The position numbers and the translations under genes are program-made. Below the pieces are notes generated by a model, which worked only from the letters and a program-made list of their open reading frames with translations, was not told where the DNA came from and ran no database searches. From positions 70,197 through 134,196 of the forward strand of contig JBAZWC010000001.1 of the NCBI GenBank assembly GCA_041660565.1: a stretch of DNA of 64,000 nt, in the 5' to 3' direction. The DNA is from Patescibacteria group bacterium (GTDB lineage: Bacteria; Patescibacteriota; UBA1384; CAJBMM01). This document shows positions 1 through 64,000 of the stretch, piece by piece (within the stretch, counting starts at the first letter, position 1; each line of letters begins with the position of its first letter).

Positions 1-643
1 ATTACCCAAATTGACTCATGTTTCTTACGGATTTTTCCGCCTTAAAACCGGCAAAATGAGCACGCGTCAGGGCGATGTGATTCGGTTAGACGAGGTTATA
101 GACGCGGCGGTGCAGAAATGCGATGAATTATTGTTGGCAAAAAATGACAAATTAACAAAAAAAGATCGGGAAGAGCTGGCGCAGACATTAGGATTGGCGG
201 CGGTTAAATACACCGATCTGCAACACGATCGCCACACCGACGTAGTATTTGACTGGGACAAAATGTTCGCACTTGAGGGCAACTCGATTATCTATCTTAT
301 ATATGCTTATGCGCGGTGCAATTCACTATTAATAAAGTCTACTTCAACTAATGCCGGAGACGGCAATGAGGTCGGCTGGTCCGAAGATGATAAGCAGTTG
401 TTATTTACCTCACTAGAGTTAAACCATGCGGTGCGCCAGAGCATAGAAGAATACGACCCACATCATTTAATCAATCATGTTTATGAGGTGGCAAGCCAGT
501 TTAGTCGGCTATACAGCCACAATGCAATTCTAAACGCCTCGGCAGAAGATCGCGCTCGTCGATTAAAATTAGTAGCCATGGTTAAGGCTCAATTACAATT
601 ATTATTTGATCTATTAAATATCGACGCGCCAGAAAAACTTTAA
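1..643 (+). CDS. argS: Arginyl-tRNA synthetase, C-terminal part (5'-truncated by window edge; ORF continues upstream of the TTG at 11)
   Basis: Translation contains the ArgRS motif FRLKTGKMSTRQGDVIRL and a DALR anticodon-binding-like C-terminus; stop at 641-643. Confidence 0.75.
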   Translation, partial: LPKLTHVSYGFFRLKTGKMSTRQGDVIRLDEVIDAAVQKCDELLLAKNDKLTKKDREELAQTLGLAAVKYTDLQHDRHTDVVFDWDKMFALEGNSIIYLIYAYARCNSLLIKSTSTNAGDGNEVGWSEDDKQLLFTSLELNHAVRQSIEEYDPHHLINHVYEVASQFSRLYSHNAILNASAEDRARRLKLVAMVKAQLQLLFDLLNIDAPEKL

Positions 644-690
644 AAAAAATAAGCGGGTGGCCGCGTTTGCGGTCACCCTGGGCACGTCTG
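640..690 (-). terminator. Rho-independent terminator for the minus-strand gene 703..1479 (the hairpin may also serve argS)
   Basis: Inverted repeat GGGTGGCCGC-GTTT-GCGGTCACCC; on the minus strand it is followed by TTATTTTTTTT. Confidence 0.5.
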
Positions 691-702
691 ATGTTCTTTC
701 GC

Positions 703-1479
703 TCACTCGATTTGCAGGCTATCCGGCCTAATCCGGAGGCGACAGGTCGCCACACTGTGTGGCTTGACCTTGAGGATCTTGCCGACCTTCTTGCCGGCCC
801 TGACCGGATCATCGGCTTTGTTCGCGAAGTCGGCATCAACCCGAACAACGCTTAATGCACCCGTCTGGAAGGTTAGCGGAATGACGACCTCGCCGCCTCG
901 ATCCTCTTGAACGGCGAGAGTAGCTGATTTGCCGGAGTTGTCGACACTCGACCACAGCAATTCCGGCGTCACTTCGACGTCATTCAGTCTCCCTCGATCG
1001 AGGGTAACCTGCACTGATACGCCCGGGCCATCCTCGATGTCGAACTGAAAGCCGTTTACCTGTTTGACCAGTTGCTGCTCGCCCATCCTGATGTAGAACT
1101 TCCCGTTGGCGCCTGGCATCACGCGTCGTTCCACGGACCGTTCGATCACGATGTTCTTGACGCCGGTGTTCCAGACGGCGATGCACTCGACCTTGTCGGT
1201 CTGGCTGTCCGCCCGGAATTCGACCGGGATGACGCAGTCCTTGTTTGGGATGTAGCTGAGGACTGCCCCGTCTTCGGTCGTTTGGATCATCGCGTTGGTG
1301 GGCGCGCTGACAATCGTCGTCTTGGCGTAAAGCAGCCGTACTTGCACGGATCCTTCGTAGTAATTCGGCACTCGGGTAATCCAGGTGATTCGGCTCACCG
1401 TGCCTACTACGATAATAACGATCAAACATACCACCCACCACGGTATCTTGTCAGTGGGTCCCACGTTAGGGGGTCTCAC
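703..1479 (-). CDS. Hypothetical signal-anchored protein (N-terminal TM helix), high-GC gene
   Basis: 258-aa ORF with N-terminal hydrophobic helix WWVVCLIVIIVVGTV; about 58% GC versus about 40% in the flanks; shadow ORFs on both strands typical of high GC. Confidence 0.45.
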   Translation of the reverse strand: MRPPNVGPTDKIPWWVVCLIVIIVVGTVSRITWITRVPNYYEGSVQVRLLYAKTTIVSAPTNAMIQTTEDGAVLSYIPNKDCVIPVEFRADSQTDKVECIAVWNTGVKNIVIERSVERRVMPGANGKFYIRMGEQQLVKQVNGFQFDIEDGPGVSVQVTLDRGRLNDVEVTPELLWSSVDNSGKSATLAVQEDRGGEVVIPLTFQTGALSVVRVDADFANKADDPVRAGKKVGKILKVKPHSVATCRLRIRPDSLQIE

Positions 1480-1608
1480 AGCAGTCTCCTTTGTGTTGTC
1501 GATGGGGCGCTAGGAACTTGCCCCGAGTTGATGATTTATGTATATCACATTTTATAAAAATAGTCAATAAAAAAACGTGCAACAGTTCACAACTCTGAAA
1601 TAACTTTT

Positions 1609-1790
1609 CGCGTTCGAGTTTAGGACGTAAAACGTCCCGAAGCGAGAACGACATCGGTGAAAAGAATAGCTAGTTCTCGGTTTTACCTCGAACAAGAAAA
1701 ACGTAGACCAGACTTCTTGACCTTCCGAAGCTTTAGCGTATGAGGTTAGTCTGTTTTCTTAATAACACAATAAATCGTGGTCTACAAGAA
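1609..1790. repeat. Composite palindromic repeat (GGACGTAAAACGTCC / GAGAAC..GTTCTC module plus CGTAGACCA..TGGTCTACAAG module)
   Basis: Related copies at 9589-9682, 38454-38490 and 49290-49450. Confidence 0.6.
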
Positions 1791-1821
1791 CGAATTGACA
1801 TCCGGACTCGCTCAAGCAATT

Positions 1822-3987
1822 TTATAGATCAAATTGATACACGCTATCGCCAACTAGAATCCAGCCGCGTTTGGATTTGGTGGAAATATAACTTTGTTTA
1901 ATATCACCGAGTGTGGTTTGATACTGCCCGGAGTATTGGCCGTCTTTAGACGCCTCAATAATACGATTTTTGTCTTGAATAAATATTGAATTTCCCGAAC
2001 TATCAGCAAAAATCCGTGCTGGGGAGTCGAGTCCACTGCCGGGCTCAGGAATCTGAATCGGCCCGAACCCAATTGAATTGCCTTTAGTGAATTTGGATAC
2101 ATCGCCCGAATTAAATAGTAGATAAATGTTGCCGTCATTGGTAATGTCTATTGCGCTAGAGTTGGACAGCGTACTTTTAGCCAAGTATGCGGTAACCGCC
2201 GTGAATTTATAGTTGGCGGTGCCGGTAAATTTCCAAATTTGCCCCGAGTCTTTCTCTAGTACATATAGATTTTGCTGATACCACGTTGCCGCTTTAATAC
2301 CGGGCCACTTCTCGGTTGTGGGTAGCGACAACTGAATTAATTGATTATTATTGTCGGTTAAAATAAGCTGCACTTTATTATCACTGGTTGCAACTAAAAT
2401 TTGGCGAGTTAGCTCAAACATAGTGAAGTAGGTAATTTTTGCCCCGTTGCTGGCGGAAAAAATGATATCCGGCGAGGTATTTTTACCCAAAATTTGTCGG
2501 GTAATTTTGGTGCCGTTAGAGTTTGTGGCAAATAAGTATTGGCCAATTATACCAAACCACGTTGTGTCGCCACTAACTTTGGTTATTACGGTAGGGTTAA
2601 TAATGGCGGTGTGATTTATTTCCAATAATAACTGGTTATATTTTGTGGTTATCGTTATTACGTCGCTACTGTCTTTGGGCAAGGTGCTTAGAATGTCGTT
2701 GGCTTTAACCAAATTTGTCCGAGCTAAGTCTGGATTTGTCTTTTTATTCAGCGTGGCAACATCTAAAAATTTATTAGCATCGGAAATTTTTTGGGTAATG
2801 TTGGCGGTAGAAGTGGTGGTGGAGTTTTGATGTTGAGTTCGGTTATATATTGATATCCCCACAATCAGAACCAAAACTAAGGATGAGGCTAATATGGTAA
2901 TTGGTTTGACTTTATTGAATTTACGCGAGGTTTTAACTATCCAGCTTTGGGCATCAACAAAAATGTGAAACAGTGAATGGCTAATTTTTTGTCCTGATGA
3001 GCGTTGCAATTTGGGTGTACCGATCCGAATTTGCGGCTGTGAAGGCTCTTCCGCGTCGCCTGGTTTATATTTCACCGGAATGACTGCCGTGTCTTTATCT
3101 GAGCTGTTGGTGTATTGCAGCTCGGTTTTTGGCTCGGTGTAAAATCGCTTGGCTTTTTGATACCCGCTTTTAACACCGCTGAATATCAGTTTGCTTAGAT
3201 CGGAAGCCGCATCTAATATGCTGTGCCGGAAAGATTTTTCAAAGTTGCCGACACTAGGATTTCGAGATGCTTTGATCACCCCTCCGACAGATGGTTCTAG
3301 TACGATGGTGTATGGTTCGGTTTGGGTATCGAGATCATCATTCTCAATTTTGACCACTACTGCTGATAAGTGATTCAGGTGCAATCTTCTGCCGGCTTGG
3401 AACATAGCCTGTACGCCATTGGTGGGGTTTGACTCGATTGATTGACATAAAAATTGCGGAGAAAAGTGCCGTCCAACCTCGGTATTGCCTAAAATTACAC
3501 TATCGCCGACTGATAATTGCCCAGAGGTTAAATTGGCAAAGGTTTTGTGTACCAATACTCGTCCGGTAATGTTTGCGGTGTTGTCAAAAATGGGTGAGTA
3601 GGTTTGTCCTCTAATAACCGCACCGGTAACTTTGCCGGTGTGAGACAAATAGACTTCGTTATTAACAAAAAGGGCAATCACTGCGTGAATGTGCCCCACC
3701 CAATCATTATTTCCGTTCTCGGCCAATTCGGCCAGCGCCAGGTTTATCTGCTTAATACAATCTTCAAACTGATAGATAGGGGATTTTCGCTCCTCCGAAA
3801 AATATTCGTTTTTAAGACAATCAATGATGGTTTGTTCAACTATTTGACCGAAAGACCGGGGTAGGGGGATATCGATAATATAAACAATATCCCCAAAACT
3901 AAGATCGTTTGGATGATTCAACACGCCCGAGGCAAGGGTGCGCTCGTGTGTGCTTATTGTTGATATTCTGGCTATTGATAACGCCAA
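1822..3987 (-). CDS. Hypothetical membrane protein: about 330-aa cytoplasmic N-terminal domain (weak PP2C/SpoIIE-like GDS motif), one TM helix, large extracellular repeat (beta-propeller-like) domain
   Basis: 721-aa ORF; TM segment ITILASSLVLVLIVGISIY; Ser/Thr/Asn-rich repetitive C-terminal half. Confidence 0.5.
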   Translation of the reverse strand: MALSIARISTISTHERTLASGVLNHPNDLSFGDIVYIIDIPLPRSFGQIVEQTIIDCLKNEYFSEERKSPIYQFEDCIKQINLALAELAENGNNDWVGHIHAVIALFVNNEVYLSHTGKVTGAVIRGQTYSPIFDNTANITGRVLVHKTFANLTSGQLSVGDSVILGNTEVGRHFSPQFLCQSIESNPTNGVQAMFQAGRRLHLNHLSAVVVKIENDDLDTQTEPYTIVLEPSVGGVIKASRNPSVGNFEKSFRHSILDAASDLSKLIFSGVKSGYQKAKRFYTEPKTELQYTNSSDKDTAVIPVKYKPGDAEEPSQPQIRIGTPKLQRSSGQKISHSLFHIFVDAQSWIVKTSRKFNKVKPITILASSLVLVLIVGISIYNRTQHQNSTTTSTANITQKISDANKFLDVATLNKKTNPDLARTNLVKANDILSTLPKDSSDVITITTKYNQLLLEINHTAIINPTVITKVSGDTTWFGIIGQYLFATNSNGTKITRQILGKNTSPDIIFSASNGAKITYFTMFELTRQILVATSDNKVQLILTDNNNQLIQLSLPTTEKWPGIKAATWYQQNLYVLEKDSGQIWKFTGTANYKFTAVTAYLAKSTLSNSSAIDITNDGNIYLLFNSGDVSKFTKGNSIGFGPIQIPEPGSGLDSPARIFADSSGNSIFIQDKNRIIEASKDGQYSGQYQTTLGDIKQSYISTKSKRGWILVGDSVYQFDL

Positions 3988-4401
3988 ACTAAACCACCTT
4001 TAAGTTGCTTATTTCTATTGTATGCTTTGAGTGGCGTATGGCGCAAGGTGCAAAAAATTTTGCATTTATGTTACAATATATTTGCTTCCGGCTGTCCAAC
4101 ACATTGCTTCTTACTTTTTTTTAGGTGGTTCAACATTTATGTAAAGTATTATACCTTACATGTGCGAACTACCACTTGGGATTTTTGAAGCCCAATGTGC
4201 TGTGATGGCCGGAGCAGAATTTGAAAACAGAAAACGATCCCCAATTCTACGAGTCGAAGACTCGTAGAGATGACAGCGAGCAGAGAACAAGCGTTCTCTT
4301 TTTTGTTATTGAATTTGGCCGTTTTTGCCTAAGATAAAAAAAGTAGACCCGGCTGATATGGAGGTCAGCCGGGTCTTGGCTCGCAGGGTTTGGTGGTCGT
4401 G

Positions 4402-4671
4402 TCACTGTCGATCACGGGCTTCTTGGGCCAGTCTTGGGTTGAAGCCCAGCTCGGTGGTTCGCACCGGCCGTCCGACAAGTTCCTCGACACGCTTAAGGAC
4501 CATGTCCATGTAGACCTCCTTCGGCCCCGTTAGCAAATCCGTGACCTCCTTCTCACGCTCCTCGCCGGTCATCTCCTCTGCCTTCCTGCGTGTCTTGAAG
4601 TTCTCAACACACGTCGGGCAGGCCTCGGTACAGCTCGTGCCACAAACGTGGCATATTCGTTCCTCTGGCAC
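4402..4671 (-). CDS. Small Cys-rich (CxxC x2) hypothetical protein, high-GC
   Basis: 89-aa ORF with CHVCGTSCTEACPTC; lies in GC-rich patch 4330-4700; coding status uncertain. Confidence 0.3.
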   Translation of the reverse strand: MPEERICHVCGTSCTEACPTCVENFKTRRKAEEMTGEEREKEVTDLLTGPKEVYMDMVLKRVEELVGRPVRTTELGFNPRLAQEARDRQ

Positions 4672-4797
4672 AGGACCCCTCCCTCTTAGCCGTGATTCTC
4701 TAAGAACGATAATAACTATACCATATCGTTACGTTATGGTCAATATATTTTTGCTGTGAACCCAATAACTGATTCAAAAAAATCTCATTAGGTAGTT

Positions 4798-4845
4798 GTC
4801 ATTCCGGCTCGCCAGCTGGCGGGTGATCCGAAATCCAGTCTATGT
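4798..4845. repeat. GTCATTCCGG...CCGGAAT palindromic repeat unit
   Basis: Same family as copies at 7675, 12094, 13220, 13974, 15126, 38412 and 47199. Confidence 0.55.
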
Positions 4846-5014
4846 TTGTTATCATATAGATCATGAATCTTCCCTTTGACCTGCGGCCAGAGTTACTGGT
4901 TTCTGACAAAATCATTAAGTTTAGGATGACATGAACGGTAGTTTTTGGATTCACGATTATTGTTATTGAATTTGGATGATTTTCTGCTATCGTGTGGCGT
5001 GAGGGGGTGGTACC

Positions 5015-5761
5015 ATGAACATCGAGTTTTCAGGCTACGGGTTCACTGTCCTATGCACCTACTTACCCGTTGACATTTTCGAGCGGGCAATGAGCTGGCT
5101 AGCAAAAGGAGGACAAGGTCGGCTGACGTTTGAGCCGTGGGATGATGGGATTGTCGACAATCCCTGGGCATCAACCGGCATCGGTGGTAGGACGATTCGT
5201 CGACTTCGGGATCTCGAATCGAATGGCCTAGTTTGCCTTGGGTGGCGTCGTTACGAGCTGGTCAAGTGTGTCGATTCGATGGTGCTACTTAGTTACGCAC
5301 TGTGGCCAGTGCTGGTTGGACAGTACGAGATGGCTCGTCCAAACAACGCGGGTCTACAAGTGGATATCAACGAGATCACGCGGGGCTATCGGGTGGCAGC
5401 CAACTTTGACCCAGTGGTTTGGGACGTGATCGAACACGCTGGATTCAAGGGGCTACTGCCCGCCATCAACACGCACATTCGTCATTGGTTTGAGGAATTC
5501 GCGGATGGACGCGAAGATGGGCAGTACACCACCGTGTTCAATGGGAAGGATGGGCCTACGTTGATGTTCTATCCGCCGTCTACCAGCCGTGGTGTATGGA
5601 TTAGCGGGTCACGTGAACCCGGGATCGATGGGCACCAGCTGTATGACCACAACACCGATGGCGCTCTTGATGTGATGGGGCATTTGGTGGCACTCTGTAC
5701 CGTGCTAGATCACTGCCGAAAGGCAATCGACTCGGGAATTCTCAGCACTGACGGTGCGTAG
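5015..5761 (+). CDS. Hypothetical protein, high-GC
   Basis: 248-aa ORF, about 55-58% GC; no recognisable motif. Confidence 0.4.
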   Translation: MNIEFSGYGFTVLCTYLPVDIFERAMSWLAKGGQGRLTFEPWDDGIVDNPWASTGIGGRTIRRLRDLESNGLVCLGWRRYELVKCVDSMVLLSYALWPVLVGQYEMARPNNAGLQVDINEITRGYRVAANFDPVVWDVIEHAGFKGLLPAINTHIRHWFEEFADGREDGQYTTVFNGKDGPTLMFYPPSTSRGVWISGSREPGIDGHQLYDHNTDGALDVMGHLVALCTVLDHCRKAIDSGILSTDGA

Positions 5762-5844
5762 GCAATTGCCTACGCACCTCTTATTTATCTAGTCATATGA
5801 AACATGCTGTTTTTTTGATAATGTGTAAAGTACGAATCAAAATA

Positions 5845-5878
5845 CAGGGTATAGCTTAGTTGGTAAAGCGCTGGGGTT
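5845..5878 (+). other. Orphan tRNA 5' half (acceptor 5' strand CAGGGTA, complete D-arm GCTT/AAGC, anticodon-stem 5' strand CTGGG), then abruptly replaced by a GC-rich repeat
   Basis: CAGGGTA-TA-GCTT-AGTTGGTA-AAGC-G-CTGGG read directly. The 7-nt acceptor strand is exactly complementary to TACCCTG of the 3' half at 6455-6499. Confidence 0.4.
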
Positions 5879-5975
5879 GGCCTCCGCCCGTAGAGCTACG
5901 CCCGGAGGGCTCCGCCCGTAGGCTCCAGCCTGTAAGGCTTACGCCTGGAAGGGCTACGCCCGGAGGGGGTCAAAA
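5879..5975. repeat. GC-rich CTACGG/CCGTAGG/CTCCGCC module repeat
   Basis: ggcctccgcccgtagagctacgcccggaggg... ; the family recurs at 6330-6356, 6421-6460, 6499-6560, 19270-19400, 30960-31010, 35720-35800, 40790-40870, 49200-49240 and 60540-60640. Confidence 0.6.
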
Positions 5976-5977
5976 AA

Positions 5978-6238
5978 ATGTGCTATGTATATATATTGAT
6001 CAGCCAAGTTGATATGGAGCGGTATATTGGGTCAACTGTGAATCTTAGTGTTAGGCTGTCAGAGCATGATCTGGGGTTGGTAAATTCTACAAAAAATAGA
6101 CGCCCATTAAAGTTGTATGCTTATCAAATATGTGAGAATATCGGAGAAGCGAGAAAAATTGAGCATATGTACAAGGGTAGCCGGGGTGCTTATGACCGGG
6201 CGATTAAAAAAGGTCAATTGATTATCTTCGGGGAGTAG
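5978..6238 (+). CDS. Small stand-alone GIY-YIG nuclease domain protein
   Basis: YVYILISQ...RYIGSTVNLSVRLSEH matches the GIY-YIG core (GIY..YIG..R..H); the stop codon TAG (6236-6238) lies inside the 5' acceptor stem of tRNA-Pro. Confidence 0.7.
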   Translation: MCYVYILISQVDMERYIGSTVNLSVRLSEHDLGLVNSTKNRRPLKLYAYQICENIGEARKIEHMYKGSRGAYDRAIKKGQLIIFGE

Positions 6239-6305
6239 CATAGCGGCCTAATGCGCTGGGCTGGGGGTCCAGAGACCGGAGGTTCAAATCCTCTCTCCCC
6301 GACCA
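6229..6305 (+). tRNA. tRNA-Pro (anticodon GGG)
   Basis: Manual cloverleaf: acceptor CGGGGAG/CTCCCCG, D-stem GCAT/ATGC, anticodon stem CTGGG/TCCAG with loop CTGGGGG, T-arm GGAGG-TTCAAAT-CCTCT, discriminator A, encoded CCA. Confidence 0.8.
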
Positions 6306-6324
6306 ATTTGAAACTGGAATCGGG

Positions 6325-6397
6325 CTGGGCTCCGCCCGTAGGGCTACGCCCGGAGGGGGTCCAGAGATCGGCAGTTCGAGTCTGCCATCCCCGACCA
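6325..6397 (+). tRNA. tRNA-Pro-like 3' portion: anticodon stem with a 24-nt palindromic insert in the loop, variable loop, T-arm GGCAG/CTGCC, acceptor 3' strand ATCCCCG-A-CCA. No local 5' acceptor or D-arm
   Basis: GGGGTCCAGAGATC identical to tRNA-Pro 39-48; compensatory T-stem and acceptor changes relative to 6229-6305; the expected 5' partner CGGGGAT was not found nearby. Confidence 0.4.
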
Positions 6398-6454
6398 TGA
6401 TATAATGAAGTCTGCGACTAGGCTGGCCTCCGGCTCTACGAGCGGTAGGCTCGG

Positions 6455-6499
6455 AGAGGGGTCCAGAGACCGCCAGTTCAAGTCTGGCTACCCTGACCA
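6455..6499 (+). tRNA. tRNA-Pro-like 3' half (TCCAG, AGACC, T-arm GCCAG-TTCAAGT-CTGGC, acceptor TACCCTG-A-CCA)
   Basis: Compensatory T-stem. The acceptor 3' strand pairs perfectly with the orphan 5' half at 5845-5851; the upstream sequence is a repeat module, not a D-arm. Confidence 0.4.
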
Positions 6500-6588
6500 T
6501 CCCTCGCTCCCTCCTACGCTAAAGCTTCGGAAGGTCAAGAAAGCTACGGATGGCACGGCCAAAAATTAAAAAAATACAAAGGATATGA

Positions 6589-7116
6589 ATGAAAATCAAT
6601 AAACTTAAAAAAATTACCACCGGTGCAGCTCTGTTGACTGGACTTTTTGTGGCATCGGTTCAATCCACTTTTGCGATGTGCCCGGTGTGCACGGTAGCGG
6701 TGCTTGGTGGGGTTGAGTTGTCGCATTATCTCGGAATCGATGATGTGATAACCGGGCTATGGATTGGTGCATTAATGGTTTCGATTACAATGTGGACATC
6801 AAATTGGTTGCGCAACAAAAAATGGCGTTATATTCCCAAAGGCGCCGCATTCTGGTTTATTATTTGGGTTTTAATGACTTATGTCCCGCTCTATCAATAT
6901 CGATTTTTTGGGCATAACAACAGCCAACTCTGGGGGATTGATAAAATTATCATCGGATCGATGTTTGGGGTGGTGATTTTTGCACTGGCGGTGGTGGTTC
7001 ATAATTGGCTTAAAGCCAGAAACGGTGATAAAGTTTACGTGCAATTTCAACGTGTCATTATCCCGGTATCATTTTTGATAATCGGCAGCGTGGCGTTTTA
7101 TTTCATTACTAAATAA
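6589..7116 (+). CDS. Hypothetical integral membrane protein with signal peptide
   Basis: 175-aa ORF; N-terminal signal LLTGLFVASVQSTFA; at least 4 hydrophobic segments. Confidence 0.5.
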   Translation: MKINKLKKITTGAALLTGLFVASVQSTFAMCPVCTVAVLGGVELSHYLGIDDVITGLWIGALMVSITMWTSNWLRNKKWRYIPKGAAFWFIIWVLMTYVPLYQYRFFGHNNSQLWGIDKIIIGSMFGVVIFALAVVVHNWLKARNGDKVYVQFQRVIIPVSFLIIGSVAFYFITK

Positions 7117-7126
7117 AGGAGATATT

Positions 7127-7651
7127 GTGTCTGAAGATAAAGAACTCGACGGCTGGCTGGAAAAAGTATCTAAGAGTAAAAAAGGGGCACTAGATTTATC
7201 GTCTGATGAAGATCTATCAATTGCGATTATGAACTTAATCAGCATCGAAGAGCATTTTTTCTTTACTGCCGCCAAAACTGGCAAAGATCAATATTACGAT
7301 TTGTTGGGGCAAGTACGCGAAATGCGCAAAAGCTTGCTCAAAAAAATTGTCAAAGAGTACGAAGGTGAGGTGTGGTGCATTTCAAAACATTTGCTTTCGG
7401 CTAGTATGCGTTTGATTGAGGTTGGCACCAAGCAACAAGGATTGGGGCACGACAAAGACGCCAAAGAGATGTTTACTAAGGCGTACGAGTTGTACTCATT
7501 GTTCTGGGGGCTTAACTTGAACTTATTAAACGTCGGCGAGATTAAAAAGGTGGATGACGACCAAATGGATATTCACCCCGACAAAAAAACCTCACCGATG
7601 TCTAAGCTAGGCTTGTTAGTTAAAAAAGCGATTGATTGCTGTAGAGAGTAG
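7127..7651 (+). CDS. Hypothetical protein
   Basis: 174-aa ORF, 10 bp after the previous gene; no motif recognised. Confidence 0.45.
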   Translation: MSEDKELDGWLEKVSKSKKGALDLSSDEDLSIAIMNLISIEEHFFFTAAKTGKDQYYDLLGQVREMRKSLLKKIVKEYEGEVWCISKHLLSASMRLIEVGTKQQGLGHDKDAKEMFTKAYELYSLFWGLNLNLLNVGEIKKVDDDQMDIHPDKKTSPMSKLGLLVKKAIDCCRE

Positions 7652-7674
7652 GTTGAGATCGGACTTTATGAGCT

Positions 7675-7750
7675 GTCATTCCGGATTTAATCCGGAATCT
7701 ATATAATAAAGTCTTTTATAGTCTGGATTCCGGGTCGAGCCCGGAATGAC
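7675..7750. repeat. Double-hairpin palindromic repeat (GTCATTCCGG..CCGGAATCTATATAA // TTATAG..GGATTCCGG..CCGGAATGAC)
   Basis: Perfect terminal inverted repeats; family copies listed under 4798. Confidence 0.65.
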
Positions 7751-7756
7751 AAGGGA

Positions 7757-8443
7757 CTACAAGTTAATTTTAGTTAATTCAGCAGCTGGGAATTTTTCTA
7801 GCACCGGTTGCAATGTTTCTTCGTGTTTATCTAAATCAGCTCCGATTAAATAAACCGGCATAGGGTTTGCCGTAAAATGCTCTAGTCCCGGGCCGTGGTC
7901 TCCCATGGCAATACTAAGCGCAATTTCTAGCTCTTCTTTTTGCCATTCGGCGTCAGGTGCGTATGCGTGGCTGAGTAAAAATGAATCATCTACTGCGGCA
8001 GCTTTTGTATCTAGTTTTCCGGTGTAATCAATTACAATACATGGTTCGCTGTGTTTGTGTGGATCGCCATTAGCTTTGTAGTCGTAGTCTTCGGACCAGC
8101 CAATTGATTTAACGGGCATTGTACTACCAATTCCATCCGCCAATTTTTGAGCGGACCACTGCGCGATCTCGTCTTGGCTACGTTTATCGCCGGTACGCTC
8201 TTTATAAACCGCGCACGCACCGCAGTGTTCGTGCCAGGTGACGGTTAGGGTAGCGGGATTTACGCCGTGGTTTAGCAGATTTTGTTTGAATTTGGTAATT
8301 TGTGCATCGGAAAATAAAACGCCACTTCCGGCTAAGCCCAGAAAAGGTCGTTCAAGTCCGTTTGGCCGAATACGCCCGTCCATACAGACAATAGCTTGAG
8401 GATTTAGTTTTGTTGATTGGTGTAACTTTATGGCGTCTAGCAT
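7757..8443 (-). CDS. Hypothetical protein with beta-carbonic-anhydrase-like metal-binding motifs (CMDGR ... HEHCGAC)
   Basis: CxDxR and HxxCG spacing resembles the beta-CA zinc ligands; start placed at MLDAIKLH because the upstream ORF extension overlaps a microsatellite-like repeat. Confidence 0.4.
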   Translation of the reverse strand: MLDAIKLHQSTKLNPQAIVCMDGRIRPNGLERPFLGLAGSGVLFSDAQITKFKQNLLNHGVNPATLTVTWHEHCGACAVYKERTGDKRSQDEIAQWSAQKLADGIGSTMPVKSIGWSEDYDYKANGDPHKHSEPCIVIDYTGKLDTKAAAVDDSFLLSHAYAPDAEWQKEELEIALSIAMGDHGPGLEHFTANPMPVYLIGADLDKHEETLQPVLEKFPAAELTKINL

Positions 8444-8576
8444 GAAAATACTATAACGAAAAGTTGCCTTAACATCAAGCACTAAATCAGAAATTCGAAA
8501 TTCGAAACAAATCCAAAATTCCAAATTCAAAAAATTTTAAACTTGTTTCGTGCTTCGCATTTTCGTATTTCGAATT

Positions 8577-9263
8577 TTAGAAAATCTGTGGGGCGCCGCG
8601 AATTGCCAAATTAGCAATTCTGAGTAACGGATCCATAATCCGGCTAAGCAAGTTAAATCCGCCAGAAGAGCCAAAAATAATATTAGAAAATACAAGCGTC
8701 AGTAGAAGCGCCGGACCAATGCGTTCCCAAACTTCACGCGCTTCGTGGTCTAAAAAGTAATTTACAATTTTTGATCCGTCGAGCGGGGGAATTGGGATGA
8801 TGTTGAATACCGCCAAAATGATATTAAGCGACACTATGGCGTCTAAAAATAATAAAAATATCGATTGATCGGTTGGCAAGCCGGCAATGGTCATAATTCT
8901 GGCGGGTAGAGCAAAAATTAACGCCACCAGTAAGTTTGAAATTGGGCCGGCAATTGCAATTTTAATCTCATCTAAATCAGATTTTAACGCATTCGGATTG
9001 TATGGTACCGGTTTGCCAAATCCAAATCCGGCAAACACAAATAAAAATAATCCCATTGGATCAATATGTGCCAAAGGATTCAGAGTGAGTCTACCTTGAT
9101 ATTTTGCCGTATCATCACCCAAACGATTTGCCATCCATGCGTGAGCAAATTCGTGCACAGACAAAGCTAGCATTACCCCAAGCACAATACCACAAATTGA
9201 AACGATCGCCACAATCGGCTGGTGGGCGTTTTGTTGCCATAGTTGTAAAATTAACACTTGCAA
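8577..9263 (-). CDS. Site-2 protease family (peptidase M50) membrane metalloprotease
   Basis: HEFAHA zinc motif (HExxH) in a TM helix, second motif LDGS, multiple TM segments. Confidence 0.75.
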   Translation of the reverse strand: MQVLILQLWQQNAHQPIVAIVSICGIVLGVMLALSVHEFAHAWMANRLGDDTAKYQGRLTLNPLAHIDPMGLFLFVFAGFGFGKPVPYNPNALKSDLDEIKIAIAGPISNLLVALIFALPARIMTIAGLPTDQSIFLLFLDAIVSLNIILAVFNIIPIPPLDGSKIVNYFLDHEAREVWERIGPALLLTLVFSNIIFGSSGGFNLLSRIMDPLLRIANLAIRGAPQIF

Positions 9264-9367
9264 AACTCCGTAAATTAAGTTACAATAATTATTGTTGATC
9301 GATTTTTTTGAAACGCATTTTAAATATAAAGCAATTGTCCGGATAATGAAACACTATAGGAGATGCT

Positions 9368-9532
9368 ATGGCATTTTGTCCACTTTGTCAGCGAACTCAG
9401 ATGCACGGAAACAGTGTACCAAAATCGGTACACAAAACCGGTCGTGCCTTAAAACCGAACTTACAAAAAGTGAATGGATTATTAATCTGTACTCGTTGTG
9501 CCAGAACGATGAAAAAAGTATTGGCAAGCTAA
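9368..9532 (+). CDS. rpmB: 50S ribosomal protein L28
   Basis: 54-aa translation MAFCPLCQRTQMHGNSVPKSVHKTGRALKPNLQKVNGLLICTRCARTMKKVLAS (C4 zinc ribbon, PNLQ motif). It is below the ORF-track cutoff and in a different frame from listed ORF 9292..9561. Confidence 0.8.
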   Translation: MAFCPLCQRTQMHGNSVPKSVHKTGRALKPNLQKVNGLLICTRCARTMKKVLAS

Positions 9533-9588
9533 AATACTCATCAGTTTCTAAGTCTAATTGAGGTTACAGGGAATGCGGTGGCTTTCTT

Positions 9589-9682
9589 GTTCGAATTCAG
9601 GACGTAAAACGTCCCGGGGTGAGAACTATCAAGGTAGTTCTCGTTTTGGACGCATGACGTTCCAAACTCGAACGAGAAACCA
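9589..9682. repeat. Palindromic repeat (TTCGAATTC-AGGACGTAAAACGTCC-GAGAAC..GTTCTCG..CTCGAAC)
   Basis: Near-identical module at 1609-1696, 38454-38490 and 49290-49450. Confidence 0.6.
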
Positions 9683-9929
9683 AGGGATAGCTAGGGAGCA
9701 AAAGGGACGATAAAGGGAATGATAAAATACTCTGTCATCCGTACTCAGACCTCCGTTTTCTGCTACCCCTCTTGCATTTATTTCATATTCGGTTATACTT
9801 ATAGATAGGAACTGTTTCCTTAGGTCCTAACTGATTAGAAAAATGAAGTTTCCTTTATTTTTTCGCTAAGCCAAGGACAGAACCCTCAAGTATGGTCGAT
9901 CTTGGGTAGCCAAAAAACAAAGGAATAAT

Positions 9930-10292
9930 ATGTCATACGAAGACAAAACATTAGTTTGTAAAGAATGTGGTAAAGAATTTACATGGACCGCTGGTGAGCA
10001 AGAATTTTATGCTCAAAAAGGTTTTACTAACCAACCAAGCCGATGCAAAGACTGCCGCCAAGCAAACAAACAACACAAAGACGAACAACGCACAGAAATC
10101 ACCTGCAAACAATGTGGCAAAAAAGATACTGTTAACTTTAAGCCTCATAACCCAGACGATATCTTGTGCAACGAGTGTTTCACCAAGAACCGAGCACAGG
10201 TTCACTCTTTCGCCCCTGCCTCTGATAGCAAACCTGCTGAAGAGCCAGTTGCTGATGAAAAATCAGACGAAGAGACCCCAGCTGCTGAATAA
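9930..10292 (+). CDS. Zinc-ribbon protein (two CxxC...CxxC units) with acidic C-terminal tail
   Basis: CKECGKEF...EQEFYAQKGF..PSRCKDCR and CKQCGK...CNEC. Confidence 0.55.
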   Translation: MSYEDKTLVCKECGKEFTWTAGEQEFYAQKGFTNQPSRCKDCRQANKQHKDEQRTEITCKQCGKKDTVNFKPHNPDDILCNECFTKNRAQVHSFAPASDSKPAEEPVADEKSDEETPAAE

Positions 10293-10554
10293 TATTCTCA
10301 GTTGAAAACCAAAAACGCCCTGCTTTACGCGGGGCTTTTTGGTATTTATCCTGATGGGTCTCCTAATCAGCTAATAACCCTCCGGCCTCCAGCTCGTAGA
10401 GAGAAATCTACAAAAATATAAATTTTTAATTTTTAATTTCAAATGAATGGTTGCCAATTTTTAAATGACTAAATAAGGAACCATTTAAAATTTAATCATT
10501 TGGTTCTTATTCATTTAAAATTTAGCCTTTAAAATTTAAAATTATATACGGTAA

Positions 10555-11373
10555 TTACAGTTTATTAGTTCTTTGGCGGCGTTCGCGTTCTTTGGCATCA
10601 TCTAGTGCGTCTTTATAAAGTGATTTTCGGGGCTCCAAAGACCAAGCCCTAGATAAATATCGCACTGCTTTGCCGTACTGTCTAAGCGATAAATACGCTT
10701 GGCCTAAATCAAAGTGCCAGGCGGCATTTTTATCATCTTCCCCAACCGCTTTTTCAAAGTACTCTACTGCCTCATTATAGTTTTCGCCAATTTGAGCCAC
10801 TCGGCCTAAATAATGCAGAATATACCCATTGGCTGGATCATATTTATAAGCTTGCATAAAAGCTTCCTCTGCATCAACAAGCGCACTATTTACTCTTTTG
10901 GGCCCATCAACCGCTGCGGGCATAGCTGTGGCGATGCCTCGTTCTAAATAAATTTGTCCAAGCCGATAGTAAGCAAGAACGCACTTTGGATCAATTGCGG
11001 CCGCATTCAAAAACTGTTTTTCCGCCATATCTAGCTGGCGCAGGTCAAAATACTTCTGCCCGTCTGCCAGTAAATTTTTTAGCTGTGAATTTGTTGCCGT
11101 CTGATATTGATTAATATTTGGCTCAGCGGACTTGGTTACATCTGGCTGTGGCTCAGAAATTTGGTCGTTTTCACTCATCGAATCATTAAAAGGCACTCGC
11201 ATGGGGCCGAATTTCTTAAAATGCAATTGCGGCAGTTTAAACTTAAACTTAAACAACCGTCTATTTTGCGTTGCTTTTGGCGCCACCCCTTCTGCGGTTT
11301 CGGGAAAACGGCGCACTAATATGATAAAGATAATTGCCGCCGCCACAAAAATGATAATTTCAAATATTCCCAT
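10555..11373 (-). CDS. Membrane-anchored tetratricopeptide-repeat (TPR) protein
   Basis: N-terminal TM IIIFVAAAIIFIILV; repeated A..Y..LG / AL..DP TPR-like helices. Confidence 0.6.
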   Translation of the reverse strand: MGIFEIIIFVAAAIIFIILVRRFPETAEGVAPKATQNRRLFKFKFKLPQLHFKKFGPMRVPFNDSMSENDQISEPQPDVTKSAEPNINQYQTATNSQLKNLLADGQKYFDLRQLDMAEKQFLNAAAIDPKCVLAYYRLGQIYLERGIATAMPAAVDGPKRVNSALVDAEEAFMQAYKYDPANGYILHYLGRVAQIGENYNEAVEYFEKAVGEDDKNAAWHFDLGQAYLSLRQYGKAVRYLSRAWSLEPRKSLYKDALDDAKERERRQRTNKL

Positions 11374-12064
11374 TGCGTGTCCTAATTTTAAATTCTAATG
11401 ATTTTGGGAAGGGGATTTGATGCGTAATGTGCAAATAGGTGGTTTCGAGTAAAGCAGTGGCGTTAACCGACGTCTGACTAATTGCTGATCGTATTTCGAT
11501 TAACCATCGAAGTGTGTCTGCATTGGGGTTCATACTTTGTATGATTTCTTTGCTCCACGAATCAATCAAATTTGTGGCCAATCCATTTTTTACTGTCTCA
11601 CCTATTTTCAAGCTCACTGTAGCAAAATCTTGGGCGAAAGCAAGTGGAATAATTTGGCTATCAATCTGAGCCTGATTTTGGAGGTTAAAATAGGCACATC
11701 TAGACAGAATTGTCGGCAAAACGTTGTTAGTGTTCGACAGTAATAAAAAACGGGTTTTTTCGGGGGTATCTTCTAGCACTTTCAGCAAAGTATTGGCCGA
11801 CTCGTGGTTTAATTGGTCGGACTGATAAATGACGCACAAGCGCATTTTGCCTTGAGTTGGGGTGGTGTGAGCCAACCTACGCAACTCTCTGGTCTCGGCT
11901 ACGGTAACAGTTAAGTCTTTGCCAATTTCGGACAGATCGTAAGGCGAAACACTAAATTCAGTTAATGTTTCGGTTAAAATTTGTGGCCAAGAATTTGGTG
12001 TAGAGACAACCAAAAAGCACTGCCCGGTCTGCCAAAAAGTGGATGGGATAATATTATTCATCAC
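11360..12064 (-). CDS. holB: DNA polymerase III delta-prime subunit-like (clamp-loader AAA+ lid region)
   Basis: LLKVLEDTPEKTRFLLL...LPTILSRC matches the delta'/tau box VII-sensor 2 region; 14-nt overlap with the upstream gene. Confidence 0.65.
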   Translation of the reverse strand: MMNNIIPSTFWQTGQCFLVVSTPNSWPQILTETLTEFSVSPYDLSEIGKDLTVTVAETRELRRLAHTTPTQGKMRLCVIYQSDQLNHESANTLLKVLEDTPEKTRFLLLSNTNNVLPTILSRCAYFNLQNQAQIDSQIIPLAFAQDFATVSLKIGETVKNGLATNLIDSWSKEIIQSMNPNADTLRWLIEIRSAISQTSVNATALLETTYLHITHQIPFPKSLEFKIRTRNGNI

Positions 12065-12093
12065 GATCAGAATAGCACAAATCTCTTTTATAT

Positions 12094-12204
12094 GTCATTT
12101 CGACGTTGAAGAAAGCGTCAGGTACTGTCATTCCGGGCTTGACCCGGAATCTATATAAAAAAAGTCATTTATAGACTGGATTCCGGATCTAGTCCGGAAT
12201 GACA
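12094..12204. repeat. Composite palindromic repeat (TGTCATTTCGAC fragment plus GTCATTCCGG double-hairpin unit)
   Basis: gtcattccgggcttgacccggaatctatataaaaaaagtcatttatagactggattccggatctagtccggaatgaca. Confidence 0.65.
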
Positions 12205-12214
12205 CCAAGAAGGG

Positions 12215-13204
12215 TCAAAACTTATAATTTTTTAGTTCTTTTATACTCATCCGTTTTTCGGTCTGCAAACGGCGAATCTCTCTGGCTCTATCTACAGCCT
12301 TGGTTTGGTACAACTGATAACCCCCAACCGAGGTATTATAAATTGGAATCAACCCTTCTTCGGTCCAAAATCTAATTGTGGCAATGGTTTCATTAGCGGC
12401 GGCGGCAACCTGCCCGATTTTCAATAATTTATTGGAAATTTTGCGTGGGCGTGTTTTCTTTGCTGGCTCGGGCAACTCAGTTGATGCTGTTGATGCGATT
12501 GATGACAAAAACAGATTCAAAGAACGGTCAGTTGCCTCAAAAATCAACTGATAATAATCATCCAATTGGGCATCAGCCTGCGCCACCTCCAAATCGGTGA
12601 CATAGCGGCTTTGATCATCAACCCGAATTACGGCCGGTGGATAACCGTTCTGCAATAAAATTAAATTCATTAACAATCGTGCCGTGCGGCAGTTTGCCTC
12701 TACAAATGGGTGAATGGTAATTAACTTTAAATGTGCATCGGCTGCAATTTGAACCGGATGTTTGGTGTGATTGCCGTTTAGCCACTGCACCATTTCGGCC
12801 ATCGCCACGTTAACTTTTTCATTTGGTTCGTTGCGTACGGTGCCGGTACGATATTGTCCGGCGTGAACGCTATCTACTTTATTCATCAATATGCGATGGA
12901 TATGCAAAATTTCTGCTTGGCTAATGTCTTTAGTTTTAATAGTATTCGCCAAGTGACGTACGTATTCCCAAGCTAGCGCGTGATTGTGGGTTTCAATTAA
13001 ATCTCGAGCCTGTGAGTTTTGCCAGTTTTCCACAACTTCTTTTGCTGCGTCCACAGTGATGTTTTTGCCGGATAGGGCAGTGGAGTTGAATGCCAAATCT
13101 AGTTTATACTGATGATTAAGTTTAGCTAAAACATCAACCGAAATGGGCATCGCAGCCATCAGCTGGCGCTGTTTGGTTTCTAATTGTTCGAGAGTAATTG
13201 ACAT
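12215..13204 (-). CDS. Fic/Doc-family protein with degenerate active-site motif (HPFVEANCRTAR) fused to a C-terminal MerR-type HTH
   Basis: The motif aligns to HPFx(D/E)GN(G/K)RxxR with G->A and G/K->C; C-terminal IGQVAAAANETIATIRFWTEEGLI resembles the MerR HTH. Confidence 0.6.
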   Translation of the reverse strand: MSITLEQLETKQRQLMAAMPISVDVLAKLNHQYKLDLAFNSTALSGKNITVDAAKEVVENWQNSQARDLIETHNHALAWEYVRHLANTIKTKDISQAEILHIHRILMNKVDSVHAGQYRTGTVRNEPNEKVNVAMAEMVQWLNGNHTKHPVQIAADAHLKLITIHPFVEANCRTARLLMNLILLQNGYPPAVIRVDDQSRYVTDLEVAQADAQLDDYYQLIFEATDRSLNLFLSSIASTASTELPEPAKKTRPRKISNKLLKIGQVAAAANETIATIRFWTEEGLIPIYNTSVGGYQLYQTKAVDRAREIRRLQTEKRMSIKELKNYKF

Positions 13205-13219
13205 ACAAACCTCAGCATT

Positions 13220-13324
13220 GTCATTCCGGACTTGATCCGGAATCTATATAAAAGACTGGAAGGGATTTATTCTTAGATTTCTCCAACACAGTCGTGGTGA
13301 CCCACTCCTAGGGTCGAAATGACA
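13220..13324. repeat. Hybrid palindromic repeat (GTCATTCCGG hairpin unit plus AGATTTCTCC...GGGTCGAAATGACA module)
   Basis: Shares both module types. Confidence 0.6.
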
Positions 13325-13430
13325 TATAACAATATTTCGTCATCCATCATTTACCTACCTCTATTAAGCATAAACCATCACCTAATACATTACAATATCA
13401 TATAATATCACGCTTAGTACACCTAGGGTA

Positions 13431-13459
13431 TTGACAAATATAATCTAGTATGTTAATAT
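13431..13459 (+). promoter_or_regulatory. Near-consensus sigma70-type promoter (TTGACA-17 bp-TAATAT)
   Basis: Perfect -35 hexamer, 17-nt spacer, 5/6 match at -10; no ORF in the next ~700 nt, T-run at about 13612-13618. Confidence 0.35.
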
Positions 13460-13973
13460 GTAAGAGTTGCAATCAAGCAAGGCTAAAACCAAGCGCGATA
13501 AGCAGCAGAACCCAAAAACAAAAACGTAAAAATGGCTTGTCTAACATATGTCGGTAGCATATCAAGACGCCCCTTCCTCTATATAGGGATTGGACGTCGG
13601 ATGCGGACAGGTCTTTTTTAAAACAAAGCTTTGTTTTTCTGGCATATGGGATTTATCCCACGCGCTGGAGGGCAGATACCTTTTGAATAAGAGGTGACTG
13701 TTCCAAAGTTAGATCAACCAAGTCTTGGCAAAAATTGTCAAATTACTGGTTCACCTAATCCTTTGGAACAGAACTCTTCTTTCAGCAAAAGTAGGTTGAT
13801 GGCGAAGAGAGCCGTAAATATCAGATCTTGTAGAATTTTTCTTCAAGACGGCGCTCGCCAAAAACTGCTGACAAGTAGACACATGGAGCGGGGACAACAC
13901 CACCTAAAAGTAGATACCCCAGAACCGGCACCTTAACAAATTATCCTTTTCTCTGGTTGACATACATTTTATT

Positions 13974-14061
13974 GTCATTCCGGACTAGATCCGGAATCTA
14001 TGTATAAGAATCCTCGTCTTAGGCTAGGAAAGATTTATTCTTTACTAACCCAAGCCGATGG
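13974..14061. repeat. GTCATTCCGG hairpin unit plus the about 60-nt module GGCTAGGAAAGATTTATTCTTTACTAACCCAAGCCGAYGG
   Basis: The same 60-nt module recurs at 15170-15224. Confidence 0.6.
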
Positions 14062-14215
14062 AGTTTAACTTCGTCTGGCCTACCCCTCCCCGGGGTTAAT
14101 GCCGTCACGGCGTTGGGGAAACGGCATCTGGTGCGTATGGCGTAAGCCGCGCACCAAGTATTCGGTCAGCGTAACCGTAAGGCGAAGTTGACCAGATCCC
14201 TGGGAGGGGAAAAAG

Positions 14216-15037
14216 ATGGAATCCGCTAACGGGCAGATCGTCGACGCGTCTCATGTCGTCGACAATCCAGAGTCGGATCTCGTGACGATCTTGTCGCAGA
14301 ACGGTGGACGGACTATCGAAGTGATAGTGCCCGACGTCTGTGACCACGAGACGGTTTCTGAGCGCCTTTCGAGGCTGCTTGGAAAGCACGTTTCCGACTC
14401 CGACCTTTCCTCCGTTTGGGTTGGAGAGGAAGAGAAGCAATGCGCTTCTCTGATAGTCTCCTCCGACAAGGAGGGAGTACTGCAGGTCGCCCATAAGGAG
14501 GGCAACAAGATGAACCGCAAGCAAGCTTTGGCGCTGATTGGCGCCGCCGTGTCGTTCGGGTACACCGTGGTGGAAACGTTCGCGGACAACCGCGCGCTCC
14601 CCGCGTTCAGTCCTGCAGGCCGCCCGGGTTCCTGGTCGGATGTCGCGGAAGCGTATTACGACCGCTTCTTCGACCTTGATGACCTCTCCCAGTGGGAGTC
14701 GGTCGTCGGGCTGCTCCAGAAATGGTCCCACACGCGTGAGGCCTTCGGGATTCTGATCCCGACCCGGGACGATTTTGTCCTGGAGATCGAGCGCGCTGTT
14801 CGGCAGCGCCCGATCGACGGGGAGATGTACGTTCCCGAGGCTATGCCGCTTGCCGAGGCGGTCTGTAAGATGATCATGCTCGGCGCCACCACGGAGGAAA
14901 TCCTCGGCTGGGTCGAGGAGATCAACCTCCACACTGACGGCCAGGCACCGATCCTGTTCGACGCAATCGAGCAGGCGAACGAGCCTCGGTCGGAGCGGGG
15001 TGGCCGCGGCCGCGAGGCGGCCGAGGCCAGCAACTAG
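14216..15037 (+). CDS. Hypothetical protein, cassette 1 of high-GC island
   Basis: 273-aa ORF, about 60% GC, strong RBS GGGAGGGG 7 nt upstream; the opposite-strand ORF 14105..15130 is judged a GC shadow. Confidence 0.5.
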   Translation: MESANGQIVDASHVVDNPESDLVTILSQNGGRTIEVIVPDVCDHETVSERLSRLLGKHVSDSDLSSVWVGEEEKQCASLIVSSDKEGVLQVAHKEGNKMNRKQALALIGAAVSFGYTVVETFADNRALPAFSPAGRPGSWSDVAEAYYDRFFDLDDLSQWESVVGLLQKWSHTREAFGILIPTRDDFVLEIERAVRQRPIDGEMYVPEAMPLAEAVCKMIMLGATTEEILGWVEEINLHTDGQAPILFDAIEQANEPRSERGGRGREAAEASN

Positions 15038-15044
15038 TTCCACG

Positions 15045-15116
15045 GAGGGGTGGGTGCAACCGCACCCGCCTCTCCTCATTCCAAAGTTTCCAAAAGGTTG
15101 GGGACTTTGTAGATGA
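15045..15116 (+). promoter_or_regulatory. Conserved inter-cassette element, copy 1: GC hairpin (terminator-like) plus 45-nt box CTCCTCATTCCAAAGTTTCCAAAAGGTTGGGGACTTTGTAGATGA
   Basis: Hairpin GGGTGGGTGC-AAC-CGCACCCGCC; 28-nt palindrome CAAAGT..ACTTTG at 15082-15109; repeated 4 times in the island. Confidence 0.6.
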
Positions 15117-15125
15117 TTTCCTCTT

Positions 15126-15224
15126 GTCATTCCCGCGAAGGCGGGAATCCAGTCTATGAAAAACTTTCGATAATCCTTGGTTTAGGCTAGGAAAGATTTA
15201 TTCTTTACTAACCCAAGCCGACGG
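15126..15224. repeat. GTCATTCC(CG..CG)GGAATC hairpin plus 60-nt GGCTAGGAAAGATTTATTC module
   Basis: Low-GC host-type repeat inserted between cassettes 1 and 2. Confidence 0.6.
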
Positions 15225-15287
15225 ATGGCTTGATGTCCGAGTCTATAAGTCCTGACCCAAATGGGCAGGCAGGGCAAGGAGATTTCA

Positions 15288-15758
15288 ATGGAATTCGACG
15301 CTTCGTACAAACGGGCAAAGCGGCTGCTCGGTCAGAACTTCAGGGCGATGTGTCGTGAGGCTCACGCCCTGGCAGCGATGGGTTTGCCCATCGCGGTCTA
15401 CCAAGACCATGTCGTTCTGCTCCCAACGTATGGGACGACGAACGATTTCTTCTATCTCATGGCCGAGGGGATAGAGCATTGGTACGTCCGGTTCTGGTGC
15501 TGCAACGCCGAACCGGAGTTCGGCCAGACCGACTACCATGAGTCCCAGCAGATTGGCTCAGGCAGTCTGGAGTTGGTTGCCCGATGGTTCCGCGAGCAGT
15601 TAGAAGCTCGTGGCTGCCAGGCCGCCCAGCTGGAGAAGTTGGCCGCTGTTATGGCGGCTATCCTGCCGGAGGCGGCTTCCGTCGCGGCTCCGACAGACTT
15701 GGAGCCACCGAGGTTCACCCTCGGTGATCAGCTCCGAGAGATGGAGACCGGCAAGTAG
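15288..15758 (+). CDS. Hypothetical protein, cassette 2
   Basis: 156 aa from ATG at 15288 with RBS AAGGAG 7 nt upstream (the ORF track extends to 15261). Confidence 0.5.
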   Translation: MEFDASYKRAKRLLGQNFRAMCREAHALAAMGLPIAVYQDHVVLLPTYGTTNDFFYLMAEGIEHWYVRFWCCNAEPEFGQTDYHESQQIGSGSLELVARWFREQLEARGCQAAQLEKLAAVMAAILPEAASVAAPTDLEPPRFTLGDQLREMETGK

Positions 15759-15765
15759 CTCACAC

Positions 15766-15839
15766 GGAGGGGTGGGTGCGCAAGCGCCCACTCCTCTTCA
15801 TTCCAAAGTTTCCAATACGTTGGGGACTTTGTAGATGAA
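15766..15839 (+). promoter_or_regulatory. Conserved inter-cassette element, copy 2 (hairpin plus 45-nt box)
   Basis: ggaggggtgggtgcgcaagcgcccactcctc followed by ttcattccaaagtttccaatacgttggggactttgtagatga. Confidence 0.6.
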
Positions 15840-15843
15840 GAAA

Positions 15844-15955
15844 TGACTCCCCGTAGGGGATGGTATACACTTCGGGTGGGTCGCGACGACTCGCACCTAC
15901 CCACGACCCGCCTGACTAGGGGTGAAACTCTGGCAGGCAACAGGGGAGAACGGAA
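15844..15955 (+). ncRNA. Conserved about 110-nt leader type A, copy 1 (candidate cis-regulatory 5' UTR)
   Basis: More than 90% identical to 16791-16899 although the downstream ORFs are unrelated; contains CCCCGTAGGGG and GGGTGGGTCGCGACGACTCGCACCTACCCACGACCC stem potentials; ends in RBS GGGGAGA. Confidence 0.4.
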
Positions 15956-16618
15956 ATGGCTACAGGAAATATGTCATGGCTTGGCTTGGAAGTTGAGCCG
16001 ACCGTCGACGCAAAGTACCGCGTCGATTGGCAGCAATATGGTGGCCCGCGCGGCGGCCAGATGGTCGTCCGCTATGCCACTCGCGAGTGGCTGGAGATGG
16101 CGGTCAACTTCCGGGTTGCACCGTACACCGGAGAGCACTTCATCTCCGACTCCTGCTTCGAGAGCAGCCGGGAGGAGGAGTACATGGTGGCCGCCGCTCG
16201 CCGAACGGCAATGCGGCACGGCATGCTCCCTGACGTGCCAGGCCCGCAGGTCGGATATTGTGTCCGCCTGCAGCACTACCTGGGCCAGTGGTCGGCGGAG
16301 AACTTCCCGGCGACCACGAACGTGCCAGACGGGCATGTGGCGTCTCGGGGCACCGATCAGATGCCCATCTTCGGAATCGTCGATGGGTGGGCGGATGACA
16401 CAATATCCGGCCCTCCCACCCTTCGGGTGATCGTGAAGCGTGAAGCGCTCAGAATCATTGAGCGCGAGGTCAGGGCAGCCGCCAGTGCGGATGCCAGGGT
16501 TGCCCGTACCGGCTTCCTCACGGCGGAGGACGTGGACATGTCCACGGGCACGTATTCGCGTGTCTACGAGGCAATGATTCGGGTTTACCGTGGACATGTC
16601 GTAGCCTCAAACCAGTAG
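15956..16618 (+). CDS. Hypothetical protein, cassette 3
   Basis: 220 aa, about 62% GC; overlapping minus-strand ORFs judged GC shadows. Confidence 0.5.
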   Translation: MATGNMSWLGLEVEPTVDAKYRVDWQQYGGPRGGQMVVRYATREWLEMAVNFRVAPYTGEHFISDSCFESSREEEYMVAAARRTAMRHGMLPDVPGPQVGYCVRLQHYLGQWSAENFPATTNVPDGHVASRGTDQMPIFGIVDGWADDTISGPPTLRVIVKREALRIIEREVRAAASADARVARTGFLTAEDVDMSTGTYSRVYEAMIRVYRGHVVASNQ

Positions 16619-16716
16619 ACATACGCAATAGAAGTTTTTGGATCGTTCTTCGGCAAAAACGATCTGGCATCCCGATGCGCATAATCGGGAGGTTCGCGAT
16701 CCAAATCGCATTCGTT

Positions 16717-16788
16717 GAGAGGCGGGTGCAACCGCACCCGCCTCTCCTCATTCCAAAGTTTCCAAAAGGTTGGAGACTTTGTAGATGA
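16717..16788 (+). promoter_or_regulatory. Conserved inter-cassette element, copy 3 (perfect 13-bp hairpin GAGAGGCGGGTGC-AAC-GCACCCGCCTCTC plus 45-nt box)
   Basis: Read directly. Confidence 0.6.
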
Positions 16789-16790
16789 AT

Positions 16791-16899
16791 CGACTCCCCG
16801 TAGGGGATGGCAATACGCTTCGGGTGGGTCGCGACGACTCGCACCTACCCACGACCCGCCTGACTAGGGGTGAAACTCTGGCAGGCATAAGGGGAGACG
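16791..16899 (+). ncRNA. Conserved leader type A, copy 2
   Basis: See 15844-15955. Confidence 0.4.
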
Positions 16900-17475
16900 A
16901 TGAGTACGACAACAAGTGGAACCAGCCCTGGGCGACGCACCTTCTACTACGGGCGGTCTGGTGGCTTGCACGCCACCGGCGAGGCAGCAACGCGGCTGCT
17001 GGAGATCATCAGGCAGCCGCCGTACGATCTCCTCCCGTTCCTTGGAGGAGAGGATATTAGTCTTCCAGAAGGTACGGGTCTCGCAGATGTCGCGAAGTGC
17101 GAGGCGTTTTTCACGCCATGGGTCAAGGTCTGGGCGCCGCGTCGAATCGTTCGTTACCTGTTGTCGCTGGTGCCAGAGGCGACTTACCACTGGTGTCCGT
17201 GGGAGGGAAAGATTCCTGCGGGATGGCTGACCATCCCGAACTACGACAGCCAGGTTCCTCAGTCCTTCCTGGACTGGGTCGCGGAAACCGGAGGAGTTTT
17301 TGACGAGCCCTCCGGCGGAGCGGTCTGGCTCAAGTGGCCGAACATGCGGCAGGTACATGTCCAGTTCGAGAAGGGGGATTTCCCGGAGGATCTGATTATC
17401 TCCGGAAACGGCCGTAGGTGGTATCTGGAGCGGTATGCCAACGGCCTGGAGATCCTCAACATCCGCGAAGTCTAG
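16900..17475 (+). CDS. Hypothetical protein, cassette 4
   Basis: 191 aa; RBS AGGGGAGA. Confidence 0.5.
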   Translation: MSTTTSGTSPGRRTFYYGRSGGLHATGEAATRLLEIIRQPPYDLLPFLGGEDISLPEGTGLADVAKCEAFFTPWVKVWAPRRIVRYLLSLVPEATYHWCPWEGKIPAGWLTIPNYDSQVPQSFLDWVAETGGVFDEPSGGAVWLKWPNMRQVHVQFEKGDFPEDLIISGNGRRWYLERYANGLEILNIREV

Positions 17476-17481
17476 TCTACT

Positions 17482-17556
17482 GGAGGGTAGGGCGCTGTTC
17501 GCGCCCGCCCTCCTCATTCCAAAGTTTCCAAAAGGTTTGGGGACTTTGTAGATGAA
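17482..17556 (+). promoter_or_regulatory. Conserved inter-cassette element, copy 4
   Basis: GGAGGGTAGGGCGC-TGTTC-GCGCCCGCCCTCC hairpin plus 45-nt box. Confidence 0.6.
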
Positions 17557-17761
17557 TTTAGACAGGTTGGTCGGTTCGTATGTGCATCATATTTTATGAA
17601 TCATATACGAGCTGGTTACCCTGCCAACTTGGCCCTCCTCGGGCTTATGCCGTTCAGGCGTAAGGGAAAAAGATGCGTATGGCGCATAGCCGCGCATCTG
17701 CTTTGTAGGCCATCTAAGCCGTAAGGCAAAGTTGACCGAACCCCTGGGAGGGGGAATAGAA

Positions 17762-18892
17762 ATGGCAACAATCGCCTTTCGCAAGAAGGGTGAGACGGCT
17801 GAGCTGCCGCTCACGGGAATCGTGGATCCGTCCACGGTGACAGTATGTGACACCGCGCCGAGTGGTGCGCCTGTTGCAAAACGGGACCGACTTCAGTATA
17901 AGTTGGTTCCCGTGCCGGAGGGGACGTTGCGCCTTCGGATCCCAGTCGTACAGATCCGGTCGTCGCAGCTGTACGACGGCTGGATGACAGCCCGGGAATT
18001 TTGGGATAACCACCCAGACTTCCGGGGCGCTATCCTTAATGTGGATAGCGGGTTAAGGGCGTTCAGTGTGATCAACACGCTGTTTGCCCGGTTCGAAGAC
18101 GTTTGGCCCGGGCACCCCGTCCCGGCCGATATTCTTGCCGCGAGGCAGGAGATCGCCGAGGAAAAGCGGCTGGCGGCCGCTGAGGAAGTGGCCCGCCAGG
18201 AAAGTCAAAGGTCGTGGGACGCTATGTTGCAGAAAACCCACGACCTGATTGCCCTGGTGATGGGCGATATACCAGAAATCGTTCGTCATCAGAACGAATA
18301 CTGGAGTTTCTCGGTGAGTTCAATGGAGAGGTCGGTTTCTCTCCATACCCTTATACAGGGTGTGCGCTTCTACTTTGTCGCTAAGCATAATGACGTGCAG
18401 GTGGCGGCAAGGAGGGTGCTTGCCCTCCGCGATGAGTGGCGCACCAGTCCTCCCGGGGGCTTCGTCTTTTCTCCTGATACCCAGACGTACTGGGATTTGA
18501 AGGAGGAGAGCTGGAGTGGGGGGTGGCGGCTGGACGAGTGGTGCCGTGTGGCCAAGTGGCTGCGCGAGCAACACGAGGCCGCCGAGAAGGCGGCAACCGC
18601 GGAAGAAGCGGAGGAGCGCCAGTGGCTCTTCCAGTTACGCGGGATCATGATCCCTCCCCTGTACGGGGAGCAGCTGGTGGCTGTCCCAATGGTGGATAGC
18701 CGCGCTTGTTCGCCCAACGAGGCTAACTGGTGGGGGCTTTACACCCCCGACGGCAAGCCATACCTGATCCGTCGCGGGATCCACGTCCGGTACAGCTCTC
18801 TTGAGGGGCTGATCCGGAACCACTATCGGGACGAGCGGGGGATCATGGAGGAAGCGCTTTTATTGCTTTCTTCATTGATCCACTCGCTGTAG
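17762..18892 (+). CDS. Hypothetical protein, cassette 5
   Basis: 376 aa from ATG 17762 (RBS GGGAGGGGG). Its about 130-nt leader (type B) is about 80% similar to the leader of cassette 1 (14090-14215). Confidence 0.5.
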   Translation: MATIAFRKKGETAELPLTGIVDPSTVTVCDTAPSGAPVAKRDRLQYKLVPVPEGTLRLRIPVVQIRSSQLYDGWMTAREFWDNHPDFRGAILNVDSGLRAFSVINTLFARFEDVWPGHPVPADILAARQEIAEEKRLAAAEEVARQESQRSWDAMLQKTHDLIALVMGDIPEIVRHQNEYWSFSVSSMERSVSLHTLIQGVRFYFVAKHNDVQVAARRVLALRDEWRTSPPGGFVFSPDTQTYWDLKEESWSGGWRLDEWCRVAKWLREQHEAAEKAATAEEAEERQWLFQLRGIMIPPLYGEQLVAVPMVDSRACSPNEANWWGLYTPDGKPYLIRRGIHVRYSSLEGLIRNHYRDERGIMEEALLLLSSLIHSL

Positions 18893-19185
18893 CCCAAAGC
18901 GTTTTGGTAGTTTTTCGCATAATGAAACTAGCCACTGGGGTGGGGAAGAAAATAAATCTTCCTCACCCAACTGTCCCCCGCAAGAAACGGGGCTGATGAG
19001 TCGTTGAAAATTACGACGAAACAGATAAGGAAATTAAATCAGCTTGAGCGTAAAAAACCAAGCATGCTCACCGACGGATTATAGCCGTTTTGGCACCGCA
19101 AGATTATATAATCGTTTTAGCAATAAGACGGTTGTTACTACCGAATCTTGCGGGACCAAAGCGGCTTTTTGAGTACCAAAATTCT

Positions 19186-19400
19186 AAATCCGAAGCACTA
19201 AATCCGAAGCACTAAATTCGAAACAAATTCGAAATTGAAAATTCAAAATCGTAAAACGGGCGGACATCCCCCTTCGCCACCTCCTACGCTACCTCCTACG
19301 CTAAAGCTTCGGAAGGTCAAGAAAGCTACGGAAGGTCAAGAAGGCTACGGAGGACAAGTATGAGTCCGCCCCTACGGTGCTCGTCAGGCTGACCGTAAGG
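19186..19400. repeat. Microsatellite-like (AAATYCGAAGCACTAAAT) plus GGGCGGACATCCCCC..CCTACGCTAAAGCTTCGGAAGGTCAAGAA..GTCCGCCCC module repeat
   Basis: Module near-identical to 60530-60640 and partly to 6499-6560. Confidence 0.6.
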
Positions 19401-19467
19401 TCTGGTGTTGATCAAAATGAACATATCTGTTAAAATAAGTACATTGGTAGCCAGAATATTAATAATT

Positions 19468-19543
19468 GCCGACGTAGCTCAGTTGGTAGAGCAACTGTTT
19501 TGTAAACAGTCGGTCCGCAGTTCAAGTCTGCGCGTCGGCTCCA
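19468..19543 (+). tRNA. tRNA-Thr (anticodon TGT)
   Basis: Acceptor GCCGACG/CGTCGGC, D-arm GCTC-AGTTGGTA-GAGC, anticodon stem ACTGT/ACAGT with loop TTTGTAA, T-arm CGCAG-TTCAAGT-CTGCG, CCA encoded. Confidence 0.8.
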
Positions 19544-19553
19544 AATAATTTGT

Positions 19554-19639
19554 GCCGGGATGGTAGAGTGGTCAATTACATCAGACTGTAAATCTGACGC
19601 CTTACGGCTTCGGAGGTTCAAATCCTTCTCCCGGCACCA
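19554..19639 (+). tRNA. tRNA-Tyr (anticodon GTA), type II with long variable arm
   Basis: Acceptor GCCGGGA/TCCCGGC, anticodon stem-loop TCAGA-CTGTAAA-TCTGA, long variable arm, T-arm GGAGG-TTCAAAT-CCTTC, CCA encoded. Confidence 0.75.
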
Positions 19640-19655
19640 TTTTTTGTTCGCATCT

Positions 19656-19731
<76 letters not shown>

Positions 19732-19744
19732 TTAAAATAGGATT

Positions 19745-20311
19745 GTGATGATTATTGGCATTACCGGATATTTGAGTGCGGGGAAGGGCGAGTCGGCTGA
19801 TTATTTAGCGTCAAAACACGGTTTTTCTAAGCGAGGATACGGTGATACCATCCGCGCCGAGATGACCGAAAATGGCATCGAACTTGGTCGCGACAACGAA
19901 TACGCCTATGCCAATAAGCTGCGCAGCGAACACGGGTTTGGCTACTGGACCAAAAAAATCGCTCAGTCTATTAATCCACAAGACAAGGTTGTAATTGAGG
20001 GGATTCGCAATAAGCTCGAAATCGAGGAGCTTAGTAAGGTCGCAGCGTTCAAATTAATATTTGTGGATGCACCAGTTGAGATGCGATATGAAAGAATGTT
20101 GTCGCGTGTTGGCCGTACCAACGAACCTAAGACCCTGGCGCAGTTTGTTGAGCAAGAAAACCGCGAGCGTCACAATACTGATCCAGCCAAACAGTCGATA
20201 GACGATTGTGTGGCAAAGGCAGATTTCAAAGTGCGAAACAGTGGTGATATTAACCAACTTCATCAACAATTAGACAAAATTGTAGAGGAAATAACAAATG
20301 ACCAAAGATAA
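19745..20311 (+). CDS. P-loop nucleotide kinase, (d)NMP-kinase-like
   Basis: N-terminal GITGYLSAGKGESADYL P-loop resembling phage-type dNMP kinases; overlaps downstream dCMP deaminase by 14 nt. Confidence 0.5.
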   Translation: MMIIGITGYLSAGKGESADYLASKHGFSKRGYGDTIRAEMTENGIELGRDNEYAYANKLRSEHGFGYWTKKIAQSINPQDKVVIEGIRNKLEIEELSKVAAFKLIFVDAPVEMRYERMLSRVGRTNEPKTLAQFVEQENRERHNTDPAKQSIDDCVAKADFKVRNSGDINQLHQQLDKIVEEITNDQR

Positions 20312-20747
20312 TCGTCCAGATTGGGATCATTATTTTATGGAGATTGCCAAAATGGCGGCCACCCGTTCCACTTGTGACCGCAAACATATTGGCGCGGTGA
20401 TTGTTAAGGGCAAGAGCATCCTCTCTACCGGTTACAACGGCAGCGTGGCTGGAACAGATCACTGCGACGATGCAGGGCATTTGATGGAAGATGGTCATTG
20501 TGTGCGTACCATTCACGCCGAAGCTAACGCCATTGTTCAAGCGGCGCGTAACGGAGTAATGCTAGACGGGTCCACTTTGTACACATCTGCTAGCCCATGT
20601 TGGCCGTGTTTCAAACTGATTAGTAACAGTGGGATTAAAAAGGTGGTATTTGGTGAGTTTTATCGCGACGAACGCATTTTCGACGTCGCAAAAAAGATCA
20701 AAATTGAATTAGTAGATTTAAGTAATTCAGGGAAAGGAAAGAAGTAA
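20298..20747 (+). CDS. comEB: dCMP deaminase (cytidine/deoxycytidylate deaminase family)
   Basis: HAEANAI (HAE zinc motif) and SPCWPC (PCxxC) signatures. Confidence 0.8.
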   Translation: MTKDNRPDWDHYFMEIAKMAATRSTCDRKHIGAVIVKGKSILSTGYNGSVAGTDHCDDAGHLMEDGHCVRTIHAEANAIVQAARNGVMLDGSTLYTSASPCWPCFKLISNSGIKKVVFGEFYRDERIFDVAKKIKIELVDLSNSGKGKK

Positions 20748-20911
20748 TGGCCAAGAAAGAAGCAAGAAAAACAGCGGTAATGATTTGTTCAGTGTGTGGT
20801 TTAAGTAACGTTCATAGTGAGCGCAACAGTACCAACACGCCGGAAAAATTGCAGTTGCAAAAATATTGCAAAGTTTGCCGCAAACGCACCTTGCATAAAG
20901 AAAAGAAATAG
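20747..20911 (+). CDS. rpmG: 50S ribosomal protein L33
   Basis: 54-aa MAKKEARKTAVMICSVCGLSNVHSERNSTNTPEKLQLQKYCKVCRKRTLHKEKK; ATG overlaps the upstream stop (TAATG); below the ORF-track cutoff. Confidence 0.8.
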   Translation: MAKKEARKTAVMICSVCGLSNVHSERNSTNTPEKLQLQKYCKVCRKRTLHKEKK

Positions 20912-21118
20912 GTTGTATGATGGGAGGGGGAACATCACGATTTGTTATCGCAAAAGAATTGTAGATCACGCTTTAGCGTGTTAGAGAACCAATTTGAAAG
21001 CAAGCTAAAGCTTGGTCTACGGTCGTTCACGGAAAACAATAGGGGATGTGCTGGGCACGGGCGGGTCTCCAAAACCTGCCTCGAAGCGTCCGATTCGCTT
21101 ATCCCCTGCCAAATAAAT

Positions 21119-21415
21119 TTAGAGATCGAGGACGTTTTCTTGATGAAGAATGTTTTTGCTCCAGTCCCATGTAGAATGGTTATCCCATGAAATCGATACA
21201 CAAACTGACAAAAGAATTAGAATTGCAATAATTACGTTGGCTAGGCCAACTTTTTCTTTGCCCAACCAAGCTCTAAGACCAACAAAAACCAGCAAAAGTG
21301 GCCAAAAATTGTACAAAATTGAGGCATCAACCTTAACGTATCCCAAATTTGTTAATAGCATTAACACACCAATTAAGATTAAGACGAATCCAAATAACGA
21401 AAATTGTCTAGACAC
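21119..21415 (-). CDS. Small hypothetical membrane protein
   Basis: 98 aa, three hydrophobic segments; immediately downstream of the PspC-domain gene. Confidence 0.4.
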   Translation of the reverse strand: MSRQFSLFGFVLILIGVLMLLTNLGYVKVDASILYNFWPLLLVFVGLRAWLGKEKVGLANVIIAILILLSVCVSISWDNHSTWDWSKNILHQENVLDL

Positions 21416-21416
21416 G

Positions 21417-21827
21417 TTACTCCTTTATTTGTGGATTAAATAATATCATTAAACCAATTAGGATGAAGAAAATTGGCCAAAGCAGCCAAATTGCCAGGGC
21501 GAGAAAATTGGCGATTACTAACAGTATGCCAATAAATACCAGCGCCATGCCGATCATTTCGCTGTGTTTTCGCCAGTGAGACAAAGCAGACGAGTTAGAT
21601 GACTTTTGTGGTTGTTCCGGTTCTTTAGCTGCGCTGGCAGATTTTTCCGGTAGAATAACCAGTAAAATAATATATGCTATCACGCCTACGCCGTGTAGCA
21701 ATGCTAAAATAACAAATACTACGCGAATTATTGACACATCGATGTCAAAATAATCTGCCAATCCGGCACATACTCCACCAATCATTCCTTCAGCAGGGAT
21801 CTTGTACAATTGTTTGCTCATATTCAC
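21417..21827 (-). CDS. PspC-domain membrane protein
   Basis: GVCAGLADYFDIDVSIIRVVFVI matches the PspC N-terminal domain. Confidence 0.65.
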   Translation of the reverse strand: MNMSKQLYKIPAEGMIGGVCAGLADYFDIDVSIIRVVFVILALLHGVGVIAYIILLVILPEKSASAAKEPEQPQKSSNSSALSHWRKHSEMIGMALVFIGILLVIANFLALAIWLLWPIFFILIGLMILFNPQIKE

Positions 21828-21879
21828 CTCAAGTCCATGTTAGCATATCAAATTTCAGTTGTTAACCAACATAGCTAGC

Positions 21880-22012
21880 TGTCATTTCGACTCCTCGAGC
21901 ATTGTCTCGAGGGTGGAGAAATCTCAAAAAGAATTTGAAGGGACTTTTTCTTAGATTTCTCCAACGTGGTCGCTCGAGCCGGCTCCCCGGGTCGAAATGA
22001 CACTATGATGAC
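21880..22012. repeat. Complete about 130-bp palindromic element with 12-bp perfect TIRs TGTCATTTCGAC / GTCGAAATGACA and internal GGAGAAATCT..AGATTTCTCC repeat
   Basis: Read directly; near-identical element at 62354-62475; the right TIR abuts the transketolase start. Confidence 0.7.
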
Positions 22013-22014
22013 AT

Positions 22015-23894
22015 CGCACATAAAATCAAATACACTAAAACTAATGACTATTAATCAATACGAACAGCTAGCCAAAAGCTTGCGCTATTGGATTTTGCAG
22101 ATGACCTCTACTGCAGGCTCTGGTCATGTCACATCTTCGCTATCTGCGGTAGAGCTGATGGCCGTTTTGGCATCGCATTATCAATTTGACTTTGACCAGC
22201 CGCAAAATATGCACAATGACCGGTTGATTTTCTCTAAAGGTCACGCCAGTCCTTTATATTACGTGTTGTATGCGTGCATGGGGGCGATTGGCTTTGACGA
22301 GTTGTGGCGTTATCGTCAGCTTGATTCGACGTTGGAAGGGCACCCGACACCGCGATTTAAATACACTGATTTTGCTACCGGATCGTTGGGGATGGGGCTT
22401 GGGTTTGGATCTGGGTTAGCTTTAGGTTTAAGTCGACTTAACTCAACTGGGCGTGTTTTTGTTTTACTCGGCGATGGCGAACTGGCCGAAGGCTCGGTTT
22501 GGGAGAGCGCGGCATTTACCAGCCAGCATCATTTATCAAATCTCACAGCCATTGTGGATGTTAACCGTCTCGGGCAAAGTGCGGCCACGGCATATGGATG
22601 GGATATCAAAACTTATCAGCACAGATTCGAGGCGTTTGGCTGGCACGTAATAACGATCGACGGGCATAATATTAAAGAGATTGATGCTGCTTTCGGTCAG
22701 CTTGACTCACAAAAACCGACGGTTATTTTGGCTAAAACCGTTAAGGGTAAAGGCGTGTCCTACTTAGAAGATGAGCCAAATTGGCACGGCGTAGCATTAT
22801 CTGAGCCAGATCTTGATCAAGCCTTGTGTGAGCTGGGCGTGGTTCAGACTGATTTGACGGTAAAGGTCGCGGCTCCGAAAAAGACTATGTTGTTGCCAGA
22901 TACTACTGTTGCGATCAACGTGGTCGCTTCGGCAAACTCCCTGGGTCGAAATGACAAAGAAGGGGAGGTGCTCTCTCTGCGCCAAGTTTTTGGTCAAACT
23001 TTACAACAAATTTGCAAACAGAATGAAAAAATTATCGTTTTTGATGGCGATGTGGCTAACTCCACTTTCACCGCATTAGTCCGCGATAAACTGCCGGATC
23101 AATTTGTTGAAACTTACATCGCCGAGCAACAGATGATAGATGGCGCCGTCGGTATATCCAAAGCGGGGTTTTATCCGGTTGTCGCCACTTTTGCCGCATT
23201 TCTAACTCGCGCGTTTGATCAAATTCGCATGAGTGCCATATCAAATGCGAATTTACTGATTGTTGGTACTCATACCGGGGTATCGATCGGACAAGACGGA
23301 CCCAGTCAGATGGGGTTGGAAGATGTAGCGATGTTTTCGTCGATTCACCAGTCGACAATCATCTGCCCAGCCGACGCAATATCAACAGCAAAATTATTGC
23401 CAGAATTACTAAATCAAACCGGCATTAAATATTTGCGTCTGTTTCGGCCCGAAGTGCCAGCGCTTTACTCTATGGACGAGAAATTCGAGGTCGGTGGCAG
23501 CAAAATTTTACGAGAAAGCGCGGCCGATGTGGTGGCGATTATCGCCAGCGGGGTCACGGTTCATGAAGCGTTGAAAGCGTACGAAATGCTAAAAAATGAA
23601 AACATTGCGGTTAAAGTGGTAGATGCGTATTCCATTAAACCGATCGATACAGAAACGTTGCATCAAATATCGTCACAGGTAAAATATTTCGTTACGGTGG
23701 AAGACCATCGGTTGCAAGGCGGTTTAGGTGACGCGGTGTTAAACGCGTTTGTTGGCAGTAAATCAATTATCCCGCATATTACCAAATTGGGGATTGATGA
23801 GATTCCGCGTTCGGGCAAGCCTAATCAGCTAATGGACAAATATGGTATTTCCGCCAAAACAATCTATGATACAGTAAAGAAAATACGGAGTTAA
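22015..23894 (+). CDS. tkt: Transketolase (single fused polypeptide; N-terminal TPP domain and C-terminal domains joined by a linker containing a repeat-derived segment)
   Basis: SGHVTSSLS (SGH..S TPP-binding N-terminus), GDGEL motif and C-terminal transketolase-like region. Start placed at ATGATG 22015 because the ORF-track extension to 21966 is encoded by the repeat TIR. In-frame GGGTCGAAATGACA (22932-22945) encodes LGRND. Confidence 0.75.
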
Positions 23895-23896
23895 TA

Positions 23897-25276
23897 ATGG
23901 ATGAAAAACCCAAAGAACCGATGATAGAGCGAATCGCCGAAGCACCGGCAGAGGTTTTGGAAAAAACCGTCGAAATATCATCCAAAGTTGAGCACGCGGT
24001 AGTTGATCATGGCCCAATTAAAACCACGCGCGATTTTTGGCATAAATTAGGTCCGGGACTAACCACTGGTGCGGCCGATGACGATCCTTCCGGTATCACC
24101 ACCTATTCTCAGACCGGAGCTCAGTATGGCTTTGGGTTGCTTTGGTTGGCCGCCTTTACTTTTCCGTTAATGGCGATTGTGCAAGAAATGTGCGCACGTA
24201 TTGGCATGGTAACCGGGCAGGGCTTAGCGGCTAACATTCGGCATCACTTTCCCAAATCGATTATTTATATATGTGCGGTACTATTGTTTGCGGCCAACAC
24301 CTTTAACATCGGCGCAGACTTGGGGGCGATGGCGCAAGCAACTCAATTGTTAGCACCAAAGGCTAGTTTCGGATTATTAGTGGTTGGATTCACGGTTCTT
24401 TGCTTGTTGATGCAGGTATTTTTGAGCTACGCAACTTATGCCAAATATCTAAAATGGATGGCGTTGGTGTTGTTTGCCTATGTTTTCTCGGCGATTGCGG
24501 TGGGATTAAATTGGAACGATGTAATATTGCACACGGTTAAGCCCTCGCTTAATTTTTCTAAAGAGCAAATAATTTTGATTTGTGGTATTTTAGGTACCAC
24601 CATTTCTCCTTATCTATTTTTCTGGCAGACATCGCAAGAAGTGGAAGAGCAAATTTTGACTGGGCATACCTCAATCAAATCACGCCAATCAGAAGTTAAT
24701 GACGCGGAAATCAAAGATATGCGCATCGACATTTGGTCGGGGATGTTTTTGTCGAATATTGCGATGTTTTTCATTATTGCAGCCTGTGCAGCTACCTTAT
24801 TCCAGAACGGCATTAACAATATCGGTTCGGCGGCAGACGCGGCTGAGGCGCTTAGACCAATCGCCGGAAACGGCGCGTTTTGGCTGTTTGCTATCGGCAT
24901 TTTAGGTGTCGGTTTGCTTGGTATTCCGGTGCTGGCGGGTTCGGCATCATACGCGATTTCGGAGAGCATGGGTTGGCGTCAAGGACTGTATCGCAAACTC
25001 ACGTCTGCATATGCATTTTACGGCGTAATGATTATCGCCATGTTACTTGGGTTATCAATGAACTTTATTGGTCTTGATCCAATTAAAGTGCTAATTTATT
25101 CGGCGGTGGCCAACGGATTGGTGGCACCGGTAATTTTAGTGTTAATTGTGCTAATTGGGTCAAACAAAAAGATTATGGGCAGCAGAGTAAATCACCCCGT
25201 TACCACCTTTTTTGGCTGGTTAGTGACCGCGGTAATGGTGGTGGCCGGATTGGCGACCATATACTCATTTTTCTAG
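23897..25276 (+). CDS. mntH: NRAMP-family divalent metal (Mn2+/Fe2+) transporter
   Basis: GPGLTTGAADDDPSGITTYSQTGAQYGFGLLW (NRAMP DPGN-like motif region), about 11 TM helices. Confidence 0.8.
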   Translation: MDEKPKEPMIERIAEAPAEVLEKTVEISSKVEHAVVDHGPIKTTRDFWHKLGPGLTTGAADDDPSGITTYSQTGAQYGFGLLWLAAFTFPLMAIVQEMCARIGMVTGQGLAANIRHHFPKSIIYICAVLLFAANTFNIGADLGAMAQATQLLAPKASFGLLVVGFTVLCLLMQVFLSYATYAKYLKWMALVLFAYVFSAIAVGLNWNDVILHTVKPSLNFSKEQIILICGILGTTISPYLFFWQTSQEVEEQILTGHTSIKSRQSEVNDAEIKDMRIDIWSGMFLSNIAMFFIIAACAATLFQNGINNIGSAADAAEALRPIAGNGAFWLFAIGILGVGLLGIPVLAGSASYAISESMGWRQGLYRKLTSAYAFYGVMIIAMLLGLSMNFIGLDPIKVLIYSAVANGLVAPVILVLIVLIGSNKKIMGSRVNHPVTTFFGWLVTAVMVVAGLATIYSFF

Positions 25277-25379
25277 AAAGCAAATTAGGGGGTTAAGGGA
25301 GATTAGGGGGTAATTGGGTTTCCCCTTGTTATTTTACTCAGAGCACATATAATAGAATAGACAGAGGAGGAGCAACAAT

Positions 25380-28300
25380 ATGCATAAAAAATTGAATCAG
25401 TTAAAGGCTGATCTGAAGTTTTGGCTGTGGAAAACTAAGACACTCAACGCCAAAAGATATGTCTCAATTGTAGTATTGGTAGCAATGCTAGTTGGGGTGA
25501 GTATTTACTCACTAGGTGGTATCATCAAAAAAGTGGCGGCTGCTAACGCTGCCAGTGTTAACTTGCAAACCGGATCGATCACTGTTGACGGCGGTAATTT
25601 TTTGCTCGATAGTAACAAATGTCTTTGGACCACCGATTCCACCAGCACTATCTCTGTGGTTCAAAAAGACGGTTCGAATTTAAATTTACCGTATAATTTT
25701 AAGGGTAAGGTTTGTTTTGATGGTGTAATGAGTACCCCTACCACTCCTCAAGACGTAATTGTTCAAAACGGGGGAGTTCTATCTTTAATGGGGTCACACA
25801 CTTTTAAGACGCTTACAGTAAACTCGGGTGGCACAGTTACTCATCCACCAGCTGACGCGAATGGTAAAGCGGTACCGTACGGTTCGCGTTCGTTTATGTA
25901 CGCCATGCGTTTTACATTTTTTGTTAAAGTTGAGGCCCCAGCCGGTGATCCGACAAATATTAAACGGGTTTATCTAAAAGCACCAGACAGTAACGACTCG
26001 ATCGTTATTGAAGCTGGCGGGGGCGCGTTACCCGGAACATCTAGCGTAGATGATCCGGCCGCATTTAATCTTGGTTTAATCTCGTGGCACGCCAACAATG
26101 GCATAGGCTGTAACTTAATGGACGCATCGTTTAGAGCTAGTTCGTCTTGCGGCGGTACGTTACCTGCGGCAAACTTTAATACTGAAGCAGAGGTTGCGGT
26201 GTCGCGTGGTGGTGATTCGGTGCGCTACGTACCAATTAGAGTAACCACATGGCAATCAACATCAGATCAATTCTATAAGGTTGGATATCGAGAAACACTC
26301 CAAATTGGAGCGGGTGCGGAGACTCAGATTGCCAATAACCCACAATATTTACCGATCAGCTATATTTATGGACCATACGAAGGGCCAAGTAGCGAGTCGG
26401 GTACATTAACCGGTGCGGCGGATCCAGCGGCGCAATACAAATCTCGATTCGAATATGCTCAAGCACCAATCGATCAAGCCGATTATTCAAGCTTGGGATC
26501 GAATGGTTGGGGATTAATTAGTAAAGATCTCTCTACTTTTAGAATCTGGTCGTCGTCTCAAAACCGCTATGTCGATCAAGTTGCCAAACCAACCTATTCA
26601 TTCTTTTCTCGGGTTGATTTAACTAACAACGGTACATTTAAAGATTTTGGTAAATACGATTGTACCGGGCATTGCACTAATGTAAACGATGCGTTTTATT
26701 TTGATTATAACGATCCGAGTAGAACCAGTGCCGGTAATCCGTTTTCAAACTCACAGCGTAAAGATGGTTACGGCTATTTGATTGGGGCAAACCCGGGTGC
26801 TTCAACATATGATCCATTGGAGCCAAATGTAGCCTTATTACAAAACTATAAACTACAGACCCACAGTGATGCTGCGCCGGTTATAAAGCCCAGTGTTACG
26901 TTGCATGTTACCGGGGCCGTTACGTTAAACGGCGGCTTAATTGACACCACTAATAAGGGATTACCTGGTGGGTTTACTTACGGTGGTCCAAACAATAGCG
27001 ACAGCAAGTATGGTTTTGCCGGTGTTGGTGGTAAAGGTAATTCATCACCAGGCTGGTGGTACGCTTATGCAGACTGTGATAATAGTAATATTGGTATTCA
27101 GGGTAGTAACTGGTCGGATGGTAATGGTGGTGGTGGCGGCCCAGCCAATAAATCATGTACCGATGTTATTGGTTTAGCAGGCGGCGGTGGCGGTATGGGC
27201 TACGGTGGATCGGGGAAAACCTATGTTGACAGCAACTCTGACAGCGTCTACAACTTAAATAACACAAGAGGAAGTTATTACTCTCACGGTCAAGGTGGGG
27301 CTGGTTTATATGGTATCGGCGGCGGATTTGCTCAAAATTCAGGCACAGGACAATATCAAGCTGTTGCCAATTATGACTCGATGATTCACGGTTATTCATA
27401 TCGTGAAAGATACACCAGTTCAACTGCCGCACTATTAGGTGGCGGTGGTGGTGGAGGTACCGACGCAGGGGCTCCTACTGGAGTATCTCAGCGGTTTGAC
27501 GATGGATCGTTCCCGGCCGGCTCCGGTGGTGGCGCTATTTTGCTAACAGTTGACGGTGATATGACATTATCGGGTAACAGTACAGTCAGTGCTAGCGGTG
27601 GTAACGGATGGGATGTTTCAAATCCAGGAGGTGGCGCCAATCATTATGCAACTACGTCTGGTGGTGGTGGTGGATCAGTCATCCTAAGTGTGAGTGGTAC
27701 CATCAATCTAGCCAACACCTCTATTATTAAAGCAAACGGTGGTAACACTTCTGGCAGATGTTTTGCATCAAGCGGAAATGAATGTGGAGTCCCCGGAGAA
27801 GGTGGCGGCGGTTTGGTTCGAATTACCGCTTCGGTTTTCTCTGGTGATGGCTGGATTTTTGCCCCAAATAATTACTGTGATGTTAATGGCGCTTATGTCG
27901 GAATCTTAAGTAATTCGGTTCAGGCTGCGGCGGGTAGAGGTACGGCTAGCGGAGGCAGTTTGGTTATGGCAGACGGCAGCGATGCCTACGGCCAGGTCTC
28001 GGAACACGGAATCGTTGACCTAAAGTACGCCGGTAATATACCATTCTGTGGTTCGGGGCTTGGGGCTGGTACCGGCATTCAAATCTCAAAACAGATTGAG
28101 CAATTAAGCAGCGCACCAGCCGAAGGTTCAGCGGCCGTAGCAAGCGCGAATGGTAATAATGTGGTCACGGTTACCAACGGATCAATCCTGCGCGTTACTA
28201 TCACTGTTTCCAATCTATCTACAACCAACCAAACTGTTACAATTTCCGATGTTTTACCGAAATCAACTATGACTCTTGGTACTACATCGCCAGCAGTCAC

Positions 28301-29120
28301 CCTTACCTCCGGGCTGCAGTTTGACGGGAGTAACGACTACGTTGTAGTCCCGGGTAATGCTGGTTTACGCATGACCACACTAACCCTTGAAGGTTGGATA
28401 AATACTACATCCGGTGCATCCAGTTATCCGCTTAACTATGGTGCTTACGGTTTCCAAATTAATAAATGGAGCTCAGGCGGTGCACTTAGCCTATTATTTA
28501 CTAATCAGTATGGGGTAGGAGAGGAATGTATATCGAATCGTTCGGTAAATGATGGGAATTGGCATCATATTGCCGGTACTATTGATCAAGCTAATAAAAA
28601 ATATTCTATCTACATCGATGGCGCTCTGAGTAAAGCGTGTACCATGAATGCCAATATTAAATACTCCTCAACCGAATCGTTGTATTTTGGAACTGGTAGT
28701 CCTACTGTTGGAAGGTTTAACGGCAAGTTAAATGAAATTAGGGTTTCAAACAATTTGCGATATACCGGGAATTATACTCCGAGTAATCACTTTAACACCG
28801 ATGCAAACACTATTGGTCTTTGGCACCTAGATGGTGTTGCCGGTAGCACCACTGCTACTGACTCATCCAGCAATGGCAACAATGGAACCCTAATGAATGG
28901 CGCTACTAACTCTCCACCTGCGAATGGTTCAACCGATGGCCCGGTTTGGCTGTACGACCCCGATACTGTTATTCCGCCGGTGAATGGACTGGTTTATGTC
29001 TATAACTCTACCAGCTCCGATTTTACCCCAACAGTATCAAGCGGTAAGTTTTCCCAATCCGGGATTGCGGTTGCTGCCGGTTCGTACACCATTCTAAGAT
29101 ATGTCACAGTAATTAAATAA
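25380..29120 (+). CDS. Very large (1246 aa) secreted/anchored glycine-rich repeat protein (beta-helix-like GGxGG tracts) with C-terminal LamG/concanavalin-A-like lectin domain
   Basis: N-terminal hydrophobic anchor; tracts GGGGGPANK, GGGGGMGYGGSG, LLGGGGGGGTDAG, SGGGGGSVIL; C-terminal LQFDGSNDYVVVPGN...LTLEGWIN...GNWHHIAG typical of LamG_3. Confidence 0.55.
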   Translation: MHKKLNQLKADLKFWLWKTKTLNAKRYVSIVVLVAMLVGVSIYSLGGIIKKVAAANAASVNLQTGSITVDGGNFLLDSNKCLWTTDSTSTISVVQKDGSNLNLPYNFKGKVCFDGVMSTPTTPQDVIVQNGGVLSLMGSHTFKTLTVNSGGTVTHPPADANGKAVPYGSRSFMYAMRFTFFVKVEAPAGDPTNIKRVYLKAPDSNDSIVIEAGGGALPGTSSVDDPAAFNLGLISWHANNGIGCNLMDASFRASSSCGGTLPAANFNTEAEVAVSRGGDSVRYVPIRVTTWQSTSDQFYKVGYRETLQIGAGAETQIANNPQYLPISYIYGPYEGPSSESGTLTGAADPAAQYKSRFEYAQAPIDQADYSSLGSNGWGLISKDLSTFRIWSSSQNRYVDQVAKPTYSFFSRVDLTNNGTFKDFGKYDCTGHCTNVNDAFYFDYNDPSRTSAGNPFSNSQRKDGYGYLIGANPGASTYDPLEPNVALLQNYKLQTHSDAAPVIKPSVTLHVTGAVTLNGGLIDTTNKGLPGGFTYGGPNNSDSKYGFAGVGGKGNSSPGWWYAYADCDNSNIGIQGSNWSDGNGGGGGPANKSCTDVIGLAGGGGGMGYGGSGKTYVDSNSDSVYNLNNTRGSYYSHGQGGAGLYGIGGGFAQNSGTGQYQAVANYDSMIHGYSYRERYTSSTAALLGGGGGGGTDAGAPTGVSQRFDDGSFPAGSGGGAILLTVDGDMTLSGNSTVSASGGNGWDVSNPGGGANHYATTSGGGGGSVILSVSGTINLANTSIIKANGGNTSGRCFASSGNECGVPGEGGGGLVRITASVFSGDGWIFAPNNYCDVNGAYVGILSNSVQAAAGRGTASGGSLVMADGSDAYGQVSEHGIVDLKYAGNIPFCGSGLGAGTGIQISKQIEQLSSAPAEGSAAVASANGNNVVTVTNGSILRVTITVSNLSTTNQTVTISDVLPKSTMTLGTTSPAVTLTSGLQFDGSNDYVVVPGNAGLRMTTLTLEGWINTTSGASSYPLNYGAYGFQINKWSSGGALSLLFTNQYGVGEECISNRSVNDGNWHHIAGTIDQANKKYSIYIDGALSKACTMNANIKYSSTESLYFGTGSPTVGRFNGKLNEIRVSNNLRYTGNYTPSNHFNTDANTIGLWHLDGVAGSTTATDSSSNGNNGTLMNGATNSPPANGSTDGPVWLYDPDTVIPPVNGLVYVYNSTSSDFTPTVSSGKFSQSGIAVAAGSYTILRYVTVIK

Positions 29121-29122
29121 TT

Positions 29123-30898
29123 ATGATGAAAACTTTACAGCAAAAAATTTCATTCTGGCTAATAGTTCTGGCATGTATCAGTTTGTCTGGGGTGATAAGT
29201 GCTATACCAAAATCACGCGCAGGTAGCTTAATTGCCATTACCAAATCTATCATCAATACCGCCGCGGCGGTCAACACCGATGCTAGCTATAGTTCAGTAG
29301 TTTCGGCGGTTAGCTCAAGCGATGTGTTGTTAGTTACGGTTACCGTAACTAACTACGGGTCTTCGCCAACTGTCACTATTAACGATAGTTATGCCGGTTT
29401 TTCTACTCCGGTTACAAATGGGACCGTCAGTGATACCGCGTTAGGATGGAGCGGTGGTGGTGGCTCATTTAGCTCAGTTAACAGTGTTCTGACTGTCACA
29501 TCGCCAACAATGGTTAGTGGTACCACTAAAAGTTTCTCCTACACCATTACCCCAGCTAATATGCCAAATAACAAACCTAGAATGTTGGCTCTACCAATTT
29601 CTACCACCTCATCTAATTTTGGTATAAGCCAAATGATGGACACGGTATATGTAATGGAATTGCCGAATTCAAGTGCGGCTGGTAGTTCGTTTGTGGCAAA
29701 TACTTATAACAACGCCAGTGGTGGAATTGACCTAAGTTTTGTGGTTCCGGCGGTGAGTGTTCTAATTGGCAACACCACGCTTTACAGCTCAACTACTACT
29801 CTATCTACACCAAAACAAGATTCAACCGTTACCGGAAATAATTCAACTGATTGTAATAGCATTACCATTAGTTACTCCCGTGGAGGTAGCTGTATGTACA
29901 ATACAACGGCTACGGTATCCACTGTAATCAACGCTAAAACTGTCACGGTTGGTAGCGCTTCGGCACAGGTGATGACGGTTCCACCAAGTGCAATTGTTGG
30001 GAACATCAAGGTTGGGGGGTCAACAGCGGCTGTTGGTAACGTTTTATTACCTGGCCAACATCTTAGCAGTAATACCGATAGTTCGTCTGCATCACAAAGT
30101 ATTGCGTATAGTATCGACTCAAATTCTGTCAGTGGATTGAAGGGTTCCGGAGACTCCGATGTTTTTGGTAACGTGTATCTAGATGCAAATCTGGCATTAG
30201 CCAAACGAAACCCTGACTTTTTGTTAGATAACGCCAGCTATACCTCATATGGAGACTTAATTAATGTTGGGGAAAGTAACATAAGTTTATCGTGTGCGGC
30301 TGGTGCGGGTAACAACTGTGGTGCCGGTGGTACTCCGGCAACTGCCAAATATGTGTTATCTGCTAAAAACGGCCTAAATTTTGACCTAAGCTCCATAAAA
30401 ATGTCTAACATTACATCTACGCCAAAAAACCCAAAGAACAGCGGCTATCTCTGGTATGTTAAGGGTGATCTTACTATTACCGGATTAGTTGCAAGCACCA
30501 CCATTACGAATGTTGGAATTGGTACCATATTTGTAGAAGGCAAACTAATAATTTCCGATCTTTCCGTTTCTGCCACTGGTAAGCCACTTGGGTTTATTGC
30601 AACCAACGGGATTGAATGGAAAATTGATAGAGCCGATGTTACTTCATCCACTTTAAATTCCGTGGCTTTCTTTAGTAACCTAGACTTTACAGCTTCCACC
30701 ATCGCCGCAAGTCAATCGCTGAAACTGGTCGGTAGTGTCGTGGCTCGTCAAACTGTTAGTTTTGCAGATGTAAAATTACCCAATATTTCGGATAATTTAA
30801 ATTTGTTAATTCAGTATGACCAAGCCTTAACCACAAATCCTCCTCCACGTATGTCAAAATTGGCTACTCAGCCAAGTGCAAGTGGCGTATCACAATAA
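29123..30898 (+). CDS. Secreted Ser/Thr-rich hypothetical protein (591 aa)
   Basis: Signal peptide LIVLACISLSGVISA; extremely S/T/N/V-rich, low-complexity. Confidence 0.5.
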   Translation: MMKTLQQKISFWLIVLACISLSGVISAIPKSRAGSLIAITKSIINTAAAVNTDASYSSVVSAVSSSDVLLVTVTVTNYGSSPTVTINDSYAGFSTPVTNGTVSDTALGWSGGGGSFSSVNSVLTVTSPTMVSGTTKSFSYTITPANMPNNKPRMLALPISTTSSNFGISQMMDTVYVMELPNSSAAGSSFVANTYNNASGGIDLSFVVPAVSVLIGNTTLYSSTTTLSTPKQDSTVTGNNSTDCNSITISYSRGGSCMYNTTATVSTVINAKTVTVGSASAQVMTVPPSAIVGNIKVGGSTAAVGNVLLPGQHLSSNTDSSSASQSIAYSIDSNSVSGLKGSGDSDVFGNVYLDANLALAKRNPDFLLDNASYTSYGDLINVGESNISLSCAAGAGNNCGAGGTPATAKYVLSAKNGLNFDLSSIKMSNITSTPKNPKNSGYLWYVKGDLTITGLVASTTITNVGIGTIFVEGKLIISDLSVSATGKPLGFIATNGIEWKIDRADVTSSTLNSVAFFSNLDFTASTIAASQSLKLVGSVVARQTVSFADVKLPNISDNLNLLIQYDQALTTNPPPRMSKLATQPSASGVSQ

Positions 30899-31100
30899 CG
30901 CCAAATTATAAATTTTAATAAGTTCGAATAAACGTAGACCACGCTTTAGCGTGTTTGGAAAACAGACTGACCTCCTACGCCAAGGCTACGGATGGTCAAG
31001 AAGTCTGGACTACGATCTTTAGAATTTACTTTGTTGTTACTTGCGCAATCATTAAGTATTGTCATATAATTAATAGTAGGAAATAGAGGGGCCAAACAGT

Positions 31101-31841
31101 ATGATAGATGTCGATCTGGTAACAAAACCAGGGTCTAATCAGCCTTTTCAGGGTGAGTCTTATTGGGGGATCGCCACTATTGTGGTGATTGTCTGTACTG
31201 TCGCGTCACTTGGTTTGCTAGGCTGGTATGTAATGAAAAATTCTTCTACTAAACAAAAGATCGCAAACCAAACCACTGAATCTGCCCGACTAGATGGTGA
31301 AATTTTGGCTGCCAATAAATGGCCGGTTGATACGGTTGAATTGCGATCAAAAGATCTGTTAGGTAGTTTAACCGAATATAAAACTTTGTTAAACAGTCGA
31401 CAGGCGTGGAGCAGAATTTTGCCGGTGGTTTCAGCTTCTACCCTAAATGGAATTAATCTAACCGGAATGAGCATAGATGGAAAACTCGCTCTCAAAATTG
31501 ATGGTACCGCATCCCCTATAAGCGGTGTGGATAACATTACGGCGTATGGAATGGTAGCTAGGCAGGTTATCTCATATCAAAATGCCAAAATTACTATATC
31601 TGATACGTCTGGCGCAACATCCACCACAGAAGTAGCCCCGGTGCTGGTATTTAGCAATGTGGCGTTGACCGCAATTAGTAAAAATTCCAAAGCAGCCACG
31701 CAAGACGCAACTCCAATAGACTCGGCGTTGTTCTCAATTAGCTTAAGCTTGAATCCCGAGATTGTTAAAGAATCGCCGCTTGCACTTCCGTCTACCACCA
31801 CTACTGCTTCACCGTCACCTAGTGCATCAGCTACCCCATAA
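31101..31841 (+). CDS. PilN-like pilus assembly membrane protein (tentative)
   Basis: Short cytoplasmic N-terminus, single TM (IATIVVIVCTVASLGLLGWYV), periplasmic domain; position directly upstream of the PilO-like gene. Confidence 0.35.
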   Translation: MIDVDLVTKPGSNQPFQGESYWGIATIVVIVCTVASLGLLGWYVMKNSSTKQKIANQTTESARLDGEILAANKWPVDTVELRSKDLLGSLTEYKTLLNSRQAWSRILPVVSASTLNGINLTGMSIDGKLALKIDGTASPISGVDNITAYGMVARQVISYQNAKITISDTSGATSTTEVAPVLVFSNVALTAISKNSKAATQDATPIDSALFSISLSLNPEIVKESPLALPSTTTTASPSPSASATP

Positions 31842-31856
31842 AACGAAAGGGATATT

Positions 31857-32453
31857 GTGACCAAGCAACAAAAAAATATTATCATGATTGCAATTCTGGT
31901 AGTTTTGAGTGCTTTTGCGCTTATCCAACTTTGGATTGGCCCGCTACTGCAAACAAATTTGACCCAGCTAAATCAGCTTAACGCAGATGTTAACGCAAAA
32001 ACTGCTCGCTTAAACACTATTAACAAGATTAAAGCGCCGTTAGCCGACCTGGAATCTGCAATGAGTGATATCGATAAAGTTGGTTTGCCAAAAGGAAACT
32101 CGTTGCCAGACTTAATTGAGCAAGTGGAAAATATTGTCGCCGGTACAAAAGATGCCGCCAGCAACCAACCATATTTTTCTGTTACCTCGTTTGTTCCTAA
32201 CTTAACCAACGCAGTTAACTCGGCGGGGGCGTCGGCATCAGCTAACTCGCTAGATTTCACCTTGGCTGTTAGAGGAAACCCAGACAATCTTGCTATATTA
32301 CTAGACGCGTTTAACAAGAACGTCCGCCCAATGTCAGTAAAAAGTATGACGCTTGCCCCCGATTCTACTTCTAGTGATGTGTTAGTAACCCTAACTATGA
32401 CGGCGTATAATGGTGCCGCATCGTCAACAAAATCTTCCACCGCAAGTCAATAA
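31857..32453 (+). CDS. PilO-like pilus assembly protein (tentative)
   Basis: N-terminal TM plus coiled-coil (LTQLNQLNADVNAKTARLNTINK) architecture typical of PilO. Confidence 0.4.
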   Translation: MTKQQKNIIMIAILVVLSAFALIQLWIGPLLQTNLTQLNQLNADVNAKTARLNTINKIKAPLADLESAMSDIDKVGLPKGNSLPDLIEQVENIVAGTKDAASNQPYFSVTSFVPNLTNAVNSAGASASANSLDFTLAVRGNPDNLAILLDAFNKNVRPMSVKSMTLAPDSTSSDVLVTLTMTAYNGAASSTKSSTASQ

Positions 32454-32471
32454 TACTTTAAGGATGACGTA

Positions 32472-32744
32472 ATGAAAAAATATATTCCAATTATCGTTAG
32501 CGTACTAATGGTTTTGGTGGTGGTAGGCGCCTTTGTGTATCAAAGAGGACTCTTTTTAGCTAGTCCGAGTATGGAACCGGTAATTACCAGTTCAACAACC
32601 GCTGATTTGTCGGCTGAATCAATTACCAGCGCCAAAAAAATGGCTGACTTGTATAAATCAAGCCTAAATAAAGTATCGTCAGTTCCGATTTCAATTGATA
32701 CTTTAAGCACTAACCCGAAGCCGTTATTTAAAGTTTCAGAATAG
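32472..32744 (+). CDS. Small membrane-anchored hypothetical protein
   Basis: 90 aa, N-terminal TM helix. Confidence 0.35.
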   Translation: MKKYIPIIVSVLMVLVVVGAFVYQRGLFLASPSMEPVITSSTTADLSAESITSAKKMADLYKSSLNKVSSVPISIDTLSTNPKPLFKVSE

Positions 32745-32751
32745 GTCTTAG

Positions 32752-35670
32752 ATGAGTGCGTGGCCAATCAAAAATGAAACTCAAAGCCGGGTTTTAAAGT
32801 TATTATCAACCTTGGTTGATTTAGGTTTTGTTAAATCTGAAGTAATTGACAACTTAAGAGCTGAGCTAAAACCGCTTCCATCCGAGGTTGAGCTGGTTGA
32901 GTATTTAGTTAAGCATTTGATTGCCGATTACGACCAGATTAATCGCGCCTATGCCACCTTATTAAAATTACCGTATTTGCAACTACCACAAGAGGTAAAT
33001 AAAGCGTCGCTCATAAAATTACCAAAAGCTGTTTGTGAAGAAAAACAGATGGTGGTTTATGGGACAAATGACAAAGAATGGGATATTGCGGTGGCAAAGC
33101 CGGCTTTATTGCAGGAGAGCCAATCCGGTGTTCTGACTAAATTATCTAAAGCAGAAAAGATCAAATATAAAATCGTAATTACTTCGCCTGATTCAATAAA
33201 AAGATGGCTTAATCAGTATCCGGATCAGAGGACGGAGGACGGAGGACAGAAGACAGAATCATCTCTGTCATTTCGACCCGGGGAGCTGGTTCGAGCGACC
33301 ACGTTGGAGAAATCTCAAGAAAGAATCCCTTCCACTTTAGCCAATTCAGAAAAAGCGGCGTTGATTGGTCGAGCGATTGACCCGAAAGTACTACATAAGA
33401 TTCCGGTGGCCATCGCAAAAGACGTTGGCATTATTGCATATCAGTTTAGAGATAATGTTTTTGAAGTTGCAACAGTAGATCCAATGAGTCAAAAAGTACT
33501 AAACGCTGTTCATTACATTCAAGATCATAACAACGTTAAAATCAATTTACACCATACATCGCGTGACGATATTGATTACGCTATTTCGCAGTATGGGCTT
33601 CATGACCGCATCTTTAACCAAAAAAATCTGTCCGGGCAGAAAATTGATCACGAGCTTTTGTTAAAAATACCTTACAATGTGGCAAAAAAGTATCGTTTTG
33701 TGGTGTTTGGTAAGATCATTACAAGCCAAGGATTAACTGACAATTCAATTTATCAAGTTGCGTCAGACAATCTAAATAATGCCGAGGCAAATATTATTTG
33801 GGGTTATATTGAAAAGAATAACGGGGTTACCCTGTATTTGTACCCAACCGATATCGGTAGCATTGACTACGCGTTGTCTTTATATCCGGAAACAACCGAT
33901 CACAAAGAACAGCTCGCGTTACCGGGCGTTAAAAAAGCTGAGTGGTTATTGCCGCCACCCGTTCCTCATAATCCAGTCCCTGCAACAGCAGCGGTAGTTA
34001 AACCGCAAGCCAAGCCTAACCCTCAAAACGAACAACCTTTGCCGCCCACAGATATACCGGAAGAAAAGCCATCTTTCTGGCCCAAATGGTTAGTTTCATT
34101 GTTTGGTGGTAAAAAAGACAACGAGATTATAATTTCGGAAGATCTTATCTCGCCACCAGGTACTGTACCGAACGCGGCTACATCGGCAATGTTAGGAAAT
34201 CCAAATCCAACTCAACCGCCAATACCGGTGCCGACAAAACCGGCAGAGGTAAAACCACCCGAACAAAAACCACCGAGTCCTGCTCCTGTTCCTCCAAAAC
34301 CCCCTGAAGAGGTGGCAATAGAGCAAAAGACATTTATTCTTAAGACTAAAGAACCCTATGGCGCCAAAGAGAAAGAAGCTGCCCCAAAGCCGGTGGGGGA
34401 AGAAGACGAAGATAACTTAGGGAGCTTGCTTGACCACGATGTAACTACTCTGGAAGAACTGCAGAAGATAATTCAAGAAGGATTTGTACCACGAGTGGTG
34501 GCAGCGCTAGTCAGTTATGCCATCACTTTACACGCCTCAGACGTTCATATCGAAGCAGAAGAAAAAGATGTCCGCGTGCGTTATCGTGTGGATGGTATGT
34601 TGCAAGACGTAATGCGATTACCGGTAGAACAACACGCTGCCATTATTAGTCGTATTAAAATATTGTCCAAGCTGAAAATTGACGAAACTCGTATTCCTCA
34701 AGATGGGCGATTTGACGTAGCGTTTAAAGATCGTGCGGTCGATTTGCGTGTATCATCTATGCCAACGGTGCATGGTGAAAAGATAGTTATGCGTATTTTA
34801 GACAAGACGCATGGTATCATGTCACTGGAAGATTTGGGTGTACTGGGTAGAGCATTTGACATTGTTATCGAAGCCATTAAAAAACCATATGGCATTGTGC
34901 TTTCAACTGGTCCAACCGGATCTGGAAAATCCACCACTTTGTATGCCATTTTAAACCGAATCTCGGTGCCTACGGTCAACGTAATCACACTTGAAGATCC
35001 GGTTGAGTATGAAATAGCCGGGGTTAACCAAGCGCAGATCAAACCAAAAATTGGTTTCACTTTTGCAGAAGGGTTAAGATCGGTTTTGCGCCAAGACCCA
35101 AATATCGTGATGGTGGGAGAGATTCGAGACGCTGAAACCGCCAGCATGGCTACCCACGCAGCCTTAACCGGTCACTTAGTATTATCTACCCTACACACCA
35201 ATGATGCTCCTGGTGCCCTACCACGTCTAATAAATATGGGTATTGAGCCATTCCTAATTACCTCGTCAATTAACTGCGTTGAAGCTCAGCGCCTGGTTCG
35301 TCGAATCTGTCCGAACTGTAAAGAAGAAGTTGAGCTGCCGGAAACGGTTATTAAAGAGATCACCGATGAGCTCAATAAGATACCGGAAAATAATCCCAAA
35401 GATCGTGCCCGGGTGACAAATCCGATGAAGTTCTATCACGGTAAAGGATGCGACAAGTGTCAAAACGGATATCGTGGGCGAATTGGTATTTACGAAGTGA
35501 TGGCCATGAGCGAAAAGGTGGAGCAACTGGCAATCGAAAAAGCATCTGCCGCCTCTATTCAAGCTCAGGCAATTAAAGAAGGCATGATTACCATGAAGCA
35601 AGACGGATTGCTAAAAGCACTAATTGGTATGACCACGGTTGATGAAGTGTTACGCGAAACCTCGGAGTAG
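32752..35670 (+). CDS. pilB: Type IV pilus assembly ATPase PilB/GspE family with extended N-terminal region (about 600 aa: repeated T2SSE_N-like segments and a Pro-rich linker)
   Basis: Walker A GPTGSGKSTT, Walker B/Asp box, His box, tetracysteine CPNC...CDKC; contains an in-frame repeat insertion at 33229-33336. Confidence 0.85.
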   Translation: MSAWPIKNETQSRVLKLLSTLVDLGFVKSEVIDNLRAELKPLPSEVELVEYLVKHLIADYDQINRAYATLLKLPYLQLPQEVNKASLIKLPKAVCEEKQMVVYGTNDKEWDIAVAKPALLQESQSGVLTKLSKAEKIKYKIVITSPDSIKRWLNQYPDQRTEDGGQKTESSLSFRPGELVRATTLEKSQERIPSTLANSEKAALIGRAIDPKVLHKIPVAIAKDVGIIAYQFRDNVFEVATVDPMSQKVLNAVHYIQDHNNVKINLHHTSRDDIDYAISQYGLHDRIFNQKNLSGQKIDHELLLKIPYNVAKKYRFVVFGKIITSQGLTDNSIYQVASDNLNNAEANIIWGYIEKNNGVTLYLYPTDIGSIDYALSLYPETTDHKEQLALPGVKKAEWLLPPPVPHNPVPATAAVVKPQAKPNPQNEQPLPPTDIPEEKPSFWPKWLVSLFGGKKDNEIIISEDLISPPGTVPNAATSAMLGNPNPTQPPIPVPTKPAEVKPPEQKPPSPAPVPPKPPEEVAIEQKTFILKTKEPYGAKEKEAAPKPVGEEDEDNLGSLLDHDVTTLEELQKIIQEGFVPRVVAALVSYAITLHASDVHIEAEEKDVRVRYRVDGMLQDVMRLPVEQHAAIISRIKILSKLKIDETRIPQDGRFDVAFKDRAVDLRVSSMPTVHGEKIVMRILDKTHGIMSLEDLGVLGRAFDIVIEAIKKPYGIVLSTGPTGSGKSTTLYAILNRISVPTVNVITLEDPVEYEIAGVNQAQIKPKIGFTFAEGLRSVLRQDPNIVMVGEIRDAETASMATHAALTGHLVLSTLHTNDAPGALPRLINMGIEPFLITSSINCVEAQRLVRRICPNCKEEVELPETVIKEITDELNKIPENNPKDRARVTNPMKFYHGKGCDKCQNGYRGRIGIYEVMAMSEKVEQLAIEKASAASIQAQAIKEGMITMKQDGLLKALIGMTTVDEVLRETSE
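33229..33336. repeat. In-frame repeat insertion within pilB: (GGACGGAGGAC)x3 microsatellite plus TGTCATTTCGACCCGGGGAGCTGGTTCGAGCGACCACGTTGGAGAAATCTCAAGAAAGAATCCCTTCC
   Basis: About 95% identical to the intergenic copy at 37072-37141; translated as ...QRTEDGGQKTESSLSFRPGELVRATTLEKSQERIPS... without interrupting the reading frame. Confidence 0.7.
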
Positions 35671-35688
35671 GCGGAGAGCGCAATTATT

Positions 35689-35872
35689 TGTCATTTCGAC
35701 CCGAGGAGATCGTCAGATCGACTACGTTGGCCTCCGGCTCGTAGACCCTCCGGGCGTAAGTCCTACGGGCTGGAGCCTACGGCTCGGAGAGAGAAATCTA
35801 AGCAAGAATCCCTTCCAGTTTTTTTTAAGATTTCTCCAACCGTTCGTGGAAGCTCACGGGGTCGAAATGACA
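35689..35872. repeat. Large composite palindromic element (TGTCATTTCGAC TIRs enclosing a CTACGG module and AGAAATCT..AGATTTCTCC)
   Basis: Read directly, between pilB and pilT. Confidence 0.7.
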
Positions 35873-35946
35873 GGTATTGGCATTTGCACAACCATCATTC
35901 TTAGCGTTATACTTAAGATGAAGTATCTTTTGAGGAGGGATAATTT

Positions 35947-37014
35947 ATGTCAGTTAATATGATTCCAGAAATGGAGCGTTTGCTTGATCAAACGATCGCA
36001 GCTAAGGCTTCGGACTTGCATATTGTAGTGGGTATCAACCCGACAATTAGAATTGATGGCGAGCTAACCCCACTAATGGACGAACCGTTAGTTGATGCCA
36101 AAATGGCCCAAACGCTTGTAACTGGAATACTTGACGCGGAGATGAATGACTCGTTGAATCAGCGCAAAGAAATTGACTTTTCTTTCGGTTATAAAGAGTA
36201 TCGTTTTCGTGCCAATGCCTATTTTCAAAGTAGTACTTACGCGTTGTCTCTTCGATTAATTACGCTGGAAATTCGGAATTTTACTCAATTAGGTTTGCCA
36301 CCGGTATTGGAACGATTTGCAGCCAGTGGGCAAGGATTAGTCATTATCACCGGTCCAACCGGGCATGGCAAATCCACCACCTTGGCCGCTATGATCAATC
36401 AAATTAACGAAGATCGCCGCGACCGTATCATCACCATAGAAGATCCTATTGAATACGTGTTTAAGCATAAAAAATCAATTGTTACCCAACGAGAGCTGGG
36501 GCAAGATACAAATTCATTTTCGCGAGCACTGCGAGCGGCGCTACGTGAAGATCCTGATGTGGTGCTAGTGGGTGAAATGCGAGATCTAGAGACAGTTGAA
36601 GCAGCCTTAACCATCGCTGAAACCGGTCACTTGGTATTTACCACCCTACACACCAACTCGGCTGCTCAAACCGCCGATCGTATTATCGACATTTTCCCGC
36701 CACACCAACAAGCGCAGGTTCGAGCCCAGTTAGCCAGCGTGCTACTCGGCGTGGTATCGCAGCGTTTAATCGCTAAAATTGGTGGTGGGCGTACGGTGGC
36801 GGTTGAGTTAATGATCGCTAACTCGGCGGTGCGAAACACTATTCGTGAAGGTAAAACTCACCAATTGCCAAACATTATTCAAACCAGTGCTGCCGAGGGT
36901 ATGATAAGCTTAGACAAAGTCTTGGCCGAATTGGTCAGTAAGGGTGATATTACAATTGATAATGCCTTATTATGGTCCATGGATCCGAAAGCATTAAAAA
37001 TGATGGTTTATTGA
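35947..37014 (+). CDS. pilT: Twitching-motility (retraction) ATPase PilT
   Basis: 355 aa; Walker A GPTGHGKSTT, PilT-type motifs; lacks the zinc tetracysteine of PilB. Confidence 0.85.
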   Translation: MSVNMIPEMERLLDQTIAAKASDLHIVVGINPTIRIDGELTPLMDEPLVDAKMAQTLVTGILDAEMNDSLNQRKEIDFSFGYKEYRFRANAYFQSSTYALSLRLITLEIRNFTQLGLPPVLERFAASGQGLVIITGPTGHGKSTTLAAMINQINEDRRDRIITIEDPIEYVFKHKKSIVTQRELGQDTNSFSRALRAALREDPDVVLVGEMRDLETVEAALTIAETGHLVFTTLHTNSAAQTADRIIDIFPPHQQAQVRAQLASVLLGVVSQRLIAKIGGGRTVAVELMIANSAVRNTIREGKTHQLPNIIQTSAAEGMISLDKVLAELVSKGDITIDNALLWSMDPKALKMMVY

Positions 37015-37071
37015 TAATAATTTGAAATTTGAAATTTGAAATTTTTAAACCATAAGGAATTGTTTTTCAGT

Positions 37072-37141
37072 TGTCATTTCGACCCGGGGAGCTGGTTTGA
37101 GCGACCACGTTGGAGAAATCTAAGAATAAATCCCTTCCAAG
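37072..37141. repeat. Half-element repeat (same sequence as the pilB in-frame insert)
   Basis: ttgtcatttcgacccggggagctggtttgagcgaccacgttggagaaatctaagaataaatcccttcc. Confidence 0.65.
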
Positions 37142-37203
37142 ATTCTACCACGCCCCAACATCCCCAATTTCCCTAACCACCCTAACGTAATCTTGGAGTC
37201 ACA

Positions 37204-38403
37204 TTGGCAAAATTTGTCTACGAAGCAAAAAACGATCAAGGGCAGCTGGTACGCGGCATGGTTGTTGCGCCTAACGAATCTGCTGCCGAAAAATTATTGC
37301 AACGCAATCGTTTTGTTGTGACGTCATTAGAAGTTGGTAAATCGCCTTTTTCAGCCATAAACATTTTTAATAAAGTTGGAGTACGTGATCGTGCGCAGTT
37401 TGCGCGTCAGTTAGCCACCATGATCTCTGCTGGCTTGCCATTGGTACAAGCCCTAAACATTATCACCATGCAAACTCGTCAACCAAAAATGCATACTATT
37501 TTAGCGTCGGTGGTGCGAGACATTGAAAGCGGGTTCAGTTTTTCTACCGCGCTTGCAAAGCACACCGAGGCGTTTGATAGCGTTTTTATCGCCATCGTTA
37601 GATCTGGTGAGGCCACCGGTAAACTCGATCAGGTATTGCTCGAGTTAGCAGATCAATCTGAAAAAGACGCGTCGTTTTCCGGAAAAATTAAAGGCGCATT
37701 AGCTTATCCGGCATTTATCATCTGCGCTATGATTGGTGTTGCTATTTTAATGATGACTCAGGTTATCCCAACCATAAAAGCAGTTTTCGAAGAAGCAAAC
37801 GCTCAGTTGCCATTTGCCACCAGAATGTTGATTATCGCATCTGACTATATGGTTGAGTTTTGGTACATTGTGATTGTGGCTGTAATTGGGTTTGTGGTTG
37901 CGGCGCGATTGTTTTTAATGTCCAAGCCAGGCAAATTAATGTTAGATAAACTAGCGCTCCATGCTCCGATATTTTCACAAACCGCAACCAGCATCATTAT
38001 GGCCAGGCTAACCCGTACTCTAGGTCTGCTGGTTGGCTCTGGAATTCCAATTCTCGAATCAATTAGCATTGTCTCCGAGGTTATTAATAATAATATATAT
38101 AAAGAAGGCCTAAGAGAGGTGAGGGCGCAAGTTGAGCGTGGTATTCCAATGAGCGTGCCGTTGTTAAAAAACAAAGAATTTCCGGTATTATTTGGGCAAA
38201 TGGTCTCGGTAGGTGAGCAAACCGGACGAATTGATGCAATGCTTGCCAATCTGGCCAAGTTTTATTCCGAAGACTCTGATACAAAATTAAAAGGAATGAC
38301 TACGCTAATCGAGCCTGTCGTGATGGTTATCTTGGGTGTGGGCGTGGCGTTTCTAATATTTGCTATTCTAGTGCCAATTTACAACATCTCAAGCATAGGA
38401 TAG
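37204..38403 (+). CDS. pilC: Type IV pilus inner-membrane platform protein PilC (GspF family)
   Basis: 399 aa, two GspF-like repeats, 3 TM helices. Confidence 0.8.
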   Translation: MAKFVYEAKNDQGQLVRGMVVAPNESAAEKLLQRNRFVVTSLEVGKSPFSAINIFNKVGVRDRAQFARQLATMISAGLPLVQALNIITMQTRQPKMHTILASVVRDIESGFSFSTALAKHTEAFDSVFIAIVRSGEATGKLDQVLLELADQSEKDASFSGKIKGALAYPAFIICAMIGVAILMMTQVIPTIKAVFEEANAQLPFATRMLIIASDYMVEFWYIVIVAVIGFVVAARLFLMSKPGKLMLDKLALHAPIFSQTATSIIMARLTRTLGLLVGSGIPILESISIVSEVINNNIYKEGLREVRAQVERGIPMSVPLLKNKEFPVLFGQMVSVGEQTGRIDAMLANLAKFYSEDSDTKLKGMTTLIEPVVMVILGVGVAFLIFAILVPIYNISSIG

Positions 38404-38411
38404 TGATTTGG

Positions 38412-38490
38412 TGTCATTCCGGGCTTGACCCGGAATCTATATAAAAAAATTTTTGTTCGAGGTGCCCGTCCCGAGAACTGTGAGATGCAT
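38412..38490. repeat. GTCATTCCGGGCTTGACCCGGAATCTATATAAAAAAA unit plus GTTCGAGGTG..GAGAAC fragment
   Basis: Family copies elsewhere. Confidence 0.55.
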
Positions 38491-38654
38491 CATGTCAGTC
38501 AACAGCGAATATTTCATAATTATCGTCAGATAATTTCGAGACAAAGCGAGCCAAGCGAACTGTCTCAAAGCGAACAATCTTCATTAACATGGTATTGTGT
38601 GTTAGTTTAGTGGTAAAATATATATGGTATGTAAATTGAAAAAAGGAGGCTATC

Positions 38655-39170
38655 GTGCAAAATAAAAAGGCTTTTACTTTGATCGAACTATTGGTGGTTA
38701 TCGCCATTATTGGTATTTTGGCGGCTATTGCTCTTAACGCTACTACCAGTGCGAGGCGTCGTGCTGCAGACGCTCAGGTAAAATCGAACGCGCAGGCGTA
38801 TCTTAAAGCGTGGATTTCGTACTCGTCTGACAGCTCCATGTTTAACGTCGCTGCACAAGGAGTAGGAAACGTCACTCTAAGAGGGGTTCAGGGTTGGCAA
38901 AACACTACTTTTAGAACCAGTGGTGATTTAACTGCCGCTGCTGGGTTATACAGTGCATCAAACCCTGACGTTGCTTCGCCGTATGATATTACAAATCCAA
39001 AGTATGACGACCGAAATTTCACTGCTACTGCGATTGCGGTTGGAGGGGCGCTTACTGCTAACCCTGCTGCTACTGCTGCGGGTCCTATTGTTGCGGGTGG
39101 TCAGGCCAACATCGATAGCATTTTTACCGCGCCGGCCGGTGGAAAATGGTTTGTTGTGACTCAAAGATAG
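38655..39170 (+). CDS. pilA: Type IV major pilin (PilA-like), paralog 1
   Basis: Prepilin leader MQNKKA-G/FTLIELLVVIAIIGILAAIALN with Glu at position +5. Confidence 0.8.
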   Translation: MQNKKAFTLIELLVVIAIIGILAAIALNATTSARRRAADAQVKSNAQAYLKAWISYSSDSSMFNVAAQGVGNVTLRGVQGWQNTTFRTSGDLTAAAGLYSASNPDVASPYDITNPKYDDRNFTATAIAVGGALTANPAATAAGPIVAGGQANIDSIFTAPAGGKWFVVTQR

Positions 39171-39334
39171 TAGTTATCCACAGGCATTCGTTGGAATGAC
39201 GCTTGTTATCATATACAATTAAATAGGATTATTAAAATTGCTCCCGGTAGGGGTGGGTTTATTCCACTCGTGGAGGGACGGTCGATGCAGTTTTGTGATA
39301 TTTTAATCAAATTATTTTAAAGGAGTTTCTTATT

Positions 39335-39817
39335 ATGAAAAAAGCTTTTACCTTAATTGAGCTTTTAGTGGTCATCGCCATCATTGGTATTTTGGCCGCT
39401 ATTGCTCTTAACGCTACTACCAGTGCACGACGTCGAGCGTCAGATGCTCAAGTCAAATCAAACGCGCAATCAGCACTGAAGGCGTGGGTTTCATATTCGT
39501 CTGACAACTCGTTATTCTACACACCTGTTGCTGCTGCTGCCACAACAGTGGCGCGTGCCGACTTTACCACTGCTGCAACTGGCTTAGATGCGGTGTTAAC
39601 TGCAGACCTGCGCACCGGTATGACAGCAAGTTTGTATGGTGGCCATGATGGTACGGGTGCCGGAACATTTAGTTCAAACGTGATTGGCGTGGGTGGAGCG
39701 CTAACAGCTAATCCAGCTACGGGTGCAAACGGAATTGTCGCTGGAAACGGTGCCACAGACGGTATTACCGCTGGTGGTGCAGCTACCGACGAATGGTTCT
39801 TAGTTACACAAAGATAA
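39335..39817 (+). CDS. pilA: Type IV major pilin (PilA-like), paralog 2
   Basis: MKKA-FTLIELLVVIAIIGILAAIALNATTSARRRA; first about 55 residues near-identical to paralog 1, C-terminal halves divergent. Confidence 0.8.
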   Translation: MKKAFTLIELLVVIAIIGILAAIALNATTSARRRASDAQVKSNAQSALKAWVSYSSDNSLFYTPVAAAATTVARADFTTAATGLDAVLTADLRTGMTASLYGGHDGTGAGTFSSNVIGVGGALTANPATGANGIVAGNGATDGITAGGAATDEWFLVTQR

Positions 39818-39828
39818 TATTTATTATC

Positions 39829-39900
39829 TAACTGTCCATCTCTGCGTCATTGTTGTGTCGCGTAATGCGATGCTCTCTGACGCCGAGGGGACAGTTTTAT
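39829..39900 (+). terminator. Rho-independent terminator after the pilin genes
   Basis: CTGTCC..GCGTCA // TGACGC..GGACAG long inverted repeat followed by TTTTATT. Confidence 0.5.
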
Positions 39901-39912
39901 TGAGGAGGGGAT

Positions 39913-40662
39913 ATGTGGATTGTTGCGGCGTTATTCGGACTATTTATCGGGTCATTTTTGAACGTGGTCAACTTGCGCTTTGGTAAATGGAAGAGTATCG
40001 CCACCTCCAGATCTAATTGTGTACATTGCAAACACACCTTATCCTGGTTTGACCTAATCCCGGTGCTTAGCTTTGGGCTTTTAGGCGGAAAATGTCGCTA
40101 TTGCCACAAACCAATATCCATCCAATATCCGATTATCGAACTATTATCGGCAATTCTGGCGGGGCTAATTTGGTGGCATTATCAACCCGAATCAACATCA
40201 CAAATAATCCTTGCCATACTAACCATCATTTTTGGGTATATCTTTTTGCTTATGTCTATTGAAGACGTCAAACAAATGGAAGTGCACGACGAACTATTCT
40301 GGTCGGCAATTGTAATTGGGGTGATTATAGCCGTCTTTACACAACACAGCTTAGTCTCACTTTTGCTTGGTGTTGCCTCTGCCGCCGGATTGTTATTCTT
40401 GCTAACGACTGTTTCAAAAGAGCGCTGGATGGGGTGGGGTGATGTGTTGGTGGCGGTGCCGGTGGGAATAATTTTGGGATACCCGCTTGGGTTATTATGG
40501 ATATTAACCGGATTTTGGGTAGGAGCGATATATGGTGTTGGGTTAATGGCCCTCAAAATTAAAAAACGAACCGACCCCGTACCGTTTTTACCGATACTTT
40601 TGGCCAGTTTTGTGATTGTCTTACTATGGGGTGACCGAATCGTAAATTGGTATTTAAAGTAA
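39913..40662 (+). CDS. pilD: Prepilin peptidase (A24 family, PilD)
   Basis: N-terminal CxxC...CxxC (CVHCKH...CRYCHK), multiple TM helices, conserved Asp-containing C-terminal half. Confidence 0.8.
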   Translation: MWIVAALFGLFIGSFLNVVNLRFGKWKSIATSRSNCVHCKHTLSWFDLIPVLSFGLLGGKCRYCHKPISIQYPIIELLSAILAGLIWWHYQPESTSQIILAILTIIFGYIFLLMSIEDVKQMEVHDELFWSAIVIGVIIAVFTQHSLVSLLLGVASAAGLLFLLTTVSKERWMGWGDVLVAVPVGIILGYPLGLLWILTGFWVGAIYGVGLMALKIKKRTDPVPFLPILLASFVIVLLWGDRIVNWYLK

Positions 40663-40704
40663 ATACTTTAGGGGTGTTGGGGTGATTTGGGGAGTTGTGA
40701 AAAA

Positions 40705-40913
40705 ACCCTTCTCCTCTGGAGGAGAAGGTGGAACGCTAAGCGTCCCTTGACCCCGCTTAGCGGGGTGCCCGTAGGGCGGATGAGGAGCTCCTCACCTCTC
40801 CGAGCCGTAGGCTCCAGCCCGTAGGACTTACGCCCGGAGGGTCTACGAGCCGGAGGCCGGTCTTCGACCACCCTCTCCTCAAGGAGGAGAGGGAAACCGA
40901 GGAGTCGAAATGA
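40705..40913. repeat. About 210-bp mosaic palindromic element (CTTCTCCTCTGGAGGAGAAG; GGAACGCTAAGCGTCCC; CCCCGCTTAGCGGGG; GAGGAGCTCCTC; CTACGG module; CTCTCCTCAAGGAGGAGAG; ..GTCGAAATGACA)
   Basis: An inverted copy lies at 44826-44975 and a related copy at 60455-60650; overlapping ORF 40668..41153(-) judged spurious. Confidence 0.7.
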
Positions 40914-40965
40914 CATGTGAATCAAAATATATGTTACAATAAACGTAACACCGGAGGGGATTAAT

Positions 40966-41766
40966 TTGGGTAAACGTGCTTTTACGATAATTGAACTTTT
41001 GGTAACCATATCGATAATTGGTCTGTTATTGGTCACTATTTTGCCGTCGTTATCCAAATACGGCCGGTCAAATAACGTGAACATTGCGGCACAAACTGTT
41101 CGCCAAGCTCTAGCTGAAACCCAATCCTTTGCTACCGCACCAGACCCAAACACCTGTCCGTTTTTATCCGGAGTGTCATCTAACTGGTGGTCAATTAATG
41201 CCTATGGTTTTTATGCCAATCCGGGTGGAACTACCCCAACCAACATTAAACCGGCATACGCGGCAGATCCAGATGGCTCTTACCCGGCTGGATACACGTG
41301 TGGGCAGTACAGTGATGTTCAAAATTTAGCTCAAAATCAGTATGCTATTTTGGCACTGCACGTTTCCGCTGATCCCGATGATGCTACCAGCATCTGGATC
41401 TCGGTAATTGGGATAGTGAAAATTGAAACCATCGAAAGCCCGGCCCAGTTTATCCAAAATGGTACTACTAACGCCCCAACCCACCCGATATTCTTTGCCT
41501 TTAACTCACCAGATGGTGGCTTTCGTGCCCAAGCCACATACGCGGGTGGAACAGGTTTTGATATCCAGCTAAATCAAATTCTAGCCACCGGTAATTTAGT
41601 GAATATTGGGGCAACCACATACACCACGGCACTAGCTGCCAATAATAAGTTTGCGATAATTACTCTAGGCAATGCAGACAGCTACACTTCAACGCTGTTT
41701 ATTAATATTCTAACCGGGCAAGTTACTTCTACCAATAAAGCTCCGAATGGGTTTACGCCGCAATAA
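40966..41766 (+). CDS. Minor pilin / pseudopilin (prepilin-type N-terminus)
   Basis: MGKRA-FTIIELLVTISIIGLLL. Confidence 0.7.
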   Translation: MGKRAFTIIELLVTISIIGLLLVTILPSLSKYGRSNNVNIAAQTVRQALAETQSFATAPDPNTCPFLSGVSSNWWSINAYGFYANPGGTTPTNIKPAYAADPDGSYPAGYTCGQYSDVQNLAQNQYAILALHVSADPDDATSIWISVIGIVKIETIESPAQFIQNGTTNAPTHPIFFAFNSPDGGFRAQATYAGGTGFDIQLNQILATGNLVNIGATTYTTALAANNKFAIITLGNADSYTSTLFINILTGQVTSTNKAPNGFTPQ

Positions 41767-41779
41767 GATGATGAACAAG

Positions 41780-42766
41780 ATGAAAAAATCGTTTGGTTTA
41801 ATTGAAGTATTAGTCTCGGGATTAATTGTAATCTCGATAGTTTCGGCTGCCGCGGTTTTAAGGCAAAGATCATCTAGCCAAGCGTCATTAGTGCGCCATC
41901 AAGAAGTCGCCACGCTATTGGCACAAGAGGGGATAGAAGGCGTGCGTCAGATTCGCGATTCAAACTACCTGATCAAACAATCAGAAATTCACTTACAAAC
42001 GTTACGAACAAAAGTTCCTTGGGACTGTTTCCTAACATACGCCGGGTATATCGCTGCAAACGATTTAACCAGCCCCCCAACATTTTATTGCCAAGACGGC
42101 CGAAACAACTCCTCAAGCAGTAAAACCTCCACTAACACCGGCGATTTTTCGCTAACAAATTCACTTCCTACAGATCCATCAAAGCCAACATTAGAGCTAA
42201 GTGCTGGTGCGGTAATGGAGTATTTATTTTATAATGCTGCGGGTGGGCGTGTGTGGTTACCGGCATTCGGAGTTTCATCATACAATAAAGTTGATACCGG
42301 GGGGTTCGAATCTGATAGTCCGTCAACTAATACCTCTATAGGTACCATTTTTGCCGATAATTGCCCCGGAGCAGAACGAATTTTTGTTCCGGAAGGAGAT
42401 TCGAATAAAACAATTATGTTAGGGAATACCCGCCGAACATTGGGTGTGACAGCGGTAGGTGTGGCCGGGCAAACTATTCAAGGTAACAATGTGGCCGGGG
42501 CGTACGCTCAAGATTGTGCTTCAGCACCCCCTGCTGGCTACGCCGAATTTAAACGCCAAATTACTATCAGCCAAGTTCCCGCCATTCAGAACGCCGAAAC
42601 CGCCAATTATCCCGCTGACTGGGTTAGCGCAGGGGCAGTAAACTCACAAACTCACATGGTCAAGGTTTTAGTTAGAGTAAGCTGGGATGAAACAAACCGG
42701 TTTTCTACTAACCAAGACAATGCGGTATTGCTGGCAACATATCTAACCGACTGGAGACCAAATTAA
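41780..42766 (+). CDS. Minor pilin (PilV-like), atypical Ser at position -1
   Basis: MKKS-FGLIEVLVSGLIVISIV (Glu +5 present; start chosen among four in-frame ATGs from 41747). Confidence 0.6.
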   Translation: MKKSFGLIEVLVSGLIVISIVSAAAVLRQRSSSQASLVRHQEVATLLAQEGIEGVRQIRDSNYLIKQSEIHLQTLRTKVPWDCFLTYAGYIAANDLTSPPTFYCQDGRNNSSSSKTSTNTGDFSLTNSLPTDPSKPTLELSAGAVMEYLFYNAAGGRVWLPAFGVSSYNKVDTGGFESDSPSTNTSIGTIFADNCPGAERIFVPEGDSNKTIMLGNTRRTLGVTAVGVAGQTIQGNNVAGAYAQDCASAPPAGYAEFKRQITISQVPAIQNAETANYPADWVSAGAVNSQTHMVKVLVRVSWDETNRFSTNQDNAVLLATYLTDWRPN

Positions 42767-42796
42767 TAATTTTAAATTTTTAATTTTATAACGAAA

Positions 42797-43585
42797 ATGA
42801 ATATGAAAAAATCATACACCTTAATTGAAATATTAATTGCCTCGGCAATCTTTTCCGCTATCATAGTTATCACTATCGGTACATTTTCCGGGTCAATTTC
42901 ATTCAGTGGGGCAGCTACTGAAGACAGGGTAACTAGGGGAGCGGCTCAAACGTTTAATGATTGGCTAACCCGCCAAATTCGCGCCACCAACACCATGCCA
43001 ATCACGCTGTCCTCCTCTGGACCGGCGGCAGTTACCACTATGTGTTTAATTTCTTCCGATGGTGGTTCGAGGATATGTGGCGCATTGCCAGATTATAAAG
43101 CATCCGGTTTTTTGTTCATCGATGCGTACAATCTCCCTCTAAATTCTTATGACATTGCCGATGGCGGGACGATTAATGGGGTAGGTGGAATTATCATACC
43201 AAAACCAGACACCCCGCGATATTGGATGTATATTGGTACGCCATGCGCCGGCGAATCATTGCCAATGGTGCGTCAGACTGTCGCCGCGTTCGATACGGTG
43301 CCACCAAACCCGTGTGGGGCCAACTGGACATCTGCCGGGCAAATATTACCGGCCGAAGTTTCGGTCAAAAATCTAAAATTCTATGGCATCAATCCAAAAT
43401 TAGCCAAATTTGATACAAATGGTAATCTAACCGATTACGGCGCGCTGTCACAGCCATATATTTCCTGGAGTATGCAAATGTATCCCACCAATGCGCCAGA
43501 CCGAGTTACTACTTATCAAACCACCCTTACTTCACGTGATTATTCGTTTGCCTTCCCGGTTTGTACCACTGGAAACTGCCAATGA
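42797..43585 (+). CDS. Minor pilin (PilW-like)
   Basis: MNMKKS-YTLIEILIASAIFSAII. Confidence 0.65.
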   Translation: MNMKKSYTLIEILIASAIFSAIIVITIGTFSGSISFSGAATEDRVTRGAAQTFNDWLTRQIRATNTMPITLSSSGPAAVTTMCLISSDGGSRICGALPDYKASGFLFIDAYNLPLNSYDIADGGTINGVGGIIIPKPDTPRYWMYIGTPCAGESLPMVRQTVAAFDTVPPNPCGANWTSAGQILPAEVSVKNLKFYGINPKLAKFDTNGNLTDYGALSQPYISWSMQMYPTNAPDRVTTYQTTLTSRDYSFAFPVCTTGNCQ

Positions 43586-43658
43586 TAGGCCTCCTGGTCC
43601 GTAGGGGAGGACTCATACCTGTCCTCCCGAAATCTGACCTCAAAGAAAGAATAACAAG

Positions 43659-44741
43659 ATGAAACACAAATTATCACATTATCTACCAAAAGCTAAAAGT
43701 TCGGCGTTAATTTTAACGTTAGTAATAGTTACGTTAATTGCCAGTATGATCTTTTTTATCGGGCGCTCTGCTATCAAAGAGCAAAAGACCGCTGCTTCTT
43801 CTAACTCTTCATTAGGAGCGTACTACGCCGCAGAAGCGGGAATAGAAACGGGCTTAGCTATGTTAGCGTCAGACAAAAATCTAGAATCGCCAACCTGTCT
43901 CACCGGCGCCGTAGATTGCACCTTAAGCAACCTAAATTCCAACTTATCGGTAGATGACCTGGCAAAGGCCGTGCCAGAGTCATTCCCCGAGCGAGTGCGG
44001 CTAGCGCGATTCGGTGCAAATGGGGCATTGTCAAATAACGCCACCGATACAGATCTGGGAACGTCGGTTAGTCCGTTACTCAACGGAGTGCTCACAATGC
44101 CAGATCCAACCGAATACGTTTATGATCTAAAAATCACCAGCAAAATTGATACTATGGGAAAAGTGTCCGGTGCCAACCCTCCACAACCGATGTCGCCATG
44201 TTCTGCCAGCCCCTGCGCCACTACCGACCCGGGTTTTTTGGCAAACGGTAATGTTAAAGAGTTTACACTGGAAACCGGCGTTGGCGCAGACGTGCCGGGG
44301 AATATAAATATATTCTGGACTTGTACTGACAGGGATTGTGATGGACGTGACCAAATATTAATAGAATATATTCGCAACAACTGTGGTGGTAACACGGAGT
44401 GTACTGAAGATAGGGTTATGGGGTCAGAATACGCCAATCATTCAACGCCTCTAGTAGGTTTCGGCACCTCAAACGCCACGGGAAATATAACTAAAATACG
44501 TATCAAACCTGTTAGTTCAGATGTCGCCACCTTTTCTGGGATTAATTTTAGCCTGGTGGCATATAATAAAACTAACGATGGCACGGTGCCTATAAAATCC
44601 GATATCACTAAGGTACAGTCTATTGGTTACTATGGGGGAATAAAACGCCGCCTAGAGGCAAATGTAGATAGAAGCTCAGGAGCGTTGTTAGGTCTGTTTG
44701 ACTACGCCGTGTATGCCGGTGGTACTCTAACCCAACCATAA
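43659..44741 (+). CDS. PilX-like minor pilin / pilus assembly protein
   Basis: N-terminal TM followed by ..LGAYYAAEAGIETGLAML typical of the PilX N-terminal domain. Confidence 0.6.
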   Translation: MKHKLSHYLPKAKSSALILTLVIVTLIASMIFFIGRSAIKEQKTAASSNSSLGAYYAAEAGIETGLAMLASDKNLESPTCLTGAVDCTLSNLNSNLSVDDLAKAVPESFPERVRLARFGANGALSNNATDTDLGTSVSPLLNGVLTMPDPTEYVYDLKITSKIDTMGKVSGANPPQPMSPCSASPCATTDPGFLANGNVKEFTLETGVGADVPGNINIFWTCTDRDCDGRDQILIEYIRNNCGGNTECTEDRVMGSEYANHSTPLVGFGTSNATGNITKIRIKPVSSDVATFSGINFSLVAYNKTNDGTVPIKSDITKVQSIGYYGGIKRRLEANVDRSSGALLGLFDYAVYAGGTLTQP

Positions 44742-44794
44742 AAAATATCACCCCCGAGGTGGTATCCCTTCACACTCGGGGGAGATATTTCAAA

Positions 44795-44975
44795 TTCTAA
44801 GCACTAAGCACTAAATTCTAAAATGGATGTCACTTTTGTCCCCTCTCCTCGTGAGGAGAGGGTGGCTGTAAGCCGGGTGAGGAGCTCCTCATCCACCCTA
44901 CGGGCACCCCGCTAAGCGGGGTCAAGGGACGCTTAGCGTTCCACCTTCTCCCCGAGATGAGAAGGGTATTAGCAT
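44795..44975. repeat. Inverted copy of the 40705-40913 mosaic element (lacking the central CTACGG module) preceded by a TAAGCACTAAAT microsatellite
   Basis: The reverse complement of 44826-44975 aligns with 40705-40790 and 40866-40913. Confidence 0.7.
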
Positions 44976-45318
44976 AGCGTCTGTCACGCAAACTATTGAC
45001 AAAGTTTAAAAAATAGTATAGAGTGTTGGTGTATGAGTAACACATATTACCAATATGGTCTAAAAACGGCAGATGCTTTCTAGCGCATTCTCTTGATGAG
45101 TTTGCGATTTTTTGCATCGCCCTTTATTCTATATATAGATATGATGTTAGAACCTTAATAACATTTCAAGAACTCCTCTAGTTAGTGCCGCCAAACAAGC
45201 TGGCGCACCGTATCTGGCTAAACCCGGATGTGGTTCGACATACTTGGCACACTCGCCGGCTTAAAAGGCTGGCACTATCTATCGCCACACGTAGGTGCGG
45301 CGAGGAGGAGACAGTAAG

Positions 45319-47091
45319 ATGAAGCGAAATCTAATTCTGCTTCTCGCCGCTATGATCGTCATCGCGACGGTCGGATGTGGTGGAGGCGGTGGGGGTTCTA
45401 ACCCCCCGGCCAAAGAGACTCGGTCGGCCAACGTGGCCACCGCGACCTTTGGTTCGCAGTATCTCAAGACGCACAATCTGTTGGTGCAGTGGGTCGGCGA
45501 CAAAACCGGCACTAACTACGGCACCTGCAAGATCGAGAGCGTCAACAAGACATCGGGTACCGGCACGCTGTCGGTCAACCCCGATGGGAGCATCAGCTTG
45601 ATCAACGATCTTCCGGCTGATGTCTTCAACTTCACGTTCGTGACGCATCATCCCCCAATCGAATCCGGAGATCCGCAATACGACCAGCTACTGACGGGCA
45701 CGGCAACGATCACCATCGTCCCCGAGTCCACATCAACCAACCCCACCAACTTCAACATCCCACAAGGCGGGCAAATGACGCTGGTGGCGCGGGCGCAAAA
45801 CGCCCGAGCTACGGGAGCTGAAGTTGTCCGCGTTACTGCGGCTGACACGTCCCGCGTTCCGGTGAACGTTGAGGCCACATGGGTGATCAACCCGCCGAAT
45901 GCGGGTAACATCGTCAAGAACACCGGCGAGACAACGTACACCTTCACAGGCGCCGCGGCTTTCACTGGCACGTTCACGCTAACGGCACATATCGCTAACG
46001 CGATGGACCAGCCGGCAGCAGTCAACGGCAACGCCATTGCCCACCCGACCATTGGGGTTTCCAATCCTACGGAAGGGCAGACTGTCAGCGGCACGGTTAC
46101 CGTGCAGTTTGCCGCCCAGAACGCCACAAGCGTGTACTGGAAGGTAGACTCTGGTACCGAGATGTTGGCATCAAGCAATTCGTTCCCGCTTGACACGACT
46201 ACTCTATCCAACGCCAACCACACCCTGAATTTTAGGGCAGTGGGGCAGTTGGAGACCGTAACGCTGTCTCGCGCGTTTACGGTTAACAACCAAGTGCCGT
46301 ATGACCCGGGGAAGGCCGGCAAGCTGACCTTCACCGGTGGTACGTACAATACCAACTCGGATAACTCCGGCAAGATGGTTAGTACGTTCTACATGTTCAA
46401 GACTGGCGGGGCGGTGGCCGTTGATAAGGCGGATACCATCCGCTTCTTCAACGCCGCGGGCACGGTGGTGAACACCGTGCAGACCGCCGACTATGGCTAC
46501 CCGGTGGCCGTTACCTCTGGTGATGTTGTCTGGGCTGTGCGCCGGAACTTTGGGCAAGTTCGGCTACTCAACAAGACCGGAGCAGTTGTCAACACTCTGA
46601 CGGTTGCGGGGGCTAATGACGCTGCTTACGTGGCCCAAACCGGTAAGGTGCTGGTTAGCGGCAACAACGGTATTCGCGAGTACGACCCGAACACCCTGGC
46701 GTACACCCAGCTACGCACCGACCGTGCCACTGCCGTAACTGGCGACGATCGGTACGTATTCTATCAGGGTACAGGCGACGGATCCGATCCGACTATGCTG
46801 ACAATCTGGAAGTTGGATCGGACAACCGGGTCAATCGTTGCCATCGCCAAACCGGGCATCCTGTTCAGTCTGTATAGCCCGCCCGGATTCAACTGCGTCG
46901 TGGGCACCGACGGCACGTCCAAGACCGTGAAGGTCTGGGACAAGTCGGGAGGCCTGTTGTCCTCAACCCCGCTCCCGAACGGGGAGCAGGTTGTGGGCAT
47001 CGGCGTTGACATGAGCGGAGATGGTAGCGGGCTGTTCATTACGCCTGACATCTCGCTCTTCCAGTATCGGGCACAGATTGTGCCCAACTAG
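45319..47091 (+). CDS. High-GC surface lipoprotein with Ig-like/beta-propeller-like domains
   Basis: Lipobox IATVGC followed by GGGGGG linker; about 58% GC; RBS GAGGAGGAG; start at 45319 (the ORF track extends to 45295). Confidence 0.5.
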   Translation: MKRNLILLLAAMIVIATVGCGGGGGGSNPPAKETRSANVATATFGSQYLKTHNLLVQWVGDKTGTNYGTCKIESVNKTSGTGTLSVNPDGSISLINDLPADVFNFTFVTHHPPIESGDPQYDQLLTGTATITIVPESTSTNPTNFNIPQGGQMTLVARAQNARATGAEVVRVTAADTSRVPVNVEATWVINPPNAGNIVKNTGETTYTFTGAAAFTGTFTLTAHIANAMDQPAAVNGNAIAHPTIGVSNPTEGQTVSGTVTVQFAAQNATSVYWKVDSGTEMLASSNSFPLDTTTLSNANHTLNFRAVGQLETVTLSRAFTVNNQVPYDPGKAGKLTFTGGTYNTNSDNSGKMVSTFYMFKTGGAVAVDKADTIRFFNAAGTVVNTVQTADYGYPVAVTSGDVVWAVRRNFGQVRLLNKTGAVVNTLTVAGANDAAYVAQTGKVLVSGNNGIREYDPNTLAYTQLRTDRATAVTGDDRYVFYQGTGDGSDPTMLTIWKLDRTTGSIVAIAKPGILFSLYSPPGFNCVVGTDGTSKTVKVWDKSGGLLSSTPLPNGEQVVGIGVDMSGDGSGLFITPDISLFQYRAQIVPN

Positions 47092-47127
47092 TTCCGGTAG
47101 CACCTCCCTAGTGTGGTGAAATATCCG

Positions 47128-47178
47128 CACACCCCCGACTCAGGTCATTATGACTGGGCGGGGGCTTTTTTTTATACA
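47128..47178 (+). terminator. Rho-independent terminator
   Basis: CCCCCGACTCAGGTCAT-TATGACTGGGCGGGGG hairpin followed by CTTTTTTTTT. Confidence 0.6.
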
Positions 47179-47198
47179 AAAAATCCTAAATTCCTTAA

Positions 47199-47242
47199 TA
47201 TCGATTCCGGATCATCCGCCAGCTGGCGGACCGGAATGACAG
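47199..47242. repeat. GATTCCGG..GCCAGCTGGC..CCGGAATGACA palindromic unit
   Basis: Same as 4798-4845. Confidence 0.55.
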
Positions 47243-47244
47243 GG

Positions 47245-49050
47245 TTATTTTCTAGCGCGGGAGCGGTCTAGGGCGTGGAGTAGTTTTTTGCGTAGGCGCA
47301 AAGACTTCGGAGTTACCTCTAGCAACTCATCATCCTCTAGAAAGTCGATTGATTGCTCTAGCGACAAATTGGTTGGCGGAGTTAGCTGCACCGAAATATC
47401 CGAGTTAGACGATCTAATGTTAGTTAACTGTTTTTCTTTACACACGTTAATTTCAATATCTTGCTCGCGCGTGTGTAATCCCACAATCATTCCCTCATAA
47501 ACTTCGGTTTGTGGCGGAATAAAGGTGATGCCACGCTCTTGCGCGTTGGCCAAGCCGTACGCTACCGCTTTGCCGCTTTGCGAGGCCATCAACGCGCCCA
47601 AACGCATTTTCGGAATAGCGGCGCCCATTGGCTCAAAGTGCAAAAACAACGAACTTAACGCCGCGGTGCCGCGTGAAATAGTTAATAATTGATTTCTAAG
47701 TCCCAGCATTCCTCTGGTGGTAATGTGAAAACACAATCGGGTTGTGCCGTCTTGCTGAACTTCTTGATACTGCATGATGCCGCGTCTGCGGCTGACTTCG
47801 CTGGTAACGGCGCCGGCGTGTTCGCTTGCTACATCAATAGTCAACTCTTCAAGCGGCTCACATTCAACATCATCTACCATTTTAGTAATGATTTGCGGTT
47901 TGCCAACTTGTAGCTCAAAGCCTTCGCGGCGCAAAGTTTCAATAAATACGGATAAATGCAGCTCACCCCGCCCCGAGATGATAAATTCGCCGTTATTTTC
48001 CTCTAATCGCATTGAAACGTTGGTTTCCAGCTCTTTTTTGATGCGATCTAAAATTTGGCGGCTGGTGACAAATTTGCCTTCGCGCCCGGCAAACGGGGAA
48101 GTATTGGCGCCAAACGACATCTTTAAGGTTGGCTCTTCAATAGCGATGGTTGGTAATGCCTCTGGATTTGTAGAGTCTGCCACGGTTTCGCCAATGCGCA
48201 CCCCTTTTAAGCCGGTCATTGCCACAATTTCACCCGCTTCCGCCATATCAACTTCTACTCGTTTAAGCCCGCGATTAACGTAAACTTTTTCAATTCTGGC
48301 ATTGGTTAGATTGCCAGTAGGGGAGATCACAGTTACATTCAACCCGGGTTTGGCGGTGCCACGAACAATGCGGCCAATGGCGTAGGTGCCTTGATACGAG
48401 TCCGCGTCTAAAGCGGTTACCAGCATTTGAAAAGTACCGTCAGACACTTCTGGCTCCGGTACATAGTCTAATATTGCCTCAAAAATCGGGGTTAGATCGG
48501 CTGATTCATTTACATTTGCGGGTAATTCTTTCCACGATTTGCCCTCGCGGCTGATAGCGTAAAACACCGGAAAATCCAAATGAGCTTCGTCGGTGGCTAA
48601 ATCCAAAAATAAATCTTGAGTACGGCGAATAACGGTTTCGATTCTGGCGTTTGGTTTATCAATTTTGTTGATGACTACAATTACTTTCAAACCTAGATCT
48701 AGCGCTTTTTTAAGTACAAATTTGGTTTGCGCCATCGGGCCTTCTTGTGCATCGATGATGAGCAAAGCACCATCAGCCATATTTAGAGTACGTTCTACCT
48801 CACCGCCAAAATCGGCGTGTCCGGGAGTATCAATGATGTTAATTTTGGTGTCTTTGTAAAAAACGGCGGTGTTTTTGGCTAAAATGGTAATGCCACGCTC
48901 GCGTTCTTGATCAGACGAGTCCATGATTAAATCTTGGGTCATCCAGGCTTCGTTATCACGAAAAGTGTGAGATTGCTTTAACAAAAAATCAACCAAGGTA
49001 GTTTTACCGTGGTCAACGTGAGCAATAATGGCAACGTTGCGTATTTTCAT
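47245..49050 (-). CDS. typA: Translational GTPase TypA/BipA
   Basis: AHVDHGKTT G1, DTPGHADF G3, NKID G4, EF-G-like domains; 601 aa. Confidence 0.85.
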   Translation of the reverse strand: MKIRNVAIIAHVDHGKTTLVDFLLKQSHTFRDNEAWMTQDLIMDSSDQERERGITILAKNTAVFYKDTKINIIDTPGHADFGGEVERTLNMADGALLIIDAQEGPMAQTKFVLKKALDLGLKVIVVINKIDKPNARIETVIRRTQDLFLDLATDEAHLDFPVFYAISREGKSWKELPANVNESADLTPIFEAILDYVPEPEVSDGTFQMLVTALDADSYQGTYAIGRIVRGTAKPGLNVTVISPTGNLTNARIEKVYVNRGLKRVEVDMAEAGEIVAMTGLKGVRIGETVADSTNPEALPTIAIEEPTLKMSFGANTSPFAGREGKFVTSRQILDRIKKELETNVSMRLEENNGEFIISGRGELHLSVFIETLRREGFELQVGKPQIITKMVDDVECEPLEELTIDVASEHAGAVTSEVSRRRGIMQYQEVQQDGTTRLCFHITTRGMLGLRNQLLTISRGTAALSSLFLHFEPMGAAIPKMRLGALMASQSGKAVAYGLANAQERGITFIPPQTEVYEGMIVGLHTREQDIEINVCKEKQLTNIRSSNSDISVQLTPPTNLSLEQSIDFLEDDELLEVTPKSLRLRKKLLHALDRSRARK

Positions 49051-49158
49051 AAAAATTTTATCCCGAGTATACCTCGGGAATCCCTTATTCCGGATATTGT
49101 AATTCTACCATATTAGCCAAAATAAGTCAAACATGGGGACGCGTCCGGAAATTATTAT

Positions 49159-49450
49159 GTCATTTCGACCCGGGGAGCTGGCTCGAGCGACCACGTTGGC
49201 CTCCGCTCGTAAAGCTACGGCTTGGAGAGAGAAATCTGAGAAAGAATCCTTTCCACCATTAAATTAGATGCTTCGCATCGAAATCACTCGCAATTTGCTC
49301 GCGATTATCAAATTTCAAATTTCAAATTCTTGCTCGAGGTGTGCGCACCGAGAACTCTGTGATGCGATGTGAAATAAAGGTAGTTCTCGCTATGCTCGAA
49401 CAAGAAACACGAGGTGGTCCTCGCCTCGGTACGTTTTACGCCCTAAACTT
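49159..49450. repeat. Composite repeat: TGTCATTTCGACCCGGGGAGCTGG.. half-element plus CTACGG module plus AAATTTCAAATTT microsatellite plus GAGAAC/GTTCTCG palindromic module
   Basis: Read directly. Confidence 0.65.
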
Positions 49451-49472
49451 GAACAAAAAGGTTGCAGCGTAA

Positions 49473-51083
49473 TTATTCCGGCAAGGTGTTAAAGTAAAAA
49501 CCTTCGTACTGTTTAACGGCGGCGTTATATTTTTCTAACAACTTATTATAATCTGCAATGGCGCCGTTGTATGAGTCTATGGTGCTTTTGTATTGATTAT
49601 ATTTTTCCGAATACGCGTTATATTTTTGCTCTGTAGGGTCTGCCAGATAGTTTTTATAGAATTGATCTTGAGATTTCTCCAAAGACATAATATTATCATA
49701 CTTTTTCTGTAACAAAATTTTCTCATCCGCTAGTTGGTTATACATTTTTTCAATGTCTTGTTTAAGCGTTTTTATCTGCACAATGCGTTCATAAGATTTA
49801 CCGCTATTAATATCTACCACAAATCGCGGCGCTGTTAATGCTTTCTTACGTTCCACCGAAATGGTATCCGGATTTTCGCTAGCCGAAATTGGTTTTACCT
49901 CAGTAATGTCTAAAACCGGCACACCATTATTATCATTTATGCTTTCCGGAATATCGCCTGGAATAAAAGCCGGATTCGTCATCTCTGCATAAGTATACTT
50001 TGTGTTAAAATCGGTATATCCACTAGGAGCGCTAATTCCTAGCGCCATATGATTATCATCATTAAACGAGAAAATGCCGGTGCCGTAGCCCAATTTATTC
50101 AGTATTATGCTGCCCAAATACGTTTTATCGGTACAAATTCCCTTATTTTTAGATAAAGTTACGTAAGGATATTGCTCGGTGTCGGCGGTGTTGCCGGTTA
50201 CGTTCAAAACTATTTCTGCCTTTGCATCATCGTACGGGATATTCTGCACAAAACAGGTGGCAAGCTCTAGCGTCTGATCATCATTCAAATTGTTGGCTTT
50301 GCCCACGGCCACAATATCGCTAACCAGCTTATCAACGGTATTATCTTTGTCGTTTTGATAAATAAATTTGGCAAACTGGTTTTTGGCAAAATATGAGGTA
50401 TTAAGCAAATAATTGTGCTGAGTGTAGTAGTGATTCACGTTTTGGTGCGTTACTACATCTACCTTCAAATCTTTGCCCGAATATTTGCAATTCAAAGTGG
50501 TGGTTTTGGGGTGATTGGGAAATGGGGGATAAATTCCCAAATAACCTTCGTTTGCGCCATAACCCAGCCCGCATAGCAAAATGATGACGAATGTGGCCAG
50601 CTTTAGAATATGAAATACACGCTTGGAGCGGGTAGTAGGCGCAGGTGATGTTGCTTCGCGATATCTAAATGCCCAATGCTTATTAGTAAAAAATCCCCAC
50701 AACGTGGCCAAAGTAAATGCGGCCGAAAACCCGATGTAGCGGGGCAAATGTAAGTAAATTGCACTGGTAAGAATCAGAAAAGTTAGTCCGTATATTACTA
50801 AGCCAACAATATAAATTATAAAAAACTTTAATACCAAATGGCGTGGCGCAGACCCGGCGGTATTAAAAACACGTTTTCTGACAAATAAAAAACACACGTC
50901 AATGGCGGCAATTAAAGCAATAAATACCGCAATCAGCTCTCTTTCTTGACTAAACAGGCTGAAACTTTCTCTAAGCGTGGCAAAAAATATCAAAAAAAGC
51001 GCAATGAATATTATATTGGCAATGACATATTTAACAAACTGCCCCACAGCAGGATATAATTTGATGCTGAAAATCTTCCGCAT
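49473..51083 (-). CDS. Membrane protein: GtrA-like 4-TM N-terminus, extracytoplasmic transglutaminase-like Cys-His-Asp core, C-terminal coiled coil
   Basis: GICTD(C) ... NHMALGI(H) ... GYTDFN(D) with spacing compatible with the transglutaminase-like cysteine protease fold; Y/N/K-rich heptad C-terminus. Confidence 0.45.
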   Translation of the reverse strand: MRKIFSIKLYPAVGQFVKYVIANIIFIALFLIFFATLRESFSLFSQERELIAVFIALIAAIDVCFLFVRKRVFNTAGSAPRHLVLKFFIIYIVGLVIYGLTFLILTSAIYLHLPRYIGFSAAFTLATLWGFFTNKHWAFRYREATSPAPTTRSKRVFHILKLATFVIILLCGLGYGANEGYLGIYPPFPNHPKTTTLNCKYSGKDLKVDVVTHQNVNHYYTQHNYLLNTSYFAKNQFAKFIYQNDKDNTVDKLVSDIVAVGKANNLNDDQTLELATCFVQNIPYDDAKAEIVLNVTGNTADTEQYPYVTLSKNKGICTDKTYLGSIILNKLGYGTGIFSFNDDNHMALGISAPSGYTDFNTKYTYAEMTNPAFIPGDIPESINDNNGVPVLDITEVKPISASENPDTISVERKKALTAPRFVVDINSGKSYERIVQIKTLKQDIEKMYNQLADEKILLQKKYDNIMSLEKSQDQFYKNYLADPTEQKYNAYSEKYNQYKSTIDSYNGAIADYNKLLEKYNAAVKQYEGFYFNTLPE

Positions 51084-51164
51084 TTATTTCCTCAAATATC
51101 TACCATTATTATACTCTTATAATGCCCGGTGATTTATGTGATTTTTCCCATTTATCACCAGCAA

Positions 51165-51791
51165 TTATTTCTTAAATCTTAAATCGAATGCCTTTGGCAG
51201 CTCAGAAAATGGAATCAGTCCAAATTCCTTGTAATTTTCAGGAAGTTTGAGTAATTCCGGTAGAGATAGTTTTGTCATAACGTTGTATTCTCCCAATGCC
51301 ATATCCAATAATATGTAGGCTAGGGAGGTAAAAGCTTTGTTTGATGAGTCGTAGCCGTCAATGTATATTTTTAGTGCCATTCTCTCGCCGCCGCTATCAT
51401 TGTATGAAAAATACATATCTTTATTCGGATCGATATTTAATTTACCTATTGAGAACGCTGTTATAGAGCCAACCCTTGGCTTGAATGCAATAACTTTCCA
51501 AACATCCAAATCAGGTGCAACGTTAACAAGTTTTTGTACAGAATCGATTAGAGGGGGAATTCCATCGGGAGTAACAATGAACTCCCTTTTTCCGTTAACC
51601 GTTGGGCCAAATAAATAAACTATGCCTTTAGCAACCTTTTGCATTTCTGAAAAAAGTTGGTTGCAGATACGTTCTCGGCCTGTTCGAACGGCCATTAATT
51701 CGTCTGAATGATCAGAAAACCACCTCCAAAATCGTTCTTCCTTTGTTGCGGGCAATGTTCCATTATCTTTTAGTCTTCTGTTAAAAAACAT
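51165..51791 (-). CDS. Hypothetical protein; second candidate immunity protein downstream of the RHS toxin
   Basis: 208 aa, no signal peptide, same strand, 23 bp after the preceding gene. Confidence 0.4.
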   Translation of the reverse strand: MFFNRRLKDNGTLPATKEERFWRWFSDHSDELMAVRTGRERICNQLFSEMQKVAKGIVYLFGPTVNGKREFIVTPDGIPPLIDSVQKLVNVAPDLDVWKVIAFKPRVGSITAFSIGKLNIDPNKDMYFSYNDSGGERMALKIYIDGYDSSNKAFTSLAYILLDMALGEYNVMTKLSLPELLKLPENYKEFGLIPFSELPKAFDLRFKK

Positions 51792-51814
51792 ATAATTTCT
51801 TTCTTTACTAAACT

Positions 51815-52774
51815 TTAATCAACAAAATACGCTGGTTCTGCCTCGAAACCGCTTACTTTATTCTCTTTTAAAATTCGATAAAGCCTCTGAGAAATTATTA
51901 TGAATGGGTGTAAGTATTGCAATGATCTAAATTGAGACGTCTTAGCAAAATCTGTATTAGGCCAATTCTTGCGGTTAAAATAAAAACTCGTTCCTATACC
52001 TGGGCCAGCTGTTGTTCTAAATCCTTCAATAACCTTGTCGTACAACGGATTTGGTTCGAGCTGGTCTTCCAACTCTAGTTTGTGAAATTTTATGCCAAAT
52101 TTGGTCGGTGGCACACTGTAACCGCATGTTGGAACAACATTTAGCTGATAGAAATCTTTTGATAATTTTTTCTCGTCAGAATAATAATCAACGTCTTCTG
52201 CGCTTTCTTTTATTTTTACAGGTCTGTATACAGGATCAATTTTACACCCAGTAACCTTATTTTTCTCCAATATCTCTTTAAGTCGTTTTGAGATAATTGT
52301 TTCATCTGAAAATGTTTTTTGTATGTCTTTCTTGGATAATTTGCTCACATTAATTCTTAGGGGCGATATCTGTTTTTTTATTTCCCAACTATCCACCGTT
52401 ACAATCGGCTGGCCAACACCTTTAATGTTCATTGTATATTCTTTCCCCGTCCCGCCCTTGCCAAGTACTTCATATTTTGTACCGTACTCTTCCGCAAACA
52501 TTTCATTTGGAACGTCGGCGATTCGATTAAGATACAATATTTCAGCTGACCTCATCTCTGATTCAGAGAATTTATTTAACGCCAAAGGTGAATATGCATT
52601 TTCTGGGTTGTGCTCCCAATAGTCAAATATTGATTTAAAATCATGATTGTTCGTGCACACTCTCACCGCAAAAATAGATGTGTTGTTTGGTTCGTGTTCC
52701 AAGTGATGGAATTTATCAATAAATGATTGTGGAATTTTATCTCTATGGAATCTAAATGAATATTCTATTTGCAC
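51815..52774 (-). CDS. Hypothetical protein with two internally repeated modules; candidate immunity protein for the RHS C-terminal toxin
   Basis: Starts 10 bp after the RHS stop; KRLKEILEKNKVTGCKIDPVY and QRLYRILKENKVSGFEAEPAY indicate an internal duplication. Confidence 0.4.
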   Translation of the reverse strand: MQIEYSFRFHRDKIPQSFIDKFHHLEHEPNNTSIFAVRVCTNNHDFKSIFDYWEHNPENAYSPLALNKFSESEMRSAEILYLNRIADVPNEMFAEEYGTKYEVLGKGGTGKEYTMNIKGVGQPIVTVDSWEIKKQISPLRINVSKLSKKDIQKTFSDETIISKRLKEILEKNKVTGCKIDPVYRPVKIKESAEDVDYYSDEKKLSKDFYQLNVVPTCGYSVPPTKFGIKFHKLELEDQLEPNPLYDKVIEGFRTTAGPGIGTSFYFNRKNWPNTDFAKTSQFRSLQYLHPFIIISQRLYRILKENKVSGFEAEPAYFVD

Positions 52775-52783
52775 GAAATTTCC

Positions 52784-55700
52784 TTATTTAATTTCTTTTA
52801 GAAAATTGTCAATCGGTAATTTATCATAAACTTTCTTTATTACTTCTCCCACTTCCTTTTCCCACTGGGAGTAGTCATTCTGCTTTAGCAGCCGATAATA
52901 TTCCGCAGCTTTACCGTATGCCACCTCAGCTCTAAATGCATTGGTGATTTGTTGGTGATATTCTTTGGGAATTATTGCCCGCACTGCTTTGGCAGCACCA
53001 CCGAGATATTTTGGGATAATATGATGCGATTCAGTTTTAATAACATTTTTTGCGGTGTTGACTGCGGTGCTTGTTTTTGCAATGTTTGCTGCAGTTTTTG
53101 TAGTAGAGCCACCACCTACAGGTGTCAAATCCCCAACAAGTCCGACACCCGCAATTATTTTGTCCGTTTTAGTTGTATTTGGGTCGAATACTGTACTCAC
53201 GTCGTTTGCAATTAAACATTGCATCACTGGGCTATTGGCAATGTAAAATAGTGAAGCTAGAATCAAAGGCGAGTAGATTATTAAAGGAGCCAAGAAAATA
53301 ATTTTACCGCTGGGATCTGTGTGTGTTAATGGGCTATTATTACAATAGATATATGGATTTGATCCTAGTGCGGTATTATCTGCAACAACAGGGTCTTGGC
53401 TGGTGAAACGTCCTAAACTTGGATCGTACATCCTAGCTTTCATATAGTATAGCTTAATCGTGCTGTCATACCAATACCCGGCATATAGACGAGGGTTTAA
53501 TTTATCCAGATTATTTTGTGGAGCTGGTGGCTGAGGTACGGCTCGGGAATCTGGTGTCGGCCCACCCATAGTTGAAACTGTTACATTGCCCCATGCATCG
53601 TAAGAGTATGAAACTAAACGGTTGCCAGATGCATCTGTAAGCCCAGTAATGTCTGAATGGCCGTTTTTAAGGTAATAATAGGTCTGCGGATTGTTGTTTG
53701 TGTCTGGAATGGTTACGGACGATAAGTTTTCATCTTCGTCCCAAGTGTAAGTGCGCAGCATTTTTCCTGCCGCGTCTGTTTCAGAAACCAGCTTGTCTCC
53801 GTCATAGACAAACTTGGTAGTAGAAACAACGCCGGTGGGTGATGTTTCGGTGCGGGTGGCTCGCTGTTTGGTTAATTCGTTGTAGGTGTATTCTACCGTA
53901 GTGTTGTCTGGTGTTATTGCTTTAATAAAGTAGTCATCGGCATCATAGAAATACTGGGTAATGCCGTTTTTACTATCGGTTACTTTTGTAACATTGCCGT
54001 TTTTATCATATTCGTACGTTTTTGTTCCGTTAACGGTGCTGGTTTCTTTGATAAGGCGGTTTGCATCACCCAGTTCATCATAGGCGTAGGTAATGGTTTC
54101 GGCCGCCGTAGTTTTCTTGGTGCGGTTGCCCATTAAATCGTATGAATAAGTGGTACCGTTTTCACCGGTTAACTGGTCACGTGCATCGTATGCGTAGGTA
54201 CGTGTGCCGGTTAGCGAATCTATAGCGGTGGTAATATTTGAATTAGCATCGTACGTATATGAAATCTGTTGTTGTATGGCGCCGGCTTTATATTTGTTAA
54301 CTACCTGTTTAACTCTACCGGAGGTGTCGTAGGTGTAGGAAGTGGTATCACCATTTGGTTTTTTAACCGCTGTTAATTTGCCTTCGGCGTCTTTGGTCAA
54401 AATGTTGGTTAGCACTTGGCCGGTTTGAGCCAGGGTGGTTGAAACTTGGCTAACTTCTTGGTTGGCATCGTATACGGTGGCTACAGTGGCGGTAGAAACG
54501 GCGCTAGTAACCACGTTATCGTTTTTGTCGTAGGTTAGGGTATTGTTGCCGGTAATGTTAGATTGAACTGCGGTAACATTATCATTTTTATCATAGGTAA
54601 TGGTGTCGTTTTCAGATTTTACGGTAGATGTGGTCTGAACTACATTGTCGTTTTTATCGTACGATACGCTTGTGGTGCCATCTTTGTCGGTAATTTGGGT
54701 TGCATTACCATTTTTGTCAGTTGTGGCGGTGGTGGTGCTACCGGATTGATCTGTGGCAGACGTAATATTGCCATTTCTATCGTACACTGCTGTTTCGGGA
54801 ACGCCGGTGGCATCAGTTGTTTTGGTTAGCTGGTTTAGCTCGTCGTAGGTATTAATGGTCATTTTGCCTTTGGCATCCGTAGTTTTAACTACATTGCCAA
54901 CAGCATCAAAGGTGGTGGAAGTTATTGCTCCCACCGCATCGGTAAGTTTGATCTGCCGGTTTAATTTATCATAAGTGTAAGTAGTGACGTTTCCTTTGGG
55001 GTCAATATCTTTTAGTTTGTTGCTGTTTTTATCATATTCGTATCGGTTTGTAATGCCAGCCGGGTCTTTAATGCTGGTTAGGCGCCCCAAATTGTCATAA
55101 GCATAAGTAAGCGTGTTTCCCATGGCCGATTTCTCGGTTAGTTTGCGGCCAACGGTATCGTACGTAAAGGTAGATGTCTCTAACTTTGGCGACACGGTGG
55201 TTAACACATCGCCATCTGCGGTGTATGTAAATTTGGTTATGGCTCCTTTAGAATCGGTAACGGTAACTTTGTGCCCCTTGGCATCATAAGTAGCTGAATC
55301 TACATTTCCCTTGGCGTCTGTTGTAGATAACAACAACCGGCGGCCGTCGACCGAATAGGTGGCGGTGGTAACATTACCTTTTGGATCGGTAGTTTTAACT
55401 AAGTCGTAGCCCGCATAAACATTGGTGGTGGTGGCGTCCATTGGGTCTTTGGAAGTCAATAAGTTATCATTTGCGTCGTAGGTGTTGGTGTAATTAAAGT
55501 AGTAATATTCGTTTTCTGGGAGGTCTGGGGTAATAGTGGTAACGTTATAATTTCCATCATTACCGTAAATTTGGCGATAGCCTTTGGGGTTGGTAAAGTT
55601 AATTAACAAATTGTTCTGGTCAAAAGTGGCGTTAGATTTTCGCCCCAAAGCGTCTGTTATATCAACCGACCGATTATTGTATGACAGTTTGCTGCTGTTG

Positions 55701-58700
55701 CCCAGTGCGTCTTTAACCTCTGAAACGCGGTTTTGAATATCGTAATAAATGTAAGTAGAGCTGCCGTTTTTATCCACATACCTGGTCATTTTTCCTGCTG
55801 GTGTGTACTGATAGGCATATAATCCACCCAGCGGGTCTATAACACTTGTTAATTTAAACGGCGTTACGGTGGTGTTATAAGAATATGTAATTTTTTGACC
55901 AAGTTGGTTGGTAACAGTTTCTAGCCGTTTGCCGGTGTAGGTAAGTGTTATAAAGCGCCCGCCATCCACAATTTTGGTGACATTCCCATTTGTGTCTCTG
56001 TTATAGGATATGGTATTGCCGGAAAGATCAACTCGTTTTTGCAACAGCCCAGTGCTAGAAAAGTAGGTTTTTAACCCGGATTTAGAAATAATGGCGTAAG
56101 TGTTGTCTGCGTTTTTAACTAAGTCTATGGAAAGACCGGTTGGGCGTTTGTACGTTCCATTTGCGTTCCTAGAAAAAATATCTACCGCGCCGGTGCCGTC
56201 TTGGTACATTACATTATCCGGGTCAGCAAAGTTTAGATACTCATCAAAACTGGCACGCCATCCTTGTCCCATGGTAGCGGTGGTTGTAAGTGGAAGTTGA
56301 TTATCGGTATCTAGCAATAAGCCGGTAATTTGTGTGTTGTCGGTATTCAAAAATCTAGCCGAAAGCGCCCAAGCAGATGAAGCATGTGCTACTTTAAACA
56401 TTACTTTATTCCAACCAGCTAAAAGCGGCACATCAACCGAGTCGCTATCTAGGGTAATGCCGCGCAGAACATCTTTAAGCCAAACCATGTTGCCGTTAAC
56501 CCACACCTTTACGCCATCTGCCGAGCCAATTTTTAAGCGATACGTTTTGGCGTTAAGAACATAAACATTAGTATACGCGTAAACAGTGGCGTTACTGTTG
56601 TAACCGGATTCAACTGAGCCAGCGCTAGCTAACGCGGCGCTAATATCTAATGCCGGCGTTGCCGATGAGGTTTTGAACCACAAGTTGCTAGATGAAACCG
56701 AGCCAACCGTTGGTTGTGCTGTGGCTTCATTAGCAATAAATGCCTTTGATAGCCTGCCGGCCTGATTGCTTTCGCGGTATGGGCCGTTAACTAGCCAACT
56801 GCGAATATAACCATTTGCATCTGGAACAGTTGGGGTGTTGGCTAAGGTAGAGTTATATGACCGCCCAACTGCCAGCAAGCCGGTGTTAGATGGCACAGTC
56901 ATATCTGTACTGGAATAAGCTACGTTTCCTGTTGCCAAGTCTATTGGCCCGGCTTTGGTGTAATATTTTTCATCACCTAAATGAATAGAGCTAGAAAGCG
57001 CGGGGTTGGTAATAGCTATTGCAATGTTTTTAGTAGCCACGTTTTGAGTTGAAAACCAAGTTTTGTTGTTTACCTGATACATATCTAGCTGCAAAGTGTA
57101 GTTGCCGGCGTTTAGTGGAGCTGGAACATTTAATAATATGTTTCCAGTAGCACCGTATTTTGCCACATCAGACTGGAAATTTTGTGGGGTGCCATTGAAA
57201 ATATAAGTTTGCCCGGCAGAATCAACCCAGTGATATCCGAGTTGAAACTGTCCAATTGGCCAATTTTGGTTACTCATATTCGTAACTGACATTGGCAAAG
57301 AAATGGTACTATTCGCAGTGGCGCTAGTTGGCGGGTTATTTAGGTTGTATGTGGCACCGTACGCGGGGTAGTCAATGGCGGTTAAGCTAACGTCTTTGGT
57401 GGGTACACCCTGTTCGGAAAACCACGTTACACCTTCTTGTACCATGTCCCATTTAACTGTGTAATTTCCGGGTATACTTGGAATTTTTACAGTTGCATTA
57501 AGAACTACTCCATCACCATGAGGGGCAATATCTCTTGGCAACAGCGTCCGCACGCCATCCCATGTTACTAATTGCCCCGCAGAATTATAAATGTGATAAC
57601 TTAAATGTGTGTCAGATTTTAACCATGTATTTCGTCCGGTGTTTTGCGCGACCACGTCAATTGCACCACTTGTATCAATTAATTGAGACCCTAAATTATT
57701 TGTAGAATATTCAGCATAATAATCACGATAATCTATTGTTAGCCGTGGTTCATATTCTAGCGGAGTGGTGGGGTCGTTTTCAGCCACCCATATTCGGTAA
57801 CCACTAGGATTTTCCCAGTCAGATTTAAATGCCAGTGCTCCGATCCATGATCCATTTTGGTTATGCGATTCAAACCAATATTTTAAGGCGTTCGTCACAT
57901 TCATTGCATAATTTGGACCGCTATCGCCATATTGATACCCAACTTCTCCTATTCCTAGTGGCTGATTATTCCAGTTGACAGTCTTTGAATTAAACCAAGG
58001 CACGAGATTGGCTGTTACTCCAGAGACGGAGCATATCTGTACACAGGCTTTTTGGCGGACAGTAAAAGTGGCGTTGATAATATTTGCGTCGGTTAGATCT
58101 GGGATACTAAACGGAATTAGGGTGCGTGTTAGCCCTTTGCGGTATGTCCCTTCTTGGTGATTTCCCACATACAAATTGGCTTGATCCCAAGTGCTGGTAT
58201 TTGGATAATACTGTTCAACGTAGCTATCCTCACCGTAATGCAAATCTACCACCACGGTAGGGTCAATTACTACCGGATAAACTCGAGCGGTGTCTGAAAG
58301 CCACTGCGCATCTGGGGTCATGGTCAAAACATAACCACCAGTTTCCGGTTCCAGCGCCACACTTATGGCATCGCTATATTCATTTGCTTCGGAATCTTTG
58401 CCACCCCGCGCGTCCCACATTGTCATTTTGGGAATATAAAATGCTGTTTTTTGGTCTTTGTCCAAAAAGCTAATTGACCCGTCATCGCCTTTTTGGGCGG
58501 TAACACCGGTGGTTTGCAAGTGATAAACAAAGCTGGTTTGAGTGGGTTTTTGATTTAGGGTAATTTCTTCTTTAACGCCTTCCGGGATAGCGTAATAAGT
58601 TACATTTATACCCGGTGTAACATTGCCGTAGGTAATTTGGTTATTTTTAACTGCCGTGCTGGGGGTAAACAGGGTGGAAAGTTGAAGATTAGATAGATTC

Positions 58701-59161
58701 AAGGCATTTGGTGCCGGTGCTGTGGCTTCTAGCGCAAAGCTAACCTCGTTGCCGTTGCTAGAAATAGAGACCGGTTTGTCTGATAGTTGGTTAGGCAAAG
58801 ATAGGATGAATGAGTTGGCGCCGTTTTTATATCCGTTGTCGGTGGGTAATAAATTATTATCAATTTCTTTCCATACGGTTTTGCCATTTTCGGTTGCCGA
58901 GTAGTTTATTGGAGTGGAATAAACTACCGCTTGCATTGTGCCATCCGGTTGTTGGAAAGTCTTGGAATATTCGCCGCGTTTATCAGTAATTTCTTGCGGT
59001 ACGGTGATGGGCGGTTTGGGGGGTAAAGTAAATTGAGTGTCAGATACCGGCGCGGGGGTTGGTTGTGCGGCCGGAGTGGCGGCAAATGCAGACGCGGGCA
59101 GATTGGGGATGGTAAACATCACCATCAGTAGGTAGATAAAACCCTTTTTAATTGACGCCAT
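52784..59161 (-). CDS. RHS/YD-repeat polymorphic toxin (2125 aa) with signal peptide and C-terminal HNH-fold nuclease-like (SHH/AHH-type) toxin domain
   Basis: Many YD repeats (Y.YD..GN....TD..G..T.Y.YD); RHS core end ...PYIYCNNSPLTHTDPSGK (DPxG); about 170-aa C-terminal tail with ESHHIIPKYLGG. Confidence 0.8.
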   Translation of the reverse strand: MASIKKGFIYLLMVMFTIPNLPASAFAATPAAQPTPAPVSDTQFTLPPKPPITVPQEITDKRGEYSKTFQQPDGTMQAVVYSTPINYSATENGKTVWKEIDNNLLPTDNGYKNGANSFILSLPNQLSDKPVSISSNGNEVSFALEATAPAPNALNLSNLQLSTLFTPSTAVKNNQITYGNVTPGINVTYYAIPEGVKEEITLNQKPTQTSFVYHLQTTGVTAQKGDDGSISFLDKDQKTAFYIPKMTMWDARGGKDSEANEYSDAISVALEPETGGYVLTMTPDAQWLSDTARVYPVVIDPTVVVDLHYGEDSYVEQYYPNTSTWDQANLYVGNHQEGTYRKGLTRTLIPFSIPDLTDANIINATFTVRQKACVQICSVSGVTANLVPWFNSKTVNWNNQPLGIGEVGYQYGDSGPNYAMNVTNALKYWFESHNQNGSWIGALAFKSDWENPSGYRIWVAENDPTTPLEYEPRLTIDYRDYYAEYSTNNLGSQLIDTSGAIDVVAQNTGRNTWLKSDTHLSYHIYNSAGQLVTWDGVRTLLPRDIAPHGDGVVLNATVKIPSIPGNYTVKWDMVQEGVTWFSEQGVPTKDVSLTAIDYPAYGATYNLNNPPTSATANSTISLPMSVTNMSNQNWPIGQFQLGYHWVDSAGQTYIFNGTPQNFQSDVAKYGATGNILLNVPAPLNAGNYTLQLDMYQVNNKTWFSTQNVATKNIAIAITNPALSSSIHLGDEKYYTKAGPIDLATGNVAYSSTDMTVPSNTGLLAVGRSYNSTLANTPTVPDANGYIRSWLVNGPYRESNQAGRLSKAFIANEATAQPTVGSVSSSNLWFKTSSATPALDISAALASAGSVESGYNSNATVYAYTNVYVLNAKTYRLKIGSADGVKVWVNGNMVWLKDVLRGITLDSDSVDVPLLAGWNKVMFKVAHASSAWALSARFLNTDNTQITGLLLDTDNQLPLTTTATMGQGWRASFDEYLNFADPDNVMYQDGTGAVDIFSRNANGTYKRPTGLSIDLVKNADNTYAIISKSGLKTYFSSTGLLQKRVDLSGNTISYNRDTNGNVTKIVDGGRFITLTYTGKRLETVTNQLGQKITYSYNTTVTPFKLTSVIDPLGGLYAYQYTPAGKMTRYVDKNGSSTYIYYDIQNRVSEVKDALGNSSKLSYNNRSVDITDALGRKSNATFDQNNLLINFTNPKGYRQIYGNDGNYNVTTITPDLPENEYYYFNYTNTYDANDNLLTSKDPMDATTTNVYAGYDLVKTTDPKGNVTTATYSVDGRRLLLSTTDAKGNVDSATYDAKGHKVTVTDSKGAITKFTYTADGDVLTTVSPKLETSTFTYDTVGRKLTEKSAMGNTLTYAYDNLGRLTSIKDPAGITNRYEYDKNSNKLKDIDPKGNVTTYTYDKLNRQIKLTDAVGAITSTTFDAVGNVVKTTDAKGKMTINTYDELNQLTKTTDATGVPETAVYDRNGNITSATDQSGSTTTATTDKNGNATQITDKDGTTSVSYDKNDNVVQTTSTVKSENDTITYDKNDNVTAVQSNITGNNTLTYDKNDNVVTSAVSTATVATVYDANQEVSQVSTTLAQTGQVLTNILTKDAEGKLTAVKKPNGDTTSYTYDTSGRVKQVVNKYKAGAIQQQISYTYDANSNITTAIDSLTGTRTYAYDARDQLTGENGTTYSYDLMGNRTKKTTAAETITYAYDELGDANRLIKETSTVNGTKTYEYDKNGNVTKVTDSKNGITQYFYDADDYFIKAITPDNTTVEYTYNELTKQRATRTETSPTGVVSTTKFVYDGDKLVSETDAAGKMLRTYTWDEDENLSSVTIPDTNNNPQTYYYLKNGHSDITGLTDASGNRLVSYSYDAWGNVTVSTMGGPTPDSRAVPQPPAPQNNLDKLNPRLYAGYWYDSTIKLYYMKARMYDPSLGRFTSQDPVVADNTALGSNPYIYCNNSPLTHTDPSGKIIFLAPLIIYSPLILASLFYIANSPVMQCLIANDVSTVFDPNTTKTDKIIAGVGLVGDLTPVGGGSTTKTAANIAKTSTAVNTAKNVIKTESHHIIPKYLGGAAKAVRAIIPKEYHQQITNAFRAEVAYGKAAEYYRLLKQNDYSQWEKEVGEVIKKVYDKLPIDNFLKEIK

Positions 59162-59352
59162 TTTTACTCCTTTATCTTGTTACGTTAAAAAAAATCGCGA
59201 CAGTGCGCGATTCGATAATTTTAAATTGAAACCATGCTGCTCTCTGGCAATATACAGTAAACAAAGTTGTCTAAGTAATCTTTCAGGTTATTGTGGATAT
59301 TATTCATAACACCTTTGTTGTATTCTTATTGTTTACGCTTGTCAATACTCCT

Positions 59353-60354
59353 TTATAGTCCCATTGCGGATTTGACGTTGTCTAGAGTTTTGATGGCTTC
59401 TTTGCGGGCCGCAATAGTACCTTGTTCCAAAATATCATCCAATAAAGCGCGTTTGTTATGCAATTTAGCACGATCTCTAATTGGATCTAAATATTTATTT
59501 AATGCTACCGCTAGAGCTTTTTTGACTTCAACGTCTCCAACTTGGCCTTTGGCGTATCTGTCTTTGAAGTCGGCCACCTGATCTTTATTGGCATTGAATA
59601 AATCGTGATATATAAAGACAGGATTTCCTTCTACTTTACCCGGGTCGGTTTTGCGGATTCTATTTGGGTCGGTGTACATAGACATCACTTTTTTGGTGAC
59701 TACCTCGGGATCGTCAAGCAAACCAATGGCATTGCCCAGGCTTTTGCTCATTTTGGCATTGCCGTCTGTGCCAATTAGGGTGGCGGTGTTAGACAGTAGT
59801 GCTTTTGGTTCTGGTAAAGTATTACCGTACATTTGATTAAACCGAGCGGCAATTTCACGCGTCACTTCTAGGTGGCTAGACTGATCAACACCAACCGGCA
59901 CCGTGTCTGCACCAACCATTAATATATCGGATGCCATTAAAACCGGATATTCCAGCAAACCAAGCGAGGCGTTGGTGATATGTAAATTGTCCATTTGTTC
60001 TTTTAATGTGGGCACGCGCTCTAATCTCGCTACCGAAATTATCATACTAAGTATGACAAATAGCTCGCACACCTCTGGAATGGCGGATTGGCGATAGATG
60101 GTTACTTTGTGTGGATCTAGCCCAACTGCCAAATAGGTGAGTACTTGGTTGCGGATGCGATCTTGGATATCGGCAATTTCGGATTTTTGTGATTTAGTAG
60201 TGAGCGAATGCAGATCCGCTACGATGATAAATGTTTGATATTTGTCTTGTAGCTCAACTCGTTTTTGTAACGACCCGACTAAATGTCCCAGGTGCAGCGC
60301 GCCGGTGGGACGATCACCAGTTAGAATTCTGTTTGGTTTAAGATTATTTTCCAT
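59353..60354 (-). CDS. trpS: Tryptophanyl-tRNA synthetase
   Basis: PTGALHLGH (HIGH), YPVLMASDIL, VPVGVDQSSHLEVTREIAARFN, KMSKS; 333 aa. Confidence 0.8.
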   Translation of the reverse strand: MENNLKPNRILTGDRPTGALHLGHLVGSLQKRVELQDKYQTFIIVADLHSLTTKSQKSEIADIQDRIRNQVLTYLAVGLDPHKVTIYRQSAIPEVCELFVILSMIISVARLERVPTLKEQMDNLHITNASLGLLEYPVLMASDILMVGADTVPVGVDQSSHLEVTREIAARFNQMYGNTLPEPKALLSNTATLIGTDGNAKMSKSLGNAIGLLDDPEVVTKKVMSMYTDPNRIRKTDPGKVEGNPVFIYHDLFNANKDQVADFKDRYAKGQVGDVEVKKALAVALNKYLDPIRDRAKLHNKRALLDDILEQGTIAARKEAIKTLDNVKSAMGL

Positions 60355-60454
60355 ACCTTGATGGTATCAGAAAAATGATTTTTCGACAAAAATACTGAAA
60401 TTTTTGGGCAAGAATTTGAAATTTGAAATTTACAATTTGAAATGATGGAGGGAG

Positions 60455-60650
60455 CTCATTCTTTAATTTCTCCCTCCTTCGCTCATCCTAGATTCGGAAC
60501 GGCACAGCGGGCGGAACGCTGAGCGTCCCATTGCCCCGCTCAGCGGGGCGGACATCCCCCTTCGCCACCTCCTACGCTAAAGCTTCGGAAGGTCAAGAAG
60601 GCTACGGAGGACAAGCATGGGTCCGCCCCTACTTAGGTCGTGAAAGTTAT
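60455..60650. repeat. Mosaic repeat (GGAACGCTGAGCGTCCC; CCCCGCTCAGCGGGG; GGGCGGACATCCCCC..CTACGCTAAAGCTTCGGAAGGTCAAGAAGGCTACGG..GGTCCGCCCC)
   Basis: Related to 40705-40913 and 19260-19400. Confidence 0.65.
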
Positions 60651-60651
60651 C

Positions 60652-61419
60652 TTACTTCAATGTCTTTTTGAATGATCCTAGGGTAAGAAAGATCATAATC
60701 ACAAAGAATATTCCGGCTACGGCAAAACCTTGCCAGATAGACGGATCGCCCCAACCACGAATAAACAACCCTCGCACGCCTTCAATTACATAGGTAACCG
60801 GGTTCAGGGTAACCAATTTGGCATAAGAGGCGGGGAGTAAATCTTTGGGCATTTGCGAGGTGGTTAAATATAGAAACGGAAAAACCAGCACAAACATTGA
60901 TTGCACTAACCTTGGGTTACCGGTTCTAAGGGCAATTACCATACTAATACAAGACCAGCCCATGGCAAAGATAATCATCATGGCAAAAATGGCTAAAATA
61001 CCCAAGAATCCGGTGCTTGGCGTTACCCCAATCGCCAAAAGTAAGATTAAGACAATCAAGCCCTGAATAATCGCCTGTACTGCCACTTCTGTCAGCTTTG
61101 ATAGAATAATGGCAAGGTGATTGATGGGCATAATGGTCAATTTTTTGAAATATCCGGACGAAATATCCACTACCAATTCGATGCCGGCGTTTCCGGCGGA
61201 AAAGAAGATGGCGGTAAACAACGCTACCGGCGCAATGAATTTTAGATATGAATCAGACGGGAATCCGGGGATAAGCGATACCGATTTGAACGCAGCCGAG
61301 TTTACGGCAAAGAAAAATACCGGTATAAATAGCGACGGAATTAACGCCAGTAGGGGACGCCAGATTTGTTTGATGTTGCGGATTGATAAATAATACCAAT
61401 CGGATAGAAAATAATTCAT
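60652..61419 (-). CDS. ABC-2 type transporter permease
   Basis: 255 aa, 6 TM helices; 4-nt overlap with the upstream ATPase gene. Confidence 0.7.
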   Translation of the reverse strand: MNYFLSDWYYLSIRNIKQIWRPLLALIPSLFIPVFFFAVNSAAFKSVSLIPGFPSDSYLKFIAPVALFTAIFFSAGNAGIELVVDISSGYFKKLTIMPINHLAIILSKLTEVAVQAIIQGLIVLILLLAIGVTPSTGFLGILAIFAMMIIFAMGWSCISMVIALRTGNPRLVQSMFVLVFPFLYLTTSQMPKDLLPASYAKLVTLNPVTYVIEGVRGLFIRGWGDPSIWQGFAVAGIFFVIMIFLTLGSFKKTLK

Positions 61420-62207
61420 GATCTTGCCCTCGAATACGGATCAACCGCTTTTGTATTCACTTCTTCATCTAAAAATGTTTTGCCAGTGGTGGCTAGAAAT
61501 ACCTCTTCCAGAGATTTGGTTTTATGCTTGGATAATAATTCGGGGATAGTGCCCTCGGTTACGATGTGCCCGCTGTCCATAATGGCTACCCGTTCACACA
61601 ACTCCTCGGCTTCTTCCATAAAGTGAGTGGTTAAAAAGATGGTCATACCGGCTTTATTTAGATTGCGCAGGTGTTGCCAGATTAACTGCCGAGCGTGCGG
61701 GTCTAACCCAACTGTTGGTTCGTCAAGAAACAGCACTTTTGGCTTGTGTAGCAAAGCTAACGCTAAGTCAAATCTGCGGCGCATTCCGCCAGAGTAGGTG
61801 GCGGTGTATTTGTCAGCCACTTTTTCTAACTCAACCAGCTTTAGTAGCTCCTTAATCTGTTTATTTATCTCGGCAGGCGGGAGGTGATAAAGCCGTCCGT
61901 GTAGTTGCAGCATTTCCCGTGCAGTAGCGGTTTCATCTAACCCAACTTCTTGCATTGCAAAACCAACTAATTTATAAATCTCTTTTTCGTTTTCGGATAC
62001 TTCTAGATTATCTATTTTGACCGATCCGCTGGTTTTTTTAACCAGATTGACCAGCATATTGATGGTAGTGGTTTTCCCAGCCCCGTTTGGACCCAGAAAA
62101 CCAAAAAACTCTCCTTCTCTGACTTCAAACGAAATGTTGTCCACTGCGTTTTTGTCGGATTTGGGGTAGTGTTTGACCAGATTTTTAACTTCGATTATGT
62201 TTGCCAA
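61416..62207 (-). CDS. ABC transporter ATP-binding protein
   Basis: Walker A GPNGAGKTT, signature YSGGMRRR, Walker B LFLDEPT. Confidence 0.8.
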   Translation of the reverse strand: MANIIEVKNLVKHYPKSDKNAVDNISFEVREGEFFGFLGPNGAGKTTTINMLVNLVKKTSGSVKIDNLEVSENEKEIYKLVGFAMQEVGLDETATAREMLQLHGRLYHLPPAEINKQIKELLKLVELEKVADKYTATYSGGMRRRFDLALALLHKPKVLFLDEPTVGLDPHARQLIWQHLRNLNKAGMTIFLTTHFMEEAEELCERVAIMDSGHIVTEGTIPELLSKHKTKSLEEVFLATTGKTFLDEEVNTKAVDPYSRARS

Positions 62208-62353
62208 TTTAATCCCTTCTTTAATTTATTCTAAGCATAGATTAATGTGGGTTACAGTAGCGTTTGGCTATTGTACCAATCCCGGTCAAGATGGTCAAGT
62301 AGGTTTGACACGTGAATTAAGAAACCTATTAAGTGAGCTAATGTTTCACTCTT

Positions 62354-62475
62354 GTCATCTCGACTCCTCGAGCTTTGTCTCGAGGGTGGAGAGATCTCAA
62401 GAAAGACTGGAAAAGATTCTTTCTCAGATTTCTCCAACGCAGTCGATTTGACAATCTCCTCGGGTCGAAATGACA
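62354..62475. repeat. Complete about 120-bp palindromic element (TGTCATCTCGAC..GTCGAAATGACA)
   Basis: About 85% identical to 21880-22012. Confidence 0.7.
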
Positions 62476-62560
62476 ATAGAAGTCTTTGGACTCACGTGCG
62501 GTAACTGGTCATATTTGCTATAATCAATTTGAACAAGGAGCTAGTTTGATTAATTTGACG

Positions 62561-62956
62561 ATGTATTCCGATGGGGGATCGCGCGGTAACCCCGGGCCGG
62601 CGGCGTGTGGCGTGGTAATTTTTGGCCAAAATCAAGATGAATTGCATCGCATTGCAAAAACTATTGGCGTCACTACCAATAATCAGGCCGAATATCAGGC
62701 ATTGGTAATGGGCTTGGAATGGGCGCTGTCTGAGTATGGCCAGGCAGAGGTGTTATGTCGGCTTGATTCCGAATTGGTAGTTAAGCAGCTTAAAGGTGAA
62801 TATAAGATGAAAAATGCCGAGCTAAGGCCATGGTATGACAAAATCATACTATTACAAGCACAACTTGGCGGAAAAATTACATTTCAACATGTTCCGCGCG
62901 AGCAAAATAAAATTGCAGATAAATTAGTTAACCAAGCATTAGATGGACAAATCTAA
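62561..62956 (+). CDS. rnhA: Ribonuclease H (type 1, RnhA-like)
   Basis: MYSDGGSRGNPGPAACGVV...NNQAEYQALVMGLEWAL...D.ELVVKQL; start placed at Met-26 of the track ORF because the upstream extension overlaps the repeat. Confidence 0.6.
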   Translation: MYSDGGSRGNPGPAACGVVIFGQNQDELHRIAKTIGVTTNNQAEYQALVMGLEWALSEYGQAEVLCRLDSELVVKQLKGEYKMKNAELRPWYDKIILLQAQLGGKITFQHVPREQNKIADKLVNQALDGQI

Positions 62957-63176
62957 CCAAAAAATTTTAGTTAAAGTAATGCCGTTTGCAAAGTCTGTTC
63001 GAGTAGAGCCGATTTTGGGTGGGTTAAAAATATGGTTAACCGCCAAACCGGTAGATGGTGAAGCAAACAAGCAGCTAATCGAAGTTTTGGCGGATTATTT
63101 GCAGGTGCCAAAATCGGCCATTCAAATTAAATCCGGAGAAAATGGCCGAACAAAGTTGATCATCGTCACAAAATAA
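62943..63176 (+). CDS. DUF167/YggU-family small protein
   Basis: LVKVMPFAKSVRVEPI...LKIWLTAKPVDGEANKQLIEVLADYLQVPKSAIQIKSGENGRTKLI pattern; 14-nt overlap with rnhA. Confidence 0.55.
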   Translation: MDKSNQKILVKVMPFAKSVRVEPILGGLKIWLTAKPVDGEANKQLIEVLADYLQVPKSAIQIKSGENGRTKLIIVTK

Positions 63177-63235
63177 TACGCCTCTATCCTAATCGATCTG
63201 ATTTTGCTAGAATTAGACCAGATTAAGGAAATATT

Positions 63236-64000
63236 ATGTTTAAATCGGTTGATCCCAAAGTTAGTTTTCCGTCTCTTGAGGAAGAGATTCTAAAATATTG
63301 GGATACGGAAAAGATTTTTGAAAAGGTTCAGGCAAAAAACAAAGACGGTAAACCGTACGTCTTTTTTGAAGGTCCGCCAACTGCCAATGCCAAACCGGGT
63401 ATCCATCACGTTGAATCACGGGTGTTTAAGGATTTGTTCCCGCGTTATAAATCGATGCAGGGGAGATTTGTTGACAGGAAAGCCGGTTGGGATACTCAAG
63501 GGTTGCCGGTTGAGTTGCAGGTGGAAAAAAAGCTTGGGCTAAAAAATAAAAAAGAAATTGAAGCGTTTGGTATCGCCAAATTTAATGCCGAATGTCAAAA
63601 AGACGTTTGGACCTTTATGCAGGATTGGGAAAAACTAACCAAACGAATTGGCTTTTGGCTCGATCTTAATCACCCTTACATTACTTACACTAACGAGTAT
63701 ATTGAATCGGTTTGGGCGGTCATAAAAGCGGCGTCAGAGCAAACCGACGGGCTTGGCCAGCCGTTATTGTATCAAGGATACAAGGTGGTGCCGTATTGTA
63801 CTCGTTGTGGAACAGCGTTATCTAGTCACGAAGTGGCGCAGGGCTACAAACTGGTGAACGAAAACTCAGTATTTATTAAATTTAAGCTTACTGAAAAATT
63901 ACAAGGCAAAGCAGCCTTTGTGATAGGCTGGACCACCACTCCATGGACGTTGCCCGGGAACGTTGCCTTAGCGGTCGGTCAAGATATCGACTACGCAGTA
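63236..64000 (+). CDS. ileS: Isoleucyl-tRNA synthetase, N-terminal part (3'-truncated by window edge)
   Basis: Manual translation MFKSVDPKVSFPSLEEEILKYW...FFEGPPTANAKPGIHHVESRVFKDLFPRYKSMQGRFVDRKAGWDTQGLPVELQVEKKLG...VPYCTRCGTALSSHE (HIGH region and the GWDxxGLP-E motif typical of IleRS); continues beyond 64000. Confidence 0.7.
   Translation, partial: MFKSVDPKVSFPSLEEEILKYWDTEKIFEKVQAKNKDGKPYVFFEGPPTANAKPGIHHVESRVFKDLFPRYKSMQGRFVDRKAGWDTQGLPVELQVEKKLGLKNKKEIEAFGIAKFNAECQKDVWTFMQDWEKLTKRIGFWLDLNHPYITYTNEYIESVWAVIKAASEQTDGLGQPLLYQGYKVVPYCTRCGTALSSHEVAQGYKLVNENSVFIKFKLTEKLQGKAAFVIGWTTTPWTLPGNVALAVGQDIDYAV

Follow-up and report, generated by a model that had tools for sequence, protein, structure and literature searches.

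The window, the 64-kb stretch of Patescibacteria group bacterium DNA that was analysed as a whole, carries a gene for a protein that joins a Fic domain to a C-terminal MerR-type winged helix-turn-helix (HTH). By sequence comparison the protein is an odd, fast-evolving member of a widespread, uncharacterised Fic-MerR fusion family. Since three elements of the canonical regulated reaction have been lost while the HTH and the operator have been retained, we lean, with moderate confidence, towards the view that the Fic domain is no longer a regulated AMP transferase/deAMPylase and survives as a folded scaffold in an autoregulated DNA-binding protein. The analysis established the domain identity of the protein, its family membership, its unique substitutions and flap deletion, and a conserved operator of which one copy lies upstream of the gene.

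Domain identity of the window protein

The open reading frame agreed exactly with the coordinates given by an earlier sequence-only reading of this DNA, and an identical protein, from a 516-kb contig, was found to be on deposit already under the title 'MAG: Fic family protein [Patescibacteria group bacterium]'. Pfam searches detected Fic (PF02661; E 6.7e-19, 69 bits, cut-off 24), MerR_1 (PF13411; E 1.8e-12, 47.6 bits, cut-off 21.6) and MerR (PF00376; 30.3 bits, cut-off 28.2), matches that are far above chance. A sequence search of the PDB found human FICD across residues 13-246 (E 1.7e-30) and CadR/MerR regulators across residues 261-325 (~E 1e-3). The AlphaFold2 model, with a mean pLDDT of 91.7, shows a Fic domain joined by a disordered linker to a compact winged HTH, and its best PDB matches in Foldseek were FICD structures with TM scores of 0.6-0.65. 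Both its sequence and its fold make the window protein a FICD-like class II Fic. The Fic domain and the C-terminal MerR-type HTH proposed by the sequence-only reading were both borne out, and the structure prediction it had called for gave neither a non-Fic fold nor a protein without an HTH. The coordinates of all features are collected in Table 1.

Table 1. Features of the Fic-MerR gene and its flanks, in window positions
Feature	Position	Strand	Basis or remark
CDS, 329 aa, Fic domain and C-terminal MerR-type winged HTH	12215..13204	-	stop codon 12215-12217; ATG start
MerR-type winged HTH, residues 260-329	12218..12427	-	Pfam, PDB search, AlphaFold2 model
Low-confidence (disordered) linker from Fic domain to HTH, residues 244-256	12437..12475	-	AlphaFold2 model
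Fic signature motif HPFVEANCRTAR, residues 165-176; family consensus HPFVDGNGRTAR	12677..12712	-	family comparison
Flap (target-docking beta-hairpin) region, residues 119-130	12815..12850	-	family length comparison; role of flap from PMC8401265, PMC3667792
Class II inhibitory-helix position, STALSGK, residues 41-47	13064..13084	-	FICD alignment, family comparison
Leader from operator to ATG, 159 nt	13205..13363	-	dispersed-repeat content
Shine-Dalgarno-like GAGG, 5 nt before ATG	13210..13213	-	relatives mostly leaderless
Family-type promoter/putative operator	13364..13398	-	PWM 27.1 bits
Two copies of dispersed palindrome ATTCCGG-N7-CCGGAAT	12126..12204	.	just past stop codon

The HTH of the model is built from helices 263-269 and 274-282, a wing at 297-299, and helices 302-316 and 321-325; IGQVAAAANETIATIRFWTEEGLI corresponds to residues 263-286 (window 12347-12418). 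All 23 family-conserved HTH positions were kept or conservatively replaced in the window protein. The layout of MerR proteins, in which an N-terminal HTH is followed by a coiled-coil helix and a C-terminal effector-binding region, was not found, as the HTH is C-terminal here. The window protein also lacks the long coiled coil by which MerR proteins dimerise: helix 321-325 is the last element of the chain, and the Pfam match stops at profile position 65 of 69. Because this coiled coil is missing, it is presumably the Fic part that holds the dimer together.

Changes in the active site, inhibitory helix and flap

Comparison of the signature motif with the family consensus revealed three changes, D169E, G170A and G172C, each of which is one nucleotide from the consensus residue. 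The canonical signature HPFx(D/E)GNGRxxR carries both nest glycines, and the window protein has ANC in place of GNG. The catalytic residues H165, N171, R173 and R176 were kept; H165 aligns with the motif His of FICD and is conserved across the family. Since the FICD alignment sets HPFIDGNGRTSR directly over HPFVEANCRTAR, the unusual motif is not a misalignment, and the non-canonical active site noticed in the sequence-only reading is real. The backbone amides of the Fic nest bind the alpha and beta phosphates (PMC3667792), and a side chain at the second nest glycine, G2, prevents canonical triphosphate binding (PMC8401265). Some phosphate or nucleotide chemistry or binding may nevertheless persist, because the four catalytic residues are kept and D169E is allowed by the canonical motif. 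Cys at G2 may be tolerated as well, since one otherwise canonical relative (P0064) also has Cys there.

The sequence-only reading had proposed a search for the inhibitory helix (S/T)xxxE(G/N). A helix is indeed present at the homologous position (residues 23-44 in the model, N-terminal to the Fic core), and S41, A43 and G46 are kept and aligned to TVAIEGN of FICD. However, the inhibitory Glu is replaced by Ser (E45S), with N42T and N47K beside it, and the segment reads S41-T-A-L-S45-G46, that is, SxxxSG. This Glu is required for deAMPylation (PMC10628234).

The flap, which registers the target (PMC8401265), was 12 residues long in the window protein, whereas it is 19 residues long in 117 of the 119 relatives. 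The FICD alignment is likewise gapped at this place, and the full-length beta-hairpin flap of canonical AMPylating Fic enzymes is lacking. The sequence-only reading had missed both this truncation and the restriction of the deviation to one lineage of a canonical family. Its idea that canonical AMPylation may be lost gained support from the exchange of GNG for ANC, from E45S and from the loss of seven flap residues, which together make such a loss likely.

The replacement of the inhibitory Glu could also be read in another way: E45S would lift the autoinhibition and leave a deregulated but canonical AMPylase, a constitutive toxin checked only by transcriptional autorepression. E-to-G mutation relieves the inhibition and activates all three Fic classes (PMC3667792), the catalytic His, Asn and two Arg residues are present, and the promoter/operator is retained. 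On the other hand, G172C introduces a side chain at a point that must be free of one for canonical triphosphate binding (PMC8401265), G170A alters the nest, and the flap has lost seven residues. Since the E-to-G mutants are detrimental to growth (PMC3667792), selection would act against a deregulated enzyme that was not also crippled, and the co-occurring nest changes fit this. We regard a deregulated canonical enzyme as clearly unlikely.

An outlier in a canonical family

The Fic-MerR family occurs in at least ten phyla and is annotated just as 'Fic family protein'. A literature search found no study of a Fic and MerR fusion and, in the literature searched, no biochemical test of any family member. 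Our family set consisted of 120 listed proteins, the window protein and 119 relatives, all of which carry Fic and MerR. The listed relatives matched the window protein with E 3e-74 to 4e-53 at a query coverage of 89-100% and had the same Pfam architecture. The window protein shares the family layout of Fic plus MerR_1 in about 325-345 aa with full-length homology.

The relatives are nearly uniform in the elements described above. The inhibitory helix S-N-A-[IL]-E-G-N-T-L was kept in 119/119 and the G-N-G core in 117/119, and among the 120 listed proteins ANC and SxxxSG occurred only in the window protein. Ten family-invariant residues (E36, N42, E45, N47, T48, L49, T54, G66, G170 and R198) were all substituted in it. 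These losses are unevenly distributed (Fisher p = 1.1e-5): conserved positions were changed at 24/40 in the N-terminal module (17 non-conservatively), 11/56 in the Fic core (5) and 4/23 in the HTH (0). In the N-terminal module, the identity of the window protein to its relatives was 26%, compared with 61% among the relatives themselves. The best database relatives had 42-44% identity and no near relative was found; the window copy is a singleton lineage with one sequence on one contig. These comparisons mark it as a unique long-branch outlier in an otherwise strictly canonical family.

Recombination was considered as the origin of the divergent N-terminus. A HMMER search with residues 1-92 against 1.84 billion representatives gave eight matches, and the interpretable non-self ones were canonical class II Fic N-termini with 29-35% identity. 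As these matches point to no donor family, recombination was rejected.

A recently inactivated copy heading to loss, or an assembly or sequencing artefact of the MAG, would have no function and could account for the singleton lineage, for the many substitutions at otherwise invariant positions and for a promoter that is displaced by repeat insertions. Against this stand an unbroken reading frame of 329 codons, preceded by a good SD, and a model that is confident over its whole length. The divergence is also not that of uniform decay: non-conservative changes affected 0/23 conserved positions in the HTH but 17/40 at the N-terminus, a contrast indicating that DNA binding has stayed under purifying selection. 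Nor do the three motif changes form an error pattern, being distinct point substitutions in a protein that has diverged by ~60% overall. A decaying gene or an artefact is therefore highly improbable in our estimation.

A conserved dyad in the promoter of the family genes

Upstream of the family genes we found a conserved 10-3-10 dyad, ACCATAAAGT-N3-ACTTTATGGT (consensus dyad AACCATAAAGTGACACTTTATGGTT). These 23 bp fill the -35/-10 spacer of the gene's own promoter and take in the -10 box. Exact copies were found upstream of family genes seven times, compared with at most three in shuffles, and proximal sites with up to three mismatches numbered 25 among 38 loci, compared with a mean of 3.5 loci in shuffles. 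When 1.19 Mb of loci were scanned with the PWM, all 66 matches of at least 18 bits lay at the 5' end of a family gene. The distance from the -10 box to the start codon was only 5-10 nt in 15/25 relatives and an SD was present in 1/25; by these features, the family transcripts would be mostly leaderless.

In promoters of the MerR activator type, a dyad operator lies inside an over-long -35/-10 spacer of 19-20 bp. The family dyad of ~23 bp lies in spacers of 17-18 nt, an arrangement that seems to fit repression better than MerR-style activation. The conserved dyad in the family's own promoter supports, by analogy with known systems, autoregulation by the Fic-MerR family, as the sequence-only reading had suggested for this gene; the module may also be toxin-like, as that reading had it.

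The window gene has one copy of this site. The 27.1-bit match was the only one above 16 bits in the 64-kb window (shuffled windows reached at most 15.8), and it lies upstream of the gene on the same strand. Its promoter consists of a -35 box TTGTAA (13390-13395), a 17-nt spacer carrying the dyad and a -10 box TATGCT (13367-13372). In the left distal half-site of the dyad, AACCAT has degenerated to ATGTAT, and the site lies 162 nt upstream of the ATG, compared with 5-10 nt in most relatives. Because of this degeneration and the distance of 162 nt, the window operator may no longer function. A regulon was also considered and rejected, since operator sites are confined to the family gene: none was found away from it within +/-10 kb in any locus or elsewhere in the 64-kb window.

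Leader, repeats and genomic surroundings

Nucleotides 13-125 of the leader consist of dispersed repeat modules that occur in 15 or more other places in the window and include the hairpin 13219-13253 as well as 13313-13329. We read the promoter as displaced by repeat insertions. Between promoter and gene there is only a 25-codon reading frame, which lies in the repeat-derived leader. The palindromes downstream of the gene may form a transcript-end hairpin that is not gene-specific. Across the window there were seven copies of the ATTCCGG-N7-CCGGAAT hairpin and 21 of its core motif, indicating a genome-wide dispersed repeat; the palindromes at 12130, 12180 and 13223 were accordingly rejected as a gene-specific operator or the ends of a mobile cassette.

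PADLOC matched the protein to PDC-S04 and SoFic (E 1e-20), and these matches reflect general Fic-domain similarity. A defence-system assignment was dropped after a system context had been sought and none was found. A link to chaperones had come to mind from FICD and its target BiP, from weak HspR matches and from two relatives beside hrcA-grpE-dnaK-dnaJ and groES-groEL. When six chaperone proteins were compared by tblastn with the window and 85 loci, matches were confined to L001/L002, to L003 and its close relative L020, and to one Fic-only locus. No chaperone gene was found by this search in the 64-kb window, and a heat-shock chaperone link was rejected as a general rule.

Comparison with known Fic proteins

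The closest solved relative is FICD/HYPE (PDB 4U04, 6I7G and others), the human class II Fic AMPylase/deAMPylase of BiP. It shares with the window protein the helical Fic core and the N-terminal inhibitory helix at the homologous position. However, FICD has the canonical motif HPFIDGNGRTSR, TVAIEGN, a full-length flap and TPR domains without an HTH, whereas the window protein has ANC, SxxxSG, a flap shorter by seven residues and a MerR HTH.

Two other systems combine a class II Fic domain with a C-terminal HTH, as the family does. CccR of Yersinia pseudotuberculosis (PDB 7XUX), a Fic toxin and transcription factor, has been shown experimentally to bind a palindrome at the -35/-10 boxes of its own promoter, which it thereby represses (PMC9755527). 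This arrangement is the best working analogue found for the family operator, although the analogy is functional only: the sequence similarity to the window protein is weak (E 0.0047), and CccR, which is SoFic-like, has another type of HTH and an operator of 10-N26-10 rather than 10-N3-10. Its motif is canonical, and a T6SS secretes it as an active AMPylase of FtsZ. CbFic2 of Coxiella burnetii (PDB 8CIL) and SoFic (PDB 3EQX) carry a C-terminal winged HTH of the DeoR type, a DUF4172 N-terminus, a canonical motif (HPFDDGNGRIGR) and TSAIEG, and their structural matches to the window protein were weaker (Foldseek E 1e-6 to 1e-7). Binding to DNA makes CbFic2 dimerise and turns it from an AMPylating into a deAMPylating enzyme (PMC10628234), which by analogy is a plausible model for the canonical Fic-MerR proteins. 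The deAMPylation by CbFic2 requires the inhibitory Glu, a residue that is missing from the window protein.

The sequence-only reading had placed the motif closer to Doc-type kinases, and this part did not hold. The Doc motif is HxFx(D/N)(A/G)NKR with Lys at position 8 (PMC4177925). Doc, the EF-Tu kinase of the Phd-Doc toxin system, and the window protein both carry Ala at position 6 and lack Gly at position 8, but only the Ala is a shared residue, as the window protein has Cys in place of Lys at position 8 and Glu at position 5. The core of Doc has six helices, and its antitoxin Phd is a separate protein. The window protein is instead of the 8-helix, FICD-like class II type, and no Phd-like partner gene was found at the locus. 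The NCBIfam Doc model TIGR01550 reached 32.9 bits, below its cut-off of 38.65. With this score and the missing Lys, membership of Doc was rejected. Doc is an active enzyme, and its Ala at position 6 is an observation that speaks against a loss of catalysis.

Precedents for a Fic fold with a side chain at G2 or without a flap are found among the Bartonella Beps (Bep8 with Glu at G2, and the flap-less Bep5), whose degenerate FIC domains have been read as having altered or lost catalysis (PMC8401265). Derived from class I, the Beps are T4SS effectors that carry BID domains and are directed at the host, and their architecture and biology are unrelated to those of the window protein; degenerate Beps also group into conserved subclades, in contrast to the singleton window protein.

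These comparisons bear on a possible but doubtful alternative, in which ANC, the lost inhibitory Glu and the shortened flap have re-tooled the domain into a DNA-tethered, autoregulated enzyme with a different activity. Candidates would be Doc-like phosphotransfer with an inverted nucleotide, use of another diphosphate donor, or de-modification in which Cys172 replaces the Glu. Ala at position 6 together with a side chain at position 8 accompanies inverted ATP binding in Doc (PMC4177925, PMC8401265), Bep proteins with Glu at G2 have been proposed as deAMPylases (PMC8401265), and in the window protein the loss of the inhibitory Glu coincides with the gain of a side chain at G2. The reading frame is intact, the model is confident, and His165, Asn171, Arg173 and Arg176 are kept despite the long branch. 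The last point is statistically unsurprising, however, because ~80% of the conserved Fic-core positions are kept overall. The Lys that defines Doc is absent and the Doc model stayed below its cut-off, and the flap truncation removes a general target-docking device. Moreover, a scan of a metagenome collection for HPFx[DE]ANCRxxR gave four stretches, none in a real Fic gene, so that no conserved subfamily points to a selected new activity. A more specific form, in which coordinated change rather than decay offset the loss of Glu by Cys172 at G2 and reshaped the flap, giving a DNA-tethered Fic enzyme with undescribed chemistry, is very unlikely; such chemistry could be thiol-dependent de-modification, phosphotransfer, or a redox-sensitive nucleotide switch controlling DNA binding.

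A probable scaffold in a putatively autoregulated DNA-binding protein

The favoured reading, loss of regulated catalysis with retention of a folded scaffold, can be put as follows. The family is a self-contained single-gene module made of a FICD-like class II Fic, a flexible linker and a C-terminal MerR-type winged HTH. The HTH, presumably dimeric via the Fic part, would bind the 23-bp dyad, and the bound dyad, covering the -35/-10 spacer and the -10 box, would repress the gene's own, mostly leaderless, transcript, as CccR does. The window copy, evolving fast, has lost three elements required for canonical regulated AMPylation/deAMPylation: the inhibitory and deAMPylation Glu (E45S), inside a remodelled N-terminal module; both phosphate-nest glycines, with a side chain at G2 expected to block canonical triphosphate binding; and seven residues of the flap that registers the target. 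Its HTH and a recognisable operator have been retained, and the Fic domain may serve as a scaffold for dimerisation or perhaps for nucleotide sensing. For the window protein we infer that it binds DNA, represses its own gene, dimerises through the Fic part and has lost catalysis.

Neither degenerate Fic motifs nor autoregulated Fic-HTH proteins are without precedent, and the current understanding is not overturned. Since three features of the normal reaction are lost and the DNA-binding part is kept, the window copy is probably now mainly a regulator, a modest rather than a striking curiosity. How class II Fic proteins are regulated is an acknowledged open question (PMC9755527, PMC10628234), and the Fic-MerR operator in the family's own promoter offers a directly testable DNA site for a large class II Fic group. 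The window copy, a natural 'triple knockout' of the inhibitory Glu, the nest glycines and part of the flap with an intact HTH, could show a non-catalytic function in DNA binding or as a scaffold, or reveal new Fic chemistry.

Domain composition and fold of the window protein

The ORF named in the sequence-only reading was found exactly as described; it starts with ATG and encodes a 329-aa protein. An identical protein, labelled 'Fic family protein', had already been deposited from a Patescibacteria MAG (516-kb contig). Pfam assigned residues 94-183 to Fic (PF02661, E 6.7e-19) and residues 262-327 to MerR_1 (PF13411, E 1.8e-12), both above the curated cut-offs, which bears out the proposed fusion of a Fic domain with a C-terminal MerR-type HTH. 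The Fic motif HPFVEANCRTAR corresponds to residues 165-176, and the HTH string quoted earlier to residues 263-286. Matches in PADLOC and PHROG reflected generic Fic similarity.

The AlphaFold2 model, computed from an alignment of 120 family sequences, was confident (mean pLDDT 91.7). In it, a helical Fic domain is joined by a disordered linker (244-256) to a compact winged HTH of MerR type that lacks the long MerR coiled coil. The closest solved relatives by sequence were human FICD/HYPE (E 1.7e-30, residues 13-246) and C. elegans FIC-1, and the top Foldseek matches to the model were FICD structures (TM 0.6-0.65). In the alignment with FICD, HPFIDGNGRTSR of FICD falls on the Fic motif HPFVEANCRTAR, and STALSGK takes the place of the FICD inhibitory motif TVAIEGN; the inhibitory helix is present, but its Glu is replaced by Ser. 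Since FICD is the best match in sequence and fold and both motif and inhibitory helix align, the window protein is a FICD-like class II Fic. The earlier Doc-like interpretation is not supported: the NCBIfam Doc model scored 32.9 bits, under its 38.65 cut-off, and Doc-type proteins were absent from the sequence matches to solved structures.

A divergent member of a canonical family

Searching 5.8 billion protein clusters gave 277 matches, the best 120 of which underlie the family counts and all share the Fic-MerR architecture (~305-395 aa). Hosts among the matches listed include Patescibacteria, Verrucomicrobiota, Proteobacteria (one member from a cultured Rhizobium), Chlamydiae, Planctomycetota, Acidobacteriota, Nitrospirota, Margulisiibacteriota, and others. 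A literature search found no paper on such a fusion. G-N-G was kept in 117 of the 119 listed relatives (consensus HPFVDGNGRTAR) and S-N-A-[IL]-E-G-N-T-L in all 119; judged by alignment, the listed relatives keep strictly to the canonical form of both catalytic and regulatory elements.

In relatives from Patescibacteria, the neighbours of the gene include PIN/MazE/PrlF toxin-antitoxin genes as well as further Fic or Doc-like genes. For a few relatives, the gene adjoins hrcA-grpE-dnaK-dnaJ or lies directly 3' of groES-groEL (fetched loci L001, 5001-10754; L003, 2647-5975; L020), which is intriguing in light of FICD acting on the Hsp70 BiP. Chaperone linkage as a general family feature does not hold beyond these few.

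Against the 119 listed relatives, the window protein alone has ANC in the Fic motif (P0064, canonical in other respects, has GNC) and SxxxSG where they have SxxxEG. A scan of the metagenome collection for HPFx[DE]ANCRxxR gave no further real Fic gene. Ten positions invariant in all 119 are changed (E36D, N42T, E45S, N47K, T48N, L49I, T54A, G66A, G170A, R198Q), and the flap, the target-docking β-hairpin, has 12 residues compared with 19 in 117 of the 119, a 7-residue deletion. These features agree with the earlier description of a non-canonical, possibly inactive Fic domain. The nearest relative among the matches listed is only 42-44% identical.

The changes are very unevenly distributed. Of its positions conserved at ≥85% in the family, the N-terminal module has 24 of 40 changed (17 of them non-conservatively), the Fic core 11 of 56 (5), and the HTH 4 of 23 (0) (Fisher p 1.1e-5). 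Identity to relatives was 26% over residues 1-90, 47% in the Fic core, and 46% in the HTH, versus 61%, 59%, and 54% among the relatives. Decay of the gene is the least probable of the readings considered. Residues 1-92 searched alone against 1.84 billion representatives matched only canonical class II Fic N-termini (~30-35% identity) and no recombination donor, so the N-terminus diverged in situ, without replacement from another source. Within an uncharacterised, otherwise canonical FICD-like Fic-MerR family, the window protein is thus a degenerate form confined to one lineage.

The altered elements have known roles. Backbone amides of the anion nest bind the α and β phosphates, the motif Asn and two Arg bind the phosphates, and the inhibitory Glu fills the γ-phosphate site; its change to Gly renders all three Fic classes active and is detrimental to growth (PMC3667792). 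Canonical triphosphate binding is blocked by a side chain at the second nest Gly; in Doc a Lys at this position inverts ATP, which turns the enzyme into a kinase, and in Bep8 the residue is Glu; the flap, absent from the Bep5 clade, uses strand augmentation to register the target (PMC8401265; PMC4177925). DeAMPylation by FICD and CbFic2 needs the inhibitory Glu (PMC10628234). Given these roles, the window protein has lost features on which AMPylation (nest geometry, flap), its regulation, and deAMPylation (Glu) depend.

Retention of His165, Asn171, Arg173, and Arg176 keeps two catalytic readings alive, a re-tooled catalyst, which we consider rather unlikely, and a deregulated, still canonical AMPylase, which is less likely still. 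However, this retention is statistically unsurprising because ~80% of the conserved core positions are kept. We infer, with slightly better than even confidence, that the Fic domain most likely lacks regulated AMPylation and deAMPylation and would persist as the folded scaffold of an autoregulated DNA-binding protein.

Neighbouring DNA and repeats

Features of the window around the Fic-MerR gene
Feature	Position	Strand	Details
TPR protein gene	10555-11373	-	downstream of Fic gene
DNA polymerase III δ'-like gene	11360-12064	-	downstream of Fic gene
Fic-MerR gene	12215-13204	-	329 aa
25-codon ORF	13273-13350	-	MMDDEILLYVISTLGVGHHDCVGEI
Predicted operator/promoter	13364-13398	-	-35 TTGTAA, 17-nt spacer, -10 TATGCT
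σ70-like promoter, strong	13431-13459	+	TTGACA, 17 nt, TAATAT, extended TG
Region downstream of (+) promoter	13467-13970		~500 nt
80-codon GTG ORF	13694-13936		
GC-rich island	14000-19400		58-59% GC
Five island ORFs	14216-15037, 15261-15758, 15956-16618, 16900-17475, 17732-18892	+	
72-nt hairpin-plus-promoter-like module	15045, 15767, 16717, 17483		
Type III hammerhead ribozyme, near-perfect	18968-19027	+	Rfam RF00008
Long hairpin	19078-19174		follows hammerhead
Dispersed intergenic repeats	e.g. 7678, 7727, 12130, 12180, 13223, 13977, 38416		

The δ'-like and TPR protein genes overlap by 14 nt and are separated from the Fic gene by ~150 nt of repeat hairpins; the pair may be co-transcribed with it. 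The dispersed hairpin TGTCATTCCGG-N7-CCGGAATC occurred in 7 exact copies in the window versus 0 expected by chance, and the related core TGTCATTYCGR in 21 versus 0.16. Together with additional modules that recur from one intergenic region to another, they make up a REP/MITE-like repeat family in this Patescibacteria genome. Palindromes flanking the Fic gene belong to such genome-wide repeats and were rejected as a specific operator.

The GC-rich island (~42% GC in the surrounding genome) separates the Fic gene from a tRNA-Thr/Tyr/Thr cluster. Its five ORFs had no Pfam or PHROG match, and the largest is an ORFan that matched only itself among 5.8 billion clusters. They are arranged as cassettes of an SD-bearing 5' repeat module, the ORF, and the conserved 72-nt module, the second and third copies of which extend into a ~183-nt repeated unit. 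The hammerhead, ~75 nt past the last ORF, covers the full-length model (41.8 bits against a gathering score of 48.5, E 1e-6), and its CUGAUGAG...CGAAAC core, GUC cleavage site, and stems I and II are all intact. A mir-228 match on the long hairpin was spurious.

A predicted operator in the family's own promoter

For 38 non-redundant family genes, the 200 nt preceding each were screened for shared palindromes. AACCAT-N13-ATGGTT occurred in 7 exact copies (≤3 in shuffles), and with ≤3 mismatches the dyad lay within ~55 nt of the start codon in 25 loci, whereas shuffles averaged 3.5 matching loci. The order is TTGAC(A)/TTGAA, AACCATAAAGTGACACTTTATGGTT (or ...TATACTT), and start codon; the 10-3-10 dyad fills the 17-18-nt spacer between the -35 box and the -10-like box, which forms its right arm. 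Since the -10 box lies only 5-10 nt from the start codon in 15 of the 25 loci and an SD-like motif was seen in only one, the transcripts appear mostly leaderless. A 35-nt weight matrix run over 1.19 Mb of fetched loci gave 66 matches at ≥18 bits, all at the 5' end of a family gene, indicating that the predicted operator is specific to the family's own promoter; reverse-strand matches were the same palindromes read backwards. No regulon was found in these loci or in the window. Such a site would be a signature of autoregulation and parallels CccR, whose autorepression through a palindrome at its -35/-10 boxes was shown experimentally (PMC9755527).

The 64-kb window contains one strong site (27.1 bits; runner-up 13.9, shuffled windows ≤15.8), upstream of the Fic gene, so that the autoregulation proposed from sequence alone gains support. 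Its distance to the ATG is 162 nt, and its left distal half-site is degenerate. Nucleotides 13-125 of the 159 intervening nt are repeat modules present at at least 15 other places in the window, and the gene has a Shine-Dalgarno GAGG; the simplest reading is that dispersed repeats were inserted into an originally very short leader. The 25-codon ORF, 16 nt past the operator's -10 box and preceded by a GAGGTAGG motif, runs through a repeat module; it may represent an upstream ORF, or a reading frame that arose by chance in a leader derived from repeats. The (+) promoter is divergent from that of the Fic-MerR gene, only ~35 nt away; the region downstream had no Rfam match and, apart from the GTG ORF, no convincing ORF, and could encode an unannotated small RNA or small protein.

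At the family level, a Fic-mediated dimer would set two MerR HTHs on the dyad and occlude the promoter. CbFic2 and FICD suggest by analogy that this dimer, when on DNA, may represent the inhibited or the deAMPylating state. The TTGACA-AACCATAAAGTGACACTTTATGGTT arrangement is conserved nearly nucleotide for nucleotide over at least 10 phyla (loci L001-L085, e.g. L022, L012, L019, L041), which, together with the mostly leaderless genes, suggests a horizontally mobile, self-contained Fic-MerR module. The predicted family operator is a new family-level result and the most useful product of this work.

Follow-up and report, generated by a model that had tools for sequence, protein, structure and literature searches.

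Five ORFan cassettes, all read in the same direction, lie on an island of elevated GC content in the genome of a tiny symbiotic-type bacterium of the Patescibacteria, known from a MAG (Table 1). The window, that is the whole 64,000-nt stretch analysed, has a GC content of 0.57-0.61 across 14-19 kb and of about 0.40-0.47 on either side, while the MAG stands at about 42%. Both the high-GC segment and the five same-strand ORFs described in the original prediction are therefore real. All five ORFs have a coding signature, with GC3 (0.71-0.78) above GC1 and GC1 above GC2 (0.41-0.48). The long minus-strand ORFs are shadows of these + strand ORFs.

Table 1. Features of the cassette island and its borders, in window coordinates. 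MFE, minimum free energy of the predicted fold in kcal/mol, with z-score.
Feature	Position	Strand	Description	MFE (z)
Candidate sigma-70 promoter, whole array	13431-13459	+	TTGACA-17-TAATAT, upstream TG; 10/12 consensus	
Host-type low-GC repeat 1	13973-14062	+	TGTCATTCCGG..CCGGAATC palindrome and TAGGCTAGGAAAGATTTATTCTTTACTAACCCAAGCCGA	
Leader A, copy 1	14085-14215	+	Branched; CCUCCC closes it by pairing with the Shine-Dalgarno GGGAGG	-62.2 (-4.2)
Cassette 1 ORF	14216-15037	+	273 aa, ORFan, NCBI WC773_00445; coding GC3 signature	
Module 1	15044-15116	+	H1 15044-15075 (14-bp GC hairpin), H2 15076-15116	-46.9 (-7.2); antisense -34.3
Host-type repeat 2	15126-15225	+	Between module 1 and cassette 2; 93% identical to 14009-14062	
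Cassette 2 ORF	15288-15758	+	156 aa (165 aa from upstream ATG, 15261); coding signature	
Module 2	15766-15838	+	H1 (GNRA loop GCAA), H2	-45.2 (-7.5); antisense -31.5
Leader B, copy 1	15839-15955	+	Branched fold, with 5' CUCCCC paired to the Shine-Dalgarno GGGGAG	-51.9 (-4.7)
Cassette 3 ORF	15956-16618	+	220 aa; coding signature	
Module 3	16717-16788	+	H1 perfect 13 bp, H2	-47.0 (-9.4)
Leader B, copy 2	16789-16899	+	Before cassette 4	-57.5 (-5.6)
Cassette 4 ORF	16900-17475	+	191 aa; coding signature	
Module 4	17482-17555	+	H1 of different sequence, same fold; H2 with one-base insertion in loop	-44.4 (-6.5); antisense -38.1
Leader A, copy 2	17633-17761	+	CCCUCCU pairs with GGGAGGG	-56.8 (-3.4)
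Cassette 5 ORF	17762-18892	+	376 aa (386 in longer form), WC773_00465	
12-bp hairpin	18938-18968	+	Abuts the predicted ribozyme cleavage site on its 5' side; may protect the 3' end	
Candidate type III hammerhead ribozyme	18968-19027	+	Predicted cleavage after C18975	
Terminator-like long hairpin	19083-19175	+	23-nt arms, 87% complementary, then CTTTTT	

As anticipated from the sequence, the five proteins have no recognisable domains (no Pfam, PHROG, PADLOC, NCBIfam or PDB match) and no pairwise similarity was found among them; cassette 3 likewise gave no significant family or PDB match. The large protein databases were queried with cassettes 1 and 5 only. The cassette 1 protein matches itself only among 5.8 billion proteins. 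Cassette 5, the sole cargo with relatives found, has a single distant homologue (P0003; 32% identity, E 2e-27) among 1.84 billion representatives; P0003 and a second relative, P0004, both sit within arrays of the same design. The structure prediction proposed for these proteins gave an unusable model for cassette 5 (pLDDT 42.5).

Each of the four gene-gene junctions carries one copy of a 72-nt module, in agreement with the predicted hairpin plus 45-mer (starts at 15045, 15767, 16717 and 17483). The box pattern has four matches in the whole window, all of them in these modules, where shuffles give an expectation of 0.00. The first hairpin, H1, is rich in GC and varies in sequence between copies while its pairing is kept, so that it covaries; no T-tract follows it in the window. 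The 45-mer box is itself an imperfect hairpin of about 17 bp, H2, directly 3' of H1. Its changes between copies fall on loop positions or turn U.G into U-A (pair columns 53/67: U.G in three copies, U-A in module 3), and every non-Watson-Crick position in it reads G.U on the + strand. The 28-nt palindrome noted earlier is present, although it is imperfect as DNA and forms part of a 41-42-nt hairpin (UCAUU..GAUGA), over the whole of which, well past the hexamers, the box is conserved. All four modules fold more stably in the sense than in the antisense direction, by 3.5-13.7 kcal/mol.

The two pairs of leaders named in the original prediction are also borne out. The two copies of leader B, before cassettes 3 and 4, agree at a mean column identity of 93%, rising to 96% in an 85-nt core; for leader A, before cassettes 1 and 5, the mean is 82% (71-79% in ungapped blocks). 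Double compensatory changes between the leader A copies can be read from the sequences (helix GGUGCG/CGCACC versus GAUGCG/CGCAUC). An AT-rich spacer of about 75 nt (17556-17632) precedes the second leader A. Sequestration of the Shine-Dalgarno by a 5' CCUCC-type stretch, an aspect that is new here, is predicted in three unrelated leader types of the window, and was seen by eye in two leaders of the related arrays described below (that of the first L003 ORF, inverted repeat I5, and the one before the 141-aa cassette shared by L003 and L007). A structured leader hiding the Shine-Dalgarno is thus predicted before most genes; this rests on folding models, because GC-rich leaders readily fold CCUCC onto GGAGG at minimum free energy.

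On the + strand, the interval from the upstream gene to the array holds a single promoter-like site, the candidate at 13431-13459, which from its sequence would drive the whole array. Beyond the last gene, a hammerhead candidate absent from the earlier description was found. It scores 41.8 bits with Rfam RF00008, below the gathering score of 48.5 (E 1e-5 for the whole window), and its core is intact (GUC / CUGAUGA / GAAAC) with stems I and II of 5 bp. The hairpin directly before it appears in both the MFE and the centroid fold of 18893-19185. Matches of microRNA models to the terminator-like hairpin were rejected as long-hairpin artefacts. Further downstream, a consensus promoter (19408-19436) precedes the tRNA-Thr/Tyr/Thr cluster, which starts at 19468 as had been stated. 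Reading this proximity as a sign of integration finds no backing: the tRNAs are on the 3' side of the island, the scanned ORFs include no integrase, and the related arrays are not adjacent to tRNAs.

The host-type repeats said to interrupt the island are real as well. The TGTCATTCCGG..CCGGAATC part belongs to a family with at least five occurrences in the window, and the palindrome part also occurs at 7674, 12126, 13219 and 38412. The palindrome of repeat 2 matches a Photobacterium replicon (97% over 33 nt) and therefore is a widespread REP-like motif.

The cassette 5 relatives led to two related genomes, L003 and L007, in which a single syntenic locus holds an array with this architecture. 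These analogous arrays lie on other Patescibacteria contigs, from assemblies of different groups and from different samples. The L003 and L007 arrays are also elevated in GC content (46-53% vs 30-40%). A scan showed the L003 array to be framed by a 12/12 promoter, about 470 nt before the first ORF, and a canonical terminator; a consensus promoter and canonical terminator were read by eye for L007. Three cassettes are common to both arrays (L003: 100/370/74/141/409/254 aa; L007: 100/135/370/141/239/281/99 aa) and seven differ. It is entire cassettes that differ, and the breakpoints fall on modules and leaders. The 74-aa cassette of L003 sits exactly between two boxes, and the extra 135-aa cassette of L007 has on either side a perfect 227-bp direct repeat, which comprises module and leader and stops at the start codon (ATGA). 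Instead of circle integration, a duplication with later replacement of the ORF could also have left this perfect repeat. Conservation of leader 2 reaches 92%, yet the ORFs downstream of it are unrelated. With dN/dS values of 0.16-0.29, the shared cargo genes are, judging from these sequence comparisons, real genes under purifying selection.

The H2 of these arrays is 37-78 nt long. Its cells are 91.8% paired, against 26-49% when slid, and of 16 pairs, seven show changes in both partners, among them a C-G/U-A switch (5:5) within the conserved flanks. A covariance model of the L003-type box found 11/11 modules, inside arrays only and on the sense strand only; it detected no homology with the window box. 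Sense/antisense asymmetry of folding is mixed in the L003/L007 modules, so H2 may also act at the DNA level. Outside gene 5, the one cargo family linking them, the window array has no nucleotide similarity to the related arrays. The architecture is kept although the module sequences are unrelated. No hammerhead was found in either L003 or L007.

Could the island be high-GC DNA of another organism joined to a Patescibacteria contig, as the earlier worry about a mis-assembled contaminant implied? The abrupt 18-point jump in GC content would fit such a chimera, as would the fact that every look-up of an island protein of the window leads back to a single sequencing run (SRR18595301). Mis-assembly is unlikely, however, because independently built Logan contigs match exactly (14029-15081 and 16858-19283, with cassettes 4 and 5 together on one contig), the latter reaching about 390 nt into the low-GC flank, where it ends in a host repeat also present at 60546, and because repeats of the host family lie within the island. 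Together with the analogous arrays from other groups and samples, this makes a chimera extremely improbable and supports an island that is compositionally foreign yet embedded in its host. We hold it very unlikely that the array is an inert, horizontally acquired remnant, for example of a high-GC phage early region, with hairpins left over from terminators or REP-like elements. Its foreign composition, its ORFan cargo, like that of phage accessory regions and without assignable function, and the hammerhead, a motif common in prophages where it flanks variable genes (PMC3088659), would agree with such an origin. However, no phage genes were found in the scanned neighbouring ORFs of the window, neither IMG/VR nor INPHARED matched the shared protein or the boxes, and the sole DNA match of the island is a 50-nt stretch. 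Purifying selection on shared cargo, hairpins kept intact by covariation, the retained architecture, and the intact promoter and terminator of the L003 array also argue against decay.

An integron-like system, in which H2 would be a folded-DNA site analogous to attC, with the recombinase encoded elsewhere and the upstream promoter acting as Pc, would fit several observations. Same-strand ORFan cassettes (74-409 aa) without recognisable promoters of their own follow one strong promoter, the composition differs from the host, close relatives differ at the cassette level, modules occur inside arrays only, and H2 combines conserved, mutually pairing bases with a variable top of variable length, as in attC. 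We nevertheless judge it quite unlikely. As the original prediction had noted, there is no integrase and no canonical attC: no tyrosine or serine recombinase occurs among the scanned window ORFs (immediate neighbours and those of recombinase size), the Pfam domains precomputed for the related loci (14 kb and 21 kb) include none, and the RYYYAAC...GTTRRRY pair was found on neither strand of the island. Moreover, the module has two hairpins rather than one, unrelated ORFs have leaders in common, and the perfect 227-bp repeat, which extends across the leader as far as the ATG, agrees with homologous exchange and not with a site-specific one. What stands of the proposed gene-cassette array is unrelated ORFan cargo bounded by conserved modules; membership in the integrons does not. 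An organisation strictly of the PeSL type, in which a stem-loop lies between a -35 (TTTCCA) and a -10 (TAGATG), H1 terminates, each gene is its own unit and the motifs shuffle, seems unlikely too. The hexamers and their 17-18-nt spacing are invariant in four of four window copies, with variation confined to the spacer, and leader B begins directly after the box, where a transcript would be expected to start. These hexamers are compatible with an unusual promoter, and PeSL promoters may deviate from consensus, e.g. TTTACW...TAYWAT (PMC2839356, PMC4122927). The TTTCCA-17-TAGATG arrangement described earlier exists, but it fails the sigma-70 consensus scan, its -10 lacks the conserved final T, and the box was rejected as a consensus sigma-70 promoter. 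Bona fide consensus promoters are present in the same genomes (13431-13459, 19408-19436 and the 12/12 site of L003). A fixed -35/-10 spacing is impossible because the equivalent hairpin ranges over 37-78 nt in L003/L007, and no good hexamers follow it there. The missing T-tract after H1, the sense-strand G.U pairs of a box that is entirely one hairpin, and conservation extending beyond the hexamers speak in the same direction, against a promoter/operator that would make each gene its own transcription unit.

We therefore favour, as somewhat more probable than its negation, an array of independent ORFan cassettes with elevated GC content, embedded in the chromosome and representing a rare, hyperplastic type of Patescibacteria locus. 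The cassette-array reading is supported by the whole-cassette differences between L003 and L007; turnover is seen in that lineage only, since the window array has no close comparator. Such an array would be transcribed from the upstream sigma-70 promoter into one long RNA, whose end would be set by self-cleavage of the hammerhead at 18975, by the hairpin and T-run of 19083-19175, or by both. The hammerhead candidate at the 3' end of the array is a local sign of RNA processing, for which the hammerheads next to variable prophage genes offer a precedent (PMC3088659). The modules may act as punctuation in this RNA, with H1 protecting or attenuating 3' ends and H2, stacked directly on it, serving as a processing or protein-binding site, so that each cistron could be handled separately, while the leaders would gate translation through their hidden ribosome-binding site. 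With lengths of 70-230 bp and identities of 85-100%, the module and leader repeats would also be substrates for homologous recombination, by which cassettes could be inserted, deleted or replaced, a newcomer gaining ready-made expression signals.

Whole genes have been gained, lost and swapped exactly at the modules in the related genomes, without integron machinery nearby. The island array has its closest analogue in T4-type phages, namely their PeSL regulatory cassette. There, the commonest layout places a stem-loop with G-T pairs between -35 and -10, and PeSLs flank ORFans, at about eight per 5 kb (PMC2839356, PMC4122927).

The GC-rich island is part of the host chromosome. As the original prediction had described, its GC content is elevated (57-61% across 14.0-19.0 kb, versus about 40-47% in the rest of the window). 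Its upstream neighbours are housekeeping genes, encoding ArgRS, an M50 peptidase, treble-clef zinc-finger proteins, a TPR protein, the Pol III delta' subunit and a Fic/MerR protein, and downstream follow three tRNAs, a kinase, a dCMP deaminase, PspC and a transketolase. Two Logan contigs, assembled independently from the reads of SRR18595301, are identical to the window over 14029-15081 and 16858-19283. Both end within repeats, as expected, and the second crosses from the island into about 390 nt of the low-GC flank, its terminal repeat recurring identically at 60546. The island is embedded in its host, and a chimeric assembly is extremely improbable. A synteny search with the transketolase neighbour found no relatives in GTDB genomes.

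The host-type repeats reported inside the island are indeed there, as two copies of one host family. Intergenic repeat families are unusually rich and dispersed in this host (for example at 7674, 12126, 13219, 13973 and 38412, further at 13284, 21962, 22916, 35832 and 62435, and also at 6500, 19282 and 60558). They comprise TGTCATTCCGG-N7-CCGGAATCTATATAA palindromes, units ending in GGGTCGAAATGACA and tandem units of AAAGCTWCGGAAGGTCAAGAA. The palindrome GTCATTCCCGCGAAGGCGGGAATCC shares 97% identity over 33 nt with a Photobacterium replicon site and, because of this match, is regarded as a widely shared REP-like motif.

Two tRNA regions of the window also stood out. The tRNA fragments in the first, an odd region next to a GC-elevated ORFan, may be scars left by integration, or belong to a tRNA that is disrupted or carries an intron. 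In the second, ARAGORN calls a 71-nt tRNA-Trp with its anticodon at position 29, which the Rfam tRNA model reports neither at the gathering threshold nor at E <= 0.05; it may be an atypical tRNA.

All five predicted plus-strand ORFs, of 273, 156, 220, 191 and 376 aa (cassettes 1 to 5), were found in the ORF listing. High-GC DNA gives long ORFs on either strand, and a 341-aa ORF on the minus strand exceeds the overlapped ORF1 in length. In the five plus-strand ORFs, GC3 (0.71-0.78) exceeds GC1 (0.60-0.66), which exceeds GC2 (0.41-0.48). The codon-position composition of the minus-strand ORFs is the mirror image of this pattern, so the called plus-strand frames are the coding ones. The array of coding ORFans is real, and its hairpin modules are array-specific in their distribution.

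The five proteins are mutually unrelated, and none has a match in Pfam, PHROGs, PADLOC, NCBIfam or, at a significant level, PDB sequences. Proteins 2, 3 and 4 were compared with family libraries and PDB, proteins 1 and 5 also with large protein databases, where among 5.8 billion proteins only self-matches appeared. NCBI annotates both as hypothetical proteins, WC773_00445 and WC773_00465, encoded on a contig of 516 kb in a MAG named “Patescibacteria group bacterium”. When 1.84 billion representatives were searched exhaustively with HMMER, protein 5 had one distant homologue (P0003, 32% identity, E 2e-27), and a two-sequence profile added a further relative (P0004). The structure model of this shared family, from a 3-sequence alignment, was unusable at a pLDDT of 42.5. 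The homology and structure checks proposed in the original prediction thus gave no family or PDB match and no usable model, and did provide distant relatives for protein 5. Within cassette 1, a stretch of 50 nt resembles, at 83-85% identity, the “gene 25” of six Microbacterium phages, which encodes a hypothetical protein (E 2e-5 to 8e-4 in a search of 2.3 Gb). This is the sole cargo likeness to phage DNA, and probably a chance GC-rich similarity. A phage origin was rejected, as the island DNA matched phages and plasmids only in these 50 nt and in the 33-nt host palindrome.

The cassettes are separated by a 72-nt module, the hairpin plus box of the original prediction, which was confirmed in four copies. 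As plus-strand RNA, each module folds into two directly adjacent hairpins (z -6.5 to -9.4, n=4 modules in 4.8 kb). The first, H1, has 13-14 GC-rich pairs; its sequence varies between copies while pairing is kept, and two pairs are altered on both sides. The second, H2, takes up the whole 45-nt box as UCAUU-C-CAAAGUUUCCAA-loop-UUGGGGACUUUG-UA-GAUGA with about 17 pairs. Its copies differ in the loop by two substitutions and an insertion, and in the stem by a single change from U.G to U-A. Since all non-Watson-Crick stem positions of H2 are G.U on the plus strand, the antisense folds worse by 3.5-13.7 kcal/mol in all four modules. The two-hairpin modules are maintained by selection. The box pattern has exactly four matches in 64 kb, all in the array, versus 0.00 expected, and none in IMG/VR, JGI metagenomes or the GTDB species representatives, a set that excludes the source genome.

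The proposed roles of the module as terminator and promoter were not supported by the scans. A sigma-70 consensus scan does not report the TTTCCA-17-TAGATG arrangement of the box, and the same scan reports canonical promoters before tRNA-Thr and upstream of the array. H1 has no T-tract, its window copies being followed by CUCAUUCC or UUCAUUCC, and the terminator scan calls none of them. All cassettes lie on the same strand, downstream of one candidate promoter. About 500 nt without translated features separate this promoter from the first leader or ORF, here as in the related locus L003, and have no Rfam match. The small ORFs in these stretches, one of 80 aa with a GTG start in the window and in L003 a called gene of 46 aa, are of doubtful appearance; in L003 and its relative L007 the stretch includes a GC-rich, apparently structured segment.

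The two pairs of shared leaders are also real, as seen by repeat search and alignments. Leader A heads cassettes 1 and 5 and leader B cassettes 3 and 4, so that the same leader precedes differing ORFs, as in L003 and L007. Both leader types have branched folds (z -3.4 to -5.6), in which the closing helix pairs a 5' CCUCCC or CUCCCC with the Shine-Dalgarno (SD) sequence. The leaders are therefore predicted, from folding, to mask the ribosome-binding site. In one helix, the leader A copies carry double compensatory changes (GGUGCG/CGCACC versus GAUGCG/CGCAUC, read from the alignment). Host genes too have AGGAG-type ribosome-binding sites. A permissive Rfam scan of the island, L003 and the L007 array found nothing for modules and leaders; microRNA and viral-element matches were discarded as long-hairpin artefacts.

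A second, isolated high-GC unit (58-60% GC, GC3 0.72) lies elsewhere in the window. It has a promoter-like TTGACA..TAGAGT (by eye), a structured leader of about 300 nt, unrelated to A and B, in which CUCCUC pairs with a GAGGAG SD (z -5.0), and a canonical terminator. Its product is a 598-aa lipoprotein-like ORFan with a borderline Big_7 Ig domain. The unit looks like a single-gene form of the array design.

The permissive Rfam scan also gave a type III hammerhead candidate (RF00008), 76 nt past the last cassette stop codon and 440 nt ahead of the tRNA cluster. It is the only non-tRNA RNA-family match of any note in the window, and had gone unmentioned in the original prediction. Its core is intact (GUC|, CUGAUGA, GAAAC), stems I and II have 5 bp, and stem III has 4 bp and one further pair. 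Core and stems thus have the form expected of a type III hammerhead (core C3-A9 CUGAUGA, G12-A14 GAA, A15.1-U16.1 and C17; three stems with stem III open). The score is 41.8 bits (E 1e-5 over the 64 kb searched) and falls short of the 48.5 bits that Rfam sets for gathering. The same scan found no hammerhead in the L003 and L007 arrays.

Coordinates of features in the window and in the related loci L003 and L007
Feature	Locus	Coordinates	Strand	Remark
GC-elevated ORFan	window	5015-5761		55% GC; adjoins odd tRNA region (5015-6500)
tRNA-like 5' half	window	~5847-5880		then short GC-rich tandem repeats
Small GIY-YIG-like ORF	window	~5979-6230		by eye
tRNA-Pro	window	6229-6305		follows GIY-YIG-like ORF
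Two additional tRNA 3' half copies	window	6347-6397, 6449-6499		ends CCGACCA or CUGACCA
Fic+MerR gene	window	12215-13204	-	divergent upstream neighbour of array
Candidate array promoter	window	13431-13459		~640 nt upstream of leader A
Pre-array stretch	window	13460-13970		
Host-family repeat copies	window	13973-14062, 15126-15225		within island
Leader A	window	14085-14215, 17633-17761	+	
Phage-like 50 nt	window	14914-14963		
Modules (H1 and H2), start	window	15045, 15767, 16717, 17483	+	
REP-like palindrome	window	15128-15152		
Leader B	window	15839-15955, 16789-16899	+	
12-bp hairpin	window	18938-18968		ends just ahead of predicted cleavage site
Hammerhead candidate	window	18968-19027	+	
Long hairpin then T-run	window	19083-19175		downstream of hammerhead candidate
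Canonical promoter	window	19408-19436		before tRNA-Thr
tRNA-Trp (ARAGORN)	window	21041-21111	+	
Second high-GC unit	window	44990-47180	+	promoter-like motif near 44997; gene 45295-47091; terminator ~47140-47175
TrmB-like gene	L003	6597-7373	-	divergent upstream neighbour of array
TrmB-like gene	L007	7448-8221	-	divergent upstream neighbour of array
Pre-array stretch	L003	7546-8015		
Apparently structured pre-array segment	L003/L007	~7700-7900		
Array	L003	8.0-13.5 kb		cassettes in order (aa): 100 / 370 / 74 / 141 / 409 / 254
Array	L007	8.8-14.9 kb		cassettes in order (aa): 100 / 135 / 370 / 141 / 239 / 281 / 99
227-bp direct repeat	L007	9132-9358 = 9778-10004		
CopG/BrnT toxin-antitoxin pair	L003	13568-14117		between array terminator and truB; missing in L007

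Through protein 5 we reached two arrays of like design, L003 (a 14.3 kb contig) and L007 (a 21-kb part of a contig of 82 kb), from samples and assemblers other than those of the window. Three arrays from two lineages are thus linked by one protein family. Three further loci from a profile locus search in JGI metagenomes (L004-L006) were false positives, in the shadow frame of an acyl-CoA-synthetase-like gene. Based on host palindromes of the same kind (TGTCATCCCGG..CCGGGATCCAG), L003 and L007 come from related small-genome bacteria. In both, a GC-elevated segment (46-53% versus 30-40%) occupies the identical locus, with a divergent gene for a TrmB-like regulator on one side and truB on the other, and contains same-strand ORFans with modules between them, as in the window. 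The L003 array opens with a 12/12 consensus promoter and closes with a canonical T-tract terminator by scan; in L007 both signals were seen by eye. The gene directly upstream of the array is divergent and encodes a helix-turn-helix protein in both lineages, and these proteins (Fic+MerR and TrmB-like) are possible regulators of the array promoter.

The L003-type module consists of a variable GC hairpin, YUUUYUCCAG, a second hairpin and CUGAARAUUGKWAAA. Because its conserved flanks pair mutually, the box is one long hairpin, of variable length and without hexamers at fixed spacing. Across ten L003 and L007 modules, 91.8% of cells are paired, versus 26-49% with partners slid, and 7 of 16 pairs have both sides changed; one of these, within the conserved flanks, alternates cleanly between C-G and U-A at 5:5. 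The covariance model made from the ten modules recovered 11/11 modules in L003 and L007, all on the sense strand and within arrays, and found no match in the window. A single model for both module types was therefore dropped and module homology is not claimed; the window box is an architectural analogue of the L003-type box, without detectable homology. After H1 of the L003 type come 3-5 U (CCUUUCUCC, CCUUUUUCC), which makes partial termination plausible there.

Comparison of the two related arrays, whose shared DNA is about 80-84% identical, shows at the sequence level that cassettes were gained, lost and replaced at module and leader boundaries. The 135-aa cassette found only in L007 has a perfect 227-bp direct repeat on either side; the repeat opens with a hairpin at the stop codon upstream, includes H1, H2 and the leader, and ends at ATGA. 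The 74-aa cassette found only in L003 sits exactly between two boxes, which in L007 are fused into one. Furthermore, a 350-nt leader is 92% identical between the loci and is followed by unrelated ORFs, with homology ending at the start codon. The perfect repeat at an insertion points to homologous exchange. Substitution rates show purifying selection on the three cargos that both arrays share, less strong than on the flanking host genes (dN/dS 0.16-0.29 versus 0.03-0.08). Their dS, 0.38-0.75, is about half or less of that in the array flanks (1.1-1.9), which suggests an exchange of array content more recent than the divergence of the backbones, or else constraint on silent sites. That an island of deviating composition, with selected modules and such cargos in its relatives, is an inert foreign remnant is very unlikely.

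On balance, and by a narrow measure, we judge it probable that these loci are punctuated single-transcript cassette arrays, shuffled by homologous recombination at modules and leaders. One promoter would drive a long array transcript, in which H1 may protect 3' ends or attenuate transcription, H2 may serve as a processing or binding site, and the hammerhead candidate may set the last 3' end. Homologous recombination would shuffle the cassettes, with the repeated modules and leaders as its handles.

Patescibacteria (CPR) have tiny genomes and rely on other cells. Their ways of acquiring and trying out new genes are poorly understood. It is possible, and we propose it tentatively, that they have a dedicated integrase-independent cassette platform, in which hairpin modules and SD-masking leaders are both recombination handles and RNA punctuation. 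A strong promoter would be followed by an open-ended array, and the handles would capture orphan genes and exchange them between cells. In that case, the high GC of the arrays and their low dS relative to the host backbone would stem from a common pool of mobile cassettes, or from biased gene conversion at a recombination hot spot. A survey of horizontal transfer in Patescibacteria mentions neither cassettes nor integrons (PMC12455944). The papers found whose full texts combine integron, attC and Patescibacteria are resistome or beta-lactamase surveys, which appear unrelated, and the open-access literature searched gave no account of arrays of this kind from Patescibacteria. If they are a regular feature, they would form a compact “gene nursery”, in which orphan genes are plugged between ready-made expression modules, held by purifying selection and swapped between lineages without integron machinery. 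This would make some fifteen defined orphan proteins, likely important for the symbiotic lifestyle, available for study, together with several new motifs of structured RNA (the H1/H2 modules, three types of SD-masking leader and the hammerhead candidate). It would also extend the logic of integrons and of the PeSL cassettes of T4-type phages to a new branch of life, with a new molecular implementation.

Several known systems were set aside. There are no short spacers as in CRISPR-like arrays, no reverse-transcriptase domain among the scanned ORFs as in DGRs or retrons, no common coding N-terminal parts as in polymorphic-toxin orphan modules, and nothing in the defence-system and NCBIfam libraries. 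A Xer/dif-type 11-6-11 site does not agree with the varying hairpin length in the relatives. REP/BIME elements are GC-rich extragenic palindromes of enterobacteria, dispersed genome-wide, which can stabilise upstream mRNA segments. The modules resemble them as GC-rich palindromes at gene 3' ends inside operons, but they are confined to the arrays (by the 64-kb window and the L003-type model), and the dispersed repeats of the host are another family. In phage T7, RNase III hairpins lie between early genes. Such punctuation likewise places conserved structured RNAs between unrelated genes, and a hammerhead candidate closes the window array. A precedent for RNA punctuation comes from prophages, in which hammerheads flank variable genes (Perreault et al. 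2011, PMC3088659). Punctuating elements of these kinds are proposed to cut a long transcript into single-gene mRNAs with protective 3' hairpins. The array differs in having one sub-threshold ribozyme candidate and inter-gene modules of no known ribozyme or Rfam family, and processing is putative here.

As in integrons and CALINs, cassettes of 0.5-1.3 kb in the same orientation, their own promoters unrecognisable, stand behind a single candidate promoter. The cargo is mostly ORFan with a composition unlike the host, cassette content differs among relatives, and a folded palindromic site with a conserved base and a variable top marks each 3' boundary. A CALIN is a cluster of attC sites without integrase, an adjacent IntI being needed only for a complete integron. 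An integron-like site-specific system with an unseen recombinase could draw on the attC-like look of a variable-top hairpin with conserved pairing bases, but we consider it quite unlikely. No IntI was found: array neighbours and scanned recombinase-sized ORFs of the window, as well as the called genes of L003 and L007, have no recombinase domain. A regex search of 14.0-19.1 kb on both strands gave 0 pairs of R''/R' core sites (RYYYAAC/GTTRRRY) 35-130 nt apart. Both absences agree with the original prediction. Moreover, two hairpins replace one attC, long repeated leaders run up to the start codon, and the 227-bp repeat favours homologous exchange. The likeness to a gene-cassette array proposed earlier is supported, also by turnover in relatives; the defining features of integrons and residence in a phage are not.

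The closest analogue of the arrays is found in T4-type phages, whose mobile regulatory cassettes are called PeSLs, for promoter-early stem-loop (Arbiol et al. 2010, PMC2839356; Comeau et al. 2014, PMC4122927). PeSLs are composite stem-loop and promoter motifs beside ORFans in hyperplastic regions, and their mutual recombination yields ORF indels (PMC2839356, PMC4122927). A strict PeSL model, with a promoter within each box, is favoured by the invariant hexamers and spacing; with no sigma-70-like early promoter per motif in the consensus scan, we regard it as unlikely. The two adjacent hairpins show no such consensus promoter, unlike PeSLs, and the L003 array as a whole is bracketed by a single consensus promoter and a single terminator. 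The arrays are 13-18 GC points above their hosts, long leaders predicted to sequester the SD belong to the repeated unit, and the setting is chromosomal, with housekeeping neighbours in Patescibacteria rather than phage genes or viral matches. The shared protein and the L003-type box have no relatives in viral contigs or INPHARED. In other respects the likeness is close. Stable intergenic stem-loops lie next to ORFans at high density in the window, L003 and L007, and in both systems short conserved composite motifs, often with G-T pairs, occur among many small ORFans, about one per 0.6-1 kb in the hyperplastic region. Whole ORFs bounded by motifs differ between close genomes, as the indels and replacements between L003 and L007, the related lineage, illustrate. 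In both, recombination between neighbouring motifs would explain insertions, deletions and replacements, and would provide the newcomer with expression signals.

Follow-up and report, generated by a model that had tools for sequence, protein, structure and literature searches.

The analyzed window, a 64-kb (64,000-nt) stretch of a Patescibacteria genome, contains a 5-kb island of five plus-strand genes at about 14.06–18.9 kb. With 57–61% GC against ~43% for the genome, this island looks foreign in its Patescibacteria setting. Codon-position values (GC3 0.71–0.78 and GC2 0.41–0.48, compared to a host GC3 of 0.38–0.47) identify the ORFs as real genes of a foreign type. GC content changes sharply at the island, which is flanked by housekeeping genes (DNA polymerase III delta′, BipA, transketolase and tRNAs). 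No phage genes were found near the island, with a PHROG search of the ORFs giving no match, and no integrase occurred among the scanned ORFs nearby. The island genes, with orphan status assigned from protein searches, are as follows.

14216–15037, + strand: ORF1, 273 aa, orphan (NCBI tag WC773_00445)
15261–15758, + strand: ORF2, 165 aa, although a start at the ATG at 15288 (AAGGAG SD), giving 156 aa, is more likely; no family match
15956–16618, + strand: ORF3, 220 aa, orphan, behind leader A copy 1
16900–17475, + strand: ORF4, 191 aa, orphan, behind leader A copy 2
17762–18892, + strand: ORF5, 376 aa, orphan (WC773_00465)

Homologs of ORF1, ORF3, ORF4 and ORF5 were absent from collections of 5.8–15 billion proteins. 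ORF1, ORF4 and ORF5 retrieved only themselves from 5.8 billion clusters, and ORF3 retrieved from 1.84 billion representatives itself and one match regarded as spurious (28 residues, repeated eight times in a 4092-aa repeat protein). ORF2 had no match in viral contigs. None of the five proteins matched a family in Pfam, PHROGs, PADLOC or NCBIfam, and a PDB sequence search was also negative. Structure predictions reached pLDDT values of 33 for ORF3 and 53 for ORF4, and Foldseek comparison of both models to the PDB returned nothing at E ≤ 0.001.

A consensus scan revealed no sigma70-like promoter on the plus strand of the island, where the strongest candidate (TTTCCA-17-TAGATG) does not satisfy the −10 criteria, and neither an intrinsic terminator nor a transcription start could be assigned there. 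A sigma70-like promoter is present upstream at 13431–13459; it is not an obvious driver of the island, given the terminator-like hairpin followed by U6 at about 13534–13619.

Intergenic modules and two near-identical leaders

Four of the five island genes are preceded by a 72-nt module of two hairpins, hairpin 1 and the 42-nt hairpin 2. In front of ORF3 and ORF4, the module is followed by a sequence that we term leader A.

15045–15116, + strand: module copy between ORF1 and ORF2
15766–15838, + strand: module in front of leader A copy 1, with GC-rich hairpin 1 (GCAA loop) and hairpin 2, UCAUUC-CAAAGUUUCCAA-loop-UUGGGGACUUUG-UA-GAUGA (z = −5.22)
16717–16788, + strand: module in front of leader A copy 2, with hairpin 1 nearest to the copy at 15045 (88%, versus 66% to the copy at 15766)
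17483–17555, + strand: module copy between ORF4 and ORF5
15845–15955, + strand: leader A copy 1, 5′ UTR of ORF3, from GACUCCCC to the base preceding the ATG (−51.9 kcal/mol, z = −4.73)
16792–16899, + strand: leader A copy 2, 5′ UTR of ORF4 (−57.9 kcal/mol, z = −5.49)

Two near-identical leaders of ~110 nt ahead of unrelated ORFs had been proposed in a first-pass annotation, and they are real. Global alignment from GACTCCCC to the SD gave 103 identical positions in 109 (94.5%), with four substitutions and two one-base indels, and both copies carry the motifs named at the time: CCCCGTAGGGG, the nested self-complementary segment and the GGGGTGAAACTCTGGCAGGCA block. This last 21-mer occurs exactly twice in the 64 kb, against an expectation of 0.01. 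A repeat search recovered an 85-nt pair (15865–15949 and 16813–16897, 96% identity) and a 27-nt pair (15837–15863 and 16784–16810, 89% identity), and a covariance model built from the leader A pair found only these two sites in the window (146.5 and 142.5 bits; next match, 11 bits).

Similarity falls to ~52%, the background of the aligner, in the first 120 nt of the ORF3 and ORF4 coding sequences and in the 65 nt upstream of the module. Conservation of the non-coding DNA thus exceeds that of the flanking coding DNA, as the annotation had claimed, and the downstream proteins do differ (BLASTP E = 0.59 over 13 residues). Because the duplication stops short of the coding sequence, a segmental duplication extending into the genes, raised at the outset as the explanation that would undo a functional reading, does not describe the locus. 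The leader/gene junction falls in the spacer between SD and ATG, which measures 7 nt for ORF3 and 3 nt for ORF4. The extent originally given holds for the two leader copies but was too small for the repeat as a whole, since the upstream 72-nt module has four copies. Leader A is non-coding, because a 1-nt indel between the copies shifts the sole upstream reading frame; a leader peptide is unlikely for the same reason, with upstream ATG frames differing between the copies.

Within the module, hairpin 2 forms an imperfect duplex of 17 bp that contains an internal loop and is almost invariant and nearly palindromic, while hairpin 1 is GC-rich, variable in sequence and devoid of a U-tract. Between the upstream regions of ORF3 and ORF4, identity amounts to 66% for hairpin 1, 89% for hairpin 2 and 94.5% for leader A. 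Hairpin 1 of the ORF4 region instead matches the copy that precedes ORF2 (BLAST identity of 98.5% across 65 nt). Because its hairpin 1 matches the ORF2 copy and its leader the ORF3 copy, the ORF4 upstream region reads as a mosaic that combines parts of two other cassettes, an ORF2-type hairpin 1 and an ORF3-type leader. In view of this mosaic arrangement, the best explanation for the near-identity of the leader A copies is that a regulatory cassette has spread across the island by recombination. With only two copies that are 94.5% identical, the conservation could also reflect a recent conversion event, which could suffice without functional constraint.

Integron attC sites carry the core sites R″/R′, RYYYAAC ... 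GTTRRRY, at the cassette 3′ end. As attC candidates, the modules were rejected: hairpin 2 contains GTTGGGG or GTTGGAG, lacking the final Y, and has no RYYYAAC partner.

The leader-B pair mentioned in the annotation was located as well, together with a third leader type, C. The three types are joined to the module in mosaic fashion, and the array ends in a further structured region.

14009–14062 and 15172–15225, + strand: repeat pair of element (leader type) C
14075–14215, + strand: leader B copy 1 (ORF1), with anti-SD CCCCUCCC predicted to pair with SD GGGAGGGG
15117–15287, + strand: ORF2 leader, with an ATTCCC-N8-GGGAAT palindrome and element C; its 5′ UCCUCUUG is predicted to pair with SD CAAGGAG
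17632–17761, + strand: leader B copy 2 (ORF5), with a long AT-rich hairpin (17563–17631) just ahead
18938–19027, + strand: array end, with a GGGGUGGGGAAGA.../...UCUUCCUCACCC hairpin and, behind it, a type III hammerhead candidate (18968–19027)

The hammerhead candidate aligns to the full-length model with GUC, CUGAUGA and CGAAAC in place and with helices I, II and III of 5, 5 and about 4 bp. Its score of 41.8 bits lies below the Rfam gathering threshold of 48.5 bits (E = 8.4e-07 in a 5.2-kb search and 1e-05 in a 64-kb search), and we regard it as a near-threshold candidate for a type III hammerhead ribozyme closing the island. It occupies the site at which other intergenic regions carry hairpin 2 and a leader, a position that suggests a role in 3′-end formation.

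Predicted leader fold and masking of the SD

Folding of both leader A copies, as the annotation had advised, yielded a strongly structured, strand-specific predicted RNA that ends in the RBS, with z-scores of −1.75 and −3.01 on the minus strand for copies 1 and 2 against the values near −4.7 and −5.5 on the plus strand. In both copies, the predicted fold is a multi-helix junction, with the closing helix P1 (CUCCCC/GGGGAG) enclosing P1a, P2 and P3.

15847–15852, + strand: anti-SD CUCCCC of copy 1, 5′ strand of P1; alternative local hairpin UCCCC-GUA-GGGGA
15874–15902, + strand: P2 hairpin of copy 1, GGGUGGGU-C-GCGA/CGAC/UCGC-ACCUACCC; identical in both copies, one G·U pair
15910–15938, + strand: P3 hairpin of copy 1, GCCUG-A-CUAGGG/GUGAAA/CUCUGG-CAGGC; identical in both copies, two G·U pairs
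15943–15948, + strand: SD GGGGAG of ORF3, 3′ strand of P1, 7 nt ahead of the ATG; SD-core P(unpaired) 0.15
16794–16799, + strand: anti-SD CUCCCC of copy 2, with P1 extended by AUCG/CGAU into the AUG
16822–16850, + strand: P2 hairpin of copy 2 (predicted fold)
16858–16886, + strand: P3 hairpin of copy 2 (predicted fold)
16891–16896, + strand: SD GGGGAG of ORF4; P(unpaired) 0.004

In the predicted ensemble of copy 1, P1 accounts for 65% and the competing 5′ hairpin UCCCC-GUA-GGGGA for 28%; these pairings are mutually exclusive and nearly isoenergetic, and the SD is mostly paired in both conformers. For copy 2, the masked form with P1 reaches 99%.

The six differences between the copies break none of the 37 predicted pairs, in a structure predicted from the very sequences being compared. 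Two of the six form one covarying pair at columns 26/32, where U-A is replaced by C-G, a compensatory change of the kind that the annotation had advised looking for, and the other four fall in loops, the 3′ junction or the SD–ATG spacer. In leader B, about a quarter of the aligned columns differ between copies, yet 37 of 37 pairs are kept; the changes comprise three compensatory and seven one-sided ones, some within the anti-SD/SD helix. Shuffle controls for covariation (262/500 for A and 70/500 for B) are uninformative with two sequences. Four pairs in leader A and three in hairpin 2 are G·U pairs that exist only on the plus strand, and all stem imperfections are G·U on this strand, none being A·C.

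All five leaders show a predicted long-range anti-SD/SD closing helix. P(unpaired) of the SD core ranged from 0.00 to 0.15 for the five island genes, compared to 0.31–0.51 for shuffled leaders and a median of 0.47 for 21 host genes (below 0.15 in two), and opening the RBS would cost 7–17 kcal/mol in the island versus a host median of 6.2. Taken alone, masking of the ORF3 SD is not significant (18% of shuffles as low; opening cost 7.1 kcal/mol, near the host median). A further point against the masking reading is that GC-rich leaders with G-rich SDs readily meet C-rich partners. Since leaders A, B and C differ in sequence but share the same predicted anti-SD/SD architecture, and since the genes concerned are unrelated ORFans, the B and C leaders argue for a generic RBS-masking leader over a ligand-specific sensor.

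The proposal of a functional RNA, riboswitch-like or attenuator, therefore fared unevenly: a structured leader that ends in an RBS and is conserved beyond its flanks is what we observe, and the riboswitch and attenuator versions found neither an Rfam match nor a U-tract terminator. No terminator-like site was detected on the plus strand in 15839–15955 or 16786–16899, and no U-run follows P2 or P3, which argues against a transcription attenuator. An RNA thermometer of the ROSE or fourU type was likewise rejected, as no melting was predicted in silico between 10 and 45 °C; over this range, P(unpaired) of the SD went from 0.30 to 0.08 in copy 1 and stayed at about 0.00 in copy 2.

Searches for relatives

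The Rfam search that the annotation had recommended (Rfam 15, gathering mode, whole window) identified only tRNAs, and leader A had no match at E ≤ 10 in a search of 13900–19100. Blastn comparison of 13900–19100 to phage and plasmid records was negative, as were exact scans of IMG/VR for hairpin 2 and for P3 and P2 of leader A. In GTDB representative genomes, the exact hairpin-2 17-mer produced 109 single matches, about the number expected by chance and none reaching the adjoining TTGG. The extended module motif had two matches in JGI metagenomes, both within unrelated coding sequences. Overall, no further copies or relatives of leader A were found in the collections searched, comprising IMG/VR, phage records and plasmids for leader A itself and GTDB and JGI for the adjoining module motif. 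Because no relative appeared in these public data, we can only infer the function of leader A.

Comparison with known systems

In placing conserved imperfect hairpins between all cistrons of a co-directional array, the island resembles the early region of phage T7, with its RNase III processing hairpins, and enterobacterial REP/BIME elements. These structures are strand-specific and probably stabilize the upstream 3′ end and create or condition the downstream 5′ end. This likeness would concern leader A less than the module's hairpins 1 and 2. With translational riboswitches, for example of the purine class, leader A shares a predicted multi-helix junction, an SD in the closing or adjacent helix and possible alternative pairings, but it differs in having no Rfam riboswitch match, cross-species aptamer, coherent gene association or ligand.

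PeSL (promoter-early stem-loop) cassettes of T4-type phages are repeated between ORFan genes and shuffled by recombination (Arbiol et al. 2010, PMC2839356). They resemble the island in their GGGG...CCCC-type stem-loop, their repetition between ORFan genes of a plastic region, the shuffling between copies and crossovers between the SD and upstream elements. In similar fashion, the island carries four module copies between consecutive genes, its leaders end in an SD, and the intergenic space is filled from the stop codon to the SD/ATG. Unlike PeSL cassettes, the island is part of a Patescibacteria MAG chromosome and has no phage genes around it, its motif contains no detectable sigma70-type promoter, and each unit combines two hairpins with a 110–150-nt leader predicted to mask the SD; the sequences show no similarity. 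Mini-circles and recombination are PeSL traits, whereas recombination in the island is deduced from the sequence mosaic.

In the maturation (A-protein) gene leader of MS2 and other leviviruses, a long-distance interaction between an upstream complementary sequence (UCS) and the SD closes a cloverleaf and keeps ribosomes from binding at equilibrium, and a metastable hairpin briefly leaves room for translation (Groeneveld 1995; van Meerten 2001; reviewed in PMC4615214). Leader A is predicted to share the long-distance closure, with a 5′ complementary sequence pairing with the SD across about 90–100 nt around a cloverleaf of hairpins. Its local hairpin UCCCC-GUA-GGGGA is a candidate counterpart of the metastable hairpin and might transiently free the SD. 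Whereas the MS2 leader is part of an RNA genome and functions in connection with the replicase, leader A stands in a DNA genome ahead of several unrelated genes. The two show no sequence homology, and the island encodes no levivirus protein domains.

Interpretation and alternatives

Our preferred reading, to which we assign a probability of roughly 50%, is that leader A is the RBS-masking 5′-UTR module of a recombining intergenic cassette that separates five orphan genes. Such a cassette would occupy the interval between one gene's stop codon and the start codon of the following gene and would consist of a variable GC-rich hairpin, the near-invariant 17-bp hairpin and leader A, B or C with a strong terminal SD. 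The two A copies would have arisen by recombination or conversion between cassettes within the island rather than by gene duplication. We infer that the leader is transcribed and acts in cis in the sense transcript, as a compact junction of P2, P3 and a small hairpin. Because the closing helix CUCCCC/GGGGAG pairs the 5′ anti-SD with the SD, the RBS would be masked at equilibrium, and translation would be either low or limited to a window before this helix forms. By competing for the anti-SD, the local 5′ hairpin UCCCC-GUA-GGGGA could open such a kinetic window.

That the repeats serve purely as DNA is unlikely. The leader would then be a homology linker, or promoter/operator DNA, for cassette exchange, with the A copies representing a recent gene-conversion tract and the fold being a by-product of GC-rich palindromic DNA. 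The mosaic arrangement of modules is consistent with this, as are the position of the leader/gene junctions between SD and ATG (7- and 3-nt spacers), which resembles PeSL crossovers, the small sample of two copies with 5.5% divergence and the near-palindromic hairpin 2, which could bind a dimeric protein. It accounts poorly for stem imperfections that are exclusively G·U on the plus strand and never A·C, for the strand difference in fold z-scores, for the compensatory changes (one in the A pair and three in the B pair) and for the recurrence of anti-SD/SD closure in three unrelated leader sequences. Roles in recombination and as RNA are not mutually exclusive and can coexist. We consider it scarcely credible that the island is a chimeric misassembly with repeats created by assembly errors, despite its sharp GC jump and the singleton status of all tested island proteins. 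Contigs in the Logan assembly of run SRR18595301 are identical to the window over the stretches compared, being independently assembled but possibly from the same reads as the MAG. They span ORF1 and, including the hammerhead candidate, the stretch from ORF4 and ORF5 to the AT-rich flank, and end exactly at repeats; contig L110, which also contains the array end, terminates inside leader A copy 2. In addition, copies of the palindromes and of element C are present both at the island border and in its interior.

Other proposals assign leader A a more specialized RNA function. As a riboswitch or regulatory-protein site, it would use a ligand at the junction to select between the SD-masked and the 5′-hairpin form. 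We judge this highly unlikely: the junction with its SD-containing closing helix, the two nearly isoenergetic and exclusive pairings of the copy 1 anti-SD (65% and 28%) and the invariance of the helices and most junction bases would suit a sensor, but no Rfam family matches at E ≤ 10, the collections searched hold no homologs that might reveal a conserved aptamer, and ORF3 and ORF4, as unrelated ORFans, share no pathway link. Moreover, copy 2 is predicted to be 99% masked, the copy 1 SD is mostly paired in both conformers, and the B and C leaders reach the same closure with other sequences. There is only a very slim chance that leader A is an RNA-processing element, either a self-cleaving ribozyme of a new kind or a target of RNase III or RNase E, through which a polycistron would be divided into monocistronic mRNAs alongside the hammerhead. 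In favor of processing, the hammerhead candidate closes the array in place of hairpin 2 and a leader, read-through is likely at hairpin 1 because it lacks a U-tract, and hairpin 2, with its imperfect 17-bp stem and internal loop, resembles phage T7 RNase III sites. Hairpin 2 is, however, a more plausible processing site than leader A, which by inspection is a simple nested junction without HDV-like or twister pseudoknots. Candidate ribozymes in leader A were rejected, an HDV-like double pseudoknot for its misfitting topology and the hammerhead or any other known ribozyme for want of a model match to leader A. Also decidedly unlikely is the most far-reaching scenario, in which the island would be a self-contained expression array of some mobile or phage origin, run by RNA structure in place of conventional promoters and terminators, with the invariant hairpin 2 as a processing or recognition site between all genes, leaders A, B and C as gated translational switches, leader A as a new class of riboswitch, kinetic switch or ribozyme, and the hammerhead cutting the 3′ end.

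If the preferred reading of an RBS-masking cassette is wrong, the leader pair would be no more than the trace of a recent conversion within an island specific to the strain, of little general significance. If it is correct, the island would represent natural plug-and-play regulatory cassettes outside phages, with orphan genes traveling together with their own hairpins and an RBS-masking leader. The three short, unrelated leaders that share a predicted long-range anti-SD design are directly testable candidate translational switches. For the ultra-small Patescibacteria, such cassettes would provide a concrete mechanism to acquire, shuffle and throttle foreign genes.

Organization of the GC-rich island

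Leader A, a ~110-nt repeat, lies within an island of 5 kb (about 14063–18900) situated just upstream of a tRNA Thr-Tyr-Thr cluster. GC content at 14001–19000 is 57–61% in a surrounding genome of ~40–46%. The island contains five co-directional ORFs (ORF1–ORF5) of 273, 165 (probably 156), 220, 191 and 376 aa, also found in the NCBI annotation of the Patescibacteria-group MAG (WC773_00445 to WC773_00465), where their contig measures 516 kb. Their GC3 (0.71–0.78; host genes, 0.38–0.47) and GC2 (0.41–0.48) are those of ordinary coding sequence in a GC-rich genome. Neither an integrase nor a phage gene was found near the island. Directly to its left, 12215–13204 (−) encodes one protein that joins a Fic/DOC domain to a MerR-type HTH at its C terminus. 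A second GC-rich patch (53–59%, 45–47 kb) coincides with a 598-aa ORF (45295–47091, +) with only a weak Big_7 match; no island modules occur there.

The intergenic regions are composed of the following elements.

15045, 15767, 16717 and 17483: 72-nt module, four copies between consecutive genes
15845–15955 and 16792–16899: leader A, before ORF3 and ORF4, 3′ of the module
14075–14215 and 17632–17761: leader B, before ORF1 and ORF5
Before ORF2: palindrome plus element C, with a second element C copy upstream of the leader B of ORF1

Each module consists of hairpin 1 followed by hairpin 2. Hairpin 1 is GC-rich (13–14 bp), lacks a subsequent U-tract and varies in sequence among copies while retaining its pairing, including two compensatory pairs. 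Hairpin 2 (42 nt, UCAUUC-CAAAGUUUCCAA-loop-UUGGGGACUUUG-UA-GAUGA; fold z-score −5.2) forms 17 bp with an internal loop; its copies are 89–96% identical, with changes restricted to the loop and one U·G to U-A replacement. The module was rejected as an attC site. Between the last module and the leader B of ORF5, an AT-rich, near-perfect long hairpin (17563–17631, +; z = −5.3) looks like a small palindromic insertion. GGGTGGG occurs near the 5′-arm start of five noncoding island hairpins (15048, 15770, 15874, 16822 and 18938, +), namely two hairpin 1 copies, helix P2 of both A leaders and the terminal hairpin, which hints at a common origin or a recognition feature.

At the right island edge, 76 nt after the ORF5 stop, we detected a candidate ribozyme.

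18968–19027 (+): type III hammerhead ribozyme candidate

Its core is complete (cleavage triplet GUC, CUGAUGA and CGAAAC); helices I and II have 5 bp each, and helix III is short. At 41.8 bits (E = 8.4e-07 in a 5.2-kb search) it falls below the gathering threshold of 48.5, and a 12-bp hairpin (GGGGUGGGGAAGA/UCUUCCUCACCC, 18938–18968) precedes it. Further right lie a long inverted repeat (19078–19174, +; 23-nt arms, 87% complementary), probably just a stable hairpin with a spurious, sub-threshold mir-228 precursor match (32.3 bits; gathering 45), and tandem repeats before tRNA-Thr (19184–19225 and 19303–19340; 14-nt CTAAATCCGAAGCA three times and 19-nt AAAGCTWCGGAAGGTCAAG twice). ARAGORN alone called a 71-nt tRNA-Trp(CCA) at 21041–21111 (+), with its anticodon at position 29 and an encoded 3′ CCA; the Rfam tRNA model did not report it, and its D-arm may be atypical.

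Mosaic intergenic repeats are abundant across the whole genome. A REP-like palindrome, (G)TCATTCCGG-N7-CCGGAAT(GAC), occurs seven times between host genes against 0.07 expected; a variant, ATTCCCGCGAAGGCGGGAAT (15129–15148), sits upstream of ORF2 within the island and matches the Neisseria dRS3 consensus ATTCCC-N8-GGGAAT in form. Repeats with ..GCTTCGGAAGGTCAAG.. units are 93–100% identical between distant loci.

7678, 7727, 12130, 12180, 13223, 13977 and 38416: REP-like 21-nt sites, one at the island's left border
19258–19377, 60546–60632, 6505–6550, 1714–1746, 43599–43627 and 30970–31002: ..GCTTCGGAAGGTCAAG.. repeats
13251–13324, 62402–62475, 37109–37139 and 21937–21965: second host intergenic repeat family

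Leader A is a noncoding repeat with mosaic surroundings

The first-pass annotation had described two near-identical leaders before different proteins, and both statements hold: the copies are present as described, far beyond chance, and ORF3 (15956–16618) and ORF4 (16900–17475) encode unrelated proteins. A repeat search of the window returned an 85-nt pair (15865–15949/16813–16897, 96% identity) and a second, 27-nt pair (15837–15863/16784–16810, 89%). Aligned from GACTCCCC to the Shine–Dalgarno (SD) sequence, the copies are identical at 103 of 109 positions; four substitutions and two 1-nt indels separate them. In 64 kb, the 21-mer GGGGTGAAACTCTGGCAGGCA has exactly two occurrences (0.01 expected), and a covariance model built from the pair matched only these two copies in the window. 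Noncoding sequence is indeed better conserved than its coding flanks, since the first 120 nt of the two genes, like the 65 nt in front of the repeated block, reach ~52% identity, the background of the aligner used for unrelated sequence. Coding sequence thus lies outside the duplicated stretch, and no segmental duplication reaching into it was seen. A conserved upstream reading frame was rejected, as upstream ATG frames differ between copies. For ORF4, annotations place the start at 16900 (191 aa; NCBI, Logan) or 16966 (169 aa; JGI); 16900 is favored by the SD conserved in leader A.

Comparison of the upstream regions of ORF4 and ORF3 gave 94.5% identity for the leader and only 66% for hairpin 1, while hairpin 1 of the ORF4 region is 88% identical to that of the ORF2 region (98.5% over 65 nt by BLAST). 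The leader/gene boundary falls between SD and ATG, with spacers of 7 nt (ORF3) and 3 nt (ORF4). This pattern is typical of modules exchanged by recombination at shared sequence, not of a simple segmental duplication. The closest architectural analogue is the PeSL cassette of T4-type phages, a conserved stop-to-start intergenic motif with a GGGG...CCCC stem-loop, promoter and SD that flanks ORFans and mediates modular shuffling (PMC2839356). The island cassette shares the composite intergenic motif, the stem-loop and the ORFan/mosaic setting but has neither a detectable sigma70 promoter nor the T4-type phage context; we therefore describe it as PeSL-like in working, not as a family member.

Predicted folds sequester the ribosome binding site

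On the + strand, both copies of leader A fold into the same predicted junction (−51.9 and −57.9 kcal/mol; z −4.73 and −5.49), and none of 200 shuffles was as stable.

15847–15852 with 15943–15948, and 16794–16799 with 16891–16896 (+): predicted P1, CUCCCC paired with SD GGGGAG
Leader A, small hairpin (+): predicted P1a
15874–15902 and 16822–16850 (+): predicted P2
15910–15938 and 16858–16886 (+): predicted P3

Because of four G·U pairs, the fold is strand-specific (− strand, z −1.75 and −3.01). The six differences between copies break none of 37 predicted pairs: two substitutions form one compensatory pair in P1a (U-A to C-G), and the others are a loop insertion, two 3′-junction bases and the SD–ATG spacer. 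About two thirds of positions are paired, so such a helix-sparing distribution is unlikely by chance, by a rough estimate at the few-per-cent level for a fold predicted from the same two sequences. A covariation shuffle control for the pair (262/500) is uninformative with two rows. By constrained folding, P1 makes up ~65% of the copy 1 ensemble and a competing local hairpin, UCCCC-GUA-GGGGA, ~28%; the latter corresponds to the self-complementary segment CCCCGTAGGGG noticed in the first-pass annotation and leaves the SD partly paired with CCC of the P2/P3 junction. The P1 of copy 2 is lengthened by AUCG/CGAU into the AUG and accounts for 99%. No melting was predicted between 10 and 45 °C.

In minimum free energy (MFE) structures, all five leaders pair a 5′ C-rich tract long-range with the SD, in the remaining three as follows.

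ORF1 leader: closing helix CCCCUCCC/GGGAGGGG
ORF2 leader: closing helix UCCUCUUG/CAAGGAG
ORF5 leader: closing helix CCCUCCU/GGGAGGG

The B leaders, which differ at about one quarter of aligned columns (best 53-nt block, 79% identical), retain all 37 predicted pairs. Changes at paired positions are compensatory in three cases and one-sided in seven, and three of those seven fall within the anti-SD/SD helix; here too, covariation comes from two sequences. SD-core P(unpaired) is 0.00–0.15 in the island versus 0.31–0.51 in shuffled leaders; gene by gene, shuffles no higher than the observed value make up a fraction of 0.00, 0.20, 0.18, 0.03 and 0.04. The 21 host genes whose SD could be recognised have a median of 0.47, and just 2 of them fall below 0.15. 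Opening −15 to +12 costs 7.1–16.6 kcal/mol in the island (host median 6.2, maximum 17.0). SD masking is thus a consistent predicted trend in the island, weak for ORF3 alone.

Searches for families, promoters and homologs

At gathering thresholds, tRNAs were the only Rfam 15 matches, and even at E ≤ 10 neither leader A copy was matched; membership in any Rfam family was rejected. Leader A has no hairpin plus U-run resembling a terminator, and no sigma70-like promoter was found on the + strand within the island. The only good + strand promoter nearby (13431–13459, TTGACA-17-TAATAT with TG) has a hairpin plus U6 downstream at ~13534–13619. The sigma70-like promoters at 13431–13619 are divergent, the − strand one facing the Fic gene, and this region, without an Rfam match, may be a short unannotated transcript.

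Phage and plasmid records yielded no DNA matches. In scans with the module alone, the hairpin 2 17-mer gave chance-level single matches across 185,579 species genomes, none with the adjoining motif, and the module motif gave two matches in JGI metagenomes, both within unrelated genes; IMG/VR scans with hairpin 2 and two leader A segments returned nothing. ORF1, ORF3, ORF4 and ORF5 had no homolog among the 5.8 to 15 billion proteins of the collections searched, ORF2 being less thoroughly searched, and family libraries were negative for all five proteins. Single-sequence structure models were too poor for use. The only other occurrence of the island is in Logan contigs of run SRR18595301, which match the window over the stretches read and are interrupted exactly where the repeats lie. 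One of these independently assembled contigs begins inside leader A copy 2 and spans ORF4, ORF5 and the hammerhead candidate into the AT-rich flank.

Proposed function and alternatives

These data, from one genome and in silico folding, show leader A to be a noncoding, helix-sparing repeat with a predicted strand-specific fold. It makes up the final section of a modular intergenic cassette, which appears to recombine within an orphan-gene island. In our favored reading, with a probability of about 0.5, the cassette would be transcribed together with the genes; hairpin 1 would shield the 3′ end of the upstream message, and hairpin 2 may be a recognition or processing site or else overlap a noncanonical promoter. 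The CUCCCC/GGGGAG helix would mask the ribosome binding site, giving low translation of foreign genes. Alternatively, translation might occur only before P1 forms, with the local 5′ hairpin holding the anti-SD. The closest functional analogue is the UCS–SD long-distance interaction in the MS2 maturation-gene leader, where a local hairpin forms and translation takes place in the interval before the long-distance helix (PMC4615214).

The main rival, which we consider unlikely, gives the block a role only at the DNA level, either as homology used in cassette exchange or as a promoter/operator, with identity from recent conversion; the mosaic pattern fits such exchange, and the strand-specific, helix-sparing fold speaks for an RNA. 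As to the functional RNA first proposed, a structured cis-acting element is plausible from the + strand folds, while a riboswitch or attenuator is not supported, with no Rfam match and no terminator; a ligand- or protein-sensing switch seems improbable. That leader A is a processing element or ribozyme is a very doubtful reading; Rfam found no match there. That the island or its repeats are an artefact is hardly credible: the Logan contigs agree with the window and argue against chimeric assembly, although their reads may be those behind the MAG.

The island is odd in combining five genes without detectable homologs or family matches (the search being less thorough for ORF2), an RNA module in each gap between genes and a hammerhead candidate at its end. 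The design of its leaders is coherent and testable.
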